Below are positions 1-64,000 of a stretch of 64,000 nucleotides of DNA, one piece after another. Below the pieces are notes generated by a model. The model was not told the DNA's origin and ran no database searches. It saw nothing but the letters and a program-made list of their open reading frames with translations. The translations under genes and the position numbers were made by a program. The stretch is from Candidatus Ferrigenium altingense. GTDB lineage: Bacteria; Pseudomonadota; Gammaproteobacteria; Burkholderiales; Gallionellaceae. Each line of letters opens with the position of its first letter. The first letter of the stretch is position 1. The stretch covers positions 241,730 through 305,729 of the forward strand of contig JAHRYS010000002.1 of the NCBI GenBank assembly GCA_020621985.1, read 5' to 3'.

Positions 1-431
1 CCCGCCGCGCGCCAGCCGCCCAGTATGTTGCGGTGCTCTTCCGCGTCCTTCTCGCCTTCAAAGCCTTCCAGCACGTTGTAGCAGTCGCTGTAACCGGCTT
101 TGGTGGCGGCAGTGGCGGCGGCGTTGGAGCGCATTCCGCTGCGGCAGATGAACAGCGCCAGTGCCTCCTTATCCACCTGCTGCTCGAGCTGGGTGATGAA
201 AAGCGGGTTGGGTTTCATGCCCGGGTAGATTGCCCATTCGATTTCCACGGCATCGGGTATGCGGCCGACCCAGTCCAGTTCGGCGCGGCTGCGCACATCC
301 ACCAGTTTGGCGCCGGGCGCGTTTTGTAATATTTCATAAGCCTCGTCCGGATACAGCGCGCCCTCGTAGGGCAGATTCATTTCCTTGGCGCGTTGTTGTG
401 CGGCTTGCAGAATGGCGGTAATTTTCCCCAT
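1..431 (-). CDS. Rhodanese-like domain protein (runs off the left edge of the window)
   Basis: Not in the ORF track. Manual translation from ATG at 431 gives MGKITAILQAAQQRAKEMNLPYEGAL...LVDVRSRAELDWVG...LFICRSGMRS...YNVLEGFEG...GGWRAAG, with the LVDVR motif and CRSGxRS active-site loop. Confidence 0.9.
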   Translation of the reverse strand, partial: MGKITAILQAAQQRAKEMNLPYEGALYPDEAYEILQNAPGAKLVDVRSRAELDWVGRIPDAVEIEWAIYPGMKPNPLFITQLEQQVDKEALALFICRSGMRSNAAATAATKAGYSDCYNVLEGFEGEKDAEEHRNILGGWRAA

Positions 432-514
432 ATCATTTCTTTCATAGCGTTGTTTAACGAATCTGGCGCAGGTGATATGCTGCGCAGCGACAGTCACATA
501 GTAGCGCAACCGGC

Positions 515-1705
515 ATGAAAAATCACATCCATAAACATCAATCCCAGGCTGAAATCGGGGCTTTTGAGCCGATGCACCCAGAGCGTTTTGCCGCCGCGCA
601 AAAAAGCACGTGGGTGAGCATCGTCATCAATTTGCTGCTGACGTTCTTTCAGGTTGTGGGCGGATTTTTCGCGCATTCGCAAGCCCTGATGTCCGATGGT
701 TTGCATTCGCTGTCGGATTTGATGTCCGATGTGCTGGTGCTGTATGCGAACCGGCACGGCAACCGGCACGCCGATGCCGACCATCCTTACGGGCATGCGC
801 GGGTGGAAACTGCCGCAACGCTTATCCTGGGCACATTCCTGGCGGCACTCGGCGTGGTGCTGCTGGTGGCTGCCGCGATGCGCCTGCAACACCCCGAGGC
901 GTTGCAGGCGGTCAATCCGGTCGCGCTTGCGATCGCGGTTATCGCCTTGGTCGCCAAGGAGGGCATGTTCCGTTACATGCTGGCGGTGGCCAAGCGGGTA
1001 CGCTCGCAGATGCTGGTGGCCAACGCATGGCATGCGCGTTCGGATGCGGCGTCTTCATTGGTGGTTATCGTCGGGATCGTCGGTAACCTGCTCGGCTATA
1101 CCTTCTTCGATTTGCTCGCCGCTGCGGTGGTGGGGGTGATGATCGCGCATATGGGCGGCAAGCTGGCTTTGGAGGCGATGGCCGAATTGATCGACACCGG
1201 GCTGGATGCGGAGGAGGTCGAGGCCATCCGGCAAACCCTGCTCAATACCCATGGCGTGCGGGCGCTGCATGAGTTACGCACGCGCAAGATGGCCGACAAT
1301 GCACTGGTTGATGCGCATATCGTGGTCGACCCCAAGATCAGCGTGTCGGAAGGGCATTACATTGCCGAATCGGCGCGTTATGCCGTGCTCAACAACCATC
1401 ATGTGATGGATGTGATGGTGCATATCGACCCGGAAGATGACCTGCAAGCCAAACCGAACGCGCATCTGCCCGGCCGCCCCGGTTTGCTGGCGCATCTGGC
1501 CGAGCGGCTGGGGGAACCGGATTTGCCGGATAATCGCGTGGTGTTTCACTATCTGGACGGCAAGGTCGATGCCGAAATCTACCTGGCCGCCGCCAGCCGG
1601 CAGGCCGGGCAGGCCGATGCGTTGCAGGCGCGCTGCGATGAACTGGTGCGCGATGATGAGTTCTTCCGTGCCATTCATGTCCATCGCAGCCATGCACAAA
1701 ATTAG
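515..1705 (+). CDS. Cation diffusion facilitator (FieF-like) with C-terminal extension
   Basis: SQALMSDGLHSLSD, HPYGHARVE, NAWHARSD and VMVHIDP motifs; multiple TM helices. Confidence 0.9.
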   Translation: MKNHIHKHQSQAEIGAFEPMHPERFAAAQKSTWVSIVINLLLTFFQVVGGFFAHSQALMSDGLHSLSDLMSDVLVLYANRHGNRHADADHPYGHARVETAATLILGTFLAALGVVLLVAAAMRLQHPEALQAVNPVALAIAVIALVAKEGMFRYMLAVAKRVRSQMLVANAWHARSDAASSLVVIVGIVGNLLGYTFFDLLAAAVVGVMIAHMGGKLALEAMAELIDTGLDAEEVEAIRQTLLNTHGVRALHELRTRKMADNALVDAHIVVDPKISVSEGHYIAESARYAVLNNHHVMDVMVHIDPEDDLQAKPNAHLPGRPGLLAHLAERLGEPDLPDNRVVFHYLDGKVDAEIYLAAASRQAGQADALQARCDELVRDDEFFRAIHVHRSHAQN

Positions 1706-1740
1706 TGCGTAAGCGGCCTGTTATGCCCGTTTTAGGTGCA
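1693..1740 (+). promoter_or_regulatory. Two NtrC-binding enhancer sites for glnA
   Basis: TGCACAAAATTAGTGCG (1693-1709) and TGCCCGTTTTAGGTGCA (1724-1740) match the 17-bp TGCAC-N7-GTGCA consensus. They are 31 bp apart and upstream of a sigma54 promoter. Confidence 0.8.
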
Positions 1741-1802
1741 AATATTTTCTGTGCCGCATGATGGCCTTATGGCACAATGCCGTCCTGTCATGTATGAAGA
1801 AT

Positions 1803-1818
1803 TGGCACGCTTCGTGCA
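1803..1818 (+). promoter_or_regulatory. sigma54 (-24/-12) promoter of glnA
   Basis: TGGCAC-GCTTC-GTGCA, with correct GG/GC spacing. Confidence 0.85.
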
Positions 1819-1896
1819 ATGCTTTATGCGTATAAAATTCCAGATTTCAGTTGAGCAGTTTAATTTTTAATTTTCGTATTTTTGTGGGAGAAAACT

Positions 1897-3312
1897 ATGT
1901 CGATGTCGGTAAATGATGTGTTGAAGATGATTAAAGACCATGACGTCAAGTTCGTGGATTTCCGTTTTACCGATACGCGCGGCAAGGAGCAGCACGTCGG
2001 TGTGCCGGCCAAGTACGTGGATCTGGACAAATTTGAAGACGGCCATGCGTTCGATGGTTCCTCCATCGCCGGCTGGAAAGGCATCCAGGCCTCGGACATG
2101 CTGTTGATGCCGGACCCGGCGACGGCCTATCTCGATCCGTTCATGGACGAAAACACCCTGGTGATCACCTGCGACGTCGTGGAACCGACCGACGGCAAGG
2201 GCTATGACCGCGATCCGCGCTCCATCGCGAAGCGCGCCGAAGCCTACCTGAAGTCCAGCGGCATCGGCGACACCGCCTTCTTCGGCCCGGAGCCCGAATT
2301 CTTCATCTTTGACTCGGTGAACTGGCATGTCGACATGTCCGGCTGCTCCGTCAAGATCAATTCCGAAGAGGCAGCCTGGTCTTCCGCCGAGAAATTCGAT
2401 GGCGGCAACACCGGCCACCGCCCGACCGTCAAGGGCGGCTATTTCCCGGTTCCGCCGGTCGACAGCCTGAACGACATCCGCGCGGCGATGTGCCTAGCGC
2501 TGGAAGACATCGGCATCGAAGTGGAAGTGCATCACCATGAAGTAGCGACCGCCGGACAGTGCGAAATCGGCACCAAGTTCAACACCCTGGTGCGCCGCGC
2601 CGACCAGACCCAGGCATTGAAATACGTGGTGCATAACGTCGCGCACCAATACGGCAAAACCGCCACCTTCATGCCCAAGCCCATCGTCGGCGACAACGGT
2701 TCCGGCATGCATGTGCACCAATCGATCTGGAAGGACGGCAAGAACACGTTCGCGGGCAACGGCTACGCCGGCCTGTCCGATACCGCGCTGTATTATATCG
2801 GCGGCATCATCAAGCACGCCAAGGCGCTGAATGCGATCTGCAACCCCGGCACCAACTCCTACAAGCGCCTGGTTCCGCATTACGAAGCGCCCACCAAGCT
2901 GGCTTACTCGGCGAAGAACCGCTCCGCTTCGATCCGTATCCCGCATGTGACCAGCGACAAGGCGCGCCGCATCGAGACCCGTTTCCCGGACCCGACCGCG
3001 AACCCGTATCTGTGCTTCACGGCCTTGATGATGGCCGGCCTGGATGGCATCCAGAACAAGATACACCCCGGCGATCCGGCCGACAAGAACCTGTATGACC
3101 TGCCGCCGGAAGAAGACGCGAAGATCCCGACCGTGTGCAGTTCGCTGGATGAAGCGCTGGCGCACCTGGACAAGGATCGCGAATTCCTGACGCGCGGCGG
3201 CGTGTTCTCCAACGACTTCATCGATGCTTTCATCGCATTGAAGATGGACGAGGTGACCCGTTTGCGCATGACCACGCATCCGGTCGAGTTCGACATGTAT
3301 TACAGCATCTGA
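1897..3312 (+). CDS. glnA: Glutamine synthetase type I
   Basis: [50 protein letters not shown] and the NLYDLP adenylylation site. ATG 1897 follows a GGGAGA RBS. Confidence 0.98.
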
Positions 3313-3325
3313 TTCGGTCTCACAA

Positions 3326-3368
3326 AGCAGAACGACAAAACGGGGCGCAAGCCCCGTTTTGTTTTGCT
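3326..3368 (+). terminator. Rho-independent terminator after glnA
   Basis: ACAAAACGGGGC-GCAA-GCCCCGTTTTGT hairpin with T-rich tail. Confidence 0.85.
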
Positions 3369-3436
3369 CCGCAAAAGTTTGTCTGTACACAATGCTTGCC
3401 CTATACTTGCCCGCGATACTTTGCAGGAGAATGGAA

Positions 3437-3910
3437 ATGAAGCTCGGATACTTGCTTGCGATGATAAGCCTCTGCCCGTTGTTGGCGCAGGCGGAGATAT
3501 ACAAGGCTGTCGATGCCGATGGCCATGTCACTTATTCCAGCACACCGATCAAGGGCGGCAAAAAGATCATCCTCGAGCCGTTGCCCACCATGGTTCCGCC
3601 GGCGCGCGCGCGTTCGTCCGCTTCGCCCGAGGGCTTTCCGAGAGTAGACGGTGCAACGCAAAAAGGCCGCGATGACACGCGTCGCAAGATTCTGCAGGAC
3701 GAGTTGAGCACCGAGGAGAAATTGCTTGAAGAGGCCAGGCAGAACCTGAAAGAGGGCGAAGACACGCCAGAAGTCTATCGGGGCAAGGACGGCAAGACTT
3801 ATCGCAATGTGGCGAAATACGAAGAGAAAATTCAGTCTCTGAAAGACCAGGTCGAGTTGCACAGCAAGAATATCGAAGCGCTCAAAACCGAGTTGTCCAA
3901 ACTCAAGTAG
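3437..3910 (+). CDS. DUF4124-domain exported protein
   Basis: Signal peptide (AQA|E), IYKAVDADGHVTYSSTP motif and coiled-coil C-terminus; typical position between glnA and ntrB. Confidence 0.8.
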   Translation: MKLGYLLAMISLCPLLAQAEIYKAVDADGHVTYSSTPIKGGKKIILEPLPTMVPPARARSSASPEGFPRVDGATQKGRDDTRRKILQDELSTEEKLLEEARQNLKEGEDTPEVYRGKDGKTYRNVAKYEEKIQSLKDQVELHSKNIEALKTELSKLK

Positions 3911-3925
3911 ATTTTTCCCTCTGGC

Positions 3926-4990
3926 ATGTTTCCTGCTGCGCAAGAATGTATGCCTGACTTCCCGACCCTTACGCTCGAACACCTCGCCACCGCCGTTATC
4001 CTGCTGGACGAGGAGGCGCGCGTCATCTATCTCAACCCGGCCGCAGAACACCTGTTCGACGTGAGCGGCAAGAACCTGCTCGGGCACCCGGTGCAGCAGG
4101 CATTCACGGATAGCGGTCAATTGGCCAATGCGATGCAGCACGCGATCCGGGACAACGCCAGCTACATCGAACACGACCTGACGCTGGGCACACATGCGCA
4201 CGGCAAGCTGCATTTGCGCTGCGCGGCGACGCCGGTACAGCTTGAGAAACGCTGCCTGTTGCTGGAATTCCACCCGATGGATCGTCCGCTCAAGCTGGCG
4301 CGTGAGGAGCAGATGCTGGATCAGACGCAGGCCAGCCGCCTGTTGTTGCGCAACCTCGCGCACGAGATCAAGAACCCGCTCGGCGGCATACGCGGCGCGG
4401 CGCAATTGCTCGAGCAGGAACTGGAAAAGCCGGCCTTGCGCGAATACACCCAGGTCATCGTGCAGGAGGCGGACCGGCTGCGCTCGCTGATGGAAAAATT
4501 GCTCTCCCCGCAAAATGCCTCGCACTACAGCGCGCTCAACATCCACGAAGTGCTGGAACGCGTGCGCAGCGTGGTGCTGGCGGAAATGCCGGCAGGATTG
4601 ACGATCCAGCGCGATTACGACATCAGCCTGCCCGCGCTGATCGGCGACAAGGAGCAACTGATCCAGGCGATGCTCAACATCGTGCGCAATGCCGCGCAGG
4701 CGATGCAGGGCAGCGGCACCATCACCCTGCGCACCCGCATTGCGCGGCAGGTGACGCTGGTCAAGCGCCGCCACCGCCTCGCGGTGATGGTGCAGATCAT
4801 CGACAACGGCCCCGGCATCCCGCCGGAACTGCAAGACAAGATTTTTTATCCGCTGGTATCGGGGCGCGCCGACGGCCACGGGCTCGGGTTGACGCTGGCG
4901 CAGGACTACGTCAGCCAGCATCACGGCGCGATAGAATTCGACAGCGAACCGGGACGCACATGTTTTACCGTGCTGCTTCCGCTTCCTTAA
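3926..4990 (+). CDS. glnL: Nitrogen regulation sensor kinase NtrB
   Basis: PAS domain, LAHEIKNPLGGIRGAAQLL H-box, DNGPGIP and GLGL. The start may be 3950. Confidence 0.95.
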   Translation: MFPAAQECMPDFPTLTLEHLATAVILLDEEARVIYLNPAAEHLFDVSGKNLLGHPVQQAFTDSGQLANAMQHAIRDNASYIEHDLTLGTHAHGKLHLRCAATPVQLEKRCLLLEFHPMDRPLKLAREEQMLDQTQASRLLLRNLAHEIKNPLGGIRGAAQLLEQELEKPALREYTQVIVQEADRLRSLMEKLLSPQNASHYSALNIHEVLERVRSVVLAEMPAGLTIQRDYDISLPALIGDKEQLIQAMLNIVRNAAQAMQGSGTITLRTRIARQVTLVKRRHRLAVMVQIIDNGPGIPPELQDKIFYPLVSGRADGHGLGLTLAQDYVSQHHGAIEFDSEPGRTCFTVLLPLP

Positions 4991-5010
4991 TCCGGACGAT
5001 CCGGACAAAT

Positions 5011-5054
5011 GTAGGTCGGGCTGCGCCCGACATGGTGGGCATAGCCCACCCTAC
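5011..5054. repeat. GTAG-type REP doublet
   Basis: GTAGGTCGGGCTGCGCCCGAC followed by an inverted ...GGTGGGCATAGCCCACCCTAC. Confidence 0.7.
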
Positions 5055-5079
5055 GGTTAATGCCATAGAGGTGAATGAA

Positions 5080-6471
<1,392 letters not shown>

Positions 6472-6476
6472 GAGGG

Positions 6477-6548
6477 GTAGGGGCGGGTTTCAAACCCGCC
6501 CTTTTATGAAGGGTAAATAAATCAGGGCGGGTTTCAACCCCCCCCTAC
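6477..6548. repeat. GTAG-type REP doublet between convergent ntrC and mpl
   Basis: GTAGGGGCGGGTTTCAAACCCGCCC and an inverted copy ending CCCCTAC. Confidence 0.75.
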
Positions 6549-7873
6549 GCCAATCTTTTGAGCAGCTTCTCGTGTATCCCGCCGAAGCCGCCGTTGCTCA
6601 TCACCAGCACCTGATCGCCTGAGCGCGTGGCGGCGGCGATGGCTTCGATCAGCTCGTCGAGGTCATCCTTCACCACGGCCTTCTCACCCAAGGGCGCCAG
6701 CGCGCCGCGCGCATCCCAGCCGAGATTGCCGGCGTAGCAGAACACCAGGTCGGCATCCTTCAGGCTGCCGGGTAGTGCGTCCTTCATCACACCCAGTTTC
6801 ATGGTGTTGGAGCGCGGCTCCAGCACCGCGAGGATGCGCGCATTGCCGGCCTTGCGGCGCAGCCCGGCGACGGTGGTGTCGATCGCGGTGGGGTGATGCG
6901 CGAAGTCGTCATACACGGTGATGCCGTTGACCGTGCCGCGCACTTCCATGCGCCGCTTCACGTTCAGGAATTTGCTTAATGCAGCCAAACCCTGCACCAC
7001 CGGCACACCGGCATGGCGCGCCGCGCCAAGCGCGGCAAGCGCGTTCATGCGGTTGTGCTCGCCGAGCAAGTCCCAATCGAGCGTGCCTTGCGGTTTGCCG
7101 TTCAGCGTCACGCATTCGTCCGCGTCGATGTTCCAACCCTCATCACTGCCGAACATTTCCACCGGCGTCCAGCAGCCGCGCTGAAGCACGCGCCGCAACG
7201 ATTCCTCGCGCCCGTTGTTTACCACCAACCCGTTGCCGGGCACGGTGCGCACCAGATGGTGGAACTGCGTCTCGATGGCCGCAAGATCGGGGAAGATGTC
7301 GGCGTGGTCGAATTCCAGGTTGTTCAGGATCGCGGTGCGCGGGCGGTAATGCACGAACTTGGAGCGCTTGTCGAAGAAGGCCGTATCGTATTCGTCGGCT
7401 TCGATGACGAAGAACGGCGACTCGGTGAGCCGCGCCGAGATGCCGAAGTTCTGCGGCACGCCGCCGATCAGGAAGCCGGGGTTCAGTCCGGCGTATTCCA
7501 GTATCCACGCCAGCATCGAGGAGGTCGTTGTCTTGCCGTGCGTGCCCGCCACCCCCAGCACCCACTTGTCGCGCAACAAGGTATCTGCCAGCCATTGCGG
7601 GCCGGAAACATAGGGCAGGTTGCGGTTGAGAATTTCTTCCATCAGCGGATTGCCGCGCGACACCACGTTGCCGATGACGAACATATCCGGCTTGAGTTCG
7701 AGCTGTTCGACGCCGAAGCCTTCGGTCAGTGCGATGCCCTGAGCCTCCAGCTGCGTGCTCATCGGCGGATAGACGTTGGCGTCGCAGCCGGTCACGCGAT
7801 AGCCCGCCTGCTTGGCGATGGCCGCGATGCCGCCCATGAAGGTGCCGCAGATGCCGAGGATGTGAATGTGCAT
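6545..7873 (-). CDS. mpl: UDP-MurNAc:L-Ala-gamma-D-Glu-mDAP ligase (murein peptide ligase)
   Basis: MHIHILGICGTFMGG, VAGTHGKTTT, EADEYDTAFFDKRSKF, DDFAHHPTA and MSNGGFGG. Confidence 0.97.
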   Translation of the reverse strand: MHIHILGICGTFMGGIAAIAKQAGYRVTGCDANVYPPMSTQLEAQGIALTEGFGVEQLELKPDMFVIGNVVSRGNPLMEEILNRNLPYVSGPQWLADTLLRDKWVLGVAGTHGKTTTSSMLAWILEYAGLNPGFLIGGVPQNFGISARLTESPFFVIEADEYDTAFFDKRSKFVHYRPRTAILNNLEFDHADIFPDLAAIETQFHHLVRTVPGNGLVVNNGREESLRRVLQRGCWTPVEMFGSDEGWNIDADECVTLNGKPQGTLDWDLLGEHNRMNALAALGAARHAGVPVVQGLAALSKFLNVKRRMEVRGTVNGITVYDDFAHHPTAIDTTVAGLRRKAGNARILAVLEPRSNTMKLGVMKDALPGSLKDADLVFCYAGNLGWDARGALAPLGEKAVVKDDLDELIEAIAAATRSGDQVLVMSNGGFGGIHEKLLKRLA

Positions 7874-7897
7874 AGTTGTCCTGCTTCGTTGCCAAGG

Positions 7898-7944
7898 CCC
7901 TCACCCGCCCTGTCGGGCACCCTCTCCCGCATGCGGGAGAGGGG
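7898..7944. repeat. Palindromic extragenic repeat (CCCTCACCC...CCCTCTCCCGC-AT-GCGGGAGAGGG type)
   Basis: Near-perfect hairpin in the intergenic space. Confidence 0.6.
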
Positions 7945-7962
7945 AAGGTAAGAGGGTGGGTT

Positions 7963-8343
7963 TTAAGCCCGAAAAATAAAATACACCGCGCCCATCAGGC
8001 ACAGCGTCGCATATAGATAATCCCACTTCAGCGGCTGGTTCATGTACAGCACCGCGAACGGCACGAACACCGACAGCGTGATGACCTCCTGCAGGATCTT
8101 CAACTGCCCCAGATCCATCGCGGTATAGCCGATGCGGTTCGCGGGCACCATGATCAGGTACTCGAACAGCGCGATGCCCCAGCTGATCAGCGCCGCGATA
8201 TACCACGGCGAGCTGGCGAAGTTCTTCAGGTGCCCGTACCACGCAAACGTCATGCGGGTGCCCGGACAAAAGTTTTTCGTAAACAGATTGGAAACGGCCA
8301 GCATCAGCGCCGTGACCAGCAGCGGGTGCGAGATCAGGTTCAT
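7963..8343 (-). CDS. DMT-family (DUF486) small membrane protein
   Basis: MTFAWYGHLK, SWGIALFEY, VPANRIGY and QLKILQEVITL motifs; carries an apparent 9-aa insertion. Confidence 0.85.
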   Translation of the reverse strand: MNLISHPLLVTALMLAVSNLFTKNFCPGTRMTFAWYGHLKNFASSPWYIAALISWGIALFEYLIMVPANRIGYTAMDLGQLKILQEVITLSVFVPFAVLYMNQPLKWDYLYATLCLMGAVYFIFRA

Positions 8344-8365
8344 CGTCCGTACATCCGGAGCAGGA

Positions 8366-8821
8366 TTAATTTACTCCCAGCAACTCGATATCGAACAACA
8401 GCGTCGCATTCGGCGGAATCGTCTCACCCGCACCCATCGGTCCATAACCCAGGTGCGCGGGGATAACCAGCGTGCGCTGCCCGCCGACCTTCATGCCTGC
8501 CACGCCCTGATCCCAGCCCTTGATGACGCGCCCTCCTCCGAGCGGAAAATCGAACGGCTGGTTGCGGTCGTGCGAGCTGTCGAACTTCCTGCCCTTGTGG
8601 CCGGGAGCCGCTTCGCTGTATAGCCAGCCGGTGTAATGCACCGTTACGTTGTGCCCTGCGGTAGCTTCGGTGCCTTCACCCAGCTTGGTGTCGGTTTTGG
8701 CCAGTTCGGCCACGACACCGGTTTCCTTTTGTGTTGCGGCCTGTTTGGAGCAGGCGGTGATCGAAAAAATGCCGGCGGTCAGCAGCAAGGCCAGCGGTAA
8801 AAACAAAGCGCGCTTCATCAT
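8366..8821 (-). CDS. FKBP-type peptidyl-prolyl isomerase, lipoprotein
   Basis: [19 protein letters not shown] and IPPNATL motifs; lipobox ITA|C. Start placed at MMKRALF. Confidence 0.93.
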
Positions 8822-8854
8822 GTTACGTTTCTCCATAATTATCCTGAAAACCAT

Positions 8855-8990
8855 TTCACCACGAAGGCACGAAGATCGCGAAGTTTCTGCATGCAGTTGC
8901 ATGATATTTAACACTCACCCAAAAGGTGTGTCACATTGCTCAAAAAACCCTTTGTTTTTTCTTTGTGCGCTTCGTGTTCTTCGTGGTTAA
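8855..8990. repeat. MITE-like element with internally repetitive inverted ends
   Basis: TTCACCACGAAGGCACGAAG...CTTCGTGTTCTTCGTGGTTAA, lying between the two FKBP genes. Confidence 0.6.
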
Positions 8991-9021
8991 ACCAGGTTTT
9001 GTTGCAGGGTATGCGGTGAAC

Positions 9022-9474
9022 CTAGCGTACCGCCAGCAGCTCGACATCGAACACCAGCGTCGCATTCGGCGGAATCACCCCGCCCGCGCCGCGTGCGCCG
9101 TAACCCAGATGCGCGGGGATGAGCAGCGTGCGCTGCCCGCCGATCTTCATGCCTTCCACGCCCTGATCCCAGCCCTTGATGACTTCCCCTCCGCCGAGCG
9201 AAAAATGAAACGGCTCACTGCGGTCATGCGAGCTGTCGAATTTCTTGCCCTTGTGATCTGGCGCGGCTTCCTCGTACAGCCAGCCGGTGTAATGCACCAG
9301 CACATCCTTGCCGGCGGTAGCTTCTGTGCCTTCGCCCAGTTTGGTATCGGTTTTGATCAGTTCAGTCATGACGCTTGTTCCTCTTTGTGTTTTGGCCTGT
9401 TCGGAGTAGGCCGTGGTTGAAAAAATGCCGGCAGTCAGCAGCAAAGCCAGCGGTAAAAAAGTGATGCGTTTCAT
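9022..9474 (-). CDS. FKBP-type peptidyl-prolyl isomerase (tandem paralog)
   Basis: Same FKBP motifs and highly similar to 8366-8821. Confidence 0.93.
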
Positions 9475-11157
9475 TTATAAACTCCATTTGTCGGCTAGGA
9501 CACCTAGCAATTCCTGCTGGCGTTTTTCGACTTTGTCTAGTGTCCATTCAGGGGTATTTAATACTTGTGTTGTTAATACATACGACGAGACACCTTGCTT
9601 CCCGCCGAAGTAGGCAGACTTCTTTTTGCCAAAGTCAAAATTTTGGGCTTGAGAGTTTCGCTTCTGGGTCAGCGGCACCAAATTTGCAATGCGATGCACC
9701 CATGCATCACGCAACGTCGGATCAGGCCATGTCTGTGCCCATTCACTATTCACATCAACAGTTTGTGGCAACACATGCTCAATCGTCAAAACGCTCGGAT
9801 CATAGGTTGCTGCACCATCCGTCAAGAATGAATCCAGTCGCAAAATTATGTAGTTGCGACGGCGCGCAGACAGCCAATAAATTTTGCTATCGAGCACAGC
9901 ACGACACTCAGCCTTTTCTTCAGCAGTGAGTTCAATAGCTTCAACGGGCGACATGAAAGAATGCTCTTTCTGTAAAGCCTCGACAACGATTGCATAGCGT
10001 TCAATCCGCTCATTTACATTCTTGCCGCAGATGTGCATTGATGCCGCCAGTCGCTCCAATTTTTTGAAGAACCAGAAAACGTACTCCGGTTCGTTCTTCT
10101 TCTGTGCTAGGAACAGAATTGCTGGGGGCAGCCAGTCGGAGTTATCAATACGGTTAAGCCACTTCAGCAGGCTATTAATGTCCGCAGCGTTGGCTGTAGA
10201 AACATACTGGCTATTCTTGGCAACCAAGTAAGCCTCGGCATAAGGCTCAATTACCTTGGAAACTAAATCCTCTGGCGAAGTAACCGCTGCTAGAACATGC
10301 TCTTTGAATTCATCTAGAAGCGCACGCTTAGCTTTGGATTTGGCGTAGATCATTCTGATGTGGCCAAAAAGCTCTGCGAAACCGTTTCGCCCTGTTTGAA
10401 CCTCCAGTTCTTCCCACTTTTCGGTGAACTCATCCTGTTTGGATTGCGTAATTCGCCCAATTACATCTGACTTAATAATGTCTGTTGGCAGCAAATCCAG
10501 CCCCCGGCTATTTAGAACCGAAAACACCCGAAATGCAGATTGCTGGCTGGGTGTTGAAACCACAACCAAATAGCATCTCAGTACCAGAAAAGATGCAAAT
10601 TCTTTGATAAAGTTTTCGTTATGCTCGCTTGCTTTTTGGATACGCCCCAACATTAATCTCGCATTAGACTGAATGTTTCGTTGTGATTCATTTTCCAGTT
10701 GTGCGGCGTCATAGCTCAATAGCCTGTCGAGTTGCAGTGCCTGAATATGATCAGCAAAAAAAGCGCGATCTCGCTCTCTCAATGAAAGTCGTGGTCTAGG
10801 AGCAAGTTTTTCAATTTCGTCACCTGGCTCACATATATATTTTTTCAAAGATTCTTTGTAAGCATCTGGCGCTCTATTGCCAAGTGCTGCAATCAAAATG
10901 GTCAGTGTTGTTAAGCGCTGCTGACCGTCGATTACCTCAGCATGAGGCATGTTTTCTTCCTTGATTAGAACGATGCTGCCCAGAAAGTATGTGTCTTCCT
11001 GCTCTTTGAGGAAGAAATCGTATAAGTCGTCAAATAGCTCGGATGCTTGATCGACAGTCCACGCATAAGGCCGTTGATAGGACGGAATTTCGTAGTCGAA
11101 ATCTGAGCTGAATATTTTTGCAAGTGGATATTCCGCGCCGCTAATTTTCTTGCTCAT
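9475..11157 (-). CDS. DUF262-DUF1524 protein (GmrSD-like type IV restriction nuclease)
   Basis: IPSYQRPYAW, IDGQQRLTT and FSVLNSRG (DUF262); TIEHVLPQ...IANLVPL...NS (HNH/DUF1524). AT-richer than its neighbours. Confidence 0.88.
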   Translation of the reverse strand: MSKKISGAEYPLAKIFSSDFDYEIPSYQRPYAWTVDQASELFDDLYDFFLKEQEDTYFLGSIVLIKEENMPHAEVIDGQQRLTTLTILIAALGNRAPDAYKESLKKYICEPGDEIEKLAPRPRLSLRERDRAFFADHIQALQLDRLLSYDAAQLENESQRNIQSNARLMLGRIQKASEHNENFIKEFASFLVLRCYLVVVSTPSQQSAFRVFSVLNSRGLDLLPTDIIKSDVIGRITQSKQDEFTEKWEELEVQTGRNGFAELFGHIRMIYAKSKAKRALLDEFKEHVLAAVTSPEDLVSKVIEPYAEAYLVAKNSQYVSTANAADINSLLKWLNRIDNSDWLPPAILFLAQKKNEPEYVFWFFKKLERLAASMHICGKNVNERIERYAIVVEALQKEHSFMSPVEAIELTAEEKAECRAVLDSKIYWLSARRRNYIILRLDSFLTDGAATYDPSVLTIEHVLPQTVDVNSEWAQTWPDPTLRDAWVHRIANLVPLTQKRNSQAQNFDFGKKKSAYFGGKQGVSSYVLTTQVLNTPEWTLDKVEKRQQELLGVLADKWSL

Positions 11158-11202
11158 TATTTCGTTCCCTAGCTTATGAATGTGTTGTCTTATTCTGCAC
11201 TT

Positions 11203-14922
<3,720 letters not shown>

Positions 14923-15099
14923 GGTATGTGGCCTGAAAAATGAGCGCGGATTTTATCATGCCGGATTGCCGGTGCAGCGCGGATGGCAGGGGACTTGATA
15001 ATTTGAAGGGGAGTGCTAGCATGTCCGGCACAATAGGCGCGTACCGCTATTGTGTCTCTGGGTTTATGGTCATTTCTCATCACATTGAAGGAGAAAGTC

Positions 15100-15438
15100 A
15101 TGCGCAACCTGTCTATGCTGGTATTCATTCTTGCAAGTTTCACTGTATCGCTGGCGGTGGCCGCCGAGGCCAAGATCGACATCATTTCCCCCACGGATGG
15201 CGCCAAACTCGATGCCAGGGCGCAAAGCAAACTTGCCTATGAAGTCACTCTGGGGGGCGAGAGCGATCATGCCCACCTTTACGTGGATGGCAAGCAAGTG
15301 GCTTTGCTGCGCCAAACGAAGGGCAGCGCCACGCTTGATCCCCTGACGCGGGGGATGCATGAAATTTGCGCCAGAATGGTCAACAAGAATCACACGCCAA
15401 CCGGCGTGGAGCGCTGCATCAAGGTCACGGCAGAATAG
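15100..15438 (+). CDS. Small exported hypothetical protein (His/Cys-containing, beta-rich)
   Basis: AGGAG RBS, signal peptide, DHAHLYVDG, and HEIC...NHT...RC. Confidence 0.75.
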   Translation: MRNLSMLVFILASFTVSLAVAAEAKIDIISPTDGAKLDARAQSKLAYEVTLGGESDHAHLYVDGKQVALLRQTKGSATLDPLTRGMHEICARMVNKNHTPTGVERCIKVTAE

Positions 15439-15440
15439 CG

Positions 15441-15842
15441 ATGGACTGGCAAAACCTTGCCTACGCCGCCACCCAGATCGTCCATAATTTCGGGGCGGTC
15501 GCGGTGGTGGGCGGCGCGGCCTGCGCGCTTGCGTGGCGCGATGCGACGGTGCAGCGCCGGCTTGCCTGGATCGTGCTCATCGGTTGGGCGACACAGGCGG
15601 CAAGCGGGGCGACTTTCGGCGCGATCAGTTTTTACCATTACGGGAAGTTCCCCGATATTCACGGCATCGCCGTAGCCGCGCTCGGCGTGAAAATGGCGTG
15701 TGCGGCGCTCGGCTTTACCTTGGCGGCGTGGCAACTGTTCGCGTATCCCTCGGCGGCATCCAGCCGGCAGGTTTGGCTTGCGTTGTGCGGTCTGGGCGCC
15801 CTGGCGCTGAGTTCTGCCGCCGTGCTGCGCTGGTTTTCCTGA
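15441..15842 (+). CDS. Four-TM hypothetical membrane protein
   Basis: ATG 2 nt after the previous stop codon; hydrophobic helices with VHNFG and DIHG. Confidence 0.75.
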   Translation: MDWQNLAYAATQIVHNFGAVAVVGGAACALAWRDATVQRRLAWIVLIGWATQAASGATFGAISFYHYGKFPDIHGIAVAALGVKMACAALGFTLAAWQLFAYPSAASSRQVWLALCGLGALALSSAAVLRWFS

Positions 15843-15964
15843 CAAGCTGCCTTAAAAATTGCTGCGGATGGCGTCTGCGGCTCTGGTGGTATCATTTCAT
15901 TTTTGGCGGTGCGGGTTTCCTGCCCCTGCGCATTTTGAATTCCGCCACTACCCACGATCGAGTA

Positions 15965-17320
15965 ATGAGTTTCTATAGCGCCCCGCTGCCCTATCAACCC
16001 GATGCTTCGCGCTATTACGCCGCGCTGGCCGATCTGCCTTGGGCAGTGTGGCTGGATAGCGGCGGGATGGCGCGCTATGACATTCTGGCCGCCGCACCGC
16101 ACCGCACGCTGACGCTGGAGGAAGGCGTGGAACAAGGCGACCCGTTTGCGTTGTTGCGCAACGCATTGGGCGAACCGGTCGCGCCCGTCGAAGATGTGCC
16201 GTTTGCCGGCGGCGCGCTGGGCTATTGGGGTTATGATCTAGCGCGCCGGATGATGACCTTGCCGGACATCGCACAGGCTGCCGGGCAGTTGCCGGACATG
16301 GCGGTGGGTATCTACGATTGGGCGGTTGTGCTGGATCATCGGCAACGCACCGCGCGCTTGGTGTCGCACCGGCGCTTCGCCGAAACGGCGGAGTTATTGC
16401 CGCAAATATTGCTCCGTTTGCAAAGTCTTCCGCCACTTCCCGCCGACACTTTCCGCGTGCATGGTCAGATTACCTCCAACTTTACACCCGCCAGCTACGC
16501 AGCCGCATTTGCGTCGGTGCAACATTATTTGCAGGCGGGCGATTGCTACCAGATCAATCTCGCGCAGCGTTTCAGCGCAAAGGCCGACGGCGATGCGTTC
16601 GGCGCCTATCTTGCGTTGCGCAGCTTAAGCCCCGCACCCTACGCGGCCTTTCTGAATTTGCCGCAGGCCCGGATTCTGTGCGCGTCGCCGGAATGTTTTG
16701 TCAGCGTGCAAAACGGCGAGGTAAAGACCAAACCGATCAAGGGTACGCGCCCGCGCGGCAGCGATGCGCAACAAGACCTTTTGCTTGCCGAAGACTTGCG
16801 CAGCCACCCCAAGGATCGCGCGGAAAACCTGATGATCGTGGATTTGTTGCGCAATGATCTGGGCAAGAGCTGCGTGCCCGGTTCGGTGCGCGTGCCGGAA
16901 TTGTTCAAGGTGGAAAGTTTTGCTAATGTGCATCATCTGGTTAGCACGGTGGAAGGCCGGCTCGCGGCAGGGCGCGACGCGCTGGACGTGTTGCGCGACT
17001 GCTTTCCGGGCGGTTCCGTGACCGGTGCGCCCAAGCTGCGCGCCATGCAGATCATCGAGCAATTGGAGCCGGACAGGCGCGGAATCTATTGCGGAGCCAT
17101 CGGTTATGTCGGCTTTGACGGCAATATGGATAGCAATATCGCCATTCGCACCCTGGTGCATAACAACGATAGAATCCATTGTTGGGCAGGCGGCGGAATC
17201 GTGGCGGATTCGGATCTGGCGGCGGAGTACCAGGAGACGCTGGACAAGGCCTCCGCGATGCTTGAGCTGTTGCAGCGCTATGGAGGGCATTATGAGCGTA
17301 GTATCGAGAGGGGGTGGTAA
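15965..17320 (+). CDS. pabB: Aminodeoxychorismate synthase component I
   Basis: WLDSGG, GDCYQINL, PIKGTRPR, ENLMIVDLLRND and FPGGSVTGAPK. Start placed at ATG 15965. Confidence 0.93.
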   Translation: MSFYSAPLPYQPDASRYYAALADLPWAVWLDSGGMARYDILAAAPHRTLTLEEGVEQGDPFALLRNALGEPVAPVEDVPFAGGALGYWGYDLARRMMTLPDIAQAAGQLPDMAVGIYDWAVVLDHRQRTARLVSHRRFAETAELLPQILLRLQSLPPLPADTFRVHGQITSNFTPASYAAAFASVQHYLQAGDCYQINLAQRFSAKADGDAFGAYLALRSLSPAPYAAFLNLPQARILCASPECFVSVQNGEVKTKPIKGTRPRGSDAQQDLLLAEDLRSHPKDRAENLMIVDLLRNDLGKSCVPGSVRVPELFKVESFANVHHLVSTVEGRLAAGRDALDVLRDCFPGGSVTGAPKLRAMQIIEQLEPDRRGIYCGAIGYVGFDGNMDSNIAIRTLVHNNDRIHCWAGGGIVADSDLAAEYQETLDKASAMLELLQRYGGHYERSIERGW

Positions 17321-17527
17321 CTGCACAGCCATTTAACCTATAAAAAGCTGTTTAGCTACAGATTATCAATGGGTTGGTTTTTTTATTCAAGTTCAAGCCG
17401 CCTTCCGGGTGCATGGTGGATTTTCAACAACGCTTTATTTTATCCGTGGAAATCCGTGTACATCTATGGCTAGTCGTTGTTTTTAGTTGCTTAATGACTT
17501 CACGCTTCACAAAACGTGAGTAAATTT

Positions 17528-17613
17528 GTAGCCTGGATGCAGGCCGAAGGCCGGAATCCGGGGGGCGCTTGCGGGATGCTTCCCCGGATTCCGCTACGCT
17601 TCATCCAGGCTAC
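17528..17613. repeat. REP doublet, GTAGCC(T/C)GGATG...GGAATCCGGG family
   Basis: Inverted pair. The same family occurs at 41046, 47135 and partially at 36468. Confidence 0.8.
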
Positions 17614-17664
17614 CTATTGGGTTCCGGCAATGCCGGTTTAGGTTTAATCAATCGGAGTGACTAT

Positions 17665-18444
17665 ATGGGGCGTCAAGCGGTACAAGAATCGAATTGCGTT
17701 GCAATATCCTGCCAGAACTGTGGCCTTTACCAGCTGTGCCTGCCGATGGGGCTGGACAGCGCGGACACGGCGCTGCTCGACCGCTACGTGAAGAGAAGGC
17801 GCATGTTCAAGCGCGGTGAGGTGCTTTACCGCATCGGCGAAGCGTTTACTTACGTTTATGCGATCCGCAGCGGATCAGTCAAAACCTATATTTCCACCGA
17901 CGATGGTCGCCTGCAAATCACCGGCTTCCACGTTCCGGGCGAACTGCTCGGGTTGAACGCCATAGACGAAAAACGCTATAACTGCGAGGCGATGGCGCTG
18001 GAAACCACGTCGGTGTGCGAAATTTCGGTGGAATGCTTCGAGGAACTGGCGAGGCAAATCCCCTCGGTGCATTACCAGATGCTCAGGATGATGAGCAAGG
18101 AGATCAAGCACAACCAGGAATTGATGCTGCTGCTCGGGAAAAAGAATGCCGAAGAGCGGCTGGCGACTTACCTGCTGTCGCTGTCGCGGCGTTTTGCGCT
18201 GCGCAATTATTCACCTACCCAGTTCAATCTAAGCATGTCGCGCGGCGACATCGGCAATTATCTGGGCATCGCCGAAGAAACTGTCTCACGCATCTTTACC
18301 CGCTTCCAGGAAGAAGGGGTGATTGCCAGCGAACGCAGGCATATCATTTTGAATGACCTCGAACGTCTGAGCGCCATTGCGCGCGAGCCGTATTCCGCTA
18401 CTGCACAGGTTATTCCGCTGCCGCGCATTCCGAATCCCCGCTGA
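17665..18444 (+). CDS. Fnr-like Crp/Fnr regulator with Fe-S cysteines
   Basis: CQNCGLYQLCLP, SVCEI and HTH MSRGDIGNYLGIAEETVSR. Start placed at ATG 17665 after GGAG. Confidence 0.92.
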   Translation: MGRQAVQESNCVAISCQNCGLYQLCLPMGLDSADTALLDRYVKRRRMFKRGEVLYRIGEAFTYVYAIRSGSVKTYISTDDGRLQITGFHVPGELLGLNAIDEKRYNCEAMALETTSVCEISVECFEELARQIPSVHYQMLRMMSKEIKHNQELMLLLGKKNAEERLATYLLSLSRRFALRNYSPTQFNLSMSRGDIGNYLGIAEETVSRIFTRFQEEGVIASERRHIILNDLERLSAIAREPYSATAQVIPLPRIPNPR

Positions 18445-18540
18445 TTTTTCCCGAACATCATTCGCAGCGCTTTGCTGCGAGCACTCTACCCCTGCGCCGA
18501 AATTTCATTGCATCTCTTCTTGGCATGTCGAGCAAGAAGG

Positions 18541-18554
18541 TTGACGCGCGTCAG
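18541..18554 (+). promoter_or_regulatory. FNR-like box upstream of ompW
   Basis: TTGAC-GCGC-GTCAG, with a TATATT -10 element at 18575 consistent with class II spacing. Confidence 0.7.
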
Positions 18555-18772
18555 GGTTCCATTGCCTAAACGCCTATATTCTGTAGGGGAATTATGGGCG
18601 TCTCAAAATTTGTCTCCATGCCACCGGTGAATAACCGGCGTCCGGCCAGATTCGGCATGACAATTTTTTGAGGGGCTATTTTAAAGATGCGTCCGATCAG
18701 CTTACCGGTAACTGCGGCAAGCTACTCCGAAGTACTTTTTAAATCGCAGTAATTAACTTTCAGGAGAAAATC

Positions 18773-19363
18773 ATGCAAAGAAGGGTATTAATGGCCGTGG
18801 CGACAAGTGCGTTGTTTGCTTCATCCAGCGTTTTTGCGGAGGCTGGCGACTGGATGGCGCGCGTGCGCGCAGTCAATATCGACACGCACAACAGCTCCAG
18901 CCCTGTGACGGGTGCGGCGCTTAGCCGCAAGACGATCCCTGAGGTTGACTTCGGCTATTTTTTTACCGATAACATCTCGGCCGAACTGATACTGACTTAT
19001 CCGCAAAAACATGAGGTGTCGCTGAACGGCGCGTTGCTGGGCACATTGAAAGAACTGCCGCCGACGTTATTGGCGCAATATCACTTTATGCCCGGCAGTT
19101 CTTTCAGCCCTTACGTGGGGGCCGGCTTGAATTACACGAGATATTCGAGTGTGGATATGCCCGGTTTTTCCACTTCCAAAAGCAGCACGGGAGGCGCACT
19201 GCAAGTCGGTTTCGATGTTCCGGTCAATAAAAACCTGTCCTTCAACGTCGACCTGAAAAAGGTTTACATGAAAATCGACGTCAATACTGCGGCAGGCGCT
19301 TATGTGACAACGCTCAAGATTGACCCTGTGCTCTTCGGTGTCGGGCTGGGCTGGAAATTTTAA
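18773..19363 (+). CDS. ompW: Outer-membrane protein OmpW family
   Basis: Signal peptide, EAGDWMARVR, LPPTLLAQYHF, PYVGAGLNYT, IDP and C-terminal F. Confidence 0.92.
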   Translation: MQRRVLMAVATSALFASSSVFAEAGDWMARVRAVNIDTHNSSSPVTGAALSRKTIPEVDFGYFFTDNISAELILTYPQKHEVSLNGALLGTLKELPPTLLAQYHFMPGSSFSPYVGAGLNYTRYSSVDMPGFSTSKSSTGGALQVGFDVPVNKNLSFNVDLKKVYMKIDVNTAAGAYVTTLKIDPVLFGVGLGWKF

Positions 19364-19479
19364 GGCGCAACGAGGCTTGGCGATATTCGCTGTAACCGGA
19401 TTTCGCCGCGCCTTGCTGTGAACATTCGCCCTTACGTCGCCATTCCATAGAATGCTTTTTTGAATGTCGAGCAAGAAGA

Positions 19480-19493
19480 TTGACGCACGTCAG
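19480..19493 (+). promoter_or_regulatory. Second FNR-like box
   Basis: TTGAC-GCAC-GTCAG, inside a 34-bp copy of the ompW promoter module. Confidence 0.7.
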
Positions 19494-19527
19494 GGTTTCT
19501 TCCGGTGTTTGAACAGAAAATACGAAA

Positions 19528-19645
19528 AGCGAGGAATATGCAACCATGAGGAATATGCAACCAAGTTTCTTCCCCGCACGTTAGATAGCGTGCGTTTGTG
19601 CAGGCCGTTTGCGCGAACCTCCTTGTTGCGAACGGCCTTTTTTTT
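19528..19645 (+). ncRNA. Candidate small RNA or terminated leader
   Basis: Lies downstream of an FNR-like box; hairpin at 19575-19594; 12-bp stem plus T8 at 19602-19645. The 5' end is inferred from FNR spacing. Confidence 0.4.
19602..19645 (+). terminator. Rho-independent terminator
   Basis: AGGCCGTTTGCG...TGCGAACGGCCT followed by a T-run. Confidence 0.75.
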
Positions 19646-19876
19646 GAAGTAAATTCAGGTTTGCTCAGGATGAATAGCCTGTGCTGGATTCTTAAAGAAT
19701 ATACGTTCTGCCAGAAGGCAGGCGTTTGGATGGTATTTAAAACTCTTTGGCAGGGTGGGCGGAATGAATTGCCTTCCCTATCGGCAAAATGTGACCTACA
19801 CTATGCACGCATTGGTTGTTGCGCCACCAAAGTTTAAGTCCGTTCTTGTGTTTCTTACCCTGTGAAAGGAATGATC

Positions 19877-20866
19877 ATGAAACTTGGTACTTTGACAGCA
19901 GCACTGATAGCTATTTCAATCTCGACCTCTTGGGCTTTATCCAACGAACCCATCCAGCCTATCGCCGCCGCACCCGTCAAGAACAAGGCGATGGTGGAGT
20001 TGGGCAAGAAGCTTTTCTTCGATCCTCGGCTGTCCAAATCCGGTTTTATTTCCTGCAATTCCTGCCATAACCTGAGCATGGGCGGCACGGACAATTTGCA
20101 AACATCCATTGGCGACCATTGGCAGCAAGGCCCGATCAATTCTCCCACCGTGCTGAACTCGAGCATGAACCTGGCGCAGTTCTGGGATGGACGCGCGAAG
20201 GATCTGAAAGAGCAAGCGGCCGGCCCGATCGCCAACCCTGGAGAAATGGCCTTCACCCACGAACTGGCGGTGGACGTATTGCGCTCCATTCCCCAATACC
20301 GCGCCGAATTCAAGCGCGTGTTCGGGTCGGAAGATGTCAAGATCGGCATGGTGACCGATGCCATTGCGGCCTTTGAGGAAACGCTGGTTACGCCTGATTC
20401 CCGTTTCGACAAATGGCTGAAAGGCGACAAGAAGGCGCTGAACAGCACTGAGTTGGCCGGTTACAAGCTGTTCAAGGACGCCGGTTGCGTGGCCTGCCAC
20501 AACGGCACTGCCGTGGGCGGCGGGTCATTCCAGAAATTCGGTTTATTTGGGGCTTACAAGACCGCCAGCAAGGCAGAAGGGCGGATTGCGGTTACCAAGC
20601 AGGATGCGGATCGCATGAACTTCAAGGTGCCGATCCTGCGCAACGTCGAACTGACCTATCCCTACTTTCACGACGGTGCGGTCTGGACGCTGGAGGAAGC
20701 GGTAGACACGATGGGCAGGCTGCAACTCGGCCGCAATTTCAGCAAGGACGAGATCGGCAACATCGTCGCCTTCCTGAAGACACTCACCGGTAAACAGCCT
20801 GATTTCAAGCTGCCGATTTTGCCGCCGTCTACGGATAAGACGCCGCGCCCCAGGCCGTTCCAGTAG
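19877..20866 (+). CDS. ccpA: Di-heme cytochrome c peroxidase
   Basis: LGKKLFFDPRLS, CNSCH, QFWDGRA, CVACH, FKVPILRNV and PYFHDG; signal peptide. Confidence 0.93.
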   Translation: MKLGTLTAALIAISISTSWALSNEPIQPIAAAPVKNKAMVELGKKLFFDPRLSKSGFISCNSCHNLSMGGTDNLQTSIGDHWQQGPINSPTVLNSSMNLAQFWDGRAKDLKEQAAGPIANPGEMAFTHELAVDVLRSIPQYRAEFKRVFGSEDVKIGMVTDAIAAFEETLVTPDSRFDKWLKGDKKALNSTELAGYKLFKDAGCVACHNGTAVGGGSFQKFGLFGAYKTASKAEGRIAVTKQDADRMNFKVPILRNVELTYPYFHDGAVWTLEEAVDTMGRLQLGRNFSKDEIGNIVAFLKTLTGKQPDFKLPILPPSTDKTPRPRPFQ

Positions 20867-20953
20867 ACAATCGCCAACGCATGTCCTGTAGTCCCATGCG
20901 TTGTGAGTGAGGCGAATAGCGCATTCGTTTTTAAATAGCTTCAGGGAGGTATT

Positions 20954-22384
20954 GTGGAGACAACTCAAGCGGCATCAGTAAGATACGATATGGGCGTCGT
21001 CAGGTGGTTTTCCATCGCGGCGGTGATCTATTTGGTGGTGGGCACGTTTCTCGGTGTGTGGATCGCATCAGAGTTGGCGTGGCCGTTCTTGAATTTCGAC
21101 ATCGCCGAAATCACTTTCGGGCGCTTGCGCCCGTTGCATACCAACGCGGTGATTTTTGCGTTTGGCGGCTGTACCTTGATGGCCACCGGCTTTTACATTG
21201 TGCAGCGCACCGGTTCGACCAGGCTGTGGAGCAATAACCTGGCGTGGTTCACCTTCTGGGGATGGAACCTGATCATCGTGCTGGCCGTGATTACCTTGCC
21301 GCTCGGGATCACCCAATCCAAGGAATATGCCGAACTGGAATGGCCGATCGATATCCTGATCGCCATTATCTGGCTCGCGTTCGGGCTGAATTACATCATG
21401 ACTATTGCGATTCGCAAGGTTTCGCATATCTACGTGTCCAACTGGTTCTTCATGGGCATGATCATCATGATCACTTACCTGCATGTGGTAAACAGCCTCG
21501 CCATTCCGGTCAGCCTGACCCAGTCCTACTCCATCTTCTCCGGCGTGCAGGATGCGATGGTGCAGTGGTGGTGGGGACACAATGCGGTGGGGTTCTATCT
21601 GACCGCCGGCTTCCTGGGCATCATGTATTACTTCGTGCCCAAGCAAGCGAACCGCCCGGTGTTCTCGTATCGCCTGTCCGTGCTGCACTTCTGGACGCTG
21701 ATGTTTGGCTACGTGTGGCTGGGCGCGCACCATCTGCAATACACCGCGTTGCCCGACTGGACCGGCTCCCTGGGCGCCGCGATTTCGCTGGCGATGATCA
21801 TCCCGTCCTGGGGCGGAGCGATGAACGGCATGATGACCCTGTCCGGCGCCTGGGATCGCTTGCGCACCGATTACATCCTGCGCTTCCTAGTGGTCTCCCT
21901 GGCGTTCTACGCGATGTCCACCTTCGAAGGTCCGGTGATGTCGATCAAGACCGTGAATGCCCTGTCCCATTACACCGACTGGACGGTCGGCCACGTGCAC
22001 TCCGGTGCGCTGGGCTGGGTGGCGATGGTTTCCATCGGCGCGCTTTACCATCTGGTGAAAAAGCTGTGGAACACCGAAATGTATTCCGACAACCTGGTCA
22101 ATGTGCACTTCTGGCTGTCCACCATCGGCACCGTGGTCTACGTCGTGGCGATGTGGGTGTCCGGAATCATGCAGGGTCTGATGTGGCGGGATTACGACGA
22201 ATACGGCACCTTGACCTATACCTTCGTCGAGTCGGTTTCCGCGATGCATCCGTATTATGCGATGCGCGCCATCGGCGGGATCATCTTCAATCTGGGTGCC
22301 TGGATCATGCTGTACAACGTGGTGATGACGGTGCGCAAGGCGAGTGCGGCGCGCGCTACCCATGCCGTTCCTGCTAAAGCATAA
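20954..22384 (+). CDS. ccoN: cbb3-type cytochrome c oxidase subunit I
   Basis: [33 protein letters not shown] and [13 protein letters not shown] start after GGAGG. Confidence 0.97.
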
Positions 22385-22394
22385 GGAGTGAAAC

Positions 22395-23156
22395 ATGTCT
22401 GATCACGATAAAATCTATTCGACCAAGTTCCAGGACAAGATTGAACGCAGCACCGTCCTGATGTTCGTCATGGTCGCTATCGTTGTGGCGATTGGCGGCA
22501 TCGTGGAAATCGTCCCGCTGTTCTATCTGGACCGCACCATGACCCACCTGTCGCCTGATGTAAAAGGCAAGGTGGGCAGCAAGGAAATCTCCCCGATCGT
22601 CTGGCAACGCCAGCCCGGACAGTCGCTGGATGACTGGAAACCGGGCGATGGCGTGCGCCCCTACAAGCCGCTGGAGCTGGCGGGGCGCGATGTTTACGTC
22701 CGCGAAGGCTGCTACCTGTGCCATTCGCAAATGATCCGCCCGTTCCGCGACGAGAAGGATCGTTATGGGCACTACTCGGTATCTTCCGAATCCATGTACG
22801 ACCATCCTTTTCAGTGGGGTTCCAAGCGCACCGGCCCTGATCTGGCGCGTGTCGGCGGCAAATACTCGGACGAGTGGCATCGCCGCCATCTGAAATATCC
22901 GCGCGAAGTGGTGCCTGAGTCTGTCATGCCCAACTATGTCTTCCTGGGCAAAAGCAAAGTGAATGCCGTGCAAATAAAGAAAAACATGGAGGCGATGCGC
23001 AGCATGCCTTTTTATCCGGCTCCTTACACCGATGCGGATATTGCCAGTGCCAAAGATGCTGTGGAAGGCAAGACTGAGCTGGATGCCGTGGTTGCCTACC
23101 TGCAGAGCCTGGGCAATCACATTAAATTCACTGAAGGCGTGAATTACCGTGACTAA
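22395..23156 (+). CDS. ccoO: cbb3 oxidase subunit II
   Basis: REGCYLCHSQMIRP, WGSKRTGPDLARVG and SVMPNY. Confidence 0.96.
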   Translation: MSDHDKIYSTKFQDKIERSTVLMFVMVAIVVAIGGIVEIVPLFYLDRTMTHLSPDVKGKVGSKEISPIVWQRQPGQSLDDWKPGDGVRPYKPLELAGRDVYVREGCYLCHSQMIRPFRDEKDRYGHYSVSSESMYDHPFQWGSKRTGPDLARVGGKYSDEWHRRHLKYPREVVPESVMPNYVFLGKSKVNAVQIKKNMEAMRSMPFYPAPYTDADIASAKDAVEGKTELDAVVAYLQSLGNHIKFTEGVNYRD

Positions 23157-23358
23157 GCTGCTGGGTTATCTGGGCATGGACGCGGCCGCCATGACCATCA
23201 ATGACTGGCTCGGGGTATTTTTTTCCGTAGCGGTGTTCATTGGCATGGTCTATGTTTATGTCATGGTGTTTCGTCCGGCAAACAAGGGCAAGTTCGAGTC
23301 ACAGCGCGGCATGGCGCTGGATGACGAAGATCATATCGATGCAGGAGAAATAAAATGA
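23149..23358 (+). CDS. ccoQ: cbb3 oxidase subunit CcoQ
   Basis: Single TM helix then VFRPANKGKFE; located between ccoO and ccoP. Confidence 0.85.
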   Translation: MTKLLGYLGMDAAAMTINDWLGVFFSVAVFIGMVYVYVMVFRPANKGKFESQRGMALDDEDHIDAGEIK

Positions 23359-24302
23359 GCGAAAAACACGAGGCATCAGGCGTATCGACAACCGGGCATG
23401 TGTGGGACGACGATCTGGCGGATCTCACCAACGAGCCGCCAAAATGGTGGATGCTAGGCTTGACCGCCAGCGCATTGTTCGTGGTGGTGTACTGGCTATA
23501 CTATCCCTCCATCCCGTTTGCCACGACAAATGGCTTTTTCAAGGGTATCGGCGGCTGGACGGCGATCAAGGAAATGGAAGCCGATGTGGGCGAGGTGGAG
23601 GCAGTGCGCGGCAAATTCGAAGCCAGGCTCAAGGGCATGACACCGGCAGCCATCCTGGCGGACAGCGAATTGACCGAGTACGTCACCCGTTCCGGCAAGG
23701 TATTGTTTGGCGACAATTGCGCTGCCTGTCACGGCCAGAACGGTATCGGCACGCACGATAAGGAAGGGCTGTTTGCGCCGATCCTGAACGACGACGACTG
23801 GCTGTATGGTGGCAAGATCGAAGATATCCATGCCTCCATCGAAGGCGGCCGTCAAGGCATGATGATGGCGCACAAGGATATGCTGTCCGCCGCCGAGATC
23901 GATGCCTTGGCCAACGCAGTCGCGAAAGGCCAGCCAACTTCCACGCCGTTGTTTGCGGCAAAGGGTTGTACGGCTTGCCACGGCGAGGACGGCAAGGGTA
24001 ATCAGGCCATGGGTTCGGCCAACCTGGTCGACAAGATATGGCGTTTTGAAGTAAGGAACGACAAGCTGAACGACGCCGAGAATATGAAGAGGCTGGTCGA
24101 GGGCAGCAAGCGCACCATTACCTACGGCGTAAACTCGGGCGACCCGCAAGGCCGCGCGGCAGTCATGCCGTCGTTTAAGGAAGCCGGCAAACTGAGCGAT
24201 ACCGAAATCAAGAAGCTGGCGGTGTACGTATACAAATTCGGTGGCGGTCAATCCGATGCACCCGCTGCCGCAGCAGCGCCAGCCGCTGGAGCCGCCAAGT
24301 AA
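23355..24302 (+). CDS. ccoP: cbb3 oxidase subunit III (di-heme)
   Basis: TTGHVWD, NEPPKWW, CAACHG, DWLYGG and CTACHG. Confidence 0.95.
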   Translation: MSEKHEASGVSTTGHVWDDDLADLTNEPPKWWMLGLTASALFVVVYWLYYPSIPFATTNGFFKGIGGWTAIKEMEADVGEVEAVRGKFEARLKGMTPAAILADSELTEYVTRSGKVLFGDNCAACHGQNGIGTHDKEGLFAPILNDDDWLYGGKIEDIHASIEGGRQGMMMAHKDMLSAAEIDALANAVAKGQPTSTPLFAAKGCTACHGEDGKGNQAMGSANLVDKIWRFEVRNDKLNDAENMKRLVEGSKRTITYGVNSGDPQGRAAVMPSFKEAGKLSDTEIKKLAVYVYKFGGGQSDAPAAAAAPAAGAAK

Positions 24303-24329
24303 GCAGCCACAGGCTTCATGCACGCATGG

Positions 24330-24360
24330 AAAGGAGGAGAGCTGAATCTCCTCCTTTTTT
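24330..24360 (+). terminator. Terminator after ccoP
   Basis: AAAGGAGGAGA-GCTGAA-TCTCCTCCTTTTTT. Confidence 0.8.
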
Positions 24361-24481
24361 CATCCTGGAAACAAGACGGTTTTTGAGCGGTAACGATATA
24401 AACAGCGGTTGCTATGTTCGCCTATTGATTTTGGAATAGCGTAACCCCACATAATCCATCGGGCCAGTCAGGAGTGAGAGT

Positions 24482-25957
24482 GTGAACATGGAAACAGAAC
24501 GAAAGGAAGCGGGTTCTGTCACTGGAATCTATCAGGAGCTTGAACACTGGAATGTGAATACGGGCGACAAGACCATTCATGCCAAACGCATGCCCGGCTT
24601 TTTTCGCACTATAAAAAACTACACTCAAGCGCTCTATCTGCTGTTCTTCCTCGTTCCCTATTTGCGCTGGAACGGCAAGCAGGCCATTCTGTTCGATATC
24701 ACCCATAACCAGTTCCACTTCTTTAATCTGACGGTGCTGCCACAGGACATCTGGATGTTGTCGCTGCTGCTGCTGTTGCTGGCGATGGTGCTGTTCGCGG
24801 TGACTTCGGTGGCGTCGCGGGTGTGGTGCGGCTATTTCTGCTTCCAGACTGCGTGGACCGACTGGTTCACCTGGATAGAAGACAAGATCGAAGGCAATCC
24901 CCAAGCCCGGCGCAAGCTGGACGCCGCACCCTGGAGCGCGGGGAAAATCTGGAAGAAATCCCTCAAGCATTTCATCTGGATGTCGATTTCCCTCCTTACC
25001 GGCATCAGCTTTTCAATCTGGTTCGTGGATGCCTACGATTATTGGAACAAGCTGGTGCATTTTCAGTTGCCGCTGGTCGGCTGGGTGACGCTGGCTACGA
25101 TTTTTTTTGGCACGTATATTCTGGCCGCGTTGTTGCGCGAGCAGGTCTGCATGTGGATGTGTCCCTACGCGCGTATCCAGGGCGTGATGACGGATTCGCA
25201 AACGATCTTGCCGGTATATGATTTCAGGCGCGGCGAGCCGCGCGGCAAGCTGCATCGCAAAGCGGGCGAGGGAGGAGGCGCGGTGCAAGGCGACTGCATC
25301 GATTGCTTCCAGTGCGTGCAGGTGTGTCCGACCGGCGTGGATATCCGCGATGGGCAGCAATTGGGTTGCATCACTTGCGGCCTGTGCCTGGATGCCTGCG
25401 ATTCCATCATGGATAAGGTGGGCAAGCCGCGCGGCTTGATACGCTATGCCTCGCTAAACGAGCTGGAGGGCAAGCCCGCCAGGAAGATGTACCAGCATCC
25501 GCGCACGCTGGTGTATATCGGCATTATCCTGATCGCCTTTGGCGGAATCGTTTATGGCCTGACACACCTGGGCTCGGTGGTGCTGAAGGTGATACCGGAG
25601 CGCCAGCCATTGTATGTTTACCTGAGCGACGGTTCGATACAGAACAAATACGAATTAAAGGTCTTGAACAAAACCGACAGCGATCTCCGGATTGGGGTTA
25701 CCGCAGAGGGTGGCGTGAGAGATCAGGTGATTATCGGCGCCGAAAAACCCTTGCTGGCGCGCCATGGCCGCAGCACTTCTTTCACCCTTTTTGTCAGGGC
25801 ACCCGGCCAGAACATCAAAATGGAGGTGACGCCGATTGAGTTCCGTATCCAGAGCATCGACGATCCGCTCATCGGCGCTGAATACAAGACCAAATTCAAC
25901 GGCCCCGCTGTTGACTTGGGGCGAAGAATAATTTCAGGAATGGGGAACGCAAAATGA
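24482..25957 (+). CDS. ccoG: cbb3 oxidase accessory 4Fe-4S protein
   Basis: RVWCGYFCFQT, CPYARIQ, CIDCFQCVQVCPTG and CITCGLCLDAC. Confidence 0.95.
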   Translation: MNMETERKEAGSVTGIYQELEHWNVNTGDKTIHAKRMPGFFRTIKNYTQALYLLFFLVPYLRWNGKQAILFDITHNQFHFFNLTVLPQDIWMLSLLLLLLAMVLFAVTSVASRVWCGYFCFQTAWTDWFTWIEDKIEGNPQARRKLDAAPWSAGKIWKKSLKHFIWMSISLLTGISFSIWFVDAYDYWNKLVHFQLPLVGWVTLATIFFGTYILAALLREQVCMWMCPYARIQGVMTDSQTILPVYDFRRGEPRGKLHRKAGEGGGAVQGDCIDCFQCVQVCPTGVDIRDGQQLGCITCGLCLDACDSIMDKVGKPRGLIRYASLNELEGKPARKMYQHPRTLVYIGIILIAFGGIVYGLTHLGSVVLKVIPERQPLYVYLSDGSIQNKYELKVLNKTDSDLRIGVTAEGGVRDQVIIGAEKPLLARHGRSTSFTLFVRAPGQNIKMEVTPIEFRIQSIDDPLIGAEYKTKFNGPAVDLGRRIISGMGNAK

Positions 25958-26463
25958 TTTCGCAATACAACAAAAAAGGCTTACGCAACCCCTGGTTCCT
26001 CGGGATGATTGGGTTGATCGTTGTGGTGCTGGGCGTGAACGGCACCTTCATCTGGCTGGCCATGCAAAATCGCCCGGCGCTGGTGGATCGGGAGTACAGC
26101 ACCAAAGACCGCAAATCGGATACCGCCGCACTAAACGATCTTCAGGCGCACAGAATCCTTGCGTGGAAAACCACCATCAAACAGCCCAAGGTCATCGTGA
26201 TGAATTCGCCGACGGCCTACGAAATCGGCGTGGAGGATCGCACGGGTATGCCGGTCAGCGGGACAATGGAAGTGTTAGCCTACCGCGCGTCCGATGCGCG
26301 CCAGGACTTCACCACGGCTTTCAGGGAAACATCGCCGGGCAACTATCAGGGTTATATCAACTTTCCGCTCAAGGGCTATTGGGAATTGCGCATCCGCAGC
26401 CAACGCGGAGAGGAAATATTTGAGGTCAATACCGACAGGTTCACGGTTGCCGCCGCGCCCTGA
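25954..26463 (+). CDS. ccoH: FixH/CcoH family protein
   Basis: NPWF plus TM helix; YQG...PLKGYWEL motif; overlaps the ccoG stop codon. Confidence 0.8.
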   Translation: MISQYNKKGLRNPWFLGMIGLIVVVLGVNGTFIWLAMQNRPALVDREYSTKDRKSDTAALNDLQAHRILAWKTTIKQPKVIVMNSPTAYEIGVEDRTGMPVSGTMEVLAYRASDARQDFTTAFRETSPGNYQGYINFPLKGYWELRIRSQRGEEIFEVNTDRFTVAAAP

Positions 26464-26579
26464 CGGGAGGTTGGCACAGGGGTAAGCCTTAAAAAATACT
26501 TGTCGAATTGGGTAATTTTGGTTTAGAAAAGGAGCTGTATACTGTTTATAAGTTAACCGGACACTTCTGGAAATCCAAC

Positions 26580-29500
26580 ATGACTAACGCCGAGTCGCCG
26601 CAGCAAACTGCCACATTGACTATCGAGCAATCTCTCCAACAAGCCATCGCTCACCAACAGGCAGGCCAGTTACAAGAAGCCGGAGAACTCTACCGGGTCA
26701 TTCTTCAAGCTCATCCGAATCATCCGGAGGCCAACTACAACATGGGGGGCTTGGCGGTACAGATGAAACAGCCCGCAGCCGGCCTGCCCTATTTCATGGC
26801 CGCACTGGATGCCGAACCGGCGCGCGGGCAATACTGGTTGAATTACATCGACGCACTGTTCCAGGCCGGCCAGTTGGAAGATGCGCGGCAGGTGCTGGCG
26901 CTCGCACAACAGCAGGGGTTGCAGGGGGATGCGGTAGAAGCTCTGGCGCTGCGTTTGAAAGGTGGCGCGCAGGTCGCCGAGCAAGCCAATGCAGAACATC
27001 AGCAAGCCTTAAAGGAATCGCTACCCGTTTCACCGACAGCCCCGCAAAACAGCCAGAAAGCCGCCAAGACCAAACCTGCCAAGCCGAATAAATCGGCCGG
27101 AAAATTTGCCCCACACAAGGGGAAAATCCCCAGTCCTCAAGAGATCAATACACTGGTGGACATGTTCAACCAAGGGCGGTTTACGGAAGCGGCAAGCCTC
27201 GCCCAGGCGATGACGGAGCGCTTCCCTCTGCACGAGTTTGGCTGGAAGGCGTTGGGCGCACTGTTCAAGCAGATGGGGCGGAGTGCAGATGCGCTGACCC
27301 CCATGCAAAAAGCAGCAGCACTGTCGCCGGGTGACGTCGAGGCGCATTACAACCTGGGCGTCACCCTCCAGGATATGGGCCGTTTGATCGAGGCCCAAAT
27401 CAGCTACCGACGGGCATTAAAGATCAACCCTAATTATGCTGATGCACATAGCAATCTGGGCGTCATCCTTCAAGAGTTGGGGCGACTGGATGAGGCAGAA
27501 ACCAGCTACCGACGGACGCTGCAGATCAGCCCGGATTACGCTAAGGCGCACAGCAACCTAGGCGCTATTCTTCAAAAGTTGGGAAGGCTGGACGAGGCCG
27601 AGGCCAGCTTTCGACGAGTGCTGCAGATCAGCCAAGATAATGCCGAGGCGCATAGCAACCTGGGAAATGCACTCAAGGATCTGGGCCGGTTGGCCGAGGC
27701 CGAGGCCAGCTACCGACGGACGCTACAGATCAACCCGGATTATGCTGCGGCGCATAGCAACCTGGGTATCATCTTTCACGAATTGGGCCGATTGGACGAG
27801 GCCGAAGCCAGCTACCGGCGGGTGCTGGAGATCACCCCGGATAATGCTGAGGCGCATTACAATTTGGGTAACATCCTCAAGGAGTTGGGCAGGCTAGACG
27901 AGGCCGAGGCCAGTTACCGAAAGGCGCTGGAGATTAAACCTGATTTCGTTGAGGTGCATAGCAACCTGGGAAATACACTCAAGGAGCTGGGCCGGTTGGC
28001 CGAGGCCGAGGCCAGCTACCAGCGGGCGCTGCAGATCAACCCGGATTATGCTGCGGCGCATAGCAACCTGGGCATCATCCTTCACGAATTGGGCCGATTG
28101 GACGAGGCCGAAATCAGCTACCGGCGGGCGCTGGAAATCGAGCCGAATTACGCTGACGCGCACAGCAATCTGGGCATCACCCTCAAGGGGCTTGGCCGAC
28201 TAGACGAGGCCGAAGCCAGCTACCGGCGGGCGCTGGAGATCACCCCGGATTGTGCTGAGGCGCATTATAATTTGGGTAATATCCTCAAGGAGTTGGGCAG
28301 GCTAGACGAGGCCGAGGCCAGCTACCGGCGGGCGCTGCAGATTAAACCCGATTTCGTTGAGGTGCATAGCAATCTGGGTATCACCCTCAAGGATCTGGGC
28401 CGGTTGGCCGAGGCCGAGGCCAGCTACCAACGGGCGCTGCAAATCAAGCCGGATTATGCTGCGGCGCATGGCAACCTGGGTATCACTCTCAAGGAGTTGG
28501 GCAGGCTAGACGAGGCCGTAGCCAGCCACCGGCGGGCGCTGCAGATCGAACCGAATAACGCTAATACGCATAACAACCTGGGAGACTCCCTCCAGTATAT
28601 GAACCGGTTAAACGAGGCCGAAGCCAGCTACCGGCGGGCGCTGGAGATCGATCCGGTTTTTGATATGGCGCACAGCAACCTGCTTTTTTGCCTTCTTCAC
28701 AATGAAACAGCGGATGCGGAGATGTTGTTTTCTGAACACCTTCGCTTTGGTGAGCAATTCGAGGCTCCCCTGCGAACCAGTTGGCCCCAGCACAGCAACT
28801 CGCGAAACCCGGATCGCTGCCTGCAAGTTGGTTTTGTCTCCGGTGATTTGCGTGACCATGCGGTGGCTTCCTTTATCGAGCCGGTGCTGGCGCACCTGGC
28901 GAGGTATCCGCAATTGTCATTGCACGCCTACGCTAACCACAGTATGGACGACAGTATCACCCAACGTCTGCGCGGATATTTTGCACACTGGTATCCGATT
29001 GTCGGCCTGTCGGACGCGGCACTGGCGGAAAAAATCCGTGCTGACAGTATCGACATCCTGATCGATCTCTCGGGCCACACTGCTAAAAATCGCCTGTTGG
29101 TCTTTGCCTGCAAACCGGCGCCGGTGCAGGCCAGTTGGATGGGTTATCCCGGCACCACGGGCTTGAGCGCGATGGATTACTATCTGGCAGATCGGTTTTT
29201 TCTGCCACTTGGGGAATTCGATAGTCAATTCACGGAAAAAATTGTGCGCTTACCGGCCGGCGTACCTTTTTTGCCTTTCAAAGGTGCGCCGCCGGTCAAT
29301 GCCCTGCCTGCCCTGAGCAACGGCTATATGACCTTCGGCAGCTTCAACCGTTTGAGCAAACTCAGCCGGTCAGTCATCGCACTATGGTCGCAACTTCTGC
29401 GCGCGCTACCAGATTCCAGAATGGTGCTGGGTGCCATGCCTCAAGATGGAAAAAATGATACGTTGATCGATTGGTTTGCGCAGGAAGGTATCGCGCGGGA

Positions 29501-29966
29501 ACGCCTGAGTTTCCATCCGCGTAGCGGTATGGAACACTACCTGAGCCTGCATCATCAAGTAGATATCTGTTTGGATACGTTCCCTTATAACGGCGGCACT
29601 ACGACCCTTCATGCGCTATGGATGGGTGTGCCGACACTAACCTTGGCGGGCAGCACAACGGCGGGTCGGCCGGGCGTCACGATTCTCAGCCATGCTGGCC
29701 TGGATGAGTTTGTAGCCTATGATGCAGCGGATTTCGTGCAGAAGGGCTTGCCTTGGGCCGGCAATCTTGCCGCGCTGTCTGATATCCGGGCAGGTTTGCG
29801 GGAACGCTTTGCGCAGTCGGCGATGGGACAGCCAGCGGTGGTTGCTGCAGGCGTTGAACGTGCCTTGCGCATCATGTGGCAACGCTGGTGTGCAGGCCTG
29901 CCGCCGGAATCATTTGAAGTGTCATTGCAAGATGTTAACAGCACGATGCAGGAGGCCAGCAAATGA
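26580..29966 (+). CDS. TPR-repeat GT41 (OGT/SPINDLY-like) glycosyltransferase, probable flagellin O-glycosyltransferase
   Basis: Long TPR array, then VGFVSGDLRDHAV, IDILIDLSGHT, PAPVQASWMGYPGTTG, FGSFNRLSK and LDTFPYNGGTT; lies upstream of the flagellin genes. Confidence 0.9.
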   Translation: MTNAESPQQTATLTIEQSLQQAIAHQQAGQLQEAGELYRVILQAHPNHPEANYNMGGLAVQMKQPAAGLPYFMAALDAEPARGQYWLNYIDALFQAGQLEDARQVLALAQQQGLQGDAVEALALRLKGGAQVAEQANAEHQQALKESLPVSPTAPQNSQKAAKTKPAKPNKSAGKFAPHKGKIPSPQEINTLVDMFNQGRFTEAASLAQAMTERFPLHEFGWKALGALFKQMGRSADALTPMQKAAALSPGDVEAHYNLGVTLQDMGRLIEAQISYRRALKINPNYADAHSNLGVILQELGRLDEAETSYRRTLQISPDYAKAHSNLGAILQKLGRLDEAEASFRRVLQISQDNAEAHSNLGNALKDLGRLAEAEASYRRTLQINPDYAAAHSNLGIIFHELGRLDEAEASYRRVLEITPDNAEAHYNLGNILKELGRLDEAEASYRKALEIKPDFVEVHSNLGNTLKELGRLAEAEASYQRALQINPDYAAAHSNLGIILHELGRLDEAEISYRRALEIEPNYADAHSNLGITLKGLGRLDEAEASYRRALEITPDCAEAHYNLGNILKELGRLDEAEASYRRALQIKPDFVEVHSNLGITLKDLGRLAEAEASYQRALQIKPDYAAAHGNLGITLKELGRLDEAVASHRRALQIEPNNANTHNNLGDSLQYMNRLNEAEASYRRALEIDPVFDMAHSNLLFCLLHNETADAEMLFSEHLRFGEQFEAPLRTSWPQHSNSRNPDRCLQVGFVSGDLRDHAVASFIEPVLAHLARYPQLSLHAYANHSMDDSITQRLRGYFAHWYPIVGLSDAALAEKIRADSIDILIDLSGHTAKNRLLVFACKPAPVQASWMGYPGTTGLSAMDYYLADRFFLPLGEFDSQFTEKIVRLPAGVPFLPFKGAPPVNALPALSNGYMTFGSFNRLSKLSRSVIALWSQLLRALPDSRMVLGAMPQDGKNDTLIDWFAQEGIARERLSFHPRSGMEHYLSLHHQVDICLDTFPYNGGTTTLHALWMGVPTLTLAGSTTAGRPGVTILSHAGLDEFVAYDAADFVQKGLPWAGNLAALSDIRAGLRERFAQSAMGQPAVVAAGVERALRIMWQRWCAGLPPESFEVSLQDVNSTMQEASK
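27337..28680 (+). repeat. 13 tandem 102-bp TPR-coding repeats
   Basis: Repeating AHxNLG..L.ELGRL.EAE.SYRRAL.I.P unit, with very high DNA similarity between copies. Confidence 0.9.
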
Positions 29967-31081
29967 CGGCTTCACGGGGAGACACGCCAATTTATGTCAC
30001 GCAGCCTTCCTTGCCACCGCTGGAAGAATTTATTCCCTATCTGCAACAAATTTGGGACAGTAAATGGCTGACCAATAGCGGCCCGTTTCACCAGCAATTT
30101 GAACAGGCATTATGCGACTACCTGGGCGTGAAGCATCTTGCCCTGTTCACCAACGGCACCCTTGCACTGGTTACCGCCCTGCAAACCTTGCGCATCACGG
30201 GCGAAGTCATCACCACGCCATATTCTTTCGTGGCAACAGCCCATTCGCTGCTGTGGAACGGGATCAAACCGGTGTTTGTGGACATCGACCCGATCACGCT
30301 CAATCTCGATCCTGACAGGATCGAGGCCGCCATCACCCCGCAAACCACCGCCATCATGCCGGTACACTGCTACGGGCACCCCTGTGATGTGGATCGTATC
30401 CAGAAGATTGCCGACAACTATGGGCTGAAAGTCATCTACGACGCCGCCCACGCCTTTGGTGTGCAATGCCATGACGGCAGCGTGCTCAACCACGGCGACC
30501 TGTCGGTGCTGAGCTTTCACGCCACCAAAGTGTTCAACACCTTCGAAGGCGGCGCCATCGTCTGCCACGATGCCAAAACCAAGCAGCGTATTGACCACCT
30601 GAAAAACTTTGGCTTTGTGGACGAGGTGACCGTGGTCGCTCCCGGCATCAACGGCAAGATGAGCGAAATCAATGCCGCCTTTGGCTTGTTGCAACTAAAA
30701 AGCATTGATGAAGCCCTGCAAAAGCGCAAAGCCATTGATGCCCGTTACCGGGAGTCCTTGGCCGGGATCAAGGGTATCCATTGCCTGTCGGCTGCAGGCG
30801 AAAAGGTGGCCAACTACGCCTACTTCCCGATTCTGGTGCAGCCGGACTATCCCTTGAGCCGTGATGCGTTGTATCAAAAGCTACAGGATAACGGTATTTA
30901 TGCGCGCCGGTATTTCTACCCGTTGATAAGCGATTTTCCGATGTACCGTGGAATGCCTTCGGCGGCGCATGCGAATTTGCCGGTGGCGAGAAAAGTGGCG
31001 GAGCAGGTGATTTGTTTGCCTATCTACCCCGATCTCTCCGGTGAACAGGTCGATTCAATAGTTGAACTTATCGCATGCTAA
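29963..31081 (+). CDS. DegT/DnrJ sugar aminotransferase (VioA-like)
   Basis: IYVTQPSLPPL, YDAAHAFG, SFHATKVFNTFEGG, GINGKMSE and RRYFYP. Confidence 0.9.
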   Translation: MTASRGDTPIYVTQPSLPPLEEFIPYLQQIWDSKWLTNSGPFHQQFEQALCDYLGVKHLALFTNGTLALVTALQTLRITGEVITTPYSFVATAHSLLWNGIKPVFVDIDPITLNLDPDRIEAAITPQTTAIMPVHCYGHPCDVDRIQKIADNYGLKVIYDAAHAFGVQCHDGSVLNHGDLSVLSFHATKVFNTFEGGAIVCHDAKTKQRIDHLKNFGFVDEVTVVAPGINGKMSEINAAFGLLQLKSIDEALQKRKAIDARYRESLAGIKGIHCLSAAGEKVANYAYFPILVQPDYPLSRDALYQKLQDNGIYARRYFYPLISDFPMYRGMPSAAHANLPVARKVAEQVICLPIYPDLSGEQVDSIVELIAC

Positions 31082-31192
31082 GCGGGTAATGGAAAGTCTT
31101 GCCATCATGCGGCACCATTTGCCCATGTTCGTTAATGATAGGATGCAATTTCTTGCGTCCTGTGCGGACTTTGATCTAACACAAGGATAGTG

Positions 31193-31498
31193 ATGCGACT
31201 AACAGACCAGCAGCGCGCCATAATTCGCGCAACCGTTGCTGAAACCTTTGGTGCAGGGGCCGATGTGTGGCTGTTTGGATCAAGGGTGGATGACAGCAAG
31301 CGAGGGGGGGACATCGATCTTTTGATTGAAACAGATCAAGTTGACGTCGATGCAATAGCACGAGCTGAAATTTCCTTCCTGACCAAGATACAAATGAAAC
31401 TGGGCGAGCAAAAAATAGATGTGCTGCTGGATTACCCCTCGCGTAAAACCCGCCCGCCCATTTTTTCCGTTGCCAAACAAACCGGTGTTTTGCTATGA
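31193..31498 (+). CDS. Minimal nucleotidyltransferase (MntA-like antitoxin)
   Basis: LFGSRVDDSKRGGDIDLLI (GS..DxD motif). Confidence 0.88.
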   Translation: MRLTDQQRAIIRATVAETFGAGADVWLFGSRVDDSKRGGDIDLLIETDQVDVDAIARAEISFLTKIQMKLGEQKIDVLLDYPSRKTRPPIFSVAKQTGVLL

Positions 31499-32031
31499 GT
31501 AACGATGTTTCATCACTTCGACTGCAAGACGCCTGGCGCGAATGCGAGCGCAACGTTTATCACCTGTCTCGTGCATTAACATCGCTCGGTTCCATTTTGC
31601 CGATGACTGGGGAGAGGCTCGAGTATCTGACCGATGCGCAGGTGCAAGCGCTAGACCAATTCATCCTGCGCTTTACAAAATTGCAGGATGCGATGGGCGG
31701 TCGTTTGTTTCCGGCTATTCTGCAATATCTGCAAGAGCAATATGAAGAACGCCCAATGTTGGACAAACTCAACCGGCTGGAAAAACTAGGGTATATCCAA
31801 AGTGCAGAGGCATGGCAGAACATTCGTAATGCCCGCAACAAATTCGCCCATGATTATCCCGATGACTGGGAAAAGAATGCCGCACTAATCAATGTGGCCT
31901 GCGAAGCCGCTGCAGATATGTACAACATTCTGGCGGGCATAGAGAAGAAGTTGAAAATCGATCAGCCGCTTCTTGAATTGGGTAAGGCTTTGACTGTGGC
32001 TTATCCAAAACCATCGTCTCGCTGCAAATAG
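31495..32031 (+). CDS. HEPN-domain toxin (HepT-like)
   Basis: DQFILRFTKLQD and RNKFAHDY (Rx4HxY); ATGA overlap with the MNT gene. Confidence 0.85.
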   Translation: MSNDVSSLRLQDAWRECERNVYHLSRALTSLGSILPMTGERLEYLTDAQVQALDQFILRFTKLQDAMGGRLFPAILQYLQEQYEERPMLDKLNRLEKLGYIQSAEAWQNIRNARNKFAHDYPDDWEKNAALINVACEAAADMYNILAGIEKKLKIDQPLLELGKALTVAYPKPSSRCK

Positions 32032-32041
32032 CCAGTTGAAA

Positions 32042-32128
32042 ATGAAGGCTGTCGCCATCATGCAGCAGGGTTTCTTCTTCGGCATCGGTCATTTTCAGGC
32101 GATCGTGGCAGATAGGCTAGCGCCATGA
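32042..32128 (+). pseudogene. Probable 5' remnant of a WbqC-family gene
   Basis: The 28-aa ORF MKAVAIMQQGFFFGIGHFQAIVA... resembles the WbqC N-terminus (M.VAIMQPYFFPYIGYFQLI, recalled consensus). Its TGA overlaps the next ATG. Confidence 0.55.
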
Positions 32129-33420
32129 AAAGGAGAGTGTTGGTTTTTCCTGCCGGAACCGAAATCGGCCTGGAGATATTTCATGCACTCGAGCATTGCA
32201 AGGAGGTGAGTCTGTTCGGTGCCGGCCAGGATATTTCGAACCCGGCCCGCTTTGTTTATCCGGCCTATCACGTTCTCCCCGCCATCAGCGAGCCGGGATG
32301 GGTGGATGCTTTAATCGCACTTTGCCGATCGCTGCATATCGACTATATCTTTCCCGCTTACGACGATGTGATTGTCGCGTTGAGCCGCGAGGCTGAAAAA
32401 TTGCCTGCCAAGGTGATCTCTTCACCATCGAGGGCATGCGAAATCACGCGCTCCAAGTCGGAGACCTATCGCGCCCTCGATGGCATCGTTCGCGTGCCGC
32501 GCCTGTATGCGTCGGCAGAAGAGGTCGATAGCTATCCGGTTTTCGTCAAACCGGATCGGGGGCAAGGGTCTTTCGGAATCGCCAGAGTCGATGACAAGGA
32601 GGCGCTCGTTGCGGCGCTCCGTGCGATTCGCGATCCGATAATTTGCGAATTCCTGCCAGGCGAGGAATATACCGTCGACTGTTTTTCGGATCGGGAAAAA
32701 GGTGTGTTGTTTGCCGGGGCGCGCAGTCGCCGCCGGACGCGTAACGGCATTTCGGTCAATACGCTCACGGAAGCTTTGCCCGAAGCGACCGTGATGGCGA
32801 AACTCATCGGGCGCGAACTCGGACTGCACGGGGCCTGGTTCTTTCAGTTGAAGCGTGCTCAAGACGGGCAGCTGGCATTGCTGGAAATCGCTCCGCGCAT
32901 CGCTGGCGCGATGGCAGCTCATCGGGTTGCGGGTATCAATTTCCCCTTGTTGAGTATTTTCGAGGCAGAGCGCCTTCCTTTATCGGTGCATCCTCTTAAA
33001 GGGGTAGTTGAACTGGATCGGGCGTTGGGAAATCGCTATCGACATTCGATTGAGTTTGCCACGTTATATATCGATTTGGACGATACTTTGCTCGTTAATG
33101 ACCGCATCAATATTCTGGCGGTAAAGTTACTGTTTCAGTGCATCAACAACGGAAAAAAGGTCGTGCTGCTCACCCGGCATCGGGGCGATTTGGATCGGAC
33201 GCTGGCGAAACACCGCTTGTCAGGCTTGTTCGATGAAATAATCCACCTCGGCGAGGCGGAAAAGAAGTCGTCTCACATCAAAGACGATGCGGCGATTTTT
33301 GTAGATGATAGTTTTGCGGAGCGTATGGATGTGGCAGAGCGCTGCAATATTCCAACTTTCGATTGCAGTATGATTGAGCTGCTTACCGAACAGGCGGAAT
33401 TCCTGAATGGAGATAGATGA
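32125..33420 (+). CDS. ATP-grasp protein fused to a C-terminal HAD-like domain
   Basis: YPVFVKPDRGQGS, EFLPGEEYTVD and LLEIAPRIAG, then YIDLDDTL...FVDDS. Confidence 0.85.
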   Translation: MKRRVLVFPAGTEIGLEIFHALEHCKEVSLFGAGQDISNPARFVYPAYHVLPAISEPGWVDALIALCRSLHIDYIFPAYDDVIVALSREAEKLPAKVISSPSRACEITRSKSETYRALDGIVRVPRLYASAEEVDSYPVFVKPDRGQGSFGIARVDDKEALVAALRAIRDPIICEFLPGEEYTVDCFSDREKGVLFAGARSRRRTRNGISVNTLTEALPEATVMAKLIGRELGLHGAWFFQLKRAQDGQLALLEIAPRIAGAMAAHRVAGINFPLLSIFEAERLPLSVHPLKGVVELDRALGNRYRHSIEFATLYIDLDDTLLVNDRINILAVKLLFQCINNGKKVVLLTRHRGDLDRTLAKHRLSGLFDEIIHLGEAEKKSSHIKDDAAIFVDDSFAERMDVAERCNIPTFDCSMIELLTEQAEFLNGDR

Positions 33421-34163
33421 TGGGCGATTCAAACAAGGAAATGGAATTTCTTGAAAGCGTGACGCATACCTACGTTACGAGCGACAGCCCGCAGGACAGG
33501 CTCATCAAGACACTCGCGGTGCGCACATTCCAGCCGTACATGCAGCGCGGAAAACGCGCGCTGGAATTCGGCTGTTGCGACGGTTTCATGACCGGACTCA
33601 TTGCGGGGCACGTCGATCAGCTAACGGTCGTTGACGGCTCACAGACATTCATCGACATGGCCAAGAAACGGGTTCCCGATAACGTGGAATTCGTGCATGC
33701 GCTGTTTGAGGATTTCTCGCCTGGTTGCAAGTTTGATTACATCTTCGCCACTTATGTGCTGGAACATGTCGGCGATGCGGTCGGTTTTCTGAAGATCGCG
33801 AATCGGTTGTTGGCCGAAGACGGGCTGCTGTTCCTGGTGGTGCCCAATGCCCGCGCCTTTTCCCGTCAGCTTGCACGCCACATGGGGCTGCTCGACGATC
33901 TTTTCGCGCTGACGCCGAACGACATCAATCATGGCCATCGTCGGGTATATGACCGCATCGCACTGAACCGTGATATCGCATCCGCCGGCATGTTGCAGGT
34001 CGGTCAAGGAGGGCTCTTGCTCAAGTTGCTGGCCGATTTTCAGATGGATACGCTGATCGAAAACGGAATTCTCGGTGAGCCGCAACTGGAGGGGTTGTAC
34101 AAAATGGGGTTCGAGTACCCCGATCTGGCCGGCAGCTTGTTTTCGGTTTGTCGGCGGCCGTGA
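33417..34163 (+). CDS. Class I SAM-dependent methyltransferase
   Basis: ALEFGCCDG, VLEHV, LVVPNA and GHRRVY. Confidence 0.88.
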   Translation: MMGDSNKEMEFLESVTHTYVTSDSPQDRLIKTLAVRTFQPYMQRGKRALEFGCCDGFMTGLIAGHVDQLTVVDGSQTFIDMAKKRVPDNVEFVHALFEDFSPGCKFDYIFATYVLEHVGDAVGFLKIANRLLAEDGLLFLVVPNARAFSRQLARHMGLLDDLFALTPNDINHGHRRVYDRIALNRDIASAGMLQVGQGGLLLKLLADFQMDTLIENGILGEPQLEGLYKMGFEYPDLAGSLFSVCRRP

Positions 34164-34203
34164 TAGCCGCTGGTCTGTGTGATTGATTTAGAAAGAACGA
34201 AAA

Positions 34204-35283
34204 ATGGCATCCAATCTCAGTTTTCTGGAGAAGAATGCGATGCGCACTCCAAGCCTGGAGGAGCTGCTTCCGCTACCGGCGCCCTTGGGCTTGTGCATCG
34301 AGCCCACTAACCGCTGCAACTTTAGTTGCAGTTTTTGCCCCGTACATTTGGAGGAATTCCCCGATGTCGTCGGAGGGCTGCGCTTCATGGACTTTGCCTT
34401 GTTCGAGAAAGTTGTCCATGATGTCAAGGCAACGGGTCAGCGATTGGTCAATCTGAATTTGTATGGTGATGGCGAGCCTTTTCTTAACAAGCGCCTGTTA
34501 GACATGATTCGTCTTGCGGCGCAAATGCAAATCGCACAAAACATCATCGTTACCTCCAACGGATCTGCCATTACCGAGGGAAACGCTATTGCGTTGCTTG
34601 ATTCTGGCCTTACTCATCTGCGGGTTTCCATTTACGGCATAGATGAGGATTTTCATCGGCACATCACCGGCTCACCCATCACTCCCGCTCAAGTGCATGC
34701 CAACATTGACAGGTTGCGAAAGTTGCGCGATGCGCGTGGCAGCCGGTTGCCTCATATCTATGTGAAGATGATCGGAACCAGCGAGACTAGTTCGCAACTT
34801 GAACGTTTCCGGGAGCTATACGCCGATGTGGCCGACGAGGTAAACGTGGAGAATCCCATCAACTGGAACGGATATAACGATAACGATTTGGTGGGAGCGC
34901 TGGACCCCGAGCATGAGTGTAACCTGACCCTTGTGCAAGGCTGGCACAAGCAGAAGGGACAGTCGAATCACCACAAGCAGATTTGCACCACTCCATTCTT
35001 GTCGCTCAACGTCAAATCGGACGGTGTCGTGACTATCTGCATCGTGGATTGGAACAAGGGTACGGCAGTCGGCGATATCACTCGCGAATCACTGGCAGAC
35101 ATCTGGCATGGCGAGCGTCTGCGCGCGTTCAGGCGCATGCATATCGAGGGCCGCCGCAGTGAAAATCCTTCGTGCCGCAATTGTCAGGTGCTATATAACA
35201 GCCCCGACAATATCGATGCGCTAGCATCCGCCGACCCAGAGCGTTTGCTTTATTACCCGCATCCATCAGGCCATAATCGCTAG
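34204..35283 (+). CDS. Radical SAM protein with SPASM/Twitch domain
   Basis: CNFSCSFC (CX3CX2C) and GDGEP; C-terminal CTTPF..G.V.IC..VGDI..LADIW..CRNC. Confidence 0.92.
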   Translation: MASNLSFLEKNAMRTPSLEELLPLPAPLGLCIEPTNRCNFSCSFCPVHLEEFPDVVGGLRFMDFALFEKVVHDVKATGQRLVNLNLYGDGEPFLNKRLLDMIRLAAQMQIAQNIIVTSNGSAITEGNAIALLDSGLTHLRVSIYGIDEDFHRHITGSPITPAQVHANIDRLRKLRDARGSRLPHIYVKMIGTSETSSQLERFRELYADVADEVNVENPINWNGYNDNDLVGALDPEHECNLTLVQGWHKQKGQSNHHKQICTTPFLSLNVKSDGVVTICIVDWNKGTAVGDITRESLADIWHGERLRAFRRMHIEGRRSENPSCRNCQVLYNSPDNIDALASADPERLLYYPHPSGHNR

Positions 35284-35293
35284 CAGGCCCATC

Positions 35294-36409
35294 ATGACCA
35301 AAAAAATACAGCATGGAAATGGCAGCAAGCCAATTTTGATTTTCCCCGGCGGCATGCCGCGCTCGCTGGAATACTTGCAAAACTGCCTGCGCGATGGGCT
35401 GCCTGTCATCGGTGCATCCTCGCTCGACTATGATGTCTCGCGGGAGAAATATCCGTCGTGGCTGTTCTTGCCCTACATTGCCCAGTCCGGGTTTGATGAG
35501 GCTCTGAAGCAGGCAATTGTGGAATTCGGTATCGGGGGGGTCTATTCGCCCAATCCGGTAGTTTGGGGCTACCTCAACCGCAAGCTGAAGGATATCGCCC
35601 CGGGTGTTGCGCTGGTGAACGAATCGCCGGTGGGCGCGGAATTGAGCGGCTACCGGGCCGCCCGAGCCTGGGCGCGTTCCCGGCTCGATCAGCCGCTTCC
35701 GGTGGCCTCCGCGCTGATGCCCAAAACGCACCTGTCGGAAATCGAACTGGCCTCCTTGTTCCGGCATGCGGAGTTGATCCCCGGTATGTGCGACTGTGAA
35801 AAATTCTGCGCGCTGTATGAGATTGCACGCCGCAGCCCAGCCGGAGATGTGGTGGAGATCGGGAGCTGGTGGGGGAAGTCCGCCTTCATCCTGGCAAGGC
35901 TGGCGCGTTGCTATGGAATAGGCAATTTGCTGTGTGTGGACCCTTGGTCGAATGAACATCTCGTGCAAAATGACGAAAAGGGACTGGTGGACGCCGAATC
36001 GGCACGTCTGGATGCCGAGGAGGCACTGGCGGTTTTCGAGATGAACCTGCTCCCATACAGCGCCAATCACGTCAATTATCTGCGCATGCCCTCGACGGAC
36101 GGCGCGAAGCATTATCGCGAACACCGGAGTGCTACCACCTCATCATTTGGAACCACGAGTTATTGCGGGCATATTGCGATCCTGCATATTGACGGCAATC
36201 ACAGTTATGCCGCCGCCAAGGCCGACATTGCATCCTGGAGCGGGTTTGTTGTTGACGGCGGGTGGATGATTGTTGACGACTATATTTGGCCGTATGGCGA
36301 TGGTCCGCAACGGGCCGGCGATGAGTTCCTGGCGGAAAATAAAGACAGGATTGATGTTGCTTTTGTGATGGGTAGCGCCCTATTGGTCCAATTGTCACAT
36401 GCAGCATAG
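35294..36409 (+). CDS. SAM-dependent methyltransferase (Methyltransf_24-like) with an extra N-terminal domain
   Basis: VVEIGSWWGKS, CVDPW, LHIDGNHSY and GGWMIVDDY. Confidence 0.85.
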   Translation: MTKKIQHGNGSKPILIFPGGMPRSLEYLQNCLRDGLPVIGASSLDYDVSREKYPSWLFLPYIAQSGFDEALKQAIVEFGIGGVYSPNPVVWGYLNRKLKDIAPGVALVNESPVGAELSGYRAARAWARSRLDQPLPVASALMPKTHLSEIELASLFRHAELIPGMCDCEKFCALYEIARRSPAGDVVEIGSWWGKSAFILARLARCYGIGNLLCVDPWSNEHLVQNDEKGLVDAESARLDAEEALAVFEMNLLPYSANHVNYLRMPSTDGAKHYREHRSATTSSFGTTSYCGHIAILHIDGNHSYAAAKADIASWSGFVVDGGWMIVDDYIWPYGDGPQRAGDEFLAENKDRIDVAFVMGSALLVQLSHAA

Positions 36410-36467
36410 ACATGAAGCCAAAACAGCTCGCATTTGCAAGCAGTAATACATTGACTATGGGTGTCTT

Positions 36468-36496
36468 CGGATTTTGCTTCGCTTCATCCGGGCCAC
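36468..36496. repeat. Partial REP of the same family as 17528
   Basis: CGGATTTTGCTTCGCTTCATCCGGGCCAC. Confidence 0.6.
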
Positions 36497-36671
36497 AACA
36501 AAGCGTAAGGCCAATGTAACTACTGATGAGGCTCTAAATATTGGACTAAGACGCGATGAAATTGCGTTTAGACGCTACTTATAGCCATCTGGCCAGGCTG
36601 CCCAAAAACGACAGCCAAGTCTTGGTTATCATGAATTGCTCTTACTGCAACAAAGAAATTCAAAATTCCCC

Positions 36672-36698
36672 TAAAGTTTTCCCGTCCCGTTCCGATAA
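36672..36698 (+). promoter_or_regulatory. sigma28 (FliA) promoter of the flagellin genes
   Basis: TAAA-N15-TCCGATAA. Confidence 0.85.
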
Positions 36699-36789
36699 CT
36701 CTACTAACGGCGGTTGACAAGCTTGCAACATCAGGCAAACCAAAGTGAACGGCAACCAAGCCGGACAATAAACTTTAAGGAGAACTAAA

Positions 36790-37482
36790 ATGGCACAAGT
36801 TATCAACACCAACGTAGGCGCCCTGTTCGCTGGATCAGCCCTGAACAAATCGGCGATTGCGCTGCAAACCGCCCAGCAACGCCTGTCTTCCGGCCTGCGC
36901 ATCAATAGCGCCAAGGATGACGCTACCGGCTTGGCCACCGCCACCGGTTACGATACCTCGATTCGAGCAACGAACGTGACCATTCGCATGGCAAATGACG
37001 CTGTTTCGCTGGCGCAAACCGCCGATGGCTATCTGGGCCAAATCACGGAAAACCTGCAACGCATGTCTGAAGTGCTGAAACAAGTCCCGGCGGGCAATGC
37101 TGAAACTACCGCGCTTATCGCTGAAAATACCCGTATTAATGCGCTGGTTATCAACTCGGTTGCGGTTGCCGGGGGTCCGACGGCGGCTTACGGCACCAAG
37201 CCGTCGCTTACTGGCACTACCGCATCTGTCGCTGCAGATCTTACCGCTGTAACAACTTCACGCGCCACCTTCGGTGCCGACATGTCGGGGCTGGCATCTA
37301 CCGTTGCCACCTTGCAGACCGCTTCGGTGAACTTGTCGGCCGCGTTTAGCCGCGTCATGGACACCGACTACGCCGCAGAAACTACAAGCATGACCCGCAA
37401 CAACATTCTGCAACAAGCGGGAACGGCAGTGCTGGCGCAGGCGAACCAGACGCCAAACACCGTGTTGACTTTGCTGCGTTAA
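36790..37482 (+). CDS. fliC: Flagellin (230 aa, unusually short)
   Basis: MAQVINTN, RLSSGLRINSAKDD, SRVMDTDYA.E and ILQQAGTAVLAQANQ..VLTLLR. Confidence 0.95.
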   Translation: MAQVINTNVGALFAGSALNKSAIALQTAQQRLSSGLRINSAKDDATGLATATGYDTSIRATNVTIRMANDAVSLAQTADGYLGQITENLQRMSEVLKQVPAGNAETTALIAENTRINALVINSVAVAGGPTAAYGTKPSLTGTTASVAADLTAVTTSRATFGADMSGLASTVATLQTASVNLSAAFSRVMDTDYAAETTSMTRNNILQQAGTAVLAQANQTPNTVLTLLR

Positions 37483-37517
37483 TCGGTCAATACAGCTAAT
37501 ACCTAAGGAGAATTAAA

Positions 37518-38225
37518 ATGGCACAAGTCATCAACACCAACGTAGGCGCCCTGTTCGCTGGATCAGCCCTGAACAAATCGGCGATTGCGCTGCAAACCGC
37601 CCAGCAACGCCTGTCTTCCGGCCTGCGCATCAATAGCGCCAAGGATGACGCTACCGGCTTGGCCACCGCCACCGGTTACGATACCTCGATTCGAGCAACG
37701 AACGTGACCATTCGCATGGCAAATGACGCTGTTTCGCTGGCGCAAACCGCCGATGGCTATCTGGGCCAAATCACGGAAAACCTGCAACGCATGTCTGAAG
37801 TGCTGAAACAAGTCCCGGCGGGCAATGCTGAAACTGCCGCACTTGCCGCGGAAAACGTCCGTATTAACGCGCTGGTTGTTAACTCGGTTGTGGTTGCCGG
37901 GGGTCCGGCTGCGGCTTACGGCACCAAGCCGGTACTGACTGCCATTACTGCTGGTGCGACCGCTGCGAATGTCACTACAGATCTCGGTCTTGTAACCACT
38001 TCACGCGCCACCTTCGGCGCCGACATGTCGGGGCTGGCATCTACCGTTGCCACCTTGCAGACCGCTTCGGTGAACTTGTCGGCCGCGTTTAGCCGCGTCA
38101 TGGACACCGACTACGCCGCAGAAACTACAAGCATGACCCGCAACAACATTCTGCAACAAGCGGGAACGGCAGTGCTGGCGCAGGCGAACCAGACGCCAAA
38201 CACGGTGCTGACTTTGCTGCGTTAA
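37518..38225 (+). CDS. fliC: Flagellin paralog (235 aa)
   Basis: Termini nearly identical to the first copy; has its own TAAGGAG RBS. Confidence 0.95.
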   Translation: MAQVINTNVGALFAGSALNKSAIALQTAQQRLSSGLRINSAKDDATGLATATGYDTSIRATNVTIRMANDAVSLAQTADGYLGQITENLQRMSEVLKQVPAGNAETAALAAENVRINALVVNSVVVAGGPAAAYGTKPVLTAITAGATAANVTTDLGLVTTSRATFGADMSGLASTVATLQTASVNLSAAFSRVMDTDYAAETTSMTRNNILQQAGTAVLAQANQTPNTVLTLLR

Positions 38226-38241
38226 CCTTGGTAGTATAATG

Positions 38242-38271
38242 AATGCCTGACCGGACAACCGGTTGGGCATT
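38242..38271 (+). terminator. Hairpin after the flagellins (terminator or stabiliser)
   Basis: AATGCCTGACCGG-ACAA-CCGGTTGGGCATT. Confidence 0.55.
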
Positions 38272-38291
38272 TGGAGCAAAGGAGATCAAAA

Positions 38292-38672
38292 ATGATTATC
38301 CAGAATAGCACCACAAATCAGGCGGCAGCGCCTGCTAGGCTCGCCAGCGATGGCGAGCCTAATGCCGTTATTACCGCACCCTCGAATGCAGAAGCGCAGT
38401 CTAGCGTTGCAGTTGCGCAAGTTGCCTCCCAGCAGCCTTCATCTCAGCAGTTGCAGAACGCGGTGGACGGCATCAACCAGGCAATGCGGCAGTCAAACCA
38501 GAATCTGGAATTCAGCGTGGATCCCGGTACAAAAAAGCCGATCGTCAAGATGGTGGACACGCAAACCGGCGAGTTGATTCGTCAATTTCCATCGGAAGAG
38601 ACGCTGGCGATTGCACGTTCGATAGACCAATTCCTGCAACGGCAGGGTCTATTGTTGAACCAAAAAGTATAG
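38292..38672 (+). CDS. flaG: Flagellar protein FlaG
   Basis: LEFSVD...VKMVD.QTGELIRQFPSEE. Confidence 0.9.
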   Translation: MIIQNSTTNQAAAPARLASDGEPNAVITAPSNAEAQSSVAVAQVASQQPSSQQLQNAVDGINQAMRQSNQNLEFSVDPGTKKPIVKMVDTQTGELIRQFPSEETLAIARSIDQFLQRQGLLLNQKV

Positions 38673-38688
38673 TCCGGGAGATAAAGCC

Positions 38689-40065
38689 ATGGCAACCTCA
38701 TCAGTAGCGTCGTCAAGTGTGGGACTTGATGTCCCCAGCCTCGTCGCGCAGTTAATGGCGGTCGAGCGGCAACCGATCGATAAAATCAACACGAGGGTAG
38801 CCAGCTACCAGACCAAAATTTCGTCTTTTGGCACGATCAGAGGATTAGTCTCGGGTTTTCAAACCGCTTTGCAGAGTTTGAAAAACAGCTCGTTGGGATT
38901 TAGCGCCACTCCATCCGATACCAGCGTTTTTTCCGCCTCTGCCGCCAGCACGGCAGTAGCGGGCACTTATGCGATTAACATCACCGCGCTGGCGCAAGCT
39001 ACTCAGCTTGCCGCTGCCGGGCAAGCCAGCGATATCAGCGCTATTGCGGCTACCGGGCCTTCAACGGTGACTTTCACTGTCGGCGGCGTCAATACAAATA
39101 TCACGATAGCGGCAGGCGCTACGCTGCAAAACATACGCGACACGATCAATACCGCCAATATGGGCGTGACCGCGACTATCGTCAATAGTGGCGGTGCGAC
39201 ACCCTATCGCCTCGCGATATCCTCGAACAGCACTGGCGTAAGCAACGCGATCAGCAGCATTACCGTCCAGGCCGGAGGAGACGCCAGCGTCAACAGTTTG
39301 TTGGCGTACGCCCCTACCGTCAACCCCCCCGCACTCGTCACGATGACCCAGACAACCGCCGCCCAAAATGCCGCCTTCACGGTGAATGGCATCGCGGTTA
39401 CCAGCGCTTCCAACACGGTCACCACTGCGATCCAGGGCGTTACGTTGACGCTGTCCAAGGTTACGGCTACGCCCGCCACGTTGACGGTAGCACATGATAC
39501 AAACGCAGCCAGCACGGCGGTATCCGGTTTCATCGATGCATATAATGCGTTGGCCAGCCAGCTGAAGAGCCGCTCCGCCTATGGGAGCGCCACCGCGCAG
39601 GGGGGGGCTTTGGCGGGTGATGGAACGCTGCGCCTGATGCAGGATCAATTGCGCGGCATTTTTAATACGCCTGCGAGCGGTGGCACCCTGACCTACCTCG
39701 CTGAAGTCGGTGTTGCGTTCCAGGCAGACGGCACGCTGAAACTGGATAGCAGCAAACTGAACAGCGCGATGGCGAGCAATTTCAGCGATGTGACTAATTT
39801 GTTCTCTTCTGCAACGGGTTTTGCCACCAGGCTGGACGCATGGGCTACCTCCGCTCTTTCTCCCGGCGATGGCTTGATCGCCACTCGCACCGATAGCCTT
39901 AACACATCTATCAAAAACTATAGCGATCAGCTTAGCAAATTGGAAGCCAGGATGACGGCCCTGCAAAAACGATACACCACTACCTATAGCAATCTCAATA
40001 TGTTGCTGATCAGCATGAATGGCACCAGCAGTTACCTGAGTCAGCAACTCTCCAAAGGAGCATGA
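38689..40065 (+). CDS. fliD: Flagellar filament cap
   Basis: GLDV.SLV.QLM.VER.P, AQNA.FTVNG, GALAGD, and C-terminal QKRY...YSNL. Confidence 0.92.
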   Translation: MATSSVASSSVGLDVPSLVAQLMAVERQPIDKINTRVASYQTKISSFGTIRGLVSGFQTALQSLKNSSLGFSATPSDTSVFSASAASTAVAGTYAINITALAQATQLAAAGQASDISAIAATGPSTVTFTVGGVNTNITIAAGATLQNIRDTINTANMGVTATIVNSGGATPYRLAISSNSTGVSNAISSITVQAGGDASVNSLLAYAPTVNPPALVTMTQTTAAQNAAFTVNGIAVTSASNTVTTAIQGVTLTLSKVTATPATLTVAHDTNAASTAVSGFIDAYNALASQLKSRSAYGSATAQGGALAGDGTLRLMQDQLRGIFNTPASGGTLTYLAEVGVAFQADGTLKLDSSKLNSAMASNFSDVTNLFSSATGFATRLDAWATSALSPGDGLIATRTDSLNTSIKNYSDQLSKLEARMTALQKRYTTTYSNLNMLLISMNGTSSYLSQQLSKGA

Positions 40066-40067
40066 TC

Positions 40068-40529
40068 ATGAACGCCACAGCTGCAATCAAAGCCTATAAC
40101 AAAGTCGGGATCGAATCCAGCGTGACGGCTGCCGATCCGGTCAAGCTGATTTCGATGTTATATCAGGGCGCTTTGCTGGCGATCGCCAATGCCAAGAACG
40201 GCATCCTGCGCAAGGACACCCCCGCCAAGGGTGCGGCGATTTCCAAAGCCATTGCCATCATCGGCGAAGGCCTGAATGCCAGTCTGGATAAAAAGGTTGG
40301 GGGTGAGTTGGCGCAGAATTTGTCTTCATTATACGACTATATGGTTATGCGTCTGCTTGCCGCCAATTTGAATAACGATATGGCCGCGCTGGATGAAGTG
40401 GCGCGCCTGCTGAACGATTTGAAGGGCGCTTGGGACAGTATCCGCCAGTCGGCCGCAGCCGTGCCGCAGCATCTGGATATACAGCCAAAAATCGCGAATA
40501 GAGCGCAACTGGCATACGCAAGAGGATAA
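40068..40529 (+). CDS. fliS: Flagellin export chaperone
   Basis: ADPVKLISMLYQGA, GGELAQNLSSLYDYM and AWD.I. Confidence 0.95.
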   Translation: MNATAAIKAYNKVGIESSVTAADPVKLISMLYQGALLAIANAKNGILRKDTPAKGAAISKAIAIIGEGLNASLDKKVGGELAQNLSSLYDYMVMRLLAANLNNDMAALDEVARLLNDLKGAWDSIRQSAAAVPQHLDIQPKIANRAQLAYARG

Positions 40530-40533
40530 GAAA

Positions 40534-40857
40534 ATGGGCAGCCATCAAGTCATCGCAAATTACGAATCGCTCTCTACCCTGACCGCGCAGATGCGCGAGG
40601 CGGCGGTGCGCGGCGAGTGGGAAAATCTGATTGAGCTTGAGCAGCAGTGCCGGCAGTATGTTGCCGCGATGAAGCAGGCGGATGCGTCCACCACGCTGGA
40701 CGAGCCGTCCCGGCAGCGCAAGGTTCAGATCATCAAGAAAATCCTGGAAAATGATGCCGACATCCGCAGCCGTACCGTGGCATGGATGGGGCAGCTGCAA
40801 CGCGTTATGCAAAGCAATCGCCAGGAGCAACGGTTGCAGCAGGCATACGGTGGGTAG
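40534..40857 (+). CDS. fliT: Flagellar chaperone FliT
   Basis: M..AA..GEW..L..LE and IL.NDA.IR; follows fliS. Confidence 0.88.
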   Translation: MGSHQVIANYESLSTLTAQMREAAVRGEWENLIELEQQCRQYVAAMKQADASTTLDEPSRQRKVQIIKKILENDADIRSRTVAWMGQLQRVMQSNRQEQRLQQAYGG

Positions 40858-40958
40858 AGACATGCCGGGCAAATTTGATGCCCGCATATTCCCGTATTTC
40901 GCAGGGGCAGGTCTGGGACCTGCCCTTTTGCATAAGGGAATCTCTGAAATTCAGCATC

Positions 40959-40988
40959 GTAGGGCGGATGAGCGTAGCGTTATCCGCC
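40959..40988. repeat. Single GTAG REP
   Basis: GTAGGGCGGATGAGCGTAGCGTTATCCGCC; related to the REP at 54957. Confidence 0.65.
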
Positions 40989-41005
40989 GAAAAAACCTGA
41001 TGAGA

Positions 41006-41220
41006 TGATTGCCTTCAATGCTACCCGCCAATGTAATTAGTAAGCGTAGCCCGGATGAAATGCAATGGAATCCGGGGCACTTTCGGGTGCGCCTACCACT
41101 CCCCGGATTTCGCTTCGCTTCATCCGGGCTACTGAAAGGTTTTGTCTTGTCTAGTTCAAACGCACTCTACGCATACCGAATAAAGTGATTGCCTTCAATG
41201 CTACCCGCCAATGTAATTAG
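41006..41220 (+). repeat. Perfect 35-bp direct repeat (41006-41040, 41186-41220) enclosing a REP doublet (41046-41132)
   Basis: TGATTGCCTTCAATGCTACCCGCCAATGTAATTAG occurs twice, 180 bp apart. Confidence 0.9.
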
Positions 41221-42235
41221 CGCGCTGCAAGTTCTTTCCAACTCCGGAAAGCCGTTAACCACGGCAACTCCCAACGCGCCAAAACCGGTTCCCAATTTGG
41301 AACTCGGGCAGCAATTGCAGGGCACTGTCCAAGACAAAATAAGCGAGGGTTTGTTCAAGGTGCAGGTTGCCGGCCAGACACTCCAGATGCGCCTGCCCGG
41401 CAATATTCAGAGCGGCGATACAATCAGGCTTCAGGTGATTTCGCTACAGCCAAAAATTACATTCGGCATGGTCGCATCAACTAATCCGCTTTCGACTCCC
41501 GAGCAAATCGGCACGGCGGCACGATTGCTTTCCAACCTTGCGGAGCGGCCAATCGAAAGGCCGGTTGTCCAGCAACTCGGCAACAAGGCGGTTTGGCCGG
41601 CTGAGCAACAAGCGCCGGATACCAAACTGCTGGCCGCAGGGCTGCGTGAAACGCTCGGCAAAAGCGGCCTGTTCTATGAATCGCATCAGGCGCAGTGGGT
41701 ACGCGGGGAGCGCAGCATCAATCAATTGCTGGATGAACCGCAAAACCGGCTGACCGGGAAGGCTTCGCCGCTACCTGCCGGTGACCCGCGTGCCGCAGCC
41801 GATAATGCTGCCGCAGTGCGAGGGCAAGCCGACATTCCGGCGCAAGCCAAAGTAGCCGGCGATACTGCTCAGCCGATAGCCAAAGAGCTGGTGAATCTGG
41901 TGCAGCAGCAACTGCATACCCTGGAGCAGCATCATCTGGTGTGGATGGGCCAAGTCTGGCCCGGGCAGCAGATGCAGTGGGAAATTCAGGGGCAGCCGGA
42001 ACGCCAATCACGGCAGCAGGATGAACGCCAGTGGAGCACCGAAGTGGAATTGTCTTTGCCCAGCCTGGGTGATGTCCATGCCCGTCTGGTGTTTGCCGAA
42101 AGCGGCCTGCGGATGACGTTGCGCGCGGCAGATCCGGCTGCGGTCGGCGTGTTCAACCGCGCTCTGCCCAAACTTAAAAATTCGCTTGCCGATGCCGGTG
42201 TCATGCTGGCCGCCGCTGTGGTGGAGAAATCGTGA
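41198..42235 (+). CDS. Flagellar hook-length control FliK-like protein
   Basis: SGLFYESHQAQW, W.GQVWPGQ.MQWEI and W.T...LP.LG.V; typical position between fliT and the flhB-like gene. Confidence 0.8.
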   Translation: MLPANVISALQVLSNSGKPLTTATPNAPKPVPNLELGQQLQGTVQDKISEGLFKVQVAGQTLQMRLPGNIQSGDTIRLQVISLQPKITFGMVASTNPLSTPEQIGTAARLLSNLAERPIERPVVQQLGNKAVWPAEQQAPDTKLLAAGLRETLGKSGLFYESHQAQWVRGERSINQLLDEPQNRLTGKASPLPAGDPRAAADNAAAVRGQADIPAQAKVAGDTAQPIAKELVNLVQQQLHTLEQHHLVWMGQVWPGQQMQWEIQGQPERQSRQQDERQWSTEVELSLPSLGDVHARLVFAESGLRMTLRAADPAAVGVFNRALPKLKNSLADAGVMLAAAVVEKS

Positions 42236-42537
42236 AGCAAGGCAATCTCACACCGCAGCAAGTCGCCGTCGCGCTGACCTACGGCAAGAACCAGGGAGGC
42301 GCGCCGAAAGTGGTTGCCAAAGGGCGCGGGATGATCGCCCAGGCGATCATCGAACGCGCCAAACAACACGACATCTATGTGCATGAATCCGGAGATTTGG
42401 TCGGGCTGTTAATGCAAGTCGAACTCGATCAGGAAATTCCCCCGCAGCTTTATTTGGCTGTGGCCGAACTGCTGGCTTGGCTGTACCAGTTGGAACATGC
42501 GGAGACTCCAGCTATCCTGCCTAAGGTAAAACCATAG
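42232..42537 (+). CDS. FlhB C-terminal-like (EscU/YscU family) small protein
   Basis: AVALTY..APKVVAKGRG and EIPPQLY.AVAELLAW. Confidence 0.9.
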   Translation: MKQGNLTPQQVAVALTYGKNQGGAPKVVAKGRGMIAQAIIERAKQHDIYVHESGDLVGLLMQVELDQEIPPQLYLAVAELLAWLYQLEHAETPAILPKVKP

Positions 42538-42602
42538 CCTTGTTATCATGCGCGCCGGATTTTGCTATCATTGTAAGATGTCATCCGATTACCATTTGAA
42601 AT

Positions 42603-43355
42603 ATGCAAGCAAATATCCAACTAACGATTGAAACGCTCACCGATGCGGAGGAGAAGGGGTGCCGCGTCACTTCTGCGCGGCAAATTCAATCAATATTGCG
42701 CAACATCTCGGAAAACGGGTTGCACACCGCACTTTATTACGATGACGCACAGGATTTCATCATGTCTTCCCTGCTGGATGTCGACGATAAAGGGTTTTGG
42801 GTGGAGCAAGGCGTTGATATGCCAAAAAATCGGCGCGTTGTAGAAAGCAAAAAAATCACCTTGGTCAGTTCGCTTGATCAAGTCAAAATACAACTGTCGG
42901 TTGACAAAATTCAGGCGGTAACGCATCAGGGCTACCCGGCCTTTTACCTGCCATTGCCGTCCAGCCTCTGTCGCATACAACGCCGCGAATATTACCGGCT
43001 CATGTTCTCACTTTCAGAGCGTTTGCGTTGCGTTATACCAATAAGCAAACAGCAGGGTGGAGGCCAGATCGAGGTGCCTATCATGGACATCAGCGGCGGC
43101 GGGGTGAGGTTGTTCTATACGGACAACGTTGTTGGGTTTGAGCCAGAGGAAGTTTATGCCGGCTGCCAGATCAACCTGCCGGAAGTGGGTAAACTCAACG
43201 TCACGCTCATAGTGAAAAACCTGGTTTCGATATCCCCAAAACCAGAACAAACGATCAAACGTGTTGGATGTGAATTCAAGGATCTCGACAATGCTTCCAA
43301 TATCATGCTGCAACGCTACATAACAAAAATGCAGCGTGCAAAAAATGATGCCTGA
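42603..43355 (+). CDS. ycgR: Flagellar brake protein YcgR (PilZ)
   Basis: QRREYYR (RxxxR), DISGGG and VGCEF. Confidence 0.85.
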   Translation: MQANIQLTIETLTDAEEKGCRVTSARQIQSILRNISENGLHTALYYDDAQDFIMSSLLDVDDKGFWVEQGVDMPKNRRVVESKKITLVSSLDQVKIQLSVDKIQAVTHQGYPAFYLPLPSSLCRIQRREYYRLMFSLSERLRCVIPISKQQGGGQIEVPIMDISGGGVRLFYTDNVVGFEPEEVYAGCQINLPEVGKLNVTLIVKNLVSISPKPEQTIKRVGCEFKDLDNASNIMLQRYITKMQRAKNDA

Positions 43356-43468
43356 TTCAATTTCTCAATCAACAGTGAAATGCCGCTGCGTGTATGGATG
43401 CCGCTGTTTTGAAAAATAAATGGAATAAATTCTCGGCCAATTGCCGTTTCTGCAGCACTGTTGTTTAA

Positions 43469-44221
43469 ATGCAAAAAAACATTCCGCTAAATATCGAAAG
43501 TCTTTCCGAAGAGCAGGGGAGCGAATGCCGCATCATTTCTGTGCGGCAAATTCAATCCTTATTGCGCAACATCTCAGAAACCAGCTCGCGCGTTGCACTT
43601 TATTACGATGACGAGCAGGATTTCATCATGACTTCCCTGCTGGATGTCGGCGATAAAGGGTTTTGGGTGGAACAAAGCACGGATATGCCAAAAAATCGGC
43701 GCGTCGCCGAAACTAGGAAGATCACGCTGGTCAGCTCGCTTAACCAGGTCAAGGTTCAATTTTCTGTTAACGAAATTCGTGCAGTGACGCACCAGGGCTA
43801 TCCGGCTTTTTACCTGCCATTGCCGGCCAGCCTCTACCGCATCCAGCGCCGCGAGCATTTTCGGCTCGCACTTCCCCATTCCGAGCGCCTGCATTGTGTT
43901 ATACCAATAAACCACCTGCAGGCGGGGGGACGGATTGAACTGCCTGTCATGGACATCAGTGGCGGCGGGATGAGGCTGTCATGCGCGGAGGACAATATTG
44001 AGTTTGAGCCTGGGCAAACTTATGCCGGTTGCCAGATCAACCTGCCTGAAGTGGGCAAAATCAACGTCACGATAATTGTGAAAAGCCTGGTTTTGATATC
44101 ACCCAAACCTGGGCAAACGATCAAACGTGTCGGGTGCGAATTCAAGAATCTCGACAACGCTTCCAGTATCCTGCTACAGCATTATGTGACAAAGATGCAG
44201 CGATTAAAAACTGACACATAA
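43469..44221 (+). CDS. ycgR: Flagellar brake protein YcgR paralog
   Basis: QRREHFR, DISGGG and VGCEF; same length as the first copy. Confidence 0.85.
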   Translation: MQKNIPLNIESLSEEQGSECRIISVRQIQSLLRNISETSSRVALYYDDEQDFIMTSLLDVGDKGFWVEQSTDMPKNRRVAETRKITLVSSLNQVKVQFSVNEIRAVTHQGYPAFYLPLPASLYRIQRREHFRLALPHSERLHCVIPINHLQAGGRIELPVMDISGGGMRLSCAEDNIEFEPGQTYAGCQINLPEVGKINVTIIVKSLVLISPKPGQTIKRVGCEFKNLDNASSILLQHYVTKMQRLKTDT

Positions 44222-44419
44222 AGCGCCCAAAAGCGGTTGGCGACAGGAGGCTTTGGAATTCAGGGCTCTTGGGGCGCGTTTTGCAGGCCGAACTTTAGCC
44301 GCATGCCAATCTGGGGCTTGGTTTTCCGGTTTTTCATGGCCTGTCCGGTTTGGGGATAAATCAGGTTTGCACATATTTTGCCGGCTACTCGAAAAACTCC
44401 CGCTGTTATAATGCGCCGC

Positions 44420-45406
44420 ATGAATAAGCATATTTCCGCCGCGCCGCGCGCACTCAATCTTGCCCGCGAAGTTTTGAGCATCGAAGCTGCCGCCGTCCAG
44501 GCTCTCGCCACACGTCTCGATGAGAGTTTCCTGCATGCGCTTGATGTGGTCCTGCGCTGCGAAGGGCGCGTCATCGTCAGCGGCATGGGCAAGTCCGGGC
44601 ATATCGCGCGCAAGATTGCAGCGACCCTGTCCAGCACCGGAACGCCCGCCTATTTTGTCCATCCCGGTGAAGCCAGCCACGGAGATCTCGGCATGATCAC
44701 CAGTGCGGATGTCATCATCGCGTTATCCTATTCCGGCGAGAGTCAGGAGCTGATGGCCATCGTGCCGGCCATCAAACGGCAGGGTGCCAAACTTATCAGC
44801 ATGACCGGCAATCCCGCATCCAGCTTGGCCAAGGTTGCCGATGTGCATCTCAATTCGGCGGTGGACAAAGAGGCTTGCCCGATGGGTTTGGCGCCCACCG
44901 CCAGCACCACGGCGGCGTTGGCGCTGGGCGATGCGCTGGCGGTGGCATTGCTGGATGCCAAAGGTTTTGGTGCGGAGGATTTTGCGCGCTCGCATCCGGG
45001 CGGCAATCTGGGGAGGCGTTTGCTTACCCATGTGTGCGACATCATGCGCAGCGGCGAGCGCTTGCCGATGGTGCATGAAAACGCGATGTTGAGCGACGCG
45101 ATCCTGGAAATTTCGAAAAAAGGCGTGGGCATGACCGCTATCGTGGATGCCGGGCAGCGCGTACTGGGCATTTATACCGACGGCGATTTGCGCCGCACGC
45201 TGGAGAAGAAGCTGGATTTCAATGCCACGCCGGTGCGCAGCGTGATGTCCGCCAACCCGCGCTGTATCGCCCCGGATGCGCTGGCCGCCGAAGCGGTGCA
45301 GATGATGGAGCAATACAATATCAGTCAGATGTTGGTGGTGGACGGGCAGCATAAGCTGGTCGGCGCGCTCAACATGCACGATCTGTTGCATGCCAAAGTC
45401 ATTTAG
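44420..45406 (+). CDS. kdsD: Arabinose-5-phosphate isomerase (KpsF/GutQ)
   Basis: GMGKSGHI, HPGEASHGDLG, APTASTT and a CBS domain pair. Confidence 0.95.
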   Translation: MNKHISAAPRALNLAREVLSIEAAAVQALATRLDESFLHALDVVLRCEGRVIVSGMGKSGHIARKIAATLSSTGTPAYFVHPGEASHGDLGMITSADVIIALSYSGESQELMAIVPAIKRQGAKLISMTGNPASSLAKVADVHLNSAVDKEACPMGLAPTASTTAALALGDALAVALLDAKGFGAEDFARSHPGGNLGRRLLTHVCDIMRSGERLPMVHENAMLSDAILEISKKGVGMTAIVDAGQRVLGIYTDGDLRRTLEKKLDFNATPVRSVMSANPRCIAPDALAAEAVQMMEQYNISQMLVVDGQHKLVGALNMHDLLHAKVI

Positions 45407-45418
45407 GGGAGGAGAAAT

Positions 45419-45937
45419 ATGCTGCTGAGCCGTGCCAAACTGATCCGCCTGATGGCCTTTGATGTCGATGGCGTAATGACTGACGGCGGACTGTTTCTGT
45501 CCGATTCCGGCGAGGAATTCAAACGTTTCAATTCACTGGACGGGCATGGCCTGAAAATGCTGCGCGCCAGCGGGGTGGAGGTTGCCATCATCACCGGGCG
45601 CACTTCGCGCTGCGTCGCGGCACGCGCACAGAACCTGGGCATCGCGCATGTCTTTCAGGGCGTGGAGAATAAACTCGAAACGATGCTCGAGCTGCTCAAC
45701 ATGCTCAAACTGCCGCGTGATGCCGCCGCCTATATGGGCGATGATGTGGTCGACCTGACGGTAATGCGCCATGTCGGGCTGTCGATCAGCGTGCCGGAAT
45801 CCCCGCGGCTGGTGCGCGAACATTCCGACTATGTGACGCAATGCAGTGGCGGGCATGGCGCGGTGCGCGAAGCCTGCGAGCTGATCATGTCGGCGCAAGG
45901 CACGCTGGACGCTCAGCTGGCCCCATACCTTAAATGA
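45419..45937 (+). CDS. kdsC: KDO-8-phosphate phosphatase
   Basis: FDVDGVMTDG, IITGR, YMGDD and GGHGAVRE. Confidence 0.95.
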   Translation: MLLSRAKLIRLMAFDVDGVMTDGGLFLSDSGEEFKRFNSLDGHGLKMLRASGVEVAIITGRTSRCVAARAQNLGIAHVFQGVENKLETMLELLNMLKLPRDAAAYMGDDVVDLTVMRHVGLSISVPESPRLVREHSDYVTQCSGGHGAVREACELIMSAQGTLDAQLAPYLK

Positions 45938-46515
45938 CCTTTGCCTCACGCGCCCGTTACTGGTTGCCGCTGTTTCCCATGCTGGGCTTGCTGGGCGTTA
46001 CTTATTGGCTGAACCAGCAGGTGCAGCCGGAGCCGGCCAAACCGGATAGCAGCAAACGCCACGACCCCGATGCGATCATGGAAAATTTTTCTGCCATCAG
46101 GCTGAACGAGCAGGGTGCGCCGCGCTTCATCATGGCCGCGAAAAAAATGCAGCATTACCCGGATGACGACAGCACGACGCTGGAGGTGCCGCGCCTAACC
46201 TCGCTGTCCGCAGAGCAACCGGCAATACACATTGTCGCCAGGCAGGGCATGGTTTCCAGAAGGGGCGACGAGGTATTCCTGCACCACGATGTCGAAGTGC
46301 TGCGCGAGGCAAGCGCGCAGCGTGAGGAGCTCACGCTGTACACCGAATATCTGCACATCATTCCGGATCGTGATTGGGCGGACACCGACCGTGCCGTCAC
46401 TATTGTGGACGCACATAATACGGTGAATGCGATAGGCCTGGAAATGGACAACAAGGCGCGCACCCTGAAATTGATTTCACAAGTAAGAAGCGAACATGTG
46501 CCCAGCAAAAAATAA
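45934..46515 (+). CDS. lptC: LPS export protein LptC
   Basis: N-terminal TM helix, H.PD and HYPDDD; operon position. Confidence 0.88.
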   Translation: MTFASRARYWLPLFPMLGLLGVTYWLNQQVQPEPAKPDSSKRHDPDAIMENFSAIRLNEQGAPRFIMAAKKMQHYPDDDSTTLEVPRLTSLSAEQPAIHIVARQGMVSRRGDEVFLHHDVEVLREASAQREELTLYTEYLHIIPDRDWADTDRAVTIVDAHNTVNAIGLEMDNKARTLKLISQVRSEHVPSKK

Positions 46516-47083
46516 ATTTCTGTTAGCCTCCTTGTTGTTGCTTTGCGCCCCGGCCTGCTTTGCCGAACGCGCCGACCGCGACAAGCCGTTGCATCTGGAG
46601 GCAGACCAGATGTTGGTTGACGATGCGCAGCAGATCAGCACCTTCACCGGCAACGTGAAATTGACCCAGGGCACGATGGTGATACGCGGCGACAAGATCG
46701 TGGTGGTGCAGGACAAGGAAGGCTTCAAGCACGGCACGGCTTATGGCAATACCGCCAGTTTCCGGCAAAAACGCGAGGGGCTGGATGAATATGTGGATGG
46801 GTATGGCGAGCGCATCGAGTATGACACGCGCGCCGAGACGGTAGATTTCTATGTAAGAGCGCGCCTCAAGCGCGAACTGGATGAGGTGCGCGGCGAGCAC
46901 ATTACCTATAGCCAGAAGACTGAAATTTTTCATGTGAACAGCAGCGGCGTGAATCCGGAAAATGAGCCGCCGAAACGGGTGCGCGCCATACTGCAACCCA
47001 AGCCTAAACAGGGCGCGACGCCGCCTTCTGCGCCGGATACGTTGCCGATCAAATCCAGCGAAACTTTGCCGTCCGCAGATTGA
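46496..47083 (+). CDS. lptA: LPS transport periplasmic protein LptA
   Basis: AERADRDKP..LEAD and FTGNV.LTQGT. Confidence 0.92.
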   Translation: MCPAKNKFLLASLLLLCAPACFAERADRDKPLHLEADQMLVDDAQQISTFTGNVKLTQGTMVIRGDKIVVVQDKEGFKHGTAYGNTASFRQKREGLDEYVDGYGERIEYDTRAETVDFYVRARLKRELDEVRGEHITYSQKTEIFHVNSSGVNPENEPPKRVRAILQPKPKQGATPPSAPDTLPIKSSETLPSAD

Positions 47084-47134
47084 ACACGCTTTATAAAATG
47101 ACGCCGGCCATGATCATAGGAAAAAGCAGCGGGC

Positions 47135-47220
47135 GTAGCCCGGATGGAATGCAATGGAATCCGGGGCGTTCTTGGGTACGCCTTTATTCTCCGGATTCCG
47201 CTCCGCTTCATTCGGGCTAC
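47135..47220. repeat. REP doublet between lptA and lptB
   Basis: GTAGCCCGGATGGAATGCAATGGAATCCGGGG...CCGGATTCCGCTCCGCTTCATTCGGGCTAC. Confidence 0.8.
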
Positions 47221-47264
47221 GTTATGCCCGGCAAGGTTTATGAAACATTTTTCGGGTTTGTGTG

Positions 47265-47987
47265 ATGAGTGAATTGCGTGCGGTTGGCCTTAATAAAAAG
47301 TACGGTTCGCGCACTGTGGTGCATGATGTGTCGCTGTCGCTGAAGAGCGGGGAGGTGGCCGGCCTGCTTGGCCCGAACGGTGCCGGCAAGACAACTTCGT
47401 TCTACATGATCGTGGGGCTGATCGCGGCCGATGGCGGCGAGATTTTCATCGACGACCAAAACATCACTCACTTGCCGATACACCGCCGCGCACGCCTGGG
47501 ACTGGGCTATCTGCCGCAGGAAGCCTCGATCTTCCGCCGCCTGACCGTAGCGCAAAATATTCAGGCAGTGCTGGAACTGCAAGATCTTTCCGATGACGAT
47601 CTGAAAAATCGTCTGGAAGAGTTGCTGGAAGACCTGCACATCACGCATATCCGCGACAATCCCGCCATCAGCCTGTCCGGCGGCGAGCGGCGGCGCGCGG
47701 AAATCGCGCGCGCGCTGGCGACCGACCCGCGTTTCATTCTGCTCGATGAGCCGTTCGCCGGCGTAGACCCTATTGCCGTGCTGGATATCCAGAAAATCAT
47801 CCGCTTTCTCAAGGAACGCAATATCGGCGTATTGATCACCGACCACAATGTGCGCGAAACGCTGGGCATCTGCGACCGTGCCTACATTATCAATGCCGGA
47901 TCGGTGATGGCGGAAGGCAAGCCGGACGAAATCATTTATAATGAGAGCGTAAGGAAAGTATATCTGGGTGAGCACTTCAAGCTGTGA
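47265..47987 (+). CDS. lptB: LPS export ABC ATPase
   Basis: [37 protein letters not shown] and ITDHNVRE. Confidence 0.97.
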
Positions 47988-48018
47988 CGCGAAGGTACCC
48001 CGGATATGACACCAGGCA

Positions 48019-49464
48019 ATGAAACCCGCTCTCCAATTAAAGCTGTCGCAGCAACTAACGCTCACCCCGCAGTTGCAGCAGGCTATCCGTTTGTTACAGC
48101 TCTCCACGCAGGACATTCATCAGGAAGTTGCACAAATGCTGGATGAAAACCCCATGCTGGAATTGGCTGAAGAATCCGCGCTGGGCGCTTTTGCTCCTGA
48201 ACTTCCCTCTCCGGTCTCGCGCAATAACGATACCGTCGAACCAGACCATGCCAACGATCGCGGCACCGACGACCGCGGCGCGGACGATTTTGGCAATGAA
48301 CAGGCGGATTGGAATACCGGGGGCGGCACGGCGTACAGCACGGACGATGAGGACGAAACCTACCCCGAACAGGCCGCCGAGCAAGCCAGCCTGCGCGAAT
48401 ATTTGCATAATCAGTTGGCCATCAGTTCGCTGGATGGCAAAGATCGCAGGGTGGTCGGTTTGCTGATCGATGCGTTGGATGAAAACGGCTATCTGGCGCA
48501 AGACTTGGGCGAGCTGGCGGAACTGTTGCCCGCCGAGCTCGACATCACGCTGGACGATCTGGAAACTGCGCTGGTGCAGCTGCAGCACCTCGATCAGCCC
48601 GGCCTCGGCGCGCGCAATCTGGGCGAATGTCTGGCATTGCAACTCAAGGCATTGCCGGAAGATACGCCGCAGCGCGATCTGGCGATCCATCTGGTGAGCA
48701 ATCATCTGGAGGCGCTTGCAGCGCACGATTATGCCAGGATCAAAAAACTGCTGCGCTGCACGGACGATGAATTGCGCGCCGCGCAGCATTTGATCGTGGA
48801 CTCGAACCCCAAACCGGGCGCGGAATTCGACCGAAGCGTCGCCGATTACGTGGTGCCCGATGTCATCGTGGAGAAGCACAGGGATAAATGGCTTGTGCGG
48901 CTCAATGCGGAAGCCATGCCCAAACTGCGCGTAAACCAGATTTACGCCAATATCCTGCAACAGCGCGATGGCAAAAGCCCCTCGCAGCTTGCCACGCAAT
49001 TGCAGGAAGCGAAATGGTTGATCAAGAACTTGCAGCAGCGTTTCGAAACCATCCTGCGGGTTGCACAAGCGATCGTTGAGCGGCAGGGTAATTTTTTCGA
49101 GCACGGCGAGATCGGTATGCGCCCGCTGGTGTTGCGCGAAATTGCCGATGCGCTGGAACTGCATGAATCCACGGTATCGCGCAGCACCACGCAAAAATTC
49201 ATGCTGACCCCGCGCGGCATATACGAATTCAAGTATTTTTTTGGCAGCGGCCTGTCCACGGAAAGCGGCGGCACCTGTTCTTCCACCGCAATACGCGAGT
49301 TGATCAAGCAACTGGTCAGCGCGGAAGATACACGCAAACCGCTTACCGACAGCCGCATGTCGGAAATTTTGGCACAGCAGGGCATCGTCGTCGCCCGGCG
49401 TACCATAGCAAAATACCGGGAAGCATTGCGCATACTCCCGGTGAATCTCCGTAAATCACTTTAA
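48019..49464 (+). CDS. rpoN: RNA polymerase sigma-54 factor
   Basis: LTPQLQQAIRLLQL, LHESTVSR and the ARRTIAKYRE RpoN box. Confidence 0.97.
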   Translation: MKPALQLKLSQQLTLTPQLQQAIRLLQLSTQDIHQEVAQMLDENPMLELAEESALGAFAPELPSPVSRNNDTVEPDHANDRGTDDRGADDFGNEQADWNTGGGTAYSTDDEDETYPEQAAEQASLREYLHNQLAISSLDGKDRRVVGLLIDALDENGYLAQDLGELAELLPAELDITLDDLETALVQLQHLDQPGLGARNLGECLALQLKALPEDTPQRDLAIHLVSNHLEALAAHDYARIKKLLRCTDDELRAAQHLIVDSNPKPGAEFDRSVADYVVPDVIVEKHRDKWLVRLNAEAMPKLRVNQIYANILQQRDGKSPSQLATQLQEAKWLIKNLQQRFETILRVAQAIVERQGNFFEHGEIGMRPLVLREIADALELHESTVSRSTTQKFMLTPRGIYEFKYFFGSGLSTESGGTCSSTAIRELIKQLVSAEDTRKPLTDSRMSEILAQQGIVVARRTIAKYREALRILPVNLRKSL

Positions 49465-49478
49465 ATAAGGAGCAAGAC

Positions 49479-49805
49479 ATGAACATCCATCTAACCGGAC
49501 GCCATCTGGAAATCACCCCCGCCATCCGAGACTATGCGACCGGCAAAATCGGCAAGATCAAACGCCATTTCGACAATGTGATCGACGTGAATATCATTCT
49601 TTCCGTTGAAAAACTGAAACAAAAAGCCGAAGCTACCATCCACATCAGCGGCAAGGATGTCTTCGTGGAATGCGAAGACGAGAACCTGTACGCGGCGATC
49701 GACGCGCTGGTGGACAAGCTGGACCGCCAGGTGATGAAGCACAAGGAAAAACTGTCGGCGCGGCGCCATGACGATTCCGGCAAACACGTTGCAGCAGAAG
49801 AGTAA
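49479..49805 (+). CDS. hpf: Ribosome hibernation promoting factor
   Basis: TGRHLEITPA and LYAAID.LVDKLDRQ. Confidence 0.95.
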   Translation: MNIHLTGRHLEITPAIRDYATGKIGKIKRHFDNVIDVNIILSVEKLKQKAEATIHISGKDVFVECEDENLYAAIDALVDKLDRQVMKHKEKLSARRHDDSGKHVAAEE

Positions 49806-49810
49806 TCAAC

Positions 49811-49840
49811 AAGGGCGGCAGCAGTGCCGCCCATTTTTAT
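49811..49840 (+). terminator. Hairpin/terminator after hpf
   Basis: GGGCGGCA-GCAG-TGCCGCCC followed by ATTTTT. Confidence 0.65.
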
Positions 49841-49852
49841 GCGACTTTCATA

Positions 49853-50314
49853 ATGAACCTGATCAGCAAAATCCTGCTGCCCGACAATATCCTGCTGGAC
49901 GCCGAGTCCACCAGCAAAAAACGTGTATTCGAGCGCGTCGGCCTGCTGTTTGAAAACAATCAGCAGATTGCGCGCAGCCAGGTGTTCGACAGCCTGTTCG
50001 CACGAGAGAAACTCGGCTCAACCGGCTTGGGGCAGGGCGTGGCGATCCCGCACGGACGTATCGCCAAGTTGCGCGAGGCGACCGCCGCATTCGTTAAAAC
50101 CTCCCATCCGATCCCGTTCGACGCGCCGGACGGCCAGCCGGTGAACCTGATTTTTGTGTTGCTGGTTCCGGAGCGCGCCACCGATTTGCACCTGCAAATC
50201 CTCGGTGAGCTGGCGCAGATGTTCAGCGATGCGCAATTCCGCAATCGCCTGCTTGCCTGCGAAGACGCCGCCAGCATCCATCAGTTGTTTTATGACTGGA
50301 ACGGCTCGGCATGA
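49853..50314 (+). CDS. ptsN: PTS EIIA(Ntr)
   Basis: REKLGSTGLG.GVAIPHGR and FDAPDGQPV. Confidence 0.95.
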   Translation: MNLISKILLPDNILLDAESTSKKRVFERVGLLFENNQQIARSQVFDSLFAREKLGSTGLGQGVAIPHGRIAKLREATAAFVKTSHPIPFDAPDGQPVNLIFVLLVPERATDLHLQILGELAQMFSDAQFRNRLLACEDAASIHQLFYDWNGSA

Positions 50315-51249
50315 GCCAGGTTAACGTCCGGCAACTCTTCGAAGACAAGCAGCAACGGCTGCAGCTCAGCCGTGTTGCCGGCACGGACGGCGCCGACCGC
50401 ATCATCGACAGCGACAAGATCAACGCCTCCAACCACGGACTCATCGGCCATCTCAACCTGATCCACCCGAATTGGGTGCAGGTGCTCAGCGAAACCGAAC
50501 TCAATTACCTGCGCAACCTGAGTGCGGAGGAACGCACCGGCGCGTTCCGGCAAATCGAGCAAAGCGTCACGACCTGTTTGATCGTGGCCGGCGCCGAAGA
50601 CATTCCGGCCGAACTGATTGCCTTCGCCGACCAATCGCAGATCCCGCTATTCCGCTCGCCCAAACCCAGCGTGCACCTGATGTGGCTGATCCGCCACTAC
50701 CTCGCCAAGGAACTGGCCGAGTCCACCACGCGCCACGGCGTGTTTCTCGATGTGCTGGGGGTCGGCGTGATCATTACCGGCGAGAGCGCGGTCGGCAAAA
50801 GCGAGCTCGGCCTGGAGTTGATCACGCGCGGTAACGGGTTGGTTGCCGACGACATCGTCGAATTGCACCGTATCGCGCCGGATACCCTGGAAGGACGCTG
50901 CCCGGAGCTGTTGCGCGATTTTCTCGAAGTGCGCGGCCTGGGTGTGTTGAACATCCGCACCATGTTCGGCGAAACGGCGGTACGGCGCAAAAAGAGCCTG
51001 AAGCTGATCGTGCATCTGCATCGCCCGCAGGGCGGCGATCTCTCGCAAATGGAACGCCTGCCGCTCAACGCCACGCATCAGGAAATTCTCGGCGTGAACA
51101 TCAGCACCGTGAATATCCCGGTGGTCGCAGGGCGCAACCTCGCGGTATTGGTGGAAGCTGCCGCGCGCAATTTTGTCATGCAACAGCGCGGCATCGACAG
51201 CATGCAGGAATTCATCACGCGGCATGACCAACTGCTGCTCGGCGACTAG
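50311..51249 (+). CDS. hprK: HPr kinase/phosphorylase
   Basis: HGV, G.S.VGKSE, LVADD, LEVRGLG and GRNLA. Confidence 0.95.
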   Translation: MSQVNVRQLFEDKQQRLQLSRVAGTDGADRIIDSDKINASNHGLIGHLNLIHPNWVQVLSETELNYLRNLSAEERTGAFRQIEQSVTTCLIVAGAEDIPAELIAFADQSQIPLFRSPKPSVHLMWLIRHYLAKELAESTTRHGVFLDVLGVGVIITGESAVGKSELGLELITRGNGLVADDIVELHRIAPDTLEGRCPELLRDFLEVRGLGVLNIRTMFGETAVRRKKSLKLIVHLHRPQGGDLSQMERLPLNATHQEILGVNISTVNIPVVAGRNLAVLVEAAARNFVMQQRGIDSMQEFITRHDQLLLGD

Positions 51250-51260
51250 CGGGAGCCTGA

Positions 51261-52121
51261 ATGCAACTCTTCCTGATCAGCGGTCTTTCCGGCTCCGGCA
51301 AGAGCGTAGCGCTCAAAACACTGGAGGATGCGGGTTTCTATTGTGTGGACAACCTGCCCGCCGAGATGCTCTCCAGCCTGGTCGAGCATCTGTTGCCCGC
51401 AGGGTATAGCAATATCGCGGTCAGCATCGATGTGCGCAGCGCCAACAGCGTGCAGAGGCTGCCTGAATTGATGCTGCAACTCATGCAAAAGAACCTTGCG
51501 GTGCATGTGCTGTTCCTGGATGCGCAAAATGACACGCTGGTGAAGCGTTTCTCCGAAACGCGCCGCCTGCATCCGCTTAGCGATGCCGCTTCCCGGGCAA
51601 ACGGTAAGCGGGGGCGCACCCTGCCCGAATGTGTCCAGTATGAGCGCGAATTGCTCGCCGAAATCAGCAGCATCGGCCATCACATCGATACCACCGAACT
51701 TAACGCCAACGCGCTGCGTGCCTGGATCAAGCAGTTCATCAAGCTGGACCGGGCGCGCCTGACGCTGCTGTTCGAGTCGTTCGGTTTCAAGCATGGCATC
51801 CCGCTGGATGCGGACCTGGTATTCGATGTGCGCTGCCTGCCCAATCCTTACTACAACCCGGTGTTGCGCCCGCTTACCGGGAACGACGCGGCGGTGGTCG
51901 AGTTTCTGGAAAACACCCCTGCCGTGCAGGACATGTTCGGCGATATTCGCAATTTCGTGGAGCGCTGGCTGCCGTGTTACGTTGCCGATAACCGCAGTTA
52001 TCTCACCGTCGCCATCGGCTGCACCGGCGGGCAGCACCGCTCGGTCTATCTCGCCGAAAAACTCGCCCGGCATTTCGAGCAGCAGCAACAAGTGCTGGTG
52101 CGCCACCGTGAACTCGCATGA
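51261..52121 (+). CDS. rapZ: RNase adaptor RapZ
   Basis: [19 protein letters not shown] and [10 protein letters not shown]. Confidence 0.95.
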
Positions 52122-52506
52122 GTCCATCCGCGCGGCCATCCTGCCGCACCTCAAGGCCGGCGACTGGCTGACGCTGTTGCTCGGCGGCTTGTGCGTGGTG
52201 CTGCTCACGCTCAAGCTGTGGAGCGGCGACCTCGCCGACAGGGCAGTCATCCGCAGCGGCGGGAAGATTTTCCGCGAAGTGCCGCTGTCGCGCGACCAGC
52301 AGATCGAAGTTCCCGGCCCTCTTGGAGTCAGCGTCATCCGCATTCAACAGCGCAAGGCGCGCATCGTCTCCGACCCCAGCCCGAGACAATACTGTGTGCG
52401 CCAGGGTTGGTTGCAACAGGCCGGAGAAATCGCCATCTGCCTGCCCAATCAGGTCAGCGTCGAATTGACCGGCAGCACCAAGAAATATGACAGCCTCAAT
52501 TACTGA
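52108..52506 (+). CDS. NusG domain II-containing (DUF1312-like) protein
   Basis: In-frame GTG at 52108, a TM helix, then SPRQYCV.QGW...ICLPNQV. Confidence 0.8.
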
Positions 52507-53092
52507 AAACCGGGGAGAAGGGAGAAGGGAGAAGGGAGAAGGGGAAAAGCCATCTTCGATCCTCCTTAACACCACCGCCGAAGACCACCATATCGCGCGC
52601 ATGGCGGCGGTGGCGCTCGGCCTCACGATACTGGAGAACGCCATTCCCTCGCCGCTGCCCGGTGTGAAACCGGGGCTGGCCAACATCGTCACGCTGATCG
52701 TGCTGGCGCGCTACGGCTGGCGCGCGGCGGCATGGGTGACGCTGCTGCGCGTGGTCGCGGGCAGCCTGCTGTTCGGCAGCTTCCTTGCTCCGGGGTTTTT
52801 CCTCAGCCTGTCCGGCGCGGTATGCAGCCTGCTCGTGCTGGCCGTCGCTCGGCACCTGCCGTCGCGCTGGTTCGGCCCGGTCAGCCACAGTATCTACGCC
52901 GCTTTCGCGCATATCGCCGGGCAGATGGGGGTGGTGTACGTCTGGCTGATCCCGCATGCCGGCATCGCCTACCTCATCCCGATCTTCGCCGCCGCCGCCC
53001 TGGTGTTCGGCACGGTGAACGGCCTCATCGCGGCGCGTTTCATGGAAAATAAAACCGACTGTCCGCAGATTACGCAGATTCGCACAGATTAG
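52487..53092 (+). CDS. Gx transporter family (heptaprenyl diphosphate synthase component I-like) membrane protein
   Basis: E..IPSPLPGVKPGLANIVTL, F.LSLSG and AHIAGQ. Confidence 0.85.
   Translation: MTASITENRGEGRREKGEGEKPSSILLNTTAEDHHIARMAAVALGLTILENAIPSPLPGVKPGLANIVTLIVLARYGWRAAAWVTLLRVVAGSLLFGSFLAPGFFLSLSGAVCSLLVLAVARHLPSRWFGPVSHSIYAAFAHIAGQMGVVYVWLIPHAGIAYLIPIFAAAALVFGTVNGLIAARFMENKTDCPQITQIRTD
52513..52540 (+). repeat. (GGGAGAA)4 heptamer tract inside the 5' end of the Gx gene
   Basis: Four exact units followed by GGGGAAA. Confidence 0.9.
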
Positions 53093-53158
53093 AACCTACC
53101 AAATTACCGAGTTCGCTTTTTGGTCTAATCTTGCGTTAATCTGCGTAATCTGCGGACA
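53060..53158. repeat. MITE-like element with (CGCAGATT)-repeat inverted ends
   Basis: TGTCCGCAGATTACGCAGATT...AATCTGCGTAATCTGCGGACA; supplies the last codons and the stop of the Gx gene. Confidence 0.75.
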
Positions 53159-53208
53159 AAAGTCTTTTGCAGGATAATGAGACACTTCGAATAGTGAACA
53201 CTTCACAC

Positions 53209-53811
53209 ATGAAAACCATCACCCTCGCTTTCACCGGCGCCTCCGGCCTGCCCTACGGCGTGCGCCTGCTCGAATGCCTGCTCGCCAGCGGGCAGCGCGT
53301 GCATCTGGTGTACAGCCAAGCCGCGCAGATCGTCGCCAAGCAGGAGCTGGATTTCACGCTGCCGAACCGCCCGCAGGAGGCGGAGCAACTGTTCGCGGAG
53401 CGCTTCGGCAAATTCAGCGGCGAACTAAAGGTATTCGGCATCCAGGACTGGTACGCGCCAATGGCCTCCGGCTCCAACCCCGGCGATGCGATGGTGGTCT
53501 GCCCCTGCACCATGGGCACGCTCGGCAAGATCGCCAGCGGCATCAGCGACGACCTGATCGCCCGCGCCGCCGACGTGATGCTCAAGGAAAAACGCACGCT
53601 GATTTTAGTGCCGCGCGAAATGCCGTTCTCCGCGATCCATCTGGAGAATATGCTCAAGCTCTCCCACGCCGGCGCCGTCATCATGCCGCCCAATCCGGGC
53701 TTCTATCATCATCCGCAGAGCGTGCAGGACATCGTGGATTTCGTGGTGGCGCGGATACTGGATCATCTGGGGGTGCCGCAGGAGTTGATGAAGCCTTGGG
53801 GAAATGATTAG
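53209..53811 (+). CDS. ubiX: Flavin prenyltransferase
   Basis: TGASG..YG, ASGS, PCTMGTL, RAADV.LKEKR and PREMP. Confidence 0.95.
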   Translation: MKTITLAFTGASGLPYGVRLLECLLASGQRVHLVYSQAAQIVAKQELDFTLPNRPQEAEQLFAERFGKFSGELKVFGIQDWYAPMASGSNPGDAMVVCPCTMGTLGKIASGISDDLIARAADVMLKEKRTLILVPREMPFSAIHLENMLKLSHAGAVIMPPNPGFYHHPQSVQDIVDFVVARILDHLGVPQELMKPWGND

Positions 53812-53835
53812 CCGGGAATAGTCCGTCGACTAAGG

Positions 53836-53866
53836 CCGTTCGTGGTGAAGTATCGAACCATGAATG
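53836..53866. repeat. CCGTTCGTG-type short palindrome (second copy at 56095-56126)
   Basis: CCGTTCGTGGTGAAGTATCGAACCATGAATG compared with CCGTTCGTGCTGAGGTATCGAAGCATGAACGG. Confidence 0.65.
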
Positions 53867-53884
53867 ACCGAAAACAAGTCAACA

Positions 53885-54100
53885 CCGCCGGGGGGTAGCC
53901 CGGCAGCTAGTCACTTTCTTTTGCCTCGCCAAAAAGAAAGTAACCCAAGAAAAGCCCCCGGTTTGCTGGCGCTTCGCGGTTCCCTGCGTTACTCGACTGG
54001 TCAGGCGGCTGCGGAACTCGCGCTACGCGCTCAAACAGTCCTCGCCGACACCCCCTGACCAGCCTGCGCTACTCGGCGGCGCTCAGGGGGGTGAAAAGCG
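53885..54100. repeat. About 200-bp multi-hairpin intergenic element
   Basis: GTCACTTTCTTTTG-CCTCGC-CAAAAAGAAAGTAAC hairpin, plus nested GGTCAGG/CCTGACC pairing. Confidence 0.55.
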
Positions 54101-54286
54101 AAATTCAAAAGCAATGGGCTGATGGGTGTTGCCCACCACCCCCCCAAAAAAAATATATAGGCCTTCAAGATCGTTGACTTCTAATCTGAGCACAGAGAAA
54201 CTGCCGCACACATTGATCAGCCCGAAAACTTGGATAGGGCGAGTCTTCAAACCGTTTTACCACTTAATACATCAAGGAATCAGATA

Positions 54287-54919
54287 ATGGAAATTCGTTC
54301 GACGTTGAGTATTTTTCTAACCTGTTTAGTGTTAACAGCTTGTGCTCCTGCAATTTATACGCAAAAGGTCGAAACAAATATTGAACCAATTCGAGATTTA
54401 TCAATTGCAATTTGGATGGGAAGTATTGGTACGCACCAAATTTACGCATCTGAAAAATACCAATATAGAAATCAATTTAAAGCTGCACTGGAAAATCGTT
54501 TCCCAAAAGTTTTCGAGGCGAATGGAATACCGGTAAAGTCAACCATAGTTATGGACGGGGAAATAGTAGCAAAGCCCCCTTCCTCGATGTTGTTAAGTAA
54601 TATAAAAACATCTCATGTGTTAATTCTGAATCCGAAATCAGTATCATTTGAAGCTAGAGCTGGAGTAAAAACTTCCGCAGCAATAGTTCATTTTGATGCA
54701 GATTTGTGGGATGTAAATAAGCGAACCATTGTATGGAAAGCACGACCGTATCTTATCCTGTTAGATAACAAACCCTTATATGGGGCGAATTCTATGGCCG
54801 CACAGCTTCTGAACGGAATGAACAAGGATGGAATCAATAAATTGAAAACGGAGAGCGCAATAGACATTTTTGGCAAACCTATTTCGGGTAAGTTGATATT
54901 TGAGAACGATGATAAGTAG
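54287..54919 (+). CDS. Hypothetical lipoprotein, AT-rich
   Basis: AAGGA RBS and lipobox LTA|C; base composition clearly unlike the neighbouring genes. Confidence 0.75.
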   Translation: MEIRSTLSIFLTCLVLTACAPAIYTQKVETNIEPIRDLSIAIWMGSIGTHQIYASEKYQYRNQFKAALENRFPKVFEANGIPVKSTIVMDGEIVAKPPSSMLLSNIKTSHVLILNPKSVSFEARAGVKTSAAIVHFDADLWDVNKRTIVWKARPYLILLDNKPLYGANSMAAQLLNGMNKDGINKLKTESAIDIFGKPISGKLIFENDDK

Positions 54920-54956
54920 TTATCAATTTGCGAAAGTTTCCCAACTCGCGTAAGGC

Positions 54957-55036
54957 GTAGGGCGTCAATAAGCGTAGCGCATTGCGCCGGATGACAGATA
55001 CATGCGGCGCAATGCCCGTTGGTTATTGCGCCCTAC
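54957..55036. repeat. GTAG REP doublet
   Basis: GTAGGGCGTCAATAAGCGTAGCGCATTGCGCC...GGCGCAATGCCCGTTGGTTATTGCGCCCTAC. Confidence 0.75.
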
Positions 55037-55041
55037 ATTGG

Positions 55042-56094
55042 TTACAAATGGTTCTTCAATAATTCTCCCAACAACGCTCGCACCGGCGTCGGAATCGCCG
55101 CTCGTAACGCCTCCTCCGCATCCAGCCACAAACTGCCGGGCTGCGTGGCCCGCAGTGGTTTGTGCGACAGTTGAATTTTCAGCGGCGTGATGTGCAGCTT
55201 GAAGTGAGTGAAGGTGTGGGTGAATGTCTCCAGTCTTGTTCCATGATTCGCTATCATCCCGCTGCGCAAGAACCAATCCCTGGCCGCCGCCTCATCGTCG
55301 AACTGCGGCGGGCACCATAACCCGCCCCAGATGCCGCTGCCGGGGCGTTTCTCCAGCAGGATGTCGTTGCCGTGCATCAGCAGCAGGAAGATAGCGTGTC
55401 GTTCCGGCACGGCCTTGCGCGGGCGCGGCGTGGGTAGCTCCGTGGTGCGGCCGGTATTGAATGCGACGCAACCGGCCTGCACCGGGCATTCGCCGCATCT
55501 CGGTTTGCGGCGCGTGCAGATCGTCGCGCCCAAGTCCATCAGTGCCTGGGTGTAGGTGGCGACATCGCGTTGCGGCAGCAGCGCCTCGGCTTGTTGCCAC
55601 AGTTGTGCTTCGATTTTCTTTTCTCCGGCCCATCCTGCGACGCCGCAGTAGCGCGCCAGCACGCGCCTGACGTTGCCGTCGAGGATCGCGCGCCGTTCGT
55701 GATAAGCCAGCGCGCAGATCGCGGCGGCGGTGGAGCGGCCGATACCGGGGAGTTCGAGGATGTCTTCGAAGTTGCGCGGGAACTCACCGCGATGTTGTTT
55801 GACGATGATCTGCGCAGTCGCATGCAGGTTGCGGCCTCTGGCGTAGTAGCCGAGGCCGCTCCAGTGCGCGAGCACTTGCTCCTCGGTTGCTGCCGCGAGC
55901 GAGGCGATGGTCGGGAACGACGCGGTGAAGCGCTGGTAATAGGGGAGGACGGTGGCGACCTGCGTCTGTTGCAGCATGATCTCGGACAGCCACACGCGGT
56001 AGGCATCCGTACCCTGCCACGGCAGGTCGTGGCGGCCATGCGTGCGTTGCCATGCAATGAGGCGCGAGGCGAAACTGGACATTTTGTTAGGCAT
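55042..56094 (-). CDS. mutY: A/G-specific adenine glycosylase
   Basis: GRHDLPWQ, WLSEIMLQQTQV, GLGYYAR, LPGIGRSTA, DGNV and the C-X6-C-X2-C-X5-C cluster. The start may be 56082. Confidence 0.97.
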   Translation of the reverse strand: MPNKMSSFASRLIAWQRTHGRHDLPWQGTDAYRVWLSEIMLQQTQVATVLPYYQRFTASFPTIASLAAATEEQVLAHWSGLGYYARGRNLHATAQIIVKQHRGEFPRNFEDILELPGIGRSTAAAICALAYHERRAILDGNVRRVLARYCGVAGWAGEKKIEAQLWQQAEALLPQRDVATYTQALMDLGATICTRRKPRCGECPVQAGCVAFNTGRTTELPTPRPRKAVPERHAIFLLLMHGNDILLEKRPGSGIWGGLWCPPQFDDEAAARDWFLRSGMIANHGTRLETFTHTFTHFKLHITPLKIQLSHKPLRATQPGSLWLDAEEALRAAIPTPVRALLGELLKNHL

Positions 56095-56136
56095 CCGTTC
56101 GTGCTGAGGTATCGAAGCATGAACGGATTTTGTGAA

Positions 56137-58395
56137 TTATCTGAACAGCCCCTTGAGACCACCCTTCAGTTGATCCTGCAAACGGGTTTTTATTTCCTCT
56201 TTTTTCTCTTCGACCTTTTGCTTGGCGGCTTCGCCGGCCATCGCGCCGAAATCGAGCGTGTATTTCAGGTCGGCAAACGGGCCGCTGACGCGCACCGGCA
56301 CGGTGATGCCGCCGACGCTGTTCTTGCCGCCCTGGCCCTCCAGCGTCTTTGCGAGCGTGGCCTTGGCGACGTAATTCATGCTGTCGTTGCCGATGTTGAT
56401 GTCGCCGTTGCCGGTGACGCGCAGCAGCGGCGATTTCAGCGACAGGTCGTCGTTGTGCGCGATGCCGTTGTTCACCTTGAAGCTCGCCTTGAGCTCGCTG
56501 AAATCGGTCTTCTCATCCTTGTTGGCGGATTGTGTTTGCGCGCTTGCGCCACCCTTGCCCAGCATGCCTTGCGCATCGCGCAGCTTCTTGGCGATGTTGA
56601 TGCCCTTGATCGCGCCGTCGGCAAGATTCAGCGACATCGTGCCGTTGAGCGCCTTCTTCATCGCGCTGACGGTGTTGCCCTGCATCGTGAGGTTCATGCC
56701 GACATTACCCCTGCCTTCCAGCGTGTCGAAATTCGCCGCATCCTTGGTCAATGCGGCGACATTCACGCCGCTCAGCGTCTGGTTGACGGCGATGCTCGGT
56801 GTGGCTTGCGCGTTCACGCTGACGCTGCCCTTCATGCTGCCCTGATACAGGTTGGCGGACAGCGGCGCGACGTTCACCTGGCCGTTGCGCGCCTTCACGT
56901 CGAGGCGCACATTGGTGGATTTGACGTTTGCCACTTTCAGCGCGCCGATGCGCAGGCTGCCGTCCAGATTGAGCTTGCGCAGGCCGGACAGGTCGAGCGG
57001 CTGCTCCGGCTCGTTGGCTTTCGGCTGACCGGATTTCGGCTCGTTGGCGGATTTCTTCGGCAGATACAAATCGGCATCGAACTGGTCGACATCCACGTCG
57101 AAACGGATCGCCGGATCGGCGAAACCGTTTACGCCGACCCTGGCCTTGACCTGGCTTTGCAGCAGGCCGCCGGCGAGGTTCGCCTGCGCGGTTTCTTTTT
57201 TGGCATCGACCTGCACGCGCCCCTTCATTTCGCTGCTGATGGATTTGCCCGGCAGCTTGTCGCCGCTGGCATTCACCGCCACGACCAGGTTGCTCAAATC
57301 GAATTGCCGTGCCTGGAAGTTGCCCGACAGCGGCGAGGAAAGCTTCACCTTGAATGCCTGTTCGGGCTGCTTCACATCCAGGTCGAGCGTCAGCGCACTG
57401 CTCTTGAAGGATTGCGCGTTGCCTTCCAGGCTTGGCAACGACAATGCCGCAACGATGTTTCCCGCCGCGCCGTTCAGTTTGGCGTTCAGCATCAGCTTGT
57501 CGCCGGAGAATTTGTCTTTGGTGAGGCTCAATGCGGGCGCATCGAGCGTTATTTCAAAGCTGTCCTTGGCCTTTACGCCCGTTGCATTCAGCGTAAATTT
57601 CTTTGCGCCGAATTCCTGCGTGGCTAAATCTGCGCTGGCATCGCCGCCGGCCTTGATTTTCAGGTTGCTGATGTCCAGAGCCGCACCGCTGGCCTGCAAA
57701 TCGAGCCCTTCCAGACGATATTGCTGTTTGTCCAGATCGAAGGTTAGCGTGGTCTTGAGTTGTGCGGCAATGTCCAGCTTGGGCTGGTTCGCCTGTATGG
57801 CGGCGGACAGATCGATCTTGCTCGGCACGCCGTTGGCGATGCGCCCGGTATGCAGGTTCAAGTCCTTGATCGCATATTGCGCGCCGCTGTCTTCATCGCG
57901 ATAAGTCAGGCTGGTTTTTTCGATGGAGATTGCGGCGATGTCGAACTTGACCGGCTGCTTGCCGTCGGTTTTCTTCTCGGCTGCTTTTTCTTCTTTGGCG
58001 CCGAGCAGGTTGTCGATATTGGTCGTGCCGTCCTTGCGCTTGATCAGGGTGGCCTGCAGGCCGCTCAGCGCTATTTCATTCACCACCGCCTGCCCGGAGA
58101 ACAGCGGCAGCAACGCCAGCGAGACGCGCGCCGAATCGATCGCGGCAAACTGCTTGTCGCTGTTGAATTCGGACAGCGACGCCTTGCCTACGTTGGCGCC
58201 GATGCTGGGGAAGAACGACAGCGTGATCTTGCCGTCGAGGCGCAGGTCGCGCTGTTTGCTGTCCTTCACCGCCTGAATGATCTGGTCCTTGTAATCGTTC
58301 GGATCGAAGGTCGCCGCCACATAGGCCGCGCCCGCCACGGCGATGCCCGCCACCGCACCCGTGCCCAGCAAAACGTACTTGAGGATTTTGTTCAT
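56137..58395 (-). CDS. asmA: AsmA family protein
   Basis: N-terminal TM helix then FDPNDYK, LSFFP.IG, ANLYQG, KTDFSEL and NDDL..KSPLLR; adjacent to mutY. Confidence 0.9.
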   Translation of the reverse strand: MNKILKYVLLGTGAVAGIAVAGAAYVAATFDPNDYKDQIIQAVKDSKQRDLRLDGKITLSFFPSIGANVGKASLSEFNSDKQFAAIDSARVSLALLPLFSGQAVVNEIALSGLQATLIKRKDGTTNIDNLLGAKEEKAAEKKTDGKQPVKFDIAAISIEKTSLTYRDEDSGAQYAIKDLNLHTGRIANGVPSKIDLSAAIQANQPKLDIAAQLKTTLTFDLDKQQYRLEGLDLQASGAALDISNLKIKAGGDASADLATQEFGAKKFTLNATGVKAKDSFEITLDAPALSLTKDKFSGDKLMLNAKLNGAAGNIVAALSLPSLEGNAQSFKSSALTLDLDVKQPEQAFKVKLSSPLSGNFQARQFDLSNLVVAVNASGDKLPGKSISSEMKGRVQVDAKKETAQANLAGGLLQSQVKARVGVNGFADPAIRFDVDVDQFDADLYLPKKSANEPKSGQPKANEPEQPLDLSGLRKLNLDGSLRIGALKVANVKSTNVRLDVKARNGQVNVAPLSANLYQGSMKGSVSVNAQATPSIAVNQTLSGVNVAALTKDAANFDTLEGRGNVGMNLTMQGNTVSAMKKALNGTMSLNLADGAIKGINIAKKLRDAQGMLGKGGASAQTQSANKDEKTDFSELKASFKVNNGIAHNDDLSLKSPLLRVTGNGDINIGNDSMNYVAKATLAKTLEGQGGKNSVGGITVPVRVSGPFADLKYTLDFGAMAGEAAKQKVEEKKEEIKTRLQDQLKGGLKGLFR

Positions 58396-58483
58396 GATCG
58401 CCCCCGCAATGAAAGACAGGGGGTGGATTATAGCGGAGCGCGGGCATCCTGCACGCATGCGCGCAGGATACCCGCGCTCCCGA

Positions 58484-59878
58484 TCAGATTACCTTGGAAT
58501 AGCGCGCGTGTTCGGTGCGCGTGCGCAGGTATTTGTCGAACACCATGCAGATGTTGCGGATCAGCATGCGTCCCTTGGGGGTCACTTCGATCCATTGCGG
58601 GGAGATTTCCAGCAGGCCTTCGTGTTCATATTCGCGCAACTCTTCCATTTCGGTGGCGAAGTACTGGTCGAAGTCGATCAGGTAGGCGATGTTGAACGAC
58701 TCCTTGGAAATCTCGAAATGGCACATCAGCGCCTGGATGATGGCGCGGCGTACCAGGTCGTCGGCGTTCAATTCCAGGCCGCGCATGATGGGCAGTTCAT
58801 CCCTGTTCAGTGCGTCGTAATAGTCTTCCAGTTCGCGGTAGTTCTGGCTGTAGGTCGGGCCGATTTTGCCGATGGCGCTGACGCCGAGCGCGACGAGGTC
58901 GCAGTCGGAATGGGTCGAGTAGCCCTGGAAATTGCGGTGCAGTCGGCCTTGGCGCTGCGCCACGGCAAGCTCGTCTTCCGGCTTGGCGAAGTGATCCATG
59001 CCGATATACACATAGCCTGCACTGGTCAGCTTGTTCACCGCCAGGCTGAGGATGTCCAGCTTTACTTGCGGGGCGGGCAGATCCTCTTCGTGGATGCGCC
59101 GCTGCGGCTTGAAGATGGCCGGCATATGCGCGTAGTTGTAGACGGACAGGCGATCCGGATTGGCGGCAATCACCTTGTCCAGCGTCACGCCGAAGCCTTC
59201 CAGCGTCTGCTTGGGCAGGCCGTAAATCAGGTCGATGCTGACCGACTTGAAACCGTTGGCGCGCGCGGCACGGATGACGCCCAGGGTCTCTTCCTCGCTC
59301 TGGATGCGGTTCACCGCGCGCTGCACCTCGGCATCGAAATCCTGCACGCCGATGCTGATGCGGTTGAAGCCTTCCTTGCCGAGCAGCGCGATGGTCGCGT
59401 CGCTGACCTTGCGCGGGTCGATCTCGATCGAATATTCGCCGTCTTCGACCAGTTTGAAATGCTCGCGTATCGCCGCCATGACTTGGCGAATTTCGTCATC
59501 GCTCATGAAGGTCGGCGTGCCGCCGCCGAAGTGCAGCTGCTCGACAACCTGTCCCGGCCCGAGCAATTTTGCCTGCATCGCCATTTCCTTGATCAGGTAG
59601 CGCACATATTCGGCGGATTGGCTGCGATCCTTGGTGATGACCTTGTTGCAGGCGCAGTAGAAGCACAGCGTGTTGCAGAACGGGATATGGATATACAGCG
59701 ACAGCGGGCGGGCGATGCCGCCGATCTCGCGCTTGGCCACCCATTGACTGTAGCTCTCGGCATTGAAGGCTTCAATAAAACGGTCTGCGGTTGGATACGA
59801 GGTGTAGCGCGGGCCGTTCTTATCCAGCCTGCGTATTAATTCCAAGTCCACTACCAGTTGATTGACTGGTTCATCCAT
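58484..59878 (-). CDS. hemN: Oxygen-independent coproporphyrinogen III oxidase
   Basis: GPRYTSYPTA, HIPFCNTLCFYCAC, GGGTPT and RNFQGY; AGGAGG RBS. Confidence 0.97.
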   Translation of the reverse strand: MDEPVNQLVVDLELIRRLDKNGPRYTSYPTADRFIEAFNAESYSQWVAKREIGGIARPLSLYIHIPFCNTLCFYCACNKVITKDRSQSAEYVRYLIKEMAMQAKLLGPGQVVEQLHFGGGTPTFMSDDEIRQVMAAIREHFKLVEDGEYSIEIDPRKVSDATIALLGKEGFNRISIGVQDFDAEVQRAVNRIQSEEETLGVIRAARANGFKSVSIDLIYGLPKQTLEGFGVTLDKVIAANPDRLSVYNYAHMPAIFKPQRRIHEEDLPAPQVKLDILSLAVNKLTSAGYVYIGMDHFAKPEDELAVAQRQGRLHRNFQGYSTHSDCDLVALGVSAIGKIGPTYSQNYRELEDYYDALNRDELPIMRGLELNADDLVRRAIIQALMCHFEISKESFNIAYLIDFDQYFATEMEELREYEHEGLLEISPQWIEVTPKGRMLIRNICMVFDKYLRTRTEHARYSKVI

Positions 59879-59932
59879 AAAATACCTCCTGTGAACATTA
59901 TACATTATGCATGTTAGCCAACCCTGACCGGT

Positions 59933-59946
59933 TTGATATATGTCAA
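59933..59946. promoter_or_regulatory. FNR box between the divergent hemN and fnr genes
   Basis: TTGAT-ATAT-GTCAA, with a CATAAT -10 element on the minus strand at class II spacing for hemN. Confidence 0.85.
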
Positions 59947-60033
59947 AATTCATGCCATATTCGGCAGTCGGGAAGTGGCTAGTGCGAAACTCGCTCGTTC
60001 TTCACCACTTCCCACTTTCCAAGGGTAAGCGTC

Positions 60034-60759
60034 ATGCAACAATCTGTTTCGTCCTTTCGTCGCAAAGCAGTCTGCTCCAATTGCAGGCTGCGCGAGCTGT
60101 GCCTGCCAGTCGGCCTGAGTGCCGGCGAAATGCAGCGGGTGGACGATATCAGCCACCTCAAGCGCGGTTATGCGCGCGGCGATTACCTTTATCGCAGCAA
60201 CGACAAATTTCAGTCGTTGTACGCCATTCGCAAAGGTTCGTTCAAAACCCAAGTGCTGCACGAGGATGGGCGCGAGCAAGTGACGGGCTTCCAGATGACC
60301 GGTGAAATCATCGGCTTGGATGCGATCTGCACCGACCACCACACCTGCGATGCGGTGGCGATGGAAAGCAGCGAGGTATGCGAGCTGCCGTTCAACAAGC
60401 TGGAGGCGTTGAGCCGCGAATTGCCCAGCCTGCAACGCCACCTGCACAAGATCATGAGCCGCGAAATTGTGCGCGACCAGGGCATCATGTTGCTGCTCGG
60501 ATCGATGCGCGCCGAAGAACGCCTGGCCGCCTTTCTGCTCAACCTGTCACAGCGCCTTGCGGCGCGCGGCTTGTCGCCTACCCAATTCCAGTTGCGCATG
60601 TCGCGCCAGGAAATCGGCAGCTATCTGGGGTTAAAGCTGGAAACCGTCAGCCGCGCGTTTTCGAATTTTCAGGATAATGGCTTGATTAACGTCAGGGCGC
60701 GCGCGGTAGAACTGCTTGATTTGCCCGCCTTGCACGCATTGGTCGGGAAGCAGCAGTAA
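60034..60759 (+). CDS. fnr: Anaerobic regulator Fnr
   Basis: CSNCRLRELCLP, EVCEL and MSRQEIGSYLGLKLETVSR; divergent from hemN. Confidence 0.93.
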   Translation: MQQSVSSFRRKAVCSNCRLRELCLPVGLSAGEMQRVDDISHLKRGYARGDYLYRSNDKFQSLYAIRKGSFKTQVLHEDGREQVTGFQMTGEIIGLDAICTDHHTCDAVAMESSEVCELPFNKLEALSRELPSLQRHLHKIMSREIVRDQGIMLLLGSMRAEERLAAFLLNLSQRLAARGLSPTQFQLRMSRQEIGSYLGLKLETVSRAFSNFQDNGLINVRARAVELLDLPALHALVGKQQ

Positions 60760-60956
60760 TTCCAACTCCATTTCATCGGTGAAACTGCGTTGGCTTCCTC
60801 GCTTACTCCTGGCCGTGCTGCCAGCACTGTAGCTGCCGCCGTCCTCTCGGACTTAACTTCGCAGGCGAAGTTAGCGTACGCTGAAACATTCGTTTTCTGC
60901 GTCGCTCGTTCGTCGCCGCCTTGTTTGACCTTCGAAATAGAATTGGAATAAGAACC

Positions 60957-61472
60957 ATGCATCAACAGTTCAACATTTCGCCAGAAGAAGGCAAGCGCGC
61001 CAAGTGGCCGCATGAAATTTTCCTGATCAACCTGATCTTCAACCATATCTTTCTGTTTTGCGCGACGGTCGCGGTGTTCGGCACCTTCCCGTTGCTAACG
61101 GCGCTGGTGCCGGCTATTTCGTTTGCCATCATCGGCTATATTCTTATCAAGGCCAGGCGGGTAGCGGCCAGCGACGAGTCATGGTTCGTCAAGGCGCACT
61201 GGCAAATCGGCGCCAGGCGCAACCGCCTTTTTATGCTGCTGCTGACAGTCACCTGCATTGTTTCCGGTGGCGGTCTATGGCTATCCAAAATGTTCGGTTG
61301 GGCCAAGATACCTACCATCGCCCTGATTGCGGGGGTGGGGCTGTTGCCGTTCATGGTTGCGCTTCTGGTGTTAATCGTGCTCGGCAACGAATCGGTATTC
61401 ATGGCCCGCAACGGCAAGCTGCCTAAACGCTTTCTGGAGCAAAATCCGGACATGCAAGCCGCCGCACAATAA
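60957..61472 (+). CDS. Conserved-looking four-TM hypothetical membrane protein
   Basis: PHEIFLINLIFNH and FVKAHW; hydrophobic helices. Confidence 0.75.
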   Translation: MHQQFNISPEEGKRAKWPHEIFLINLIFNHIFLFCATVAVFGTFPLLTALVPAISFAIIGYILIKARRVAASDESWFVKAHWQIGARRNRLFMLLLTVTCIVSGGGLWLSKMFGWAKIPTIALIAGVGLLPFMVALLVLIVLGNESVFMARNGKLPKRFLEQNPDMQAAAQ

Positions 61473-61495
61473 TTCTATTCCGCTCAAAAACGCCT

Positions 61496-62176
61496 ATGGA
61501 ACGCAAACTATACTGGGGTGTTGGCATCCTTTCGATTCTGATTCTGGTGGGCTCGTTTTTCATGCCCGGTAAACCCGGCGTCCAGAACGATCTGCCATGG
61601 CATATCGAACACCCCGCACCGGACACGACGCGCATCTTTGGCCTGACGCTTGAGTCAAGCACCGCCAGCGAAGCGGAACAGCGTTTCCACGAAGAAGCCA
61701 AGCCCAGTTTGTTCAAGTCGCCGGATGGGCAACTGGTCGCGGAGATGTTCTTCGAGCAGGTCACCCTGGCGGGACTGAAATCCAGAATCGTCATCAATAT
61801 CGCCGTTCCCGCAGCAGAGTTGCAGGCCATGTATGAACGCGGCCTGCGTATCAGCGGGACGGGCGGCGGGGCAGGCGGCGGAAAAAAAATCACGCCGGCG
61901 CCGGATGATGCAGCCAGGCTGCGCGCGCTGCCGATCGGCAGCCTGACCTATATGCCTTCGGTTCGTCTGGAAGAGGAAATTTTCCTCAAGCGTTTCGGTC
62001 AGCCGAGCCAGCGCATCAGGGAAAAGGAAAGCGGCGCGGTCCACTGGCTGTACCCGCAAGACGGTTTGGACATCACCCTGGGCGGCGAAGAAAAACCCGT
62101 GCTGCAATATGTCCCGCCCAAGGACTTCGGCAAGCTGCGGCAACCTTTGCTGGCAAACGGAGAAGTGCTCGGTTAG
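61496..62176 (+). CDS. Hypothetical membrane-anchored periplasmic protein
   Basis: N-terminal TM helix, LPWHI, RFGQP, HWLYP..GLD and VLQYV.P; host-like codon usage. Confidence 0.75.
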   Translation: MERKLYWGVGILSILILVGSFFMPGKPGVQNDLPWHIEHPAPDTTRIFGLTLESSTASEAEQRFHEEAKPSLFKSPDGQLVAEMFFEQVTLAGLKSRIVINIAVPAAELQAMYERGLRISGTGGGAGGGKKITPAPDDAARLRALPIGSLTYMPSVRLEEEIFLKRFGQPSQRIREKESGAVHWLYPQDGLDITLGGEEKPVLQYVPPKDFGKLRQPLLANGEVLG

Positions 62177-62227
62177 ATTTAACAGCTAGGTGTCCGGCAC
62201 GACTTCCGCTTTCGACACATAGCGGAA

Positions 62228-62290
62228 GTTCAACGTGAAGGTGAGGGGAGCCGCGCTTTTGCGCAGTCCCTCTCGACTGCCGGGTTGGGC
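62228..62290 (-). mobile_element. Integron attC site (63 bp)
   Basis: Minus strand reads GCCCAAC-CCGGCAGTCGAGAGGGACTGCGCAAAAGCGCGGCTCCCCTCACCTTCAC-GTTGAAC (RYYYAAC...GTTRRRY, imperfect palindrome), immediately after the ORF stop codon. Confidence 0.85.
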
Positions 62291-62291
62291 C

Positions 62292-62627
62292 TCACAGCCA
62301 TAGCATTGCCGCTGATAACGGAATGCCGAAAAGCACGCCCAAAGAGCTAGCGATCTGCGAGCGCGGCCCAAGAACGGGAAACAGCAAGCGCACGAATATG
62401 TTTGCCGCCACGATGACAACCAAGGCGTGCCACCATGCACCTGAGTAAGCAGAAGCTATGACTGCGCCTATAAGCGCGACATACGCGAGGCCCTGCAACC
62501 AAGAAAAGTCTCCAGCGAGCCACGCGCCCACCGGCCAACCACGAGGGTTGGCGTAACCTGCGTAAGCGATGATCGCCCAGCCGAAGCCAGCGGTGAGCGC
62601 AAATACAGCGAGTTTGACTATTTCCAT
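62292..62627 (-). CDS. Gene-cassette-encoded small multi-TM hypothetical protein (111 aa)
   Basis: Very short leader after the upstream core site GTTGGGC (62652-62658), followed by the attC site. Confidence 0.75.
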   Translation of the reverse strand: MEIVKLAVFALTAGFGWAIIAYAGYANPRGWPVGAWLAGDFSWLQGLAYVALIGAVIASAYSGAWWHALVVIVAANIFVRLLFPVLGPRSQIASSLGVLFGIPLSAAMLWL

Positions 62628-62658
62628 CTCGGTTACCTGTCTTGTCGTGAAGCCCAAC

Positions 62659-64000
62659 GAAGCTGTAGAAAAAGTCTATTCATACCCGCATCGTGCCGTG
62701 AACCAAAACAAAGATCAAGGTCGAAGCTGACGGCGATATTTTGGGGGAAGAGAATGGCACGTTACAAACACATCGACACCAGCCCGCGATTCCTTGCGGT
62801 GGACTTGCAGCGGCAGTTGTTGCCCGGCACTTTTGAGCATGCGCTGAATCATCTGCTTGACCGCGAGATTGACCTGGCCGGTTTCGATACACGATATGCG
62901 AACGATGTCACCGGCGCTGCGGCTTATCCGCCCGCAATGCTGCTCAAGGTCGTGCTGTTCGCCTATTCGCGCGGCATTGTCAGCAGCCGCAACATCGAAC
63001 GCGCCTGCCGCGAACACATCACCTTCATCGCCCTGTCCGGCGACAGCCAACCGCACTTCACCACCATCGCCGGATTCGTTTCCTCGCTGGGAGACGACAT
63101 CGCCGCAATCTTTAGCCAGGTGCTGTTCATCTGCGACAAGCAGGGTTTGATCGGGCGCGAAATGTTTGCCATCGATGGTGTGAAACTGCCGAGCAACGCC
63201 TCCAAGGCCAAAAGCGGTAACCGAGCCGACTTCGAGCATCAAGTGAGCAAACTCGAAGCGGCGGCGAAGACCATGCTCGAACGGCATCGCGAAGCAGACC
63301 AGCGCGCCAGCGAACCCGACCTCGACACCCAAGAAACCCAACGCATCGCCCGCCTGCAAACCGATGCCGCGCAAATCCGGCAATGGCTGAGCGATCACCC
63401 GGAAGATCGTAAAGGCAGCAAAGGCACGATCCGCAAGAGCAACCGCACCGACAACGAATCGGCAAAGATGGCGACGAGCAAAGGCGTGATTCAGGGCTAC
63501 ACCGGCGTAGCCGCCGTCGACGCCCGCCACCAGATCATCGTCGAAGCGCAGGCGCATGGCACCGGCAGCGAACAAGAATTGCTGATCCCGGTCGTGACCG
63601 CGATGAAAGAAGTTCTGGCGCACGACACACTTATCACCGCCGACGCGGGATATCACTCCGAGGCCAACCTCAAGGAATTGGCGGCACACAACATTGACGC
63701 ACTGATCGCCGACAACAACATGCGGGGCCGCGACGAACGCTTCGCCGGGCAGGGCAAATACAAAGCCTTGCCTGACCCGATCCACGACAAAGGCGGCAAA
63801 CCCAAGAAGGCCGTGCGCTACCAACCGAAAGATTTCGATTACGACCCACAAGCGGGAACGTGTACCTGCCCGGCGGGAAAACAACTCTATGGCAACGGCA
63901 GCGGCTGCACGATCAACGGCTATGCGGCGGTGAAATTCCAAGGCGCGCAACGCGACTGCCTGCCGTGTACACACCGGGAGCGCTGTCTGCTTAGGCCGCA
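62659..64000 (+). mobile_element. IS1182-family insertion sequence (left part)
   Basis: The end sequence GAAGCTGTAGAAAAAGTC precedes a transposase ORF. The right end is outside the window. Confidence 0.8.
62754..64000 (+). CDS. IS1182-family DDE transposase (truncated by the window edge)
   Basis: Manual translation: MARYKHIDTSPRFLAVDL...AYPPAMLLKVVLFAYSRGIVSSR.IE...AIDGVK...TDNESAKM...ADAGY...CPAG. Confidence 0.92.
   Translation, partial: MARYKHIDTSPRFLAVDLQRQLLPGTFEHALNHLLDREIDLAGFDTRYANDVTGAAAYPPAMLLKVVLFAYSRGIVSSRNIERACREHITFIALSGDSQPHFTTIAGFVSSLGDDIAAIFSQVLFICDKQGLIGREMFAIDGVKLPSNASKAKSGNRADFEHQVSKLEAAAKTMLERHREADQRASEPDLDTQETQRIARLQTDAAQIRQWLSDHPEDRKGSKGTIRKSNRTDNESAKMATSKGVIQGYTGVAAVDARHQIIVEAQAHGTGSEQELLIPVVTAMKEVLAHDTLITADAGYHSEANLKELAAHNIDALIADNNMRGRDERFAGQGKYKALPDPIHDKGGKPKKAVRYQPKDFDYDPQAGTCTCPAGKQLYGNGSGCTINGYAAVKFQGAQRDCLPCTHRERCLLRP

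What the first reader, a model, noticed from the sequence alone, without database searches (positions are those of the whole stretch)
26580..38225. Flagellin glycosylation island predicting an unusual ATP-grasp/radical-SAM-tailored amino sugar
Seen: a co-oriented, partly overlapping run of TPR-GT41, VioA-like aminotransferase, ATP-grasp-HAD fusion, methyltransferase, radical SAM/SPASM enzyme and second methyltransferase, directly before two Ser/Thr-rich flagellins. No acetyl- or formyltransferase is visible. Established: VioA makes dTDP-4-amino-4,6-dideoxyglucose, which is acylated and methylated on Pseudomonas flagellins; ATP-grasp enzymes form amide bonds. Inference: the ATP-grasp enzyme ligates a radical-SAM- or HAD-processed acid to the 4-amino sugar, methylation follows, and the OGT-like enzyme transfers the product. 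I do not recognise this glycan pathway as described, and it is the best candidate in the window for a novel system.
Basis: partly seen in the sequence, partly recalled or inferred. Interest (0 to 1): 0.72.

Follow-up and report, generated by a model that had tools for sequence, protein, structure and literature searches.

The report
Flagellin sugar-decoration island with unusual enzymes
This is a real gene island next to the flagellin genes of a groundwater iron bacterium that most likely decorates the flagellar filament with a modified amino sugar; its core matches a little-studied system already tied to flagellin glycans in a rice pathogen, and two extra enzymes here are undescribed in that role.

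Summary
In detail: 26580-36409 (+) encodes a TPR-GT41 glycosyltransferase, a DesI/VioA-like aminotransferase (AT), an ATP-grasp-HAD fusion (AGHAD), a methyltransferase (MT1), a radical-SAM enzyme (rSAM) and a second methyltransferase (MT2). Two short flagellins follow behind a sigma-28-like promoter. The flagellins lie inside the stated range and are not unusually Ser/Thr-rich.

The core is not new. AT-AGHAD-MT1 corresponds to Fst-Fcs-Fmt of Acidovorax avenae K1 (71/57/54% identity), whose joint deletion shrinks the flagellin glycan. That glycan's structure is unsolved. AT+AGHAD is a widespread cassette: at least 3002 relatives across phyla, mostly in polysaccharide loci and often beside RmlA/RmlB.

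Best reading (0.55): dTDP-4-amino-4,6-dideoxyhexose is N-acylated by the ATP-grasp domain. The conserved HAD domain removes a phosphate from the acid partner, as in C. jejuni Cj1438C/Cj1435. Methylation follows and GT41 transfers the sugar to flagellin.

New here:
- The rSAM has a BtrN-type four-cysteine auxiliary domain, occurs fused to MT1 in other organisms, and its kin sit in deoxysugar clusters.
- MT2 carries an N-domain homologous to that of AGHAD.

Verdict: new variant of a known kind, with unknown chemistry.

The parts
26580..29966 (+). TPR-GT41 protein O-glycosyltransferase. The ORF opens at TTG 26508; the first ATG is 26580.
   Evidence: Pfam Glyco_transf_41 scores 148 bits and there are 13 TPR_1 stretches. 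The catalytic part best matches the solved SPINDLY (268 bits), 5djs and XcOGT. Orthologues sit upstream of the cassette in L009, L010, L011, L013, L018 and L019.
29963..31081 (+). DegT-family, DesI/VioA-like sugar 4-aminotransferase (AT). It corresponds to Fst of A. avenae.
   Evidence: Pfam DegT scores 365 bits. NCBIfam DesI scores 325 bits, below its cut-off of 650. The best solved relative is 2po3 at 256 bits; the next scores 171. It is 71% identical to the L027 Fst orthologue.
31115..32057 (+). Inserted segment carrying a minimal nucleotidyltransferase (31190-31498) and a HEPN-like gene (31495-32031). It is probably a toxin-antitoxin pair and not part of the pathway.
   Evidence: NTP_transf_2 scores 24.6 bits against a cut-off of 21. 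HEPN_Cthe2314 is only a weak match at E 0.004. The segment is absent from L009 at exactly this junction and from all 80 related loci. A contig in run X7 skips 31033->32058.
32125..33420 (+). ATP-grasp carboxylate-amine ligase fused to a C-terminal capless HAD phosphatase domain (residues ~313-425). It corresponds to Fcs of A. avenae.
   Evidence: Pfam ATPgrasp_Ter scores 69 bits. The AlphaFold model has pLDDT 94.3. Fold matches are 2pn1, biotin carboxylases, L-amino acid ligase 3vot and PylC. The HAD domain model matches MDP-1, HisB-N, KDN9P phosphatase, KdsC and T4 PNK phosphatase. D317, D319, D320 and K381 are invariant in 45 of 45 sequences.
33417..34163 (+). Class-I SAM methyltransferase MT1. 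It corresponds to Fmt of A. avenae.
   Evidence: Pfam Methyltransf_23/11 and NodS (29 bits against a cut-off of 24). It lies directly downstream of the ligase in 16 loci. It is 54% identical to the L027 Fmt orthologue. It occurs fused to the radical SAM enzyme in P0154.
34204..35283 (+). Radical SAM enzyme (rSAM) with a BtrN-type single auxiliary-cluster ('twitch') domain.
   Evidence: Pfam Radical_SAM and SPASM. C38/C42/C45 and C261/C279/C324/C327 are invariant in 44 of 44 homologues. The four C-terminal cysteines align with those of BtrN chain 4m7s.
35294..36409 (+). Two-domain methyltransferase MT2: an N-terminal domain homologous to the ligase's N-terminal domain, then a TylF/Methyltransf_24 domain.
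   Evidence: Pfam Methyltransf_24 scores 62 bits and TylF 23 bits. hhalign of MT2 residues 10-106 against ligase residues 2-98 gives probability 96% and E 4e-9. BLASTP gives E 8e-5.
36672..36698 (+). Sigma-28 (FliA)-type promoter-like site upstream of the first flagellin.
   Evidence: There is one mismatch to TAAAGTTT-N11-GCCGATAA (consensus recalled). It is the only match in the window at up to 3 mismatches, where 0.24 are expected by chance.
36790..37482 (+). Flagellin 1 (230 aa; N- and C-terminal helical regions with a short central segment); presumed acceptor.
   Evidence: Pfam Flagellin_N and Flagellin_C.
37518..38225 (+). Flagellin 2 (235 aa, about 91% identical to flagellin 1); presumed acceptor.
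   Evidence: Pfam. tblastn found these two as the only flagellin genes in the 81%-complete genome.
38271..40857 (+). FlaG, FliD, FliS and FliT (filament cap and chaperones); context showing this is the filament operon.
   Evidence: Pfam FlaG, FliD_N/C, FliS and FliT.

Best explanation
This is a flagellin O-glycosylation island. The proposed pathway has six steps; only the first is directly shown.
1. Shown as gene presence only: RmlA and RmlB, encoded elsewhere in the genome, can supply dTDP-4-keto-6-deoxy-D-glucose.
2. Inferred from homology and gene context: the DesI/VioA-like aminotransferase converts this to a dTDP-4-amino-4,6-dideoxyhexose.
3. Inferred: the ATP-grasp domain activates a carboxylic acid as an acyl phosphate and joins it to the sugar's 4-amino group.
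4. Inferred by analogy with C. jejuni Cj1438C/Cj1435: the acid enters as a phosphorylated primary metabolite, for example phosphoglycerate or phosphoserine. The fused HAD domain then removes the phosphate and leaves a hydroxylated acyl chain.
5. Inferred: MT1 and MT2 methylate the product. The BtrN-like radical SAM enzyme, an optional module, carries out a radical oxidation or epimerisation on the sugar or its side chain.
6. Inferred: the TPR-GT41 enzyme transfers the finished sugar to Ser/Thr in the short central segment of the two flagellins.

The core trio (aminotransferase, ATP-grasp-HAD, MT1) corresponds to Fst/Fcs/Fmt of Acidovorax avenae K1.
For: Location and target:
- The island abuts the only two flagellin genes found in the genome, plus flaG-fliD-fliS-fliT.
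- Its only glycosyltransferase belongs to GT41, a protein-glycosylating family.
- Pfam found no flippase, ABC exporter or initiating lipid-carrier transferase among the island's ORFs.

Link to a system with genetic evidence:
- In P. avenae locus L027 the order is flagellins, Fst, Fcs, Fmt, Fgt. Identities to the window proteins are 71, 57 and 54%.
- Calculated masses are 41,760, 51,250 (50,606 from an alternative start) and 27,019 Da. The paper gives 41,817, 50,796 and 27,013 Da.
- Deleting the three genes lowers the glycan mass on K1 flagellin from about 2,150 to about 1,420 Da (PMC4622738).

Aminotransferase specificity:
- The best solved relative is DesI (2po3) at 256 bits; the next scores 171.
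- In four Firmicutes loci examined (L084, L065, L075, L068) the cassette's aminotransferase is also best matched by DesI. All four carry an RmlA above the curated cut-off; RmlB was scored in three (L084, L065, L075), also above cut-off. In L084, L065 and L068 the aminotransferase adjoins these genes.
- 7 of 77 loci have RmlA+RmlB-like genes without RmlC within 8 kb.
- The window's own genome has rmlB, rmlD and rmlA above cut-offs.

Ligase plus phosphatase:
- The fold is a confident ATP-grasp.
- The HAD catalytic residues are invariant in 45 of 45 homologues from many phyla, so the phosphatase is under selection. The HAD fold is confirmed.
- The biochemical precedent for 'ligate a phosphorylated partner, then dephosphorylate with a HAD enzyme' is Cj1438C/Cj1435 (PMC11800397 passages).

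Cassette behaviour:
- AT-AGHAD is followed directly by MT1 in 16 loci, by another methyltransferase in 9, and by a pyruvyl-transferase-family gene in 8.
- These are enzymes that cap hydroxyl groups, which fits a hydroxylated product.

Accessory genes belong to the pathway:
- Natural MT1-rSAM fusions exist: P0154 aligns at 36% and 49% identity, and P0168 has the same precomputed domain set in the listing.
- MT2 shares its N-domain with the ligase.
- Distant relatives of the radical SAM enzyme sit in a deoxysugar cluster that contains a nucleotidyltransferase, a 4,6-dehydratase, a 3,5-epimerase, a C-methyltransferase and a GT41 protein.

Precedent for an amide-capped amino sugar needing an ATP-grasp enzyme on flagellin: C. 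difficile type B.
Against: - No glycan has been observed for this organism, and the A. avenae structure is unsolved in the papers I could read.
- The aminotransferase fails the DesI equivalog cut-off (325 against 650 bits). The nucleotide and the C4 configuration are therefore not established.
- The acid substrate is unknown. Fold matches are generic for ATP-grasp enzymes and include bicarbonate-using carboxylases.
- The K1 mutant lost about 182 Da per site (730 Da over 4 sites). That does not fit loss of a whole acylated, methylated viosamine (about 245 Da) unless the masses are imprecise.
- 67 of 80 cassette loci show no flagellar gene within 10 kb, so the cassette is not flagellin-specific.
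- A. avenae uses a GT2-type Fgt, not GT41.
- The phosphorylated-acid idea rests on analogy only.
Confidence: 0.55

Rival explanations
1. Uronic-acid amidation, as in the C. jejuni HS:2 capsule. The aminotransferase would make an amino-alcohol phosphate such as serinol phosphate from dihydroxyacetone phosphate. The ATP-grasp domain would join it to the carboxylate of a uronic acid already on the glycan. The HAD domain would then remove the phosphate.
For: - The same three enzyme types act together in C. jejuni: Cj1437 (transaminase), Cj1438C (ATP-dependent amidoligase) and Cj1435 (HAD phosphatase) (PMC11800397 passages).
- The model explains the conserved ligase-HAD fusion.
- 3 of 77 loci carry a UDP-glucose dehydrogenase within 8 kb.
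- A pyruvyl-transferase-family gene follows the ligase in 8 loci, and a 1,3-diol such as serinol could take a ketal.
- In L065 and L069 a GT2 gene sits between the aminotransferase and the ligase. This recalls the GT2-ligase fusion in Cj1438.
Against: - The aminotransferase is far closer to DesI (256 bits) than to any other solved DegT enzyme (<=171 bits).
- In Firmicutes loci the cassette aminotransferase lies beside or between true RmlA and RmlB genes.
- There is no uronic-acid gene in the island.
- I could not obtain the Cj1437, Cj1438 or Cj1435 sequences, so direct homology is untested.
Confidence: 0.15
2. The island modifies LPS, EPS or another surface polymer rather than flagellin. On this view its position beside the flagellin genes is incidental.
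For: - 67 of 80 cassette loci show no flagellar gene within 10 kb.
- Many of those loci carry Wzx, ABC-2 transporters, GT2/GT4 and RmlABC genes.
- In the near relative L009 the island is inverted relative to its flanks, so it behaves as a mobile block.
Against: - There is no exporter, polymerase or initiating transferase in the island.
- The only transferase is TPR-GT41, a protein-modifying family.
- The GT41-cassette block sits next to flagellin or FliD in L009, L011, L018 and L019 as well.
- Deleting the A. avenae orthologues changes flagellin mass.
Confidence: 0.07
3. Desosamine-like route. The radical SAM enzyme would act like DesII and deaminate the 4-amino sugar to a 3-keto-4,6-dideoxy sugar. 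The final sugar would then be a 4,6-dideoxyhexose derivative rather than a 4-N-acyl sugar.
For: - The aminotransferase is DesI-like.
- The radical SAM enzyme gives weak matches to DesII: TIGR04426 at 28 bits and 8hzv at 22 bits, E 6e-4.
Against: - The radical SAM enzyme is present in only 5 of 80 cassette loci. The aminotransferase-ligase pair is the constant core.
- An amide ligase needs the amine to be kept.
- The enzyme's C-terminal domain aligns with BtrN's auxiliary-cluster domain, not with DesII.
- The island has no second aminotransferase.
Confidence: 0.05
4. The ATP-grasp domain uses bicarbonate, as PurK and biotin carboxylase do. It would form an N-carboxy (carbamate) group on the amino sugar, which MT1 then methylates to a methyl carbamate.
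For: - Fold matches include many biotin carboxylases and PurK.
- The family is often annotated as carbamoyl-phosphate-synthase-like.
- A methyltransferase follows the ligase directly.
Against: - It gives no role to the invariant HAD phosphatase residues.
- L-amino acid ligase and PylC match about as well.
- The alternative downstream genes (pyruvyl transferase family, LicD) do not fit a carbamate.
Confidence: 0.05

Closest known systems
Acidovorax avenae K1 flagellin glycosylation island (Fgt, Fmt, Fcs, Fst)
   Same: - It has the same three biosynthetic genes in the same order (aminotransferase, ATP-grasp-HAD, methyltransferase) next to the flagellin genes.
- Identities are 71, 57 and 54%.
- Deleting the trio reduces the flagellin glycan mass (PMC4622738).
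   Different: - The transferase there is a 1,464-aa protein with a methyltransferase domain and two GT2 domains, not TPR-GT41.
- It has no radical SAM enzyme and no MT2.
- Its flagellins are about 490 aa, against 230-235 aa here.
- Its glycan is an oligosaccharide of about 540 Da per site. Here a single transferase suggests a monosaccharide.
Pseudomonas syringae viosamine island (vioA, vioB, vioT, vioR, vioS, vioM, acp; fgt1/fgt2)
   Same: It is a flagellin glycan ending in an N-acylated, O-methylated 4-amino-4,6-dideoxyglucose, made with a VioA-type aminotransferase and a methyltransferase (as described in PMC4622738 text, and the PMC3927599 abstract).
   Different: - There the acyl group (3-hydroxybutyryl) is built on an acyl carrier protein by ketosynthase and reductase enzymes.
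- Here no ACP, ketosynthase, reductase or acetyltransferase domain is present. An ATP-grasp-HAD ligase takes that place.
Clostridioides difficile type B flagellin modification (CDR20291_0245 ATP-grasp, CDR20291_0247 FdtB-like aminotransferase)
   Same: - The flagellin glycan ends in an amino-dideoxyhexose (Fuc3N) capped through amide bonds.
- An ATP-grasp enzyme is required for the cap (PMC5207246 passages; PMC5207245 abstract).
   Different: - The sugar is a 3-amino sugar, and the cap is a taurine/alanine/glycine peptide.
- The GT2 transferases build a tetrasaccharide.
- Whether that ATP-grasp enzyme belongs to the family found here, or carries a HAD domain, was not tested.
Campylobacter jejuni HS:2 capsule amidation (Cj1437, Cj1438 C-domain, Cj1435)
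   Same: - It uses the same combination of PLP transaminase, ATP-dependent amide ligase and HAD phosphatase.
- Its chemical logic is ligation of a phosphorylated partner followed by dephosphorylation (PMC11800397 passages).
   Different: - There the amine is a small amino-alcohol phosphate and the carboxylate is glucuronic acid in a capsule.
- The three activities lie on separate proteins.
- Here the aminotransferase looks like a dTDP-sugar enzyme, and the target is probably flagellin.
BtrN (radical SAM 2-deoxy-scyllo-inosamine dehydrogenase of butirosin biosynthesis; function recalled)
   Same: It has the CX3CX2C cluster plus a C-terminal domain whose four cysteines have the same spacing, and these align residue for residue.
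   Different: - Overall similarity is low: 53 bits, mostly from the C-terminal 80 residues.
- The enzyme here is about 90 residues longer.
- The context is protein glycosylation, not aminoglycoside synthesis.
- The reaction is unknown.

Membership tests
Flagellin glycosylation island (general) | Sugar-biosynthesis genes and a glycosyltransferase directly adjacent to flagellin or filament genes | tested here: met
   The genes at 26580-36409 are followed by two flagellins, FlaG, FliD, FliS and FliT.
Flagellin glycosylation island (general) | The flagellin carries the glycan | not testable with these tools
   This needs mass spectrometry of flagella.
A. avenae Fst/Fcs/Fmt-type cassette | Orthologues of all three genes, contiguous and in the same order | tested here: met
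   Identities to L027 are 71, 57 and 54%, in the order AT-AGHAD-MT1. The masses of the L027 proteins match the published ones. In the window a 943-bp insertion separates the first two genes.
A. avenae Fst/Fcs/Fmt-type cassette | Fgt-type (GT2) flagellin glycosyltransferase | tested here: not met
   The window has TPR-GT41. The L027 Fgt has a methyltransferase domain and two GT2 domains.
P. syringae viosamine island | Acyl-carrier-protein-based acyl chain synthesis (VioR, VioS, ACP) and VioB acetyltransferase | tested here: not met
   No ketosynthase, reductase, ACP or hexapeptide/GNAT domain was found in the island ORFs.
DesI/VioA dTDP-4-keto-6-deoxyglucose 4-aminotransferase | Score above the curated equivalog cut-off (TIGR04427) | tested here: not met
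   It scores 325 bits against a cut-off of 650, although this is the best-scoring family.
DesI/VioA dTDP-4-keto-6-deoxyglucose 4-aminotransferase | Closest solved relative and dTDP-glucose pathway context | tested here: met
   2po3 scores 256 bits and the next relative 171. True RmlA and RmlB genes flank cassette aminotransferases in other phyla. The window's own genome has rmlA, rmlB and rmlD.
ATP-grasp carboxylate-amine ligases | ATP-grasp fold and family score above the cut-off | tested here: met
   PF15632 scores 69 bits against a cut-off of 29. The model has pLDDT 94, and Foldseek probability is 1.00 to 2pn1, 3vot, PylC and biotin carboxylases.
HAD phosphatases | Catalytic motifs (DxDxT, Lys, DD) and the Rossmann-like HAD fold | tested here: met
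   D317, D319, D320 and K381 are invariant and D394/D395 nearly so. Fold matches include MDP-1, HisB-N, KdsC and KDN9P phosphatase. No Pfam or PDB sequence match was found.
C. jejuni Cj1437/Cj1438C/Cj1435 amidation system | Transaminase that acts on dihydroxyacetone phosphate, and a uronic-acid acceptor | tested here: inconclusive
   The enzyme types match. However, the aminotransferase is DesI-like and the island has no uronic-acid gene. The C. jejuni sequences could not be obtained for comparison.
GT41 (OGT/SPINDLY-type) protein glycosyltransferases | N-terminal TPR array plus a complete GT41 catalytic region | tested here: met
   PF13844 scores 148 bits and there are 13 TPR repeats. Residues 8-410 of the C-terminal 428 align to SPINDLY residues 445-851.
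BtrN-like 'twitch' radical SAM enzymes | CX3CX2C plus one four-cysteine auxiliary cluster domain | tested here: met
   Seven cysteines are invariant in 44 of 44 homologues, and the four C-terminal ones align to BtrN.
BtrN-like 'twitch' radical SAM enzymes | Membership of the curated twitch subfamily NF033640, or dehydrogenase activity | tested here: not met
   NF033640 scores 47 bits against a cut-off of 170. The activity cannot be tested with these tools.

The most novel reading that the evidence does not exclude
The island makes a flagellin sugar of a kind not yet described. It would be a 4-amino-4,6-dideoxyhexose carrying a hydroxy-acyl or aminoacyl group, delivered as a phosphorylated metabolite by a ligase-phosphatase fusion, then methylated. 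A BtrN-like radical SAM enzyme would then oxidise or epimerise it. That would be the first radical SAM sugar-tailoring step in bacterial protein glycosylation. It would also assign a chemistry to a cassette present in thousands of glycan loci across bacteria and archaea.
Probability: 0.25. Interest if true: 0.75.

Novelty: new variant of a known kind. Interest (0 to 1): 0.55.

Why it matters
- The aminotransferase + ATP-grasp-HAD cassette is widespread. A word-limited search found at least 3,002 relatives. Loci come from Proteobacteria, Bacteroidota, Firmicutes, Actinomycetota, Cyanobacteria and Archaea. I found no biochemical characterisation of it in the searches listed under Tried and rejected.
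- Its A. avenae orthologues decide whether rice recognises flagellin (PMC4622738). Solving the chemistry would therefore explain a plant immune-evasion glycan.
- It would also allow annotation of many O-antigen, S-layer and flagellin loci.
- The radical SAM enzyme and the domain-sharing methyltransferase are concrete handles for new sugar-tailoring reactions.

Tried and rejected
  - 'ATP-grasp + dideoxy + O-antigen + amide' returned 0 papers, as did 'ATP-grasp + gene cluster + Qui4N'.
  - 'flagellin + glycosylation island + radical SAM' returned only an unrelated Rickettsia paper.
  - No paper in the held library describes a radical SAM enzyme in a flagellin island or characterises this ligase family. 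Subscription papers are not covered.
  - The A. avenae JBC 2011 paper and three Raushel papers (PMC3138280, PMC9619395, PMC8524856, PMC9633586) are not held.
- **C. jejuni comparison.** I did not compare the proteins with Cj1437, Cj1438 or Cj1435, because no tool gave me those sequences as stored records. The rival reading therefore lacks a direct homology test.
- **HAD domain by sequence.** No Pfam or PDB match was found. The fold search was needed.
- **Complex prediction of MT1 with the radical SAM enzyme**. There was no verdict (score 0.00), so this is evidence neither way.
- **RNA evidence.** No RNA holder was listed for the island, so nothing can be said about expression.
- **Promoter and terminator scan**. 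Counts equalled those of shuffled sequence, so it was uninformative.
- **Distant radical SAM relatives.** Twelve regions were fetched from phylum genomes (GT41 hits under 300 aa were dropped).
  - None carried the ligase, so these 25-33%-identical proteins are a wider family, not the same cassette.
- **Run X7**.
  - A contig joins 34157 to 35310 with 'between: not known', and about 1.2 kb of it does not align.
  - I do not claim the radical SAM gene is deleted there. It may be a diverged allele.
- **A. avenae mass data.** The loss of about 182 Da per site could not be fitted to a specific acyl group.

Full report
**What is in the sequence**

The window lies on contig C5 of a 2.18-Mb, 81%-complete genome. 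Its nearest relative among public genomes is an uncultured Gallionella (L009), whose ligase is 97% identical.

After the cbb3 oxidase genes and fixG/fixH, the + strand carries these genes:
- A 1,128-1,152-aa protein with 13 TPR repeats and a GT41 catalytic region (26508/26580-29966).
- A DegT-family aminotransferase (AT), 29963-31081.
- A small nucleotidyltransferase (31190-31498) and a HEPN-like gene (31495-32031).
- An ATP-grasp protein with a C-terminal extension (AGHAD), 32125-33420.
- A class-I methyltransferase, MT1 (33417-34163).
- A radical SAM/SPASM protein (rSAM), 34204-35283.
- A TylF/Methyltransf_24 methyltransferase, MT2 (35294-36409).
- Two flagellins of 230 and 235 aa (36790-37482 and 37518-38225), then flaG, fliD, fliS and fliT.

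The first flagellin is preceded by TAAAGTTT-N11-TCCGATAA at 36672-36698. This is one mismatch from the recalled sigma-28 consensus. It is the only such site in the window, where 0.24 are expected at up to 3 mismatches. tblastn found these two as the only flagellin genes in the assembly.

- The nucleotidyltransferase/HEPN-like pair was missed.
- The flagellins lie inside the stated range.
- They are not notably Ser/Thr-rich: 20-22% overall.
- The aminotransferase does not reach the DesI equivalog cut-off (325 against 650 bits).

**The ATP-grasp-HAD fusion is real**

No Pfam model or PDB sequence recognises the last ~120 residues. The evidence for a HAD domain is structural and comparative:
- In 45 homologues of 38-97% identity, D317, D319, D320 (the DLDDT motif) and K381 are invariant, and D394/D395 nearly so.
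- The whole protein folds with pLDDT 94.3.
- The isolated C-terminal domain folds with pLDDT 92.8.
- That domain matches capless HAD phosphatases at Foldseek probability 1.00: MDP-1, HisB-N, KDN9P phosphatase, KdsC and T4 PNK phosphatase.

The N-terminal 300 residues are a standard ATP-grasp fold. The nearest structures are an uncharacterised 'carbamoylphosphate synthase' (2pn1), biotin carboxylases, L-amino acid ligase 3vot and PylC. This does not reveal the substrate.

**The core is a known but chemically unsolved system**

In Paracidovorax avenae (L027) the gene order is fliS, fliD, two flagellins, aminotransferase, ATP-grasp-HAD, methyltransferase, then a 1,464-aa protein with a methyltransferase domain and two GT2 domains.
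- The three biosynthetic proteins are 71, 57 and 54% identical to the window's.
- Their calculated masses are 41,760, 51,250 (50,606 from an alternative start) and 27,019 Da.
- These agree with the 41,817, 50,796 and 27,013 Da reported for Fst, Fcs and Fmt of A. avenae K1.

In that strain, deleting the three genes lowers the glycan mass on flagellin from about 2,150 to about 1,420 Da. It also restores recognition by rice cells. The authors state that the glycan structure remains to be determined (PMC4622738, whole text).

A second precedent is C. difficile type B flagellin. Its glycan ends in Fuc3N capped by taurine, alanine and glycine, and an ATP-grasp enzyme is needed for the cap. The statement that no such pathway is described is therefore too strong.

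**The cassette is general, and it points to a dTDP-sugar amine**

The ligase family is large: 3,002 proteins at E<=0.001 among 7,999 word-sharing candidates. The 80 best public loci come from many bacterial phyla and from archaea.

By tblastn at E<=1e-5, the counts among those 80 loci are:

| Feature within the locus | Loci of 80 |
|---|---|
| Aminotransferase relative | 71 |
| MT1 | 17 |
| GT41/TPR match | 13 |
| Any flagellar gene | 13 |
| MT2 | 8 |
| Radical SAM enzyme | 6 |

The other loci are polysaccharide loci with Wzx, ABC-2 transporters and GT2/GT4 genes.

The gene directly after the ligase is MT1 in 16 loci, another methyltransferase in 9, and a pyruvyl-transferase-family gene in 8. 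LicD follows it in several more. This pattern fits a product that offers free hydroxyl groups for capping.

Three lines point to a dTDP-sugar substrate for the aminotransferase:
- Its best solved relative is DesI (2po3) at 256 bits, with the next at 171.
- In the Firmicutes loci L084, L065, L075 and L068 the cassette aminotransferase is again best matched by DesI. All four carry an RmlA above the curated cut-off. RmlB was scored in L084, L065 and L075, also above cut-off, and in L084, L065 and L068 the aminotransferase adjoins these genes.
- 7 of 77 loci have RmlA+RmlB-like genes without RmlC within 8 kb, while 3 have a UDP-glucose dehydrogenase.

The window's own genome has rmlB, rmlD and rmlA about 200 kb away.

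I therefore favour a dTDP-4-amino-4,6-dideoxyhexose as the amine. This is inference, not proof.

**Why a phosphatase would be fused to a ligase**

The only characterised system I found that combines a PLP transaminase, an ATP-dependent amide ligase and a HAD phosphatase is the C. jejuni HS:2 capsule (PMC11800397 passages):
- Cj1437 makes serinol phosphate.
- The C-domain of Cj1438 joins it to glucuronic acid.
- Cj1435 then removes the phosphate.

Two readings follow from this:
- **Preferred.** The logic is borrowed but the polarity is reversed. The sugar supplies the amine, a phosphorylated acid such as phosphoglycerate or phosphoserine supplies the carboxylate, and the HAD domain unmasks a hydroxyl.
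- **Rival.** The system is a true uronamide system. The aminotransferase evidence above argues against this. I could not compare sequences with the C. jejuni proteins.

**The two add-ons**

*Radical SAM enzyme.*
- Its CX3CX2C motif and four C-terminal cysteines are invariant in 44 homologues. The four cysteines have the same spacing as, and align with, the auxiliary-cluster cysteines of BtrN.
- The family is small: 179 proteins at E<=1e-10 among 3,507 candidates.
- It is sporadic. It was found in 1 of 200 other genomes of the same family, against 5 of 200 for the ligase.
- One relative, P0154, was confirmed by alignment as a natural MT1-radical-SAM fusion in the same order as the window's two genes (36% and 49% identity). 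P0168 has the same precomputed domain set in the listing.
- More distant relatives (25-33% identity) do not accompany the ligase. One such locus is a deoxysugar cluster with a nucleotidyltransferase, 4,6-dehydratase, 3,5-epimerase, sugar C-methyltransferase, O-methyltransferases, a methyltransferase next to the radical SAM gene, and a GT41-GT2 protein.
- I read it as a sugar-tailoring enzyme, most simply a BtrN-like oxidation or an epimerisation. Its substrate is unknown.

*MT2.* It has an N-terminal ~100 residues homologous to the ligase's N-terminal domain (hhalign probability 96%, E 4e-9). This suggests that both recognise the same substrate.

**Transferase and target**

The catalytic region aligns end to end with SPINDLY, a Thermobaculum OGT homologue and XcOGT. 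The island has no exporter or lipid-carrier enzyme. GT41 orthologues sit upstream of the cassette next to flagellin or FliD in L009, L011, L018 and L019. A single transferase suggests a single sugar per site.

**Population and evolution notes**

Compared with L009:
- The block from the ligase to MT2 is 93.9% identical in DNA.
- fixG/fixH are 85-90% identical.
- The flagellin region is about 70-77% identical in DNA; GT41 and flagellin proteins are 57% and 48% identical.
- The island is inverted between the same flanks.
- The 943-bp nucleotidyltransferase/HEPN-like segment is absent.

Identical island sequence occurs in a freshwater run of another study: the X3 contig pieces listed show no differences. 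In run X7 the abundant strain skips 31033->32058, while a rare strain carries the insertion.

**Verdict**

This is a genuine flagellin glycosylation island. Its core belongs to a genetically known but chemically unsolved cassette. The BtrN-like radical SAM enzyme, the domain-sharing second methyltransferase and the GT41 transferase make it a new variant.

Noticed in passing
window 31115-32057: A 943-bp insertion carries a minimal nucleotidyltransferase and a HEPN-like gene (4-bp overlap; likely a toxin-antitoxin pair). It sits exactly between the aminotransferase and ligase genes. It is absent from L009 and from all 80 related loci, and about 10 bp of L009 sequence aligns on both sides of it. 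In run X7 the abundant strain skips it and a rare strain carries it.
   Followed up: partly
window 26467-36645 versus L009 3081-15550: Relative to the nearest relative, the whole glycosylation block is inverted between the same fixGH and flagellin flanks. The ligase-to-MT2 part is more similar (93.9% DNA identity) than the flanking core genes (85-90%). GT41 and flagellin are much more diverged (57% and 48% protein identity). This suggests recent exchange of the biosynthetic block and diversification of the transferase-acceptor pair.
   Followed up: partly
window 36790-38225: The two tandem flagellins are very short (230 and 235 aa), with essentially only the conserved N- and C-terminal helical regions. 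They are 91% identical, and their differences are concentrated in the ~50-residue central segment.
   Followed up: partly
window 35294-35620 and 32125-32420: The N-terminal ~100 residues of the second methyltransferase are homologous to the N-terminal domain of the ATP-grasp ligase (hhalign probability 96%). I have not seen this domain sharing described.
   Followed up: yes
P0154 and P0168: Natural ~599-aa fusions join an MT1-like methyltransferase to the radical SAM enzyme, in the same order as the two adjacent window genes.
   Followed up: partly
(protein atlas): A cluster of ATP-grasp proteins resembling the ligase (score 0.93, 60 members) is labelled as viral (Uroviricota). Other clusters are ATP-grasp fusions with a canonical HAD_2 domain in Spirochaetota, Bacillota and Thermoproteota.
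   Followed up: no
window 42603-43355 and 43469-44221: Two adjacent YcgR-like PilZN+PilZ proteins (flagellar brake or c-di-GMP effectors) lie downstream of the filament genes.
   Followed up: no
It may be another protein-glycosylation system that uses radical SAM sugar tailoring.
   Followed up: partly
window 34157-35310, run X7: The abundant strain in one aquatic metagenome has a contig joining the end of MT1 to the start of MT2, with about 1.2 kb that does not align at 90% identity. The radical SAM gene may be replaced or strongly diverged there. A rare strain carries the window's version.
   Followed up: no
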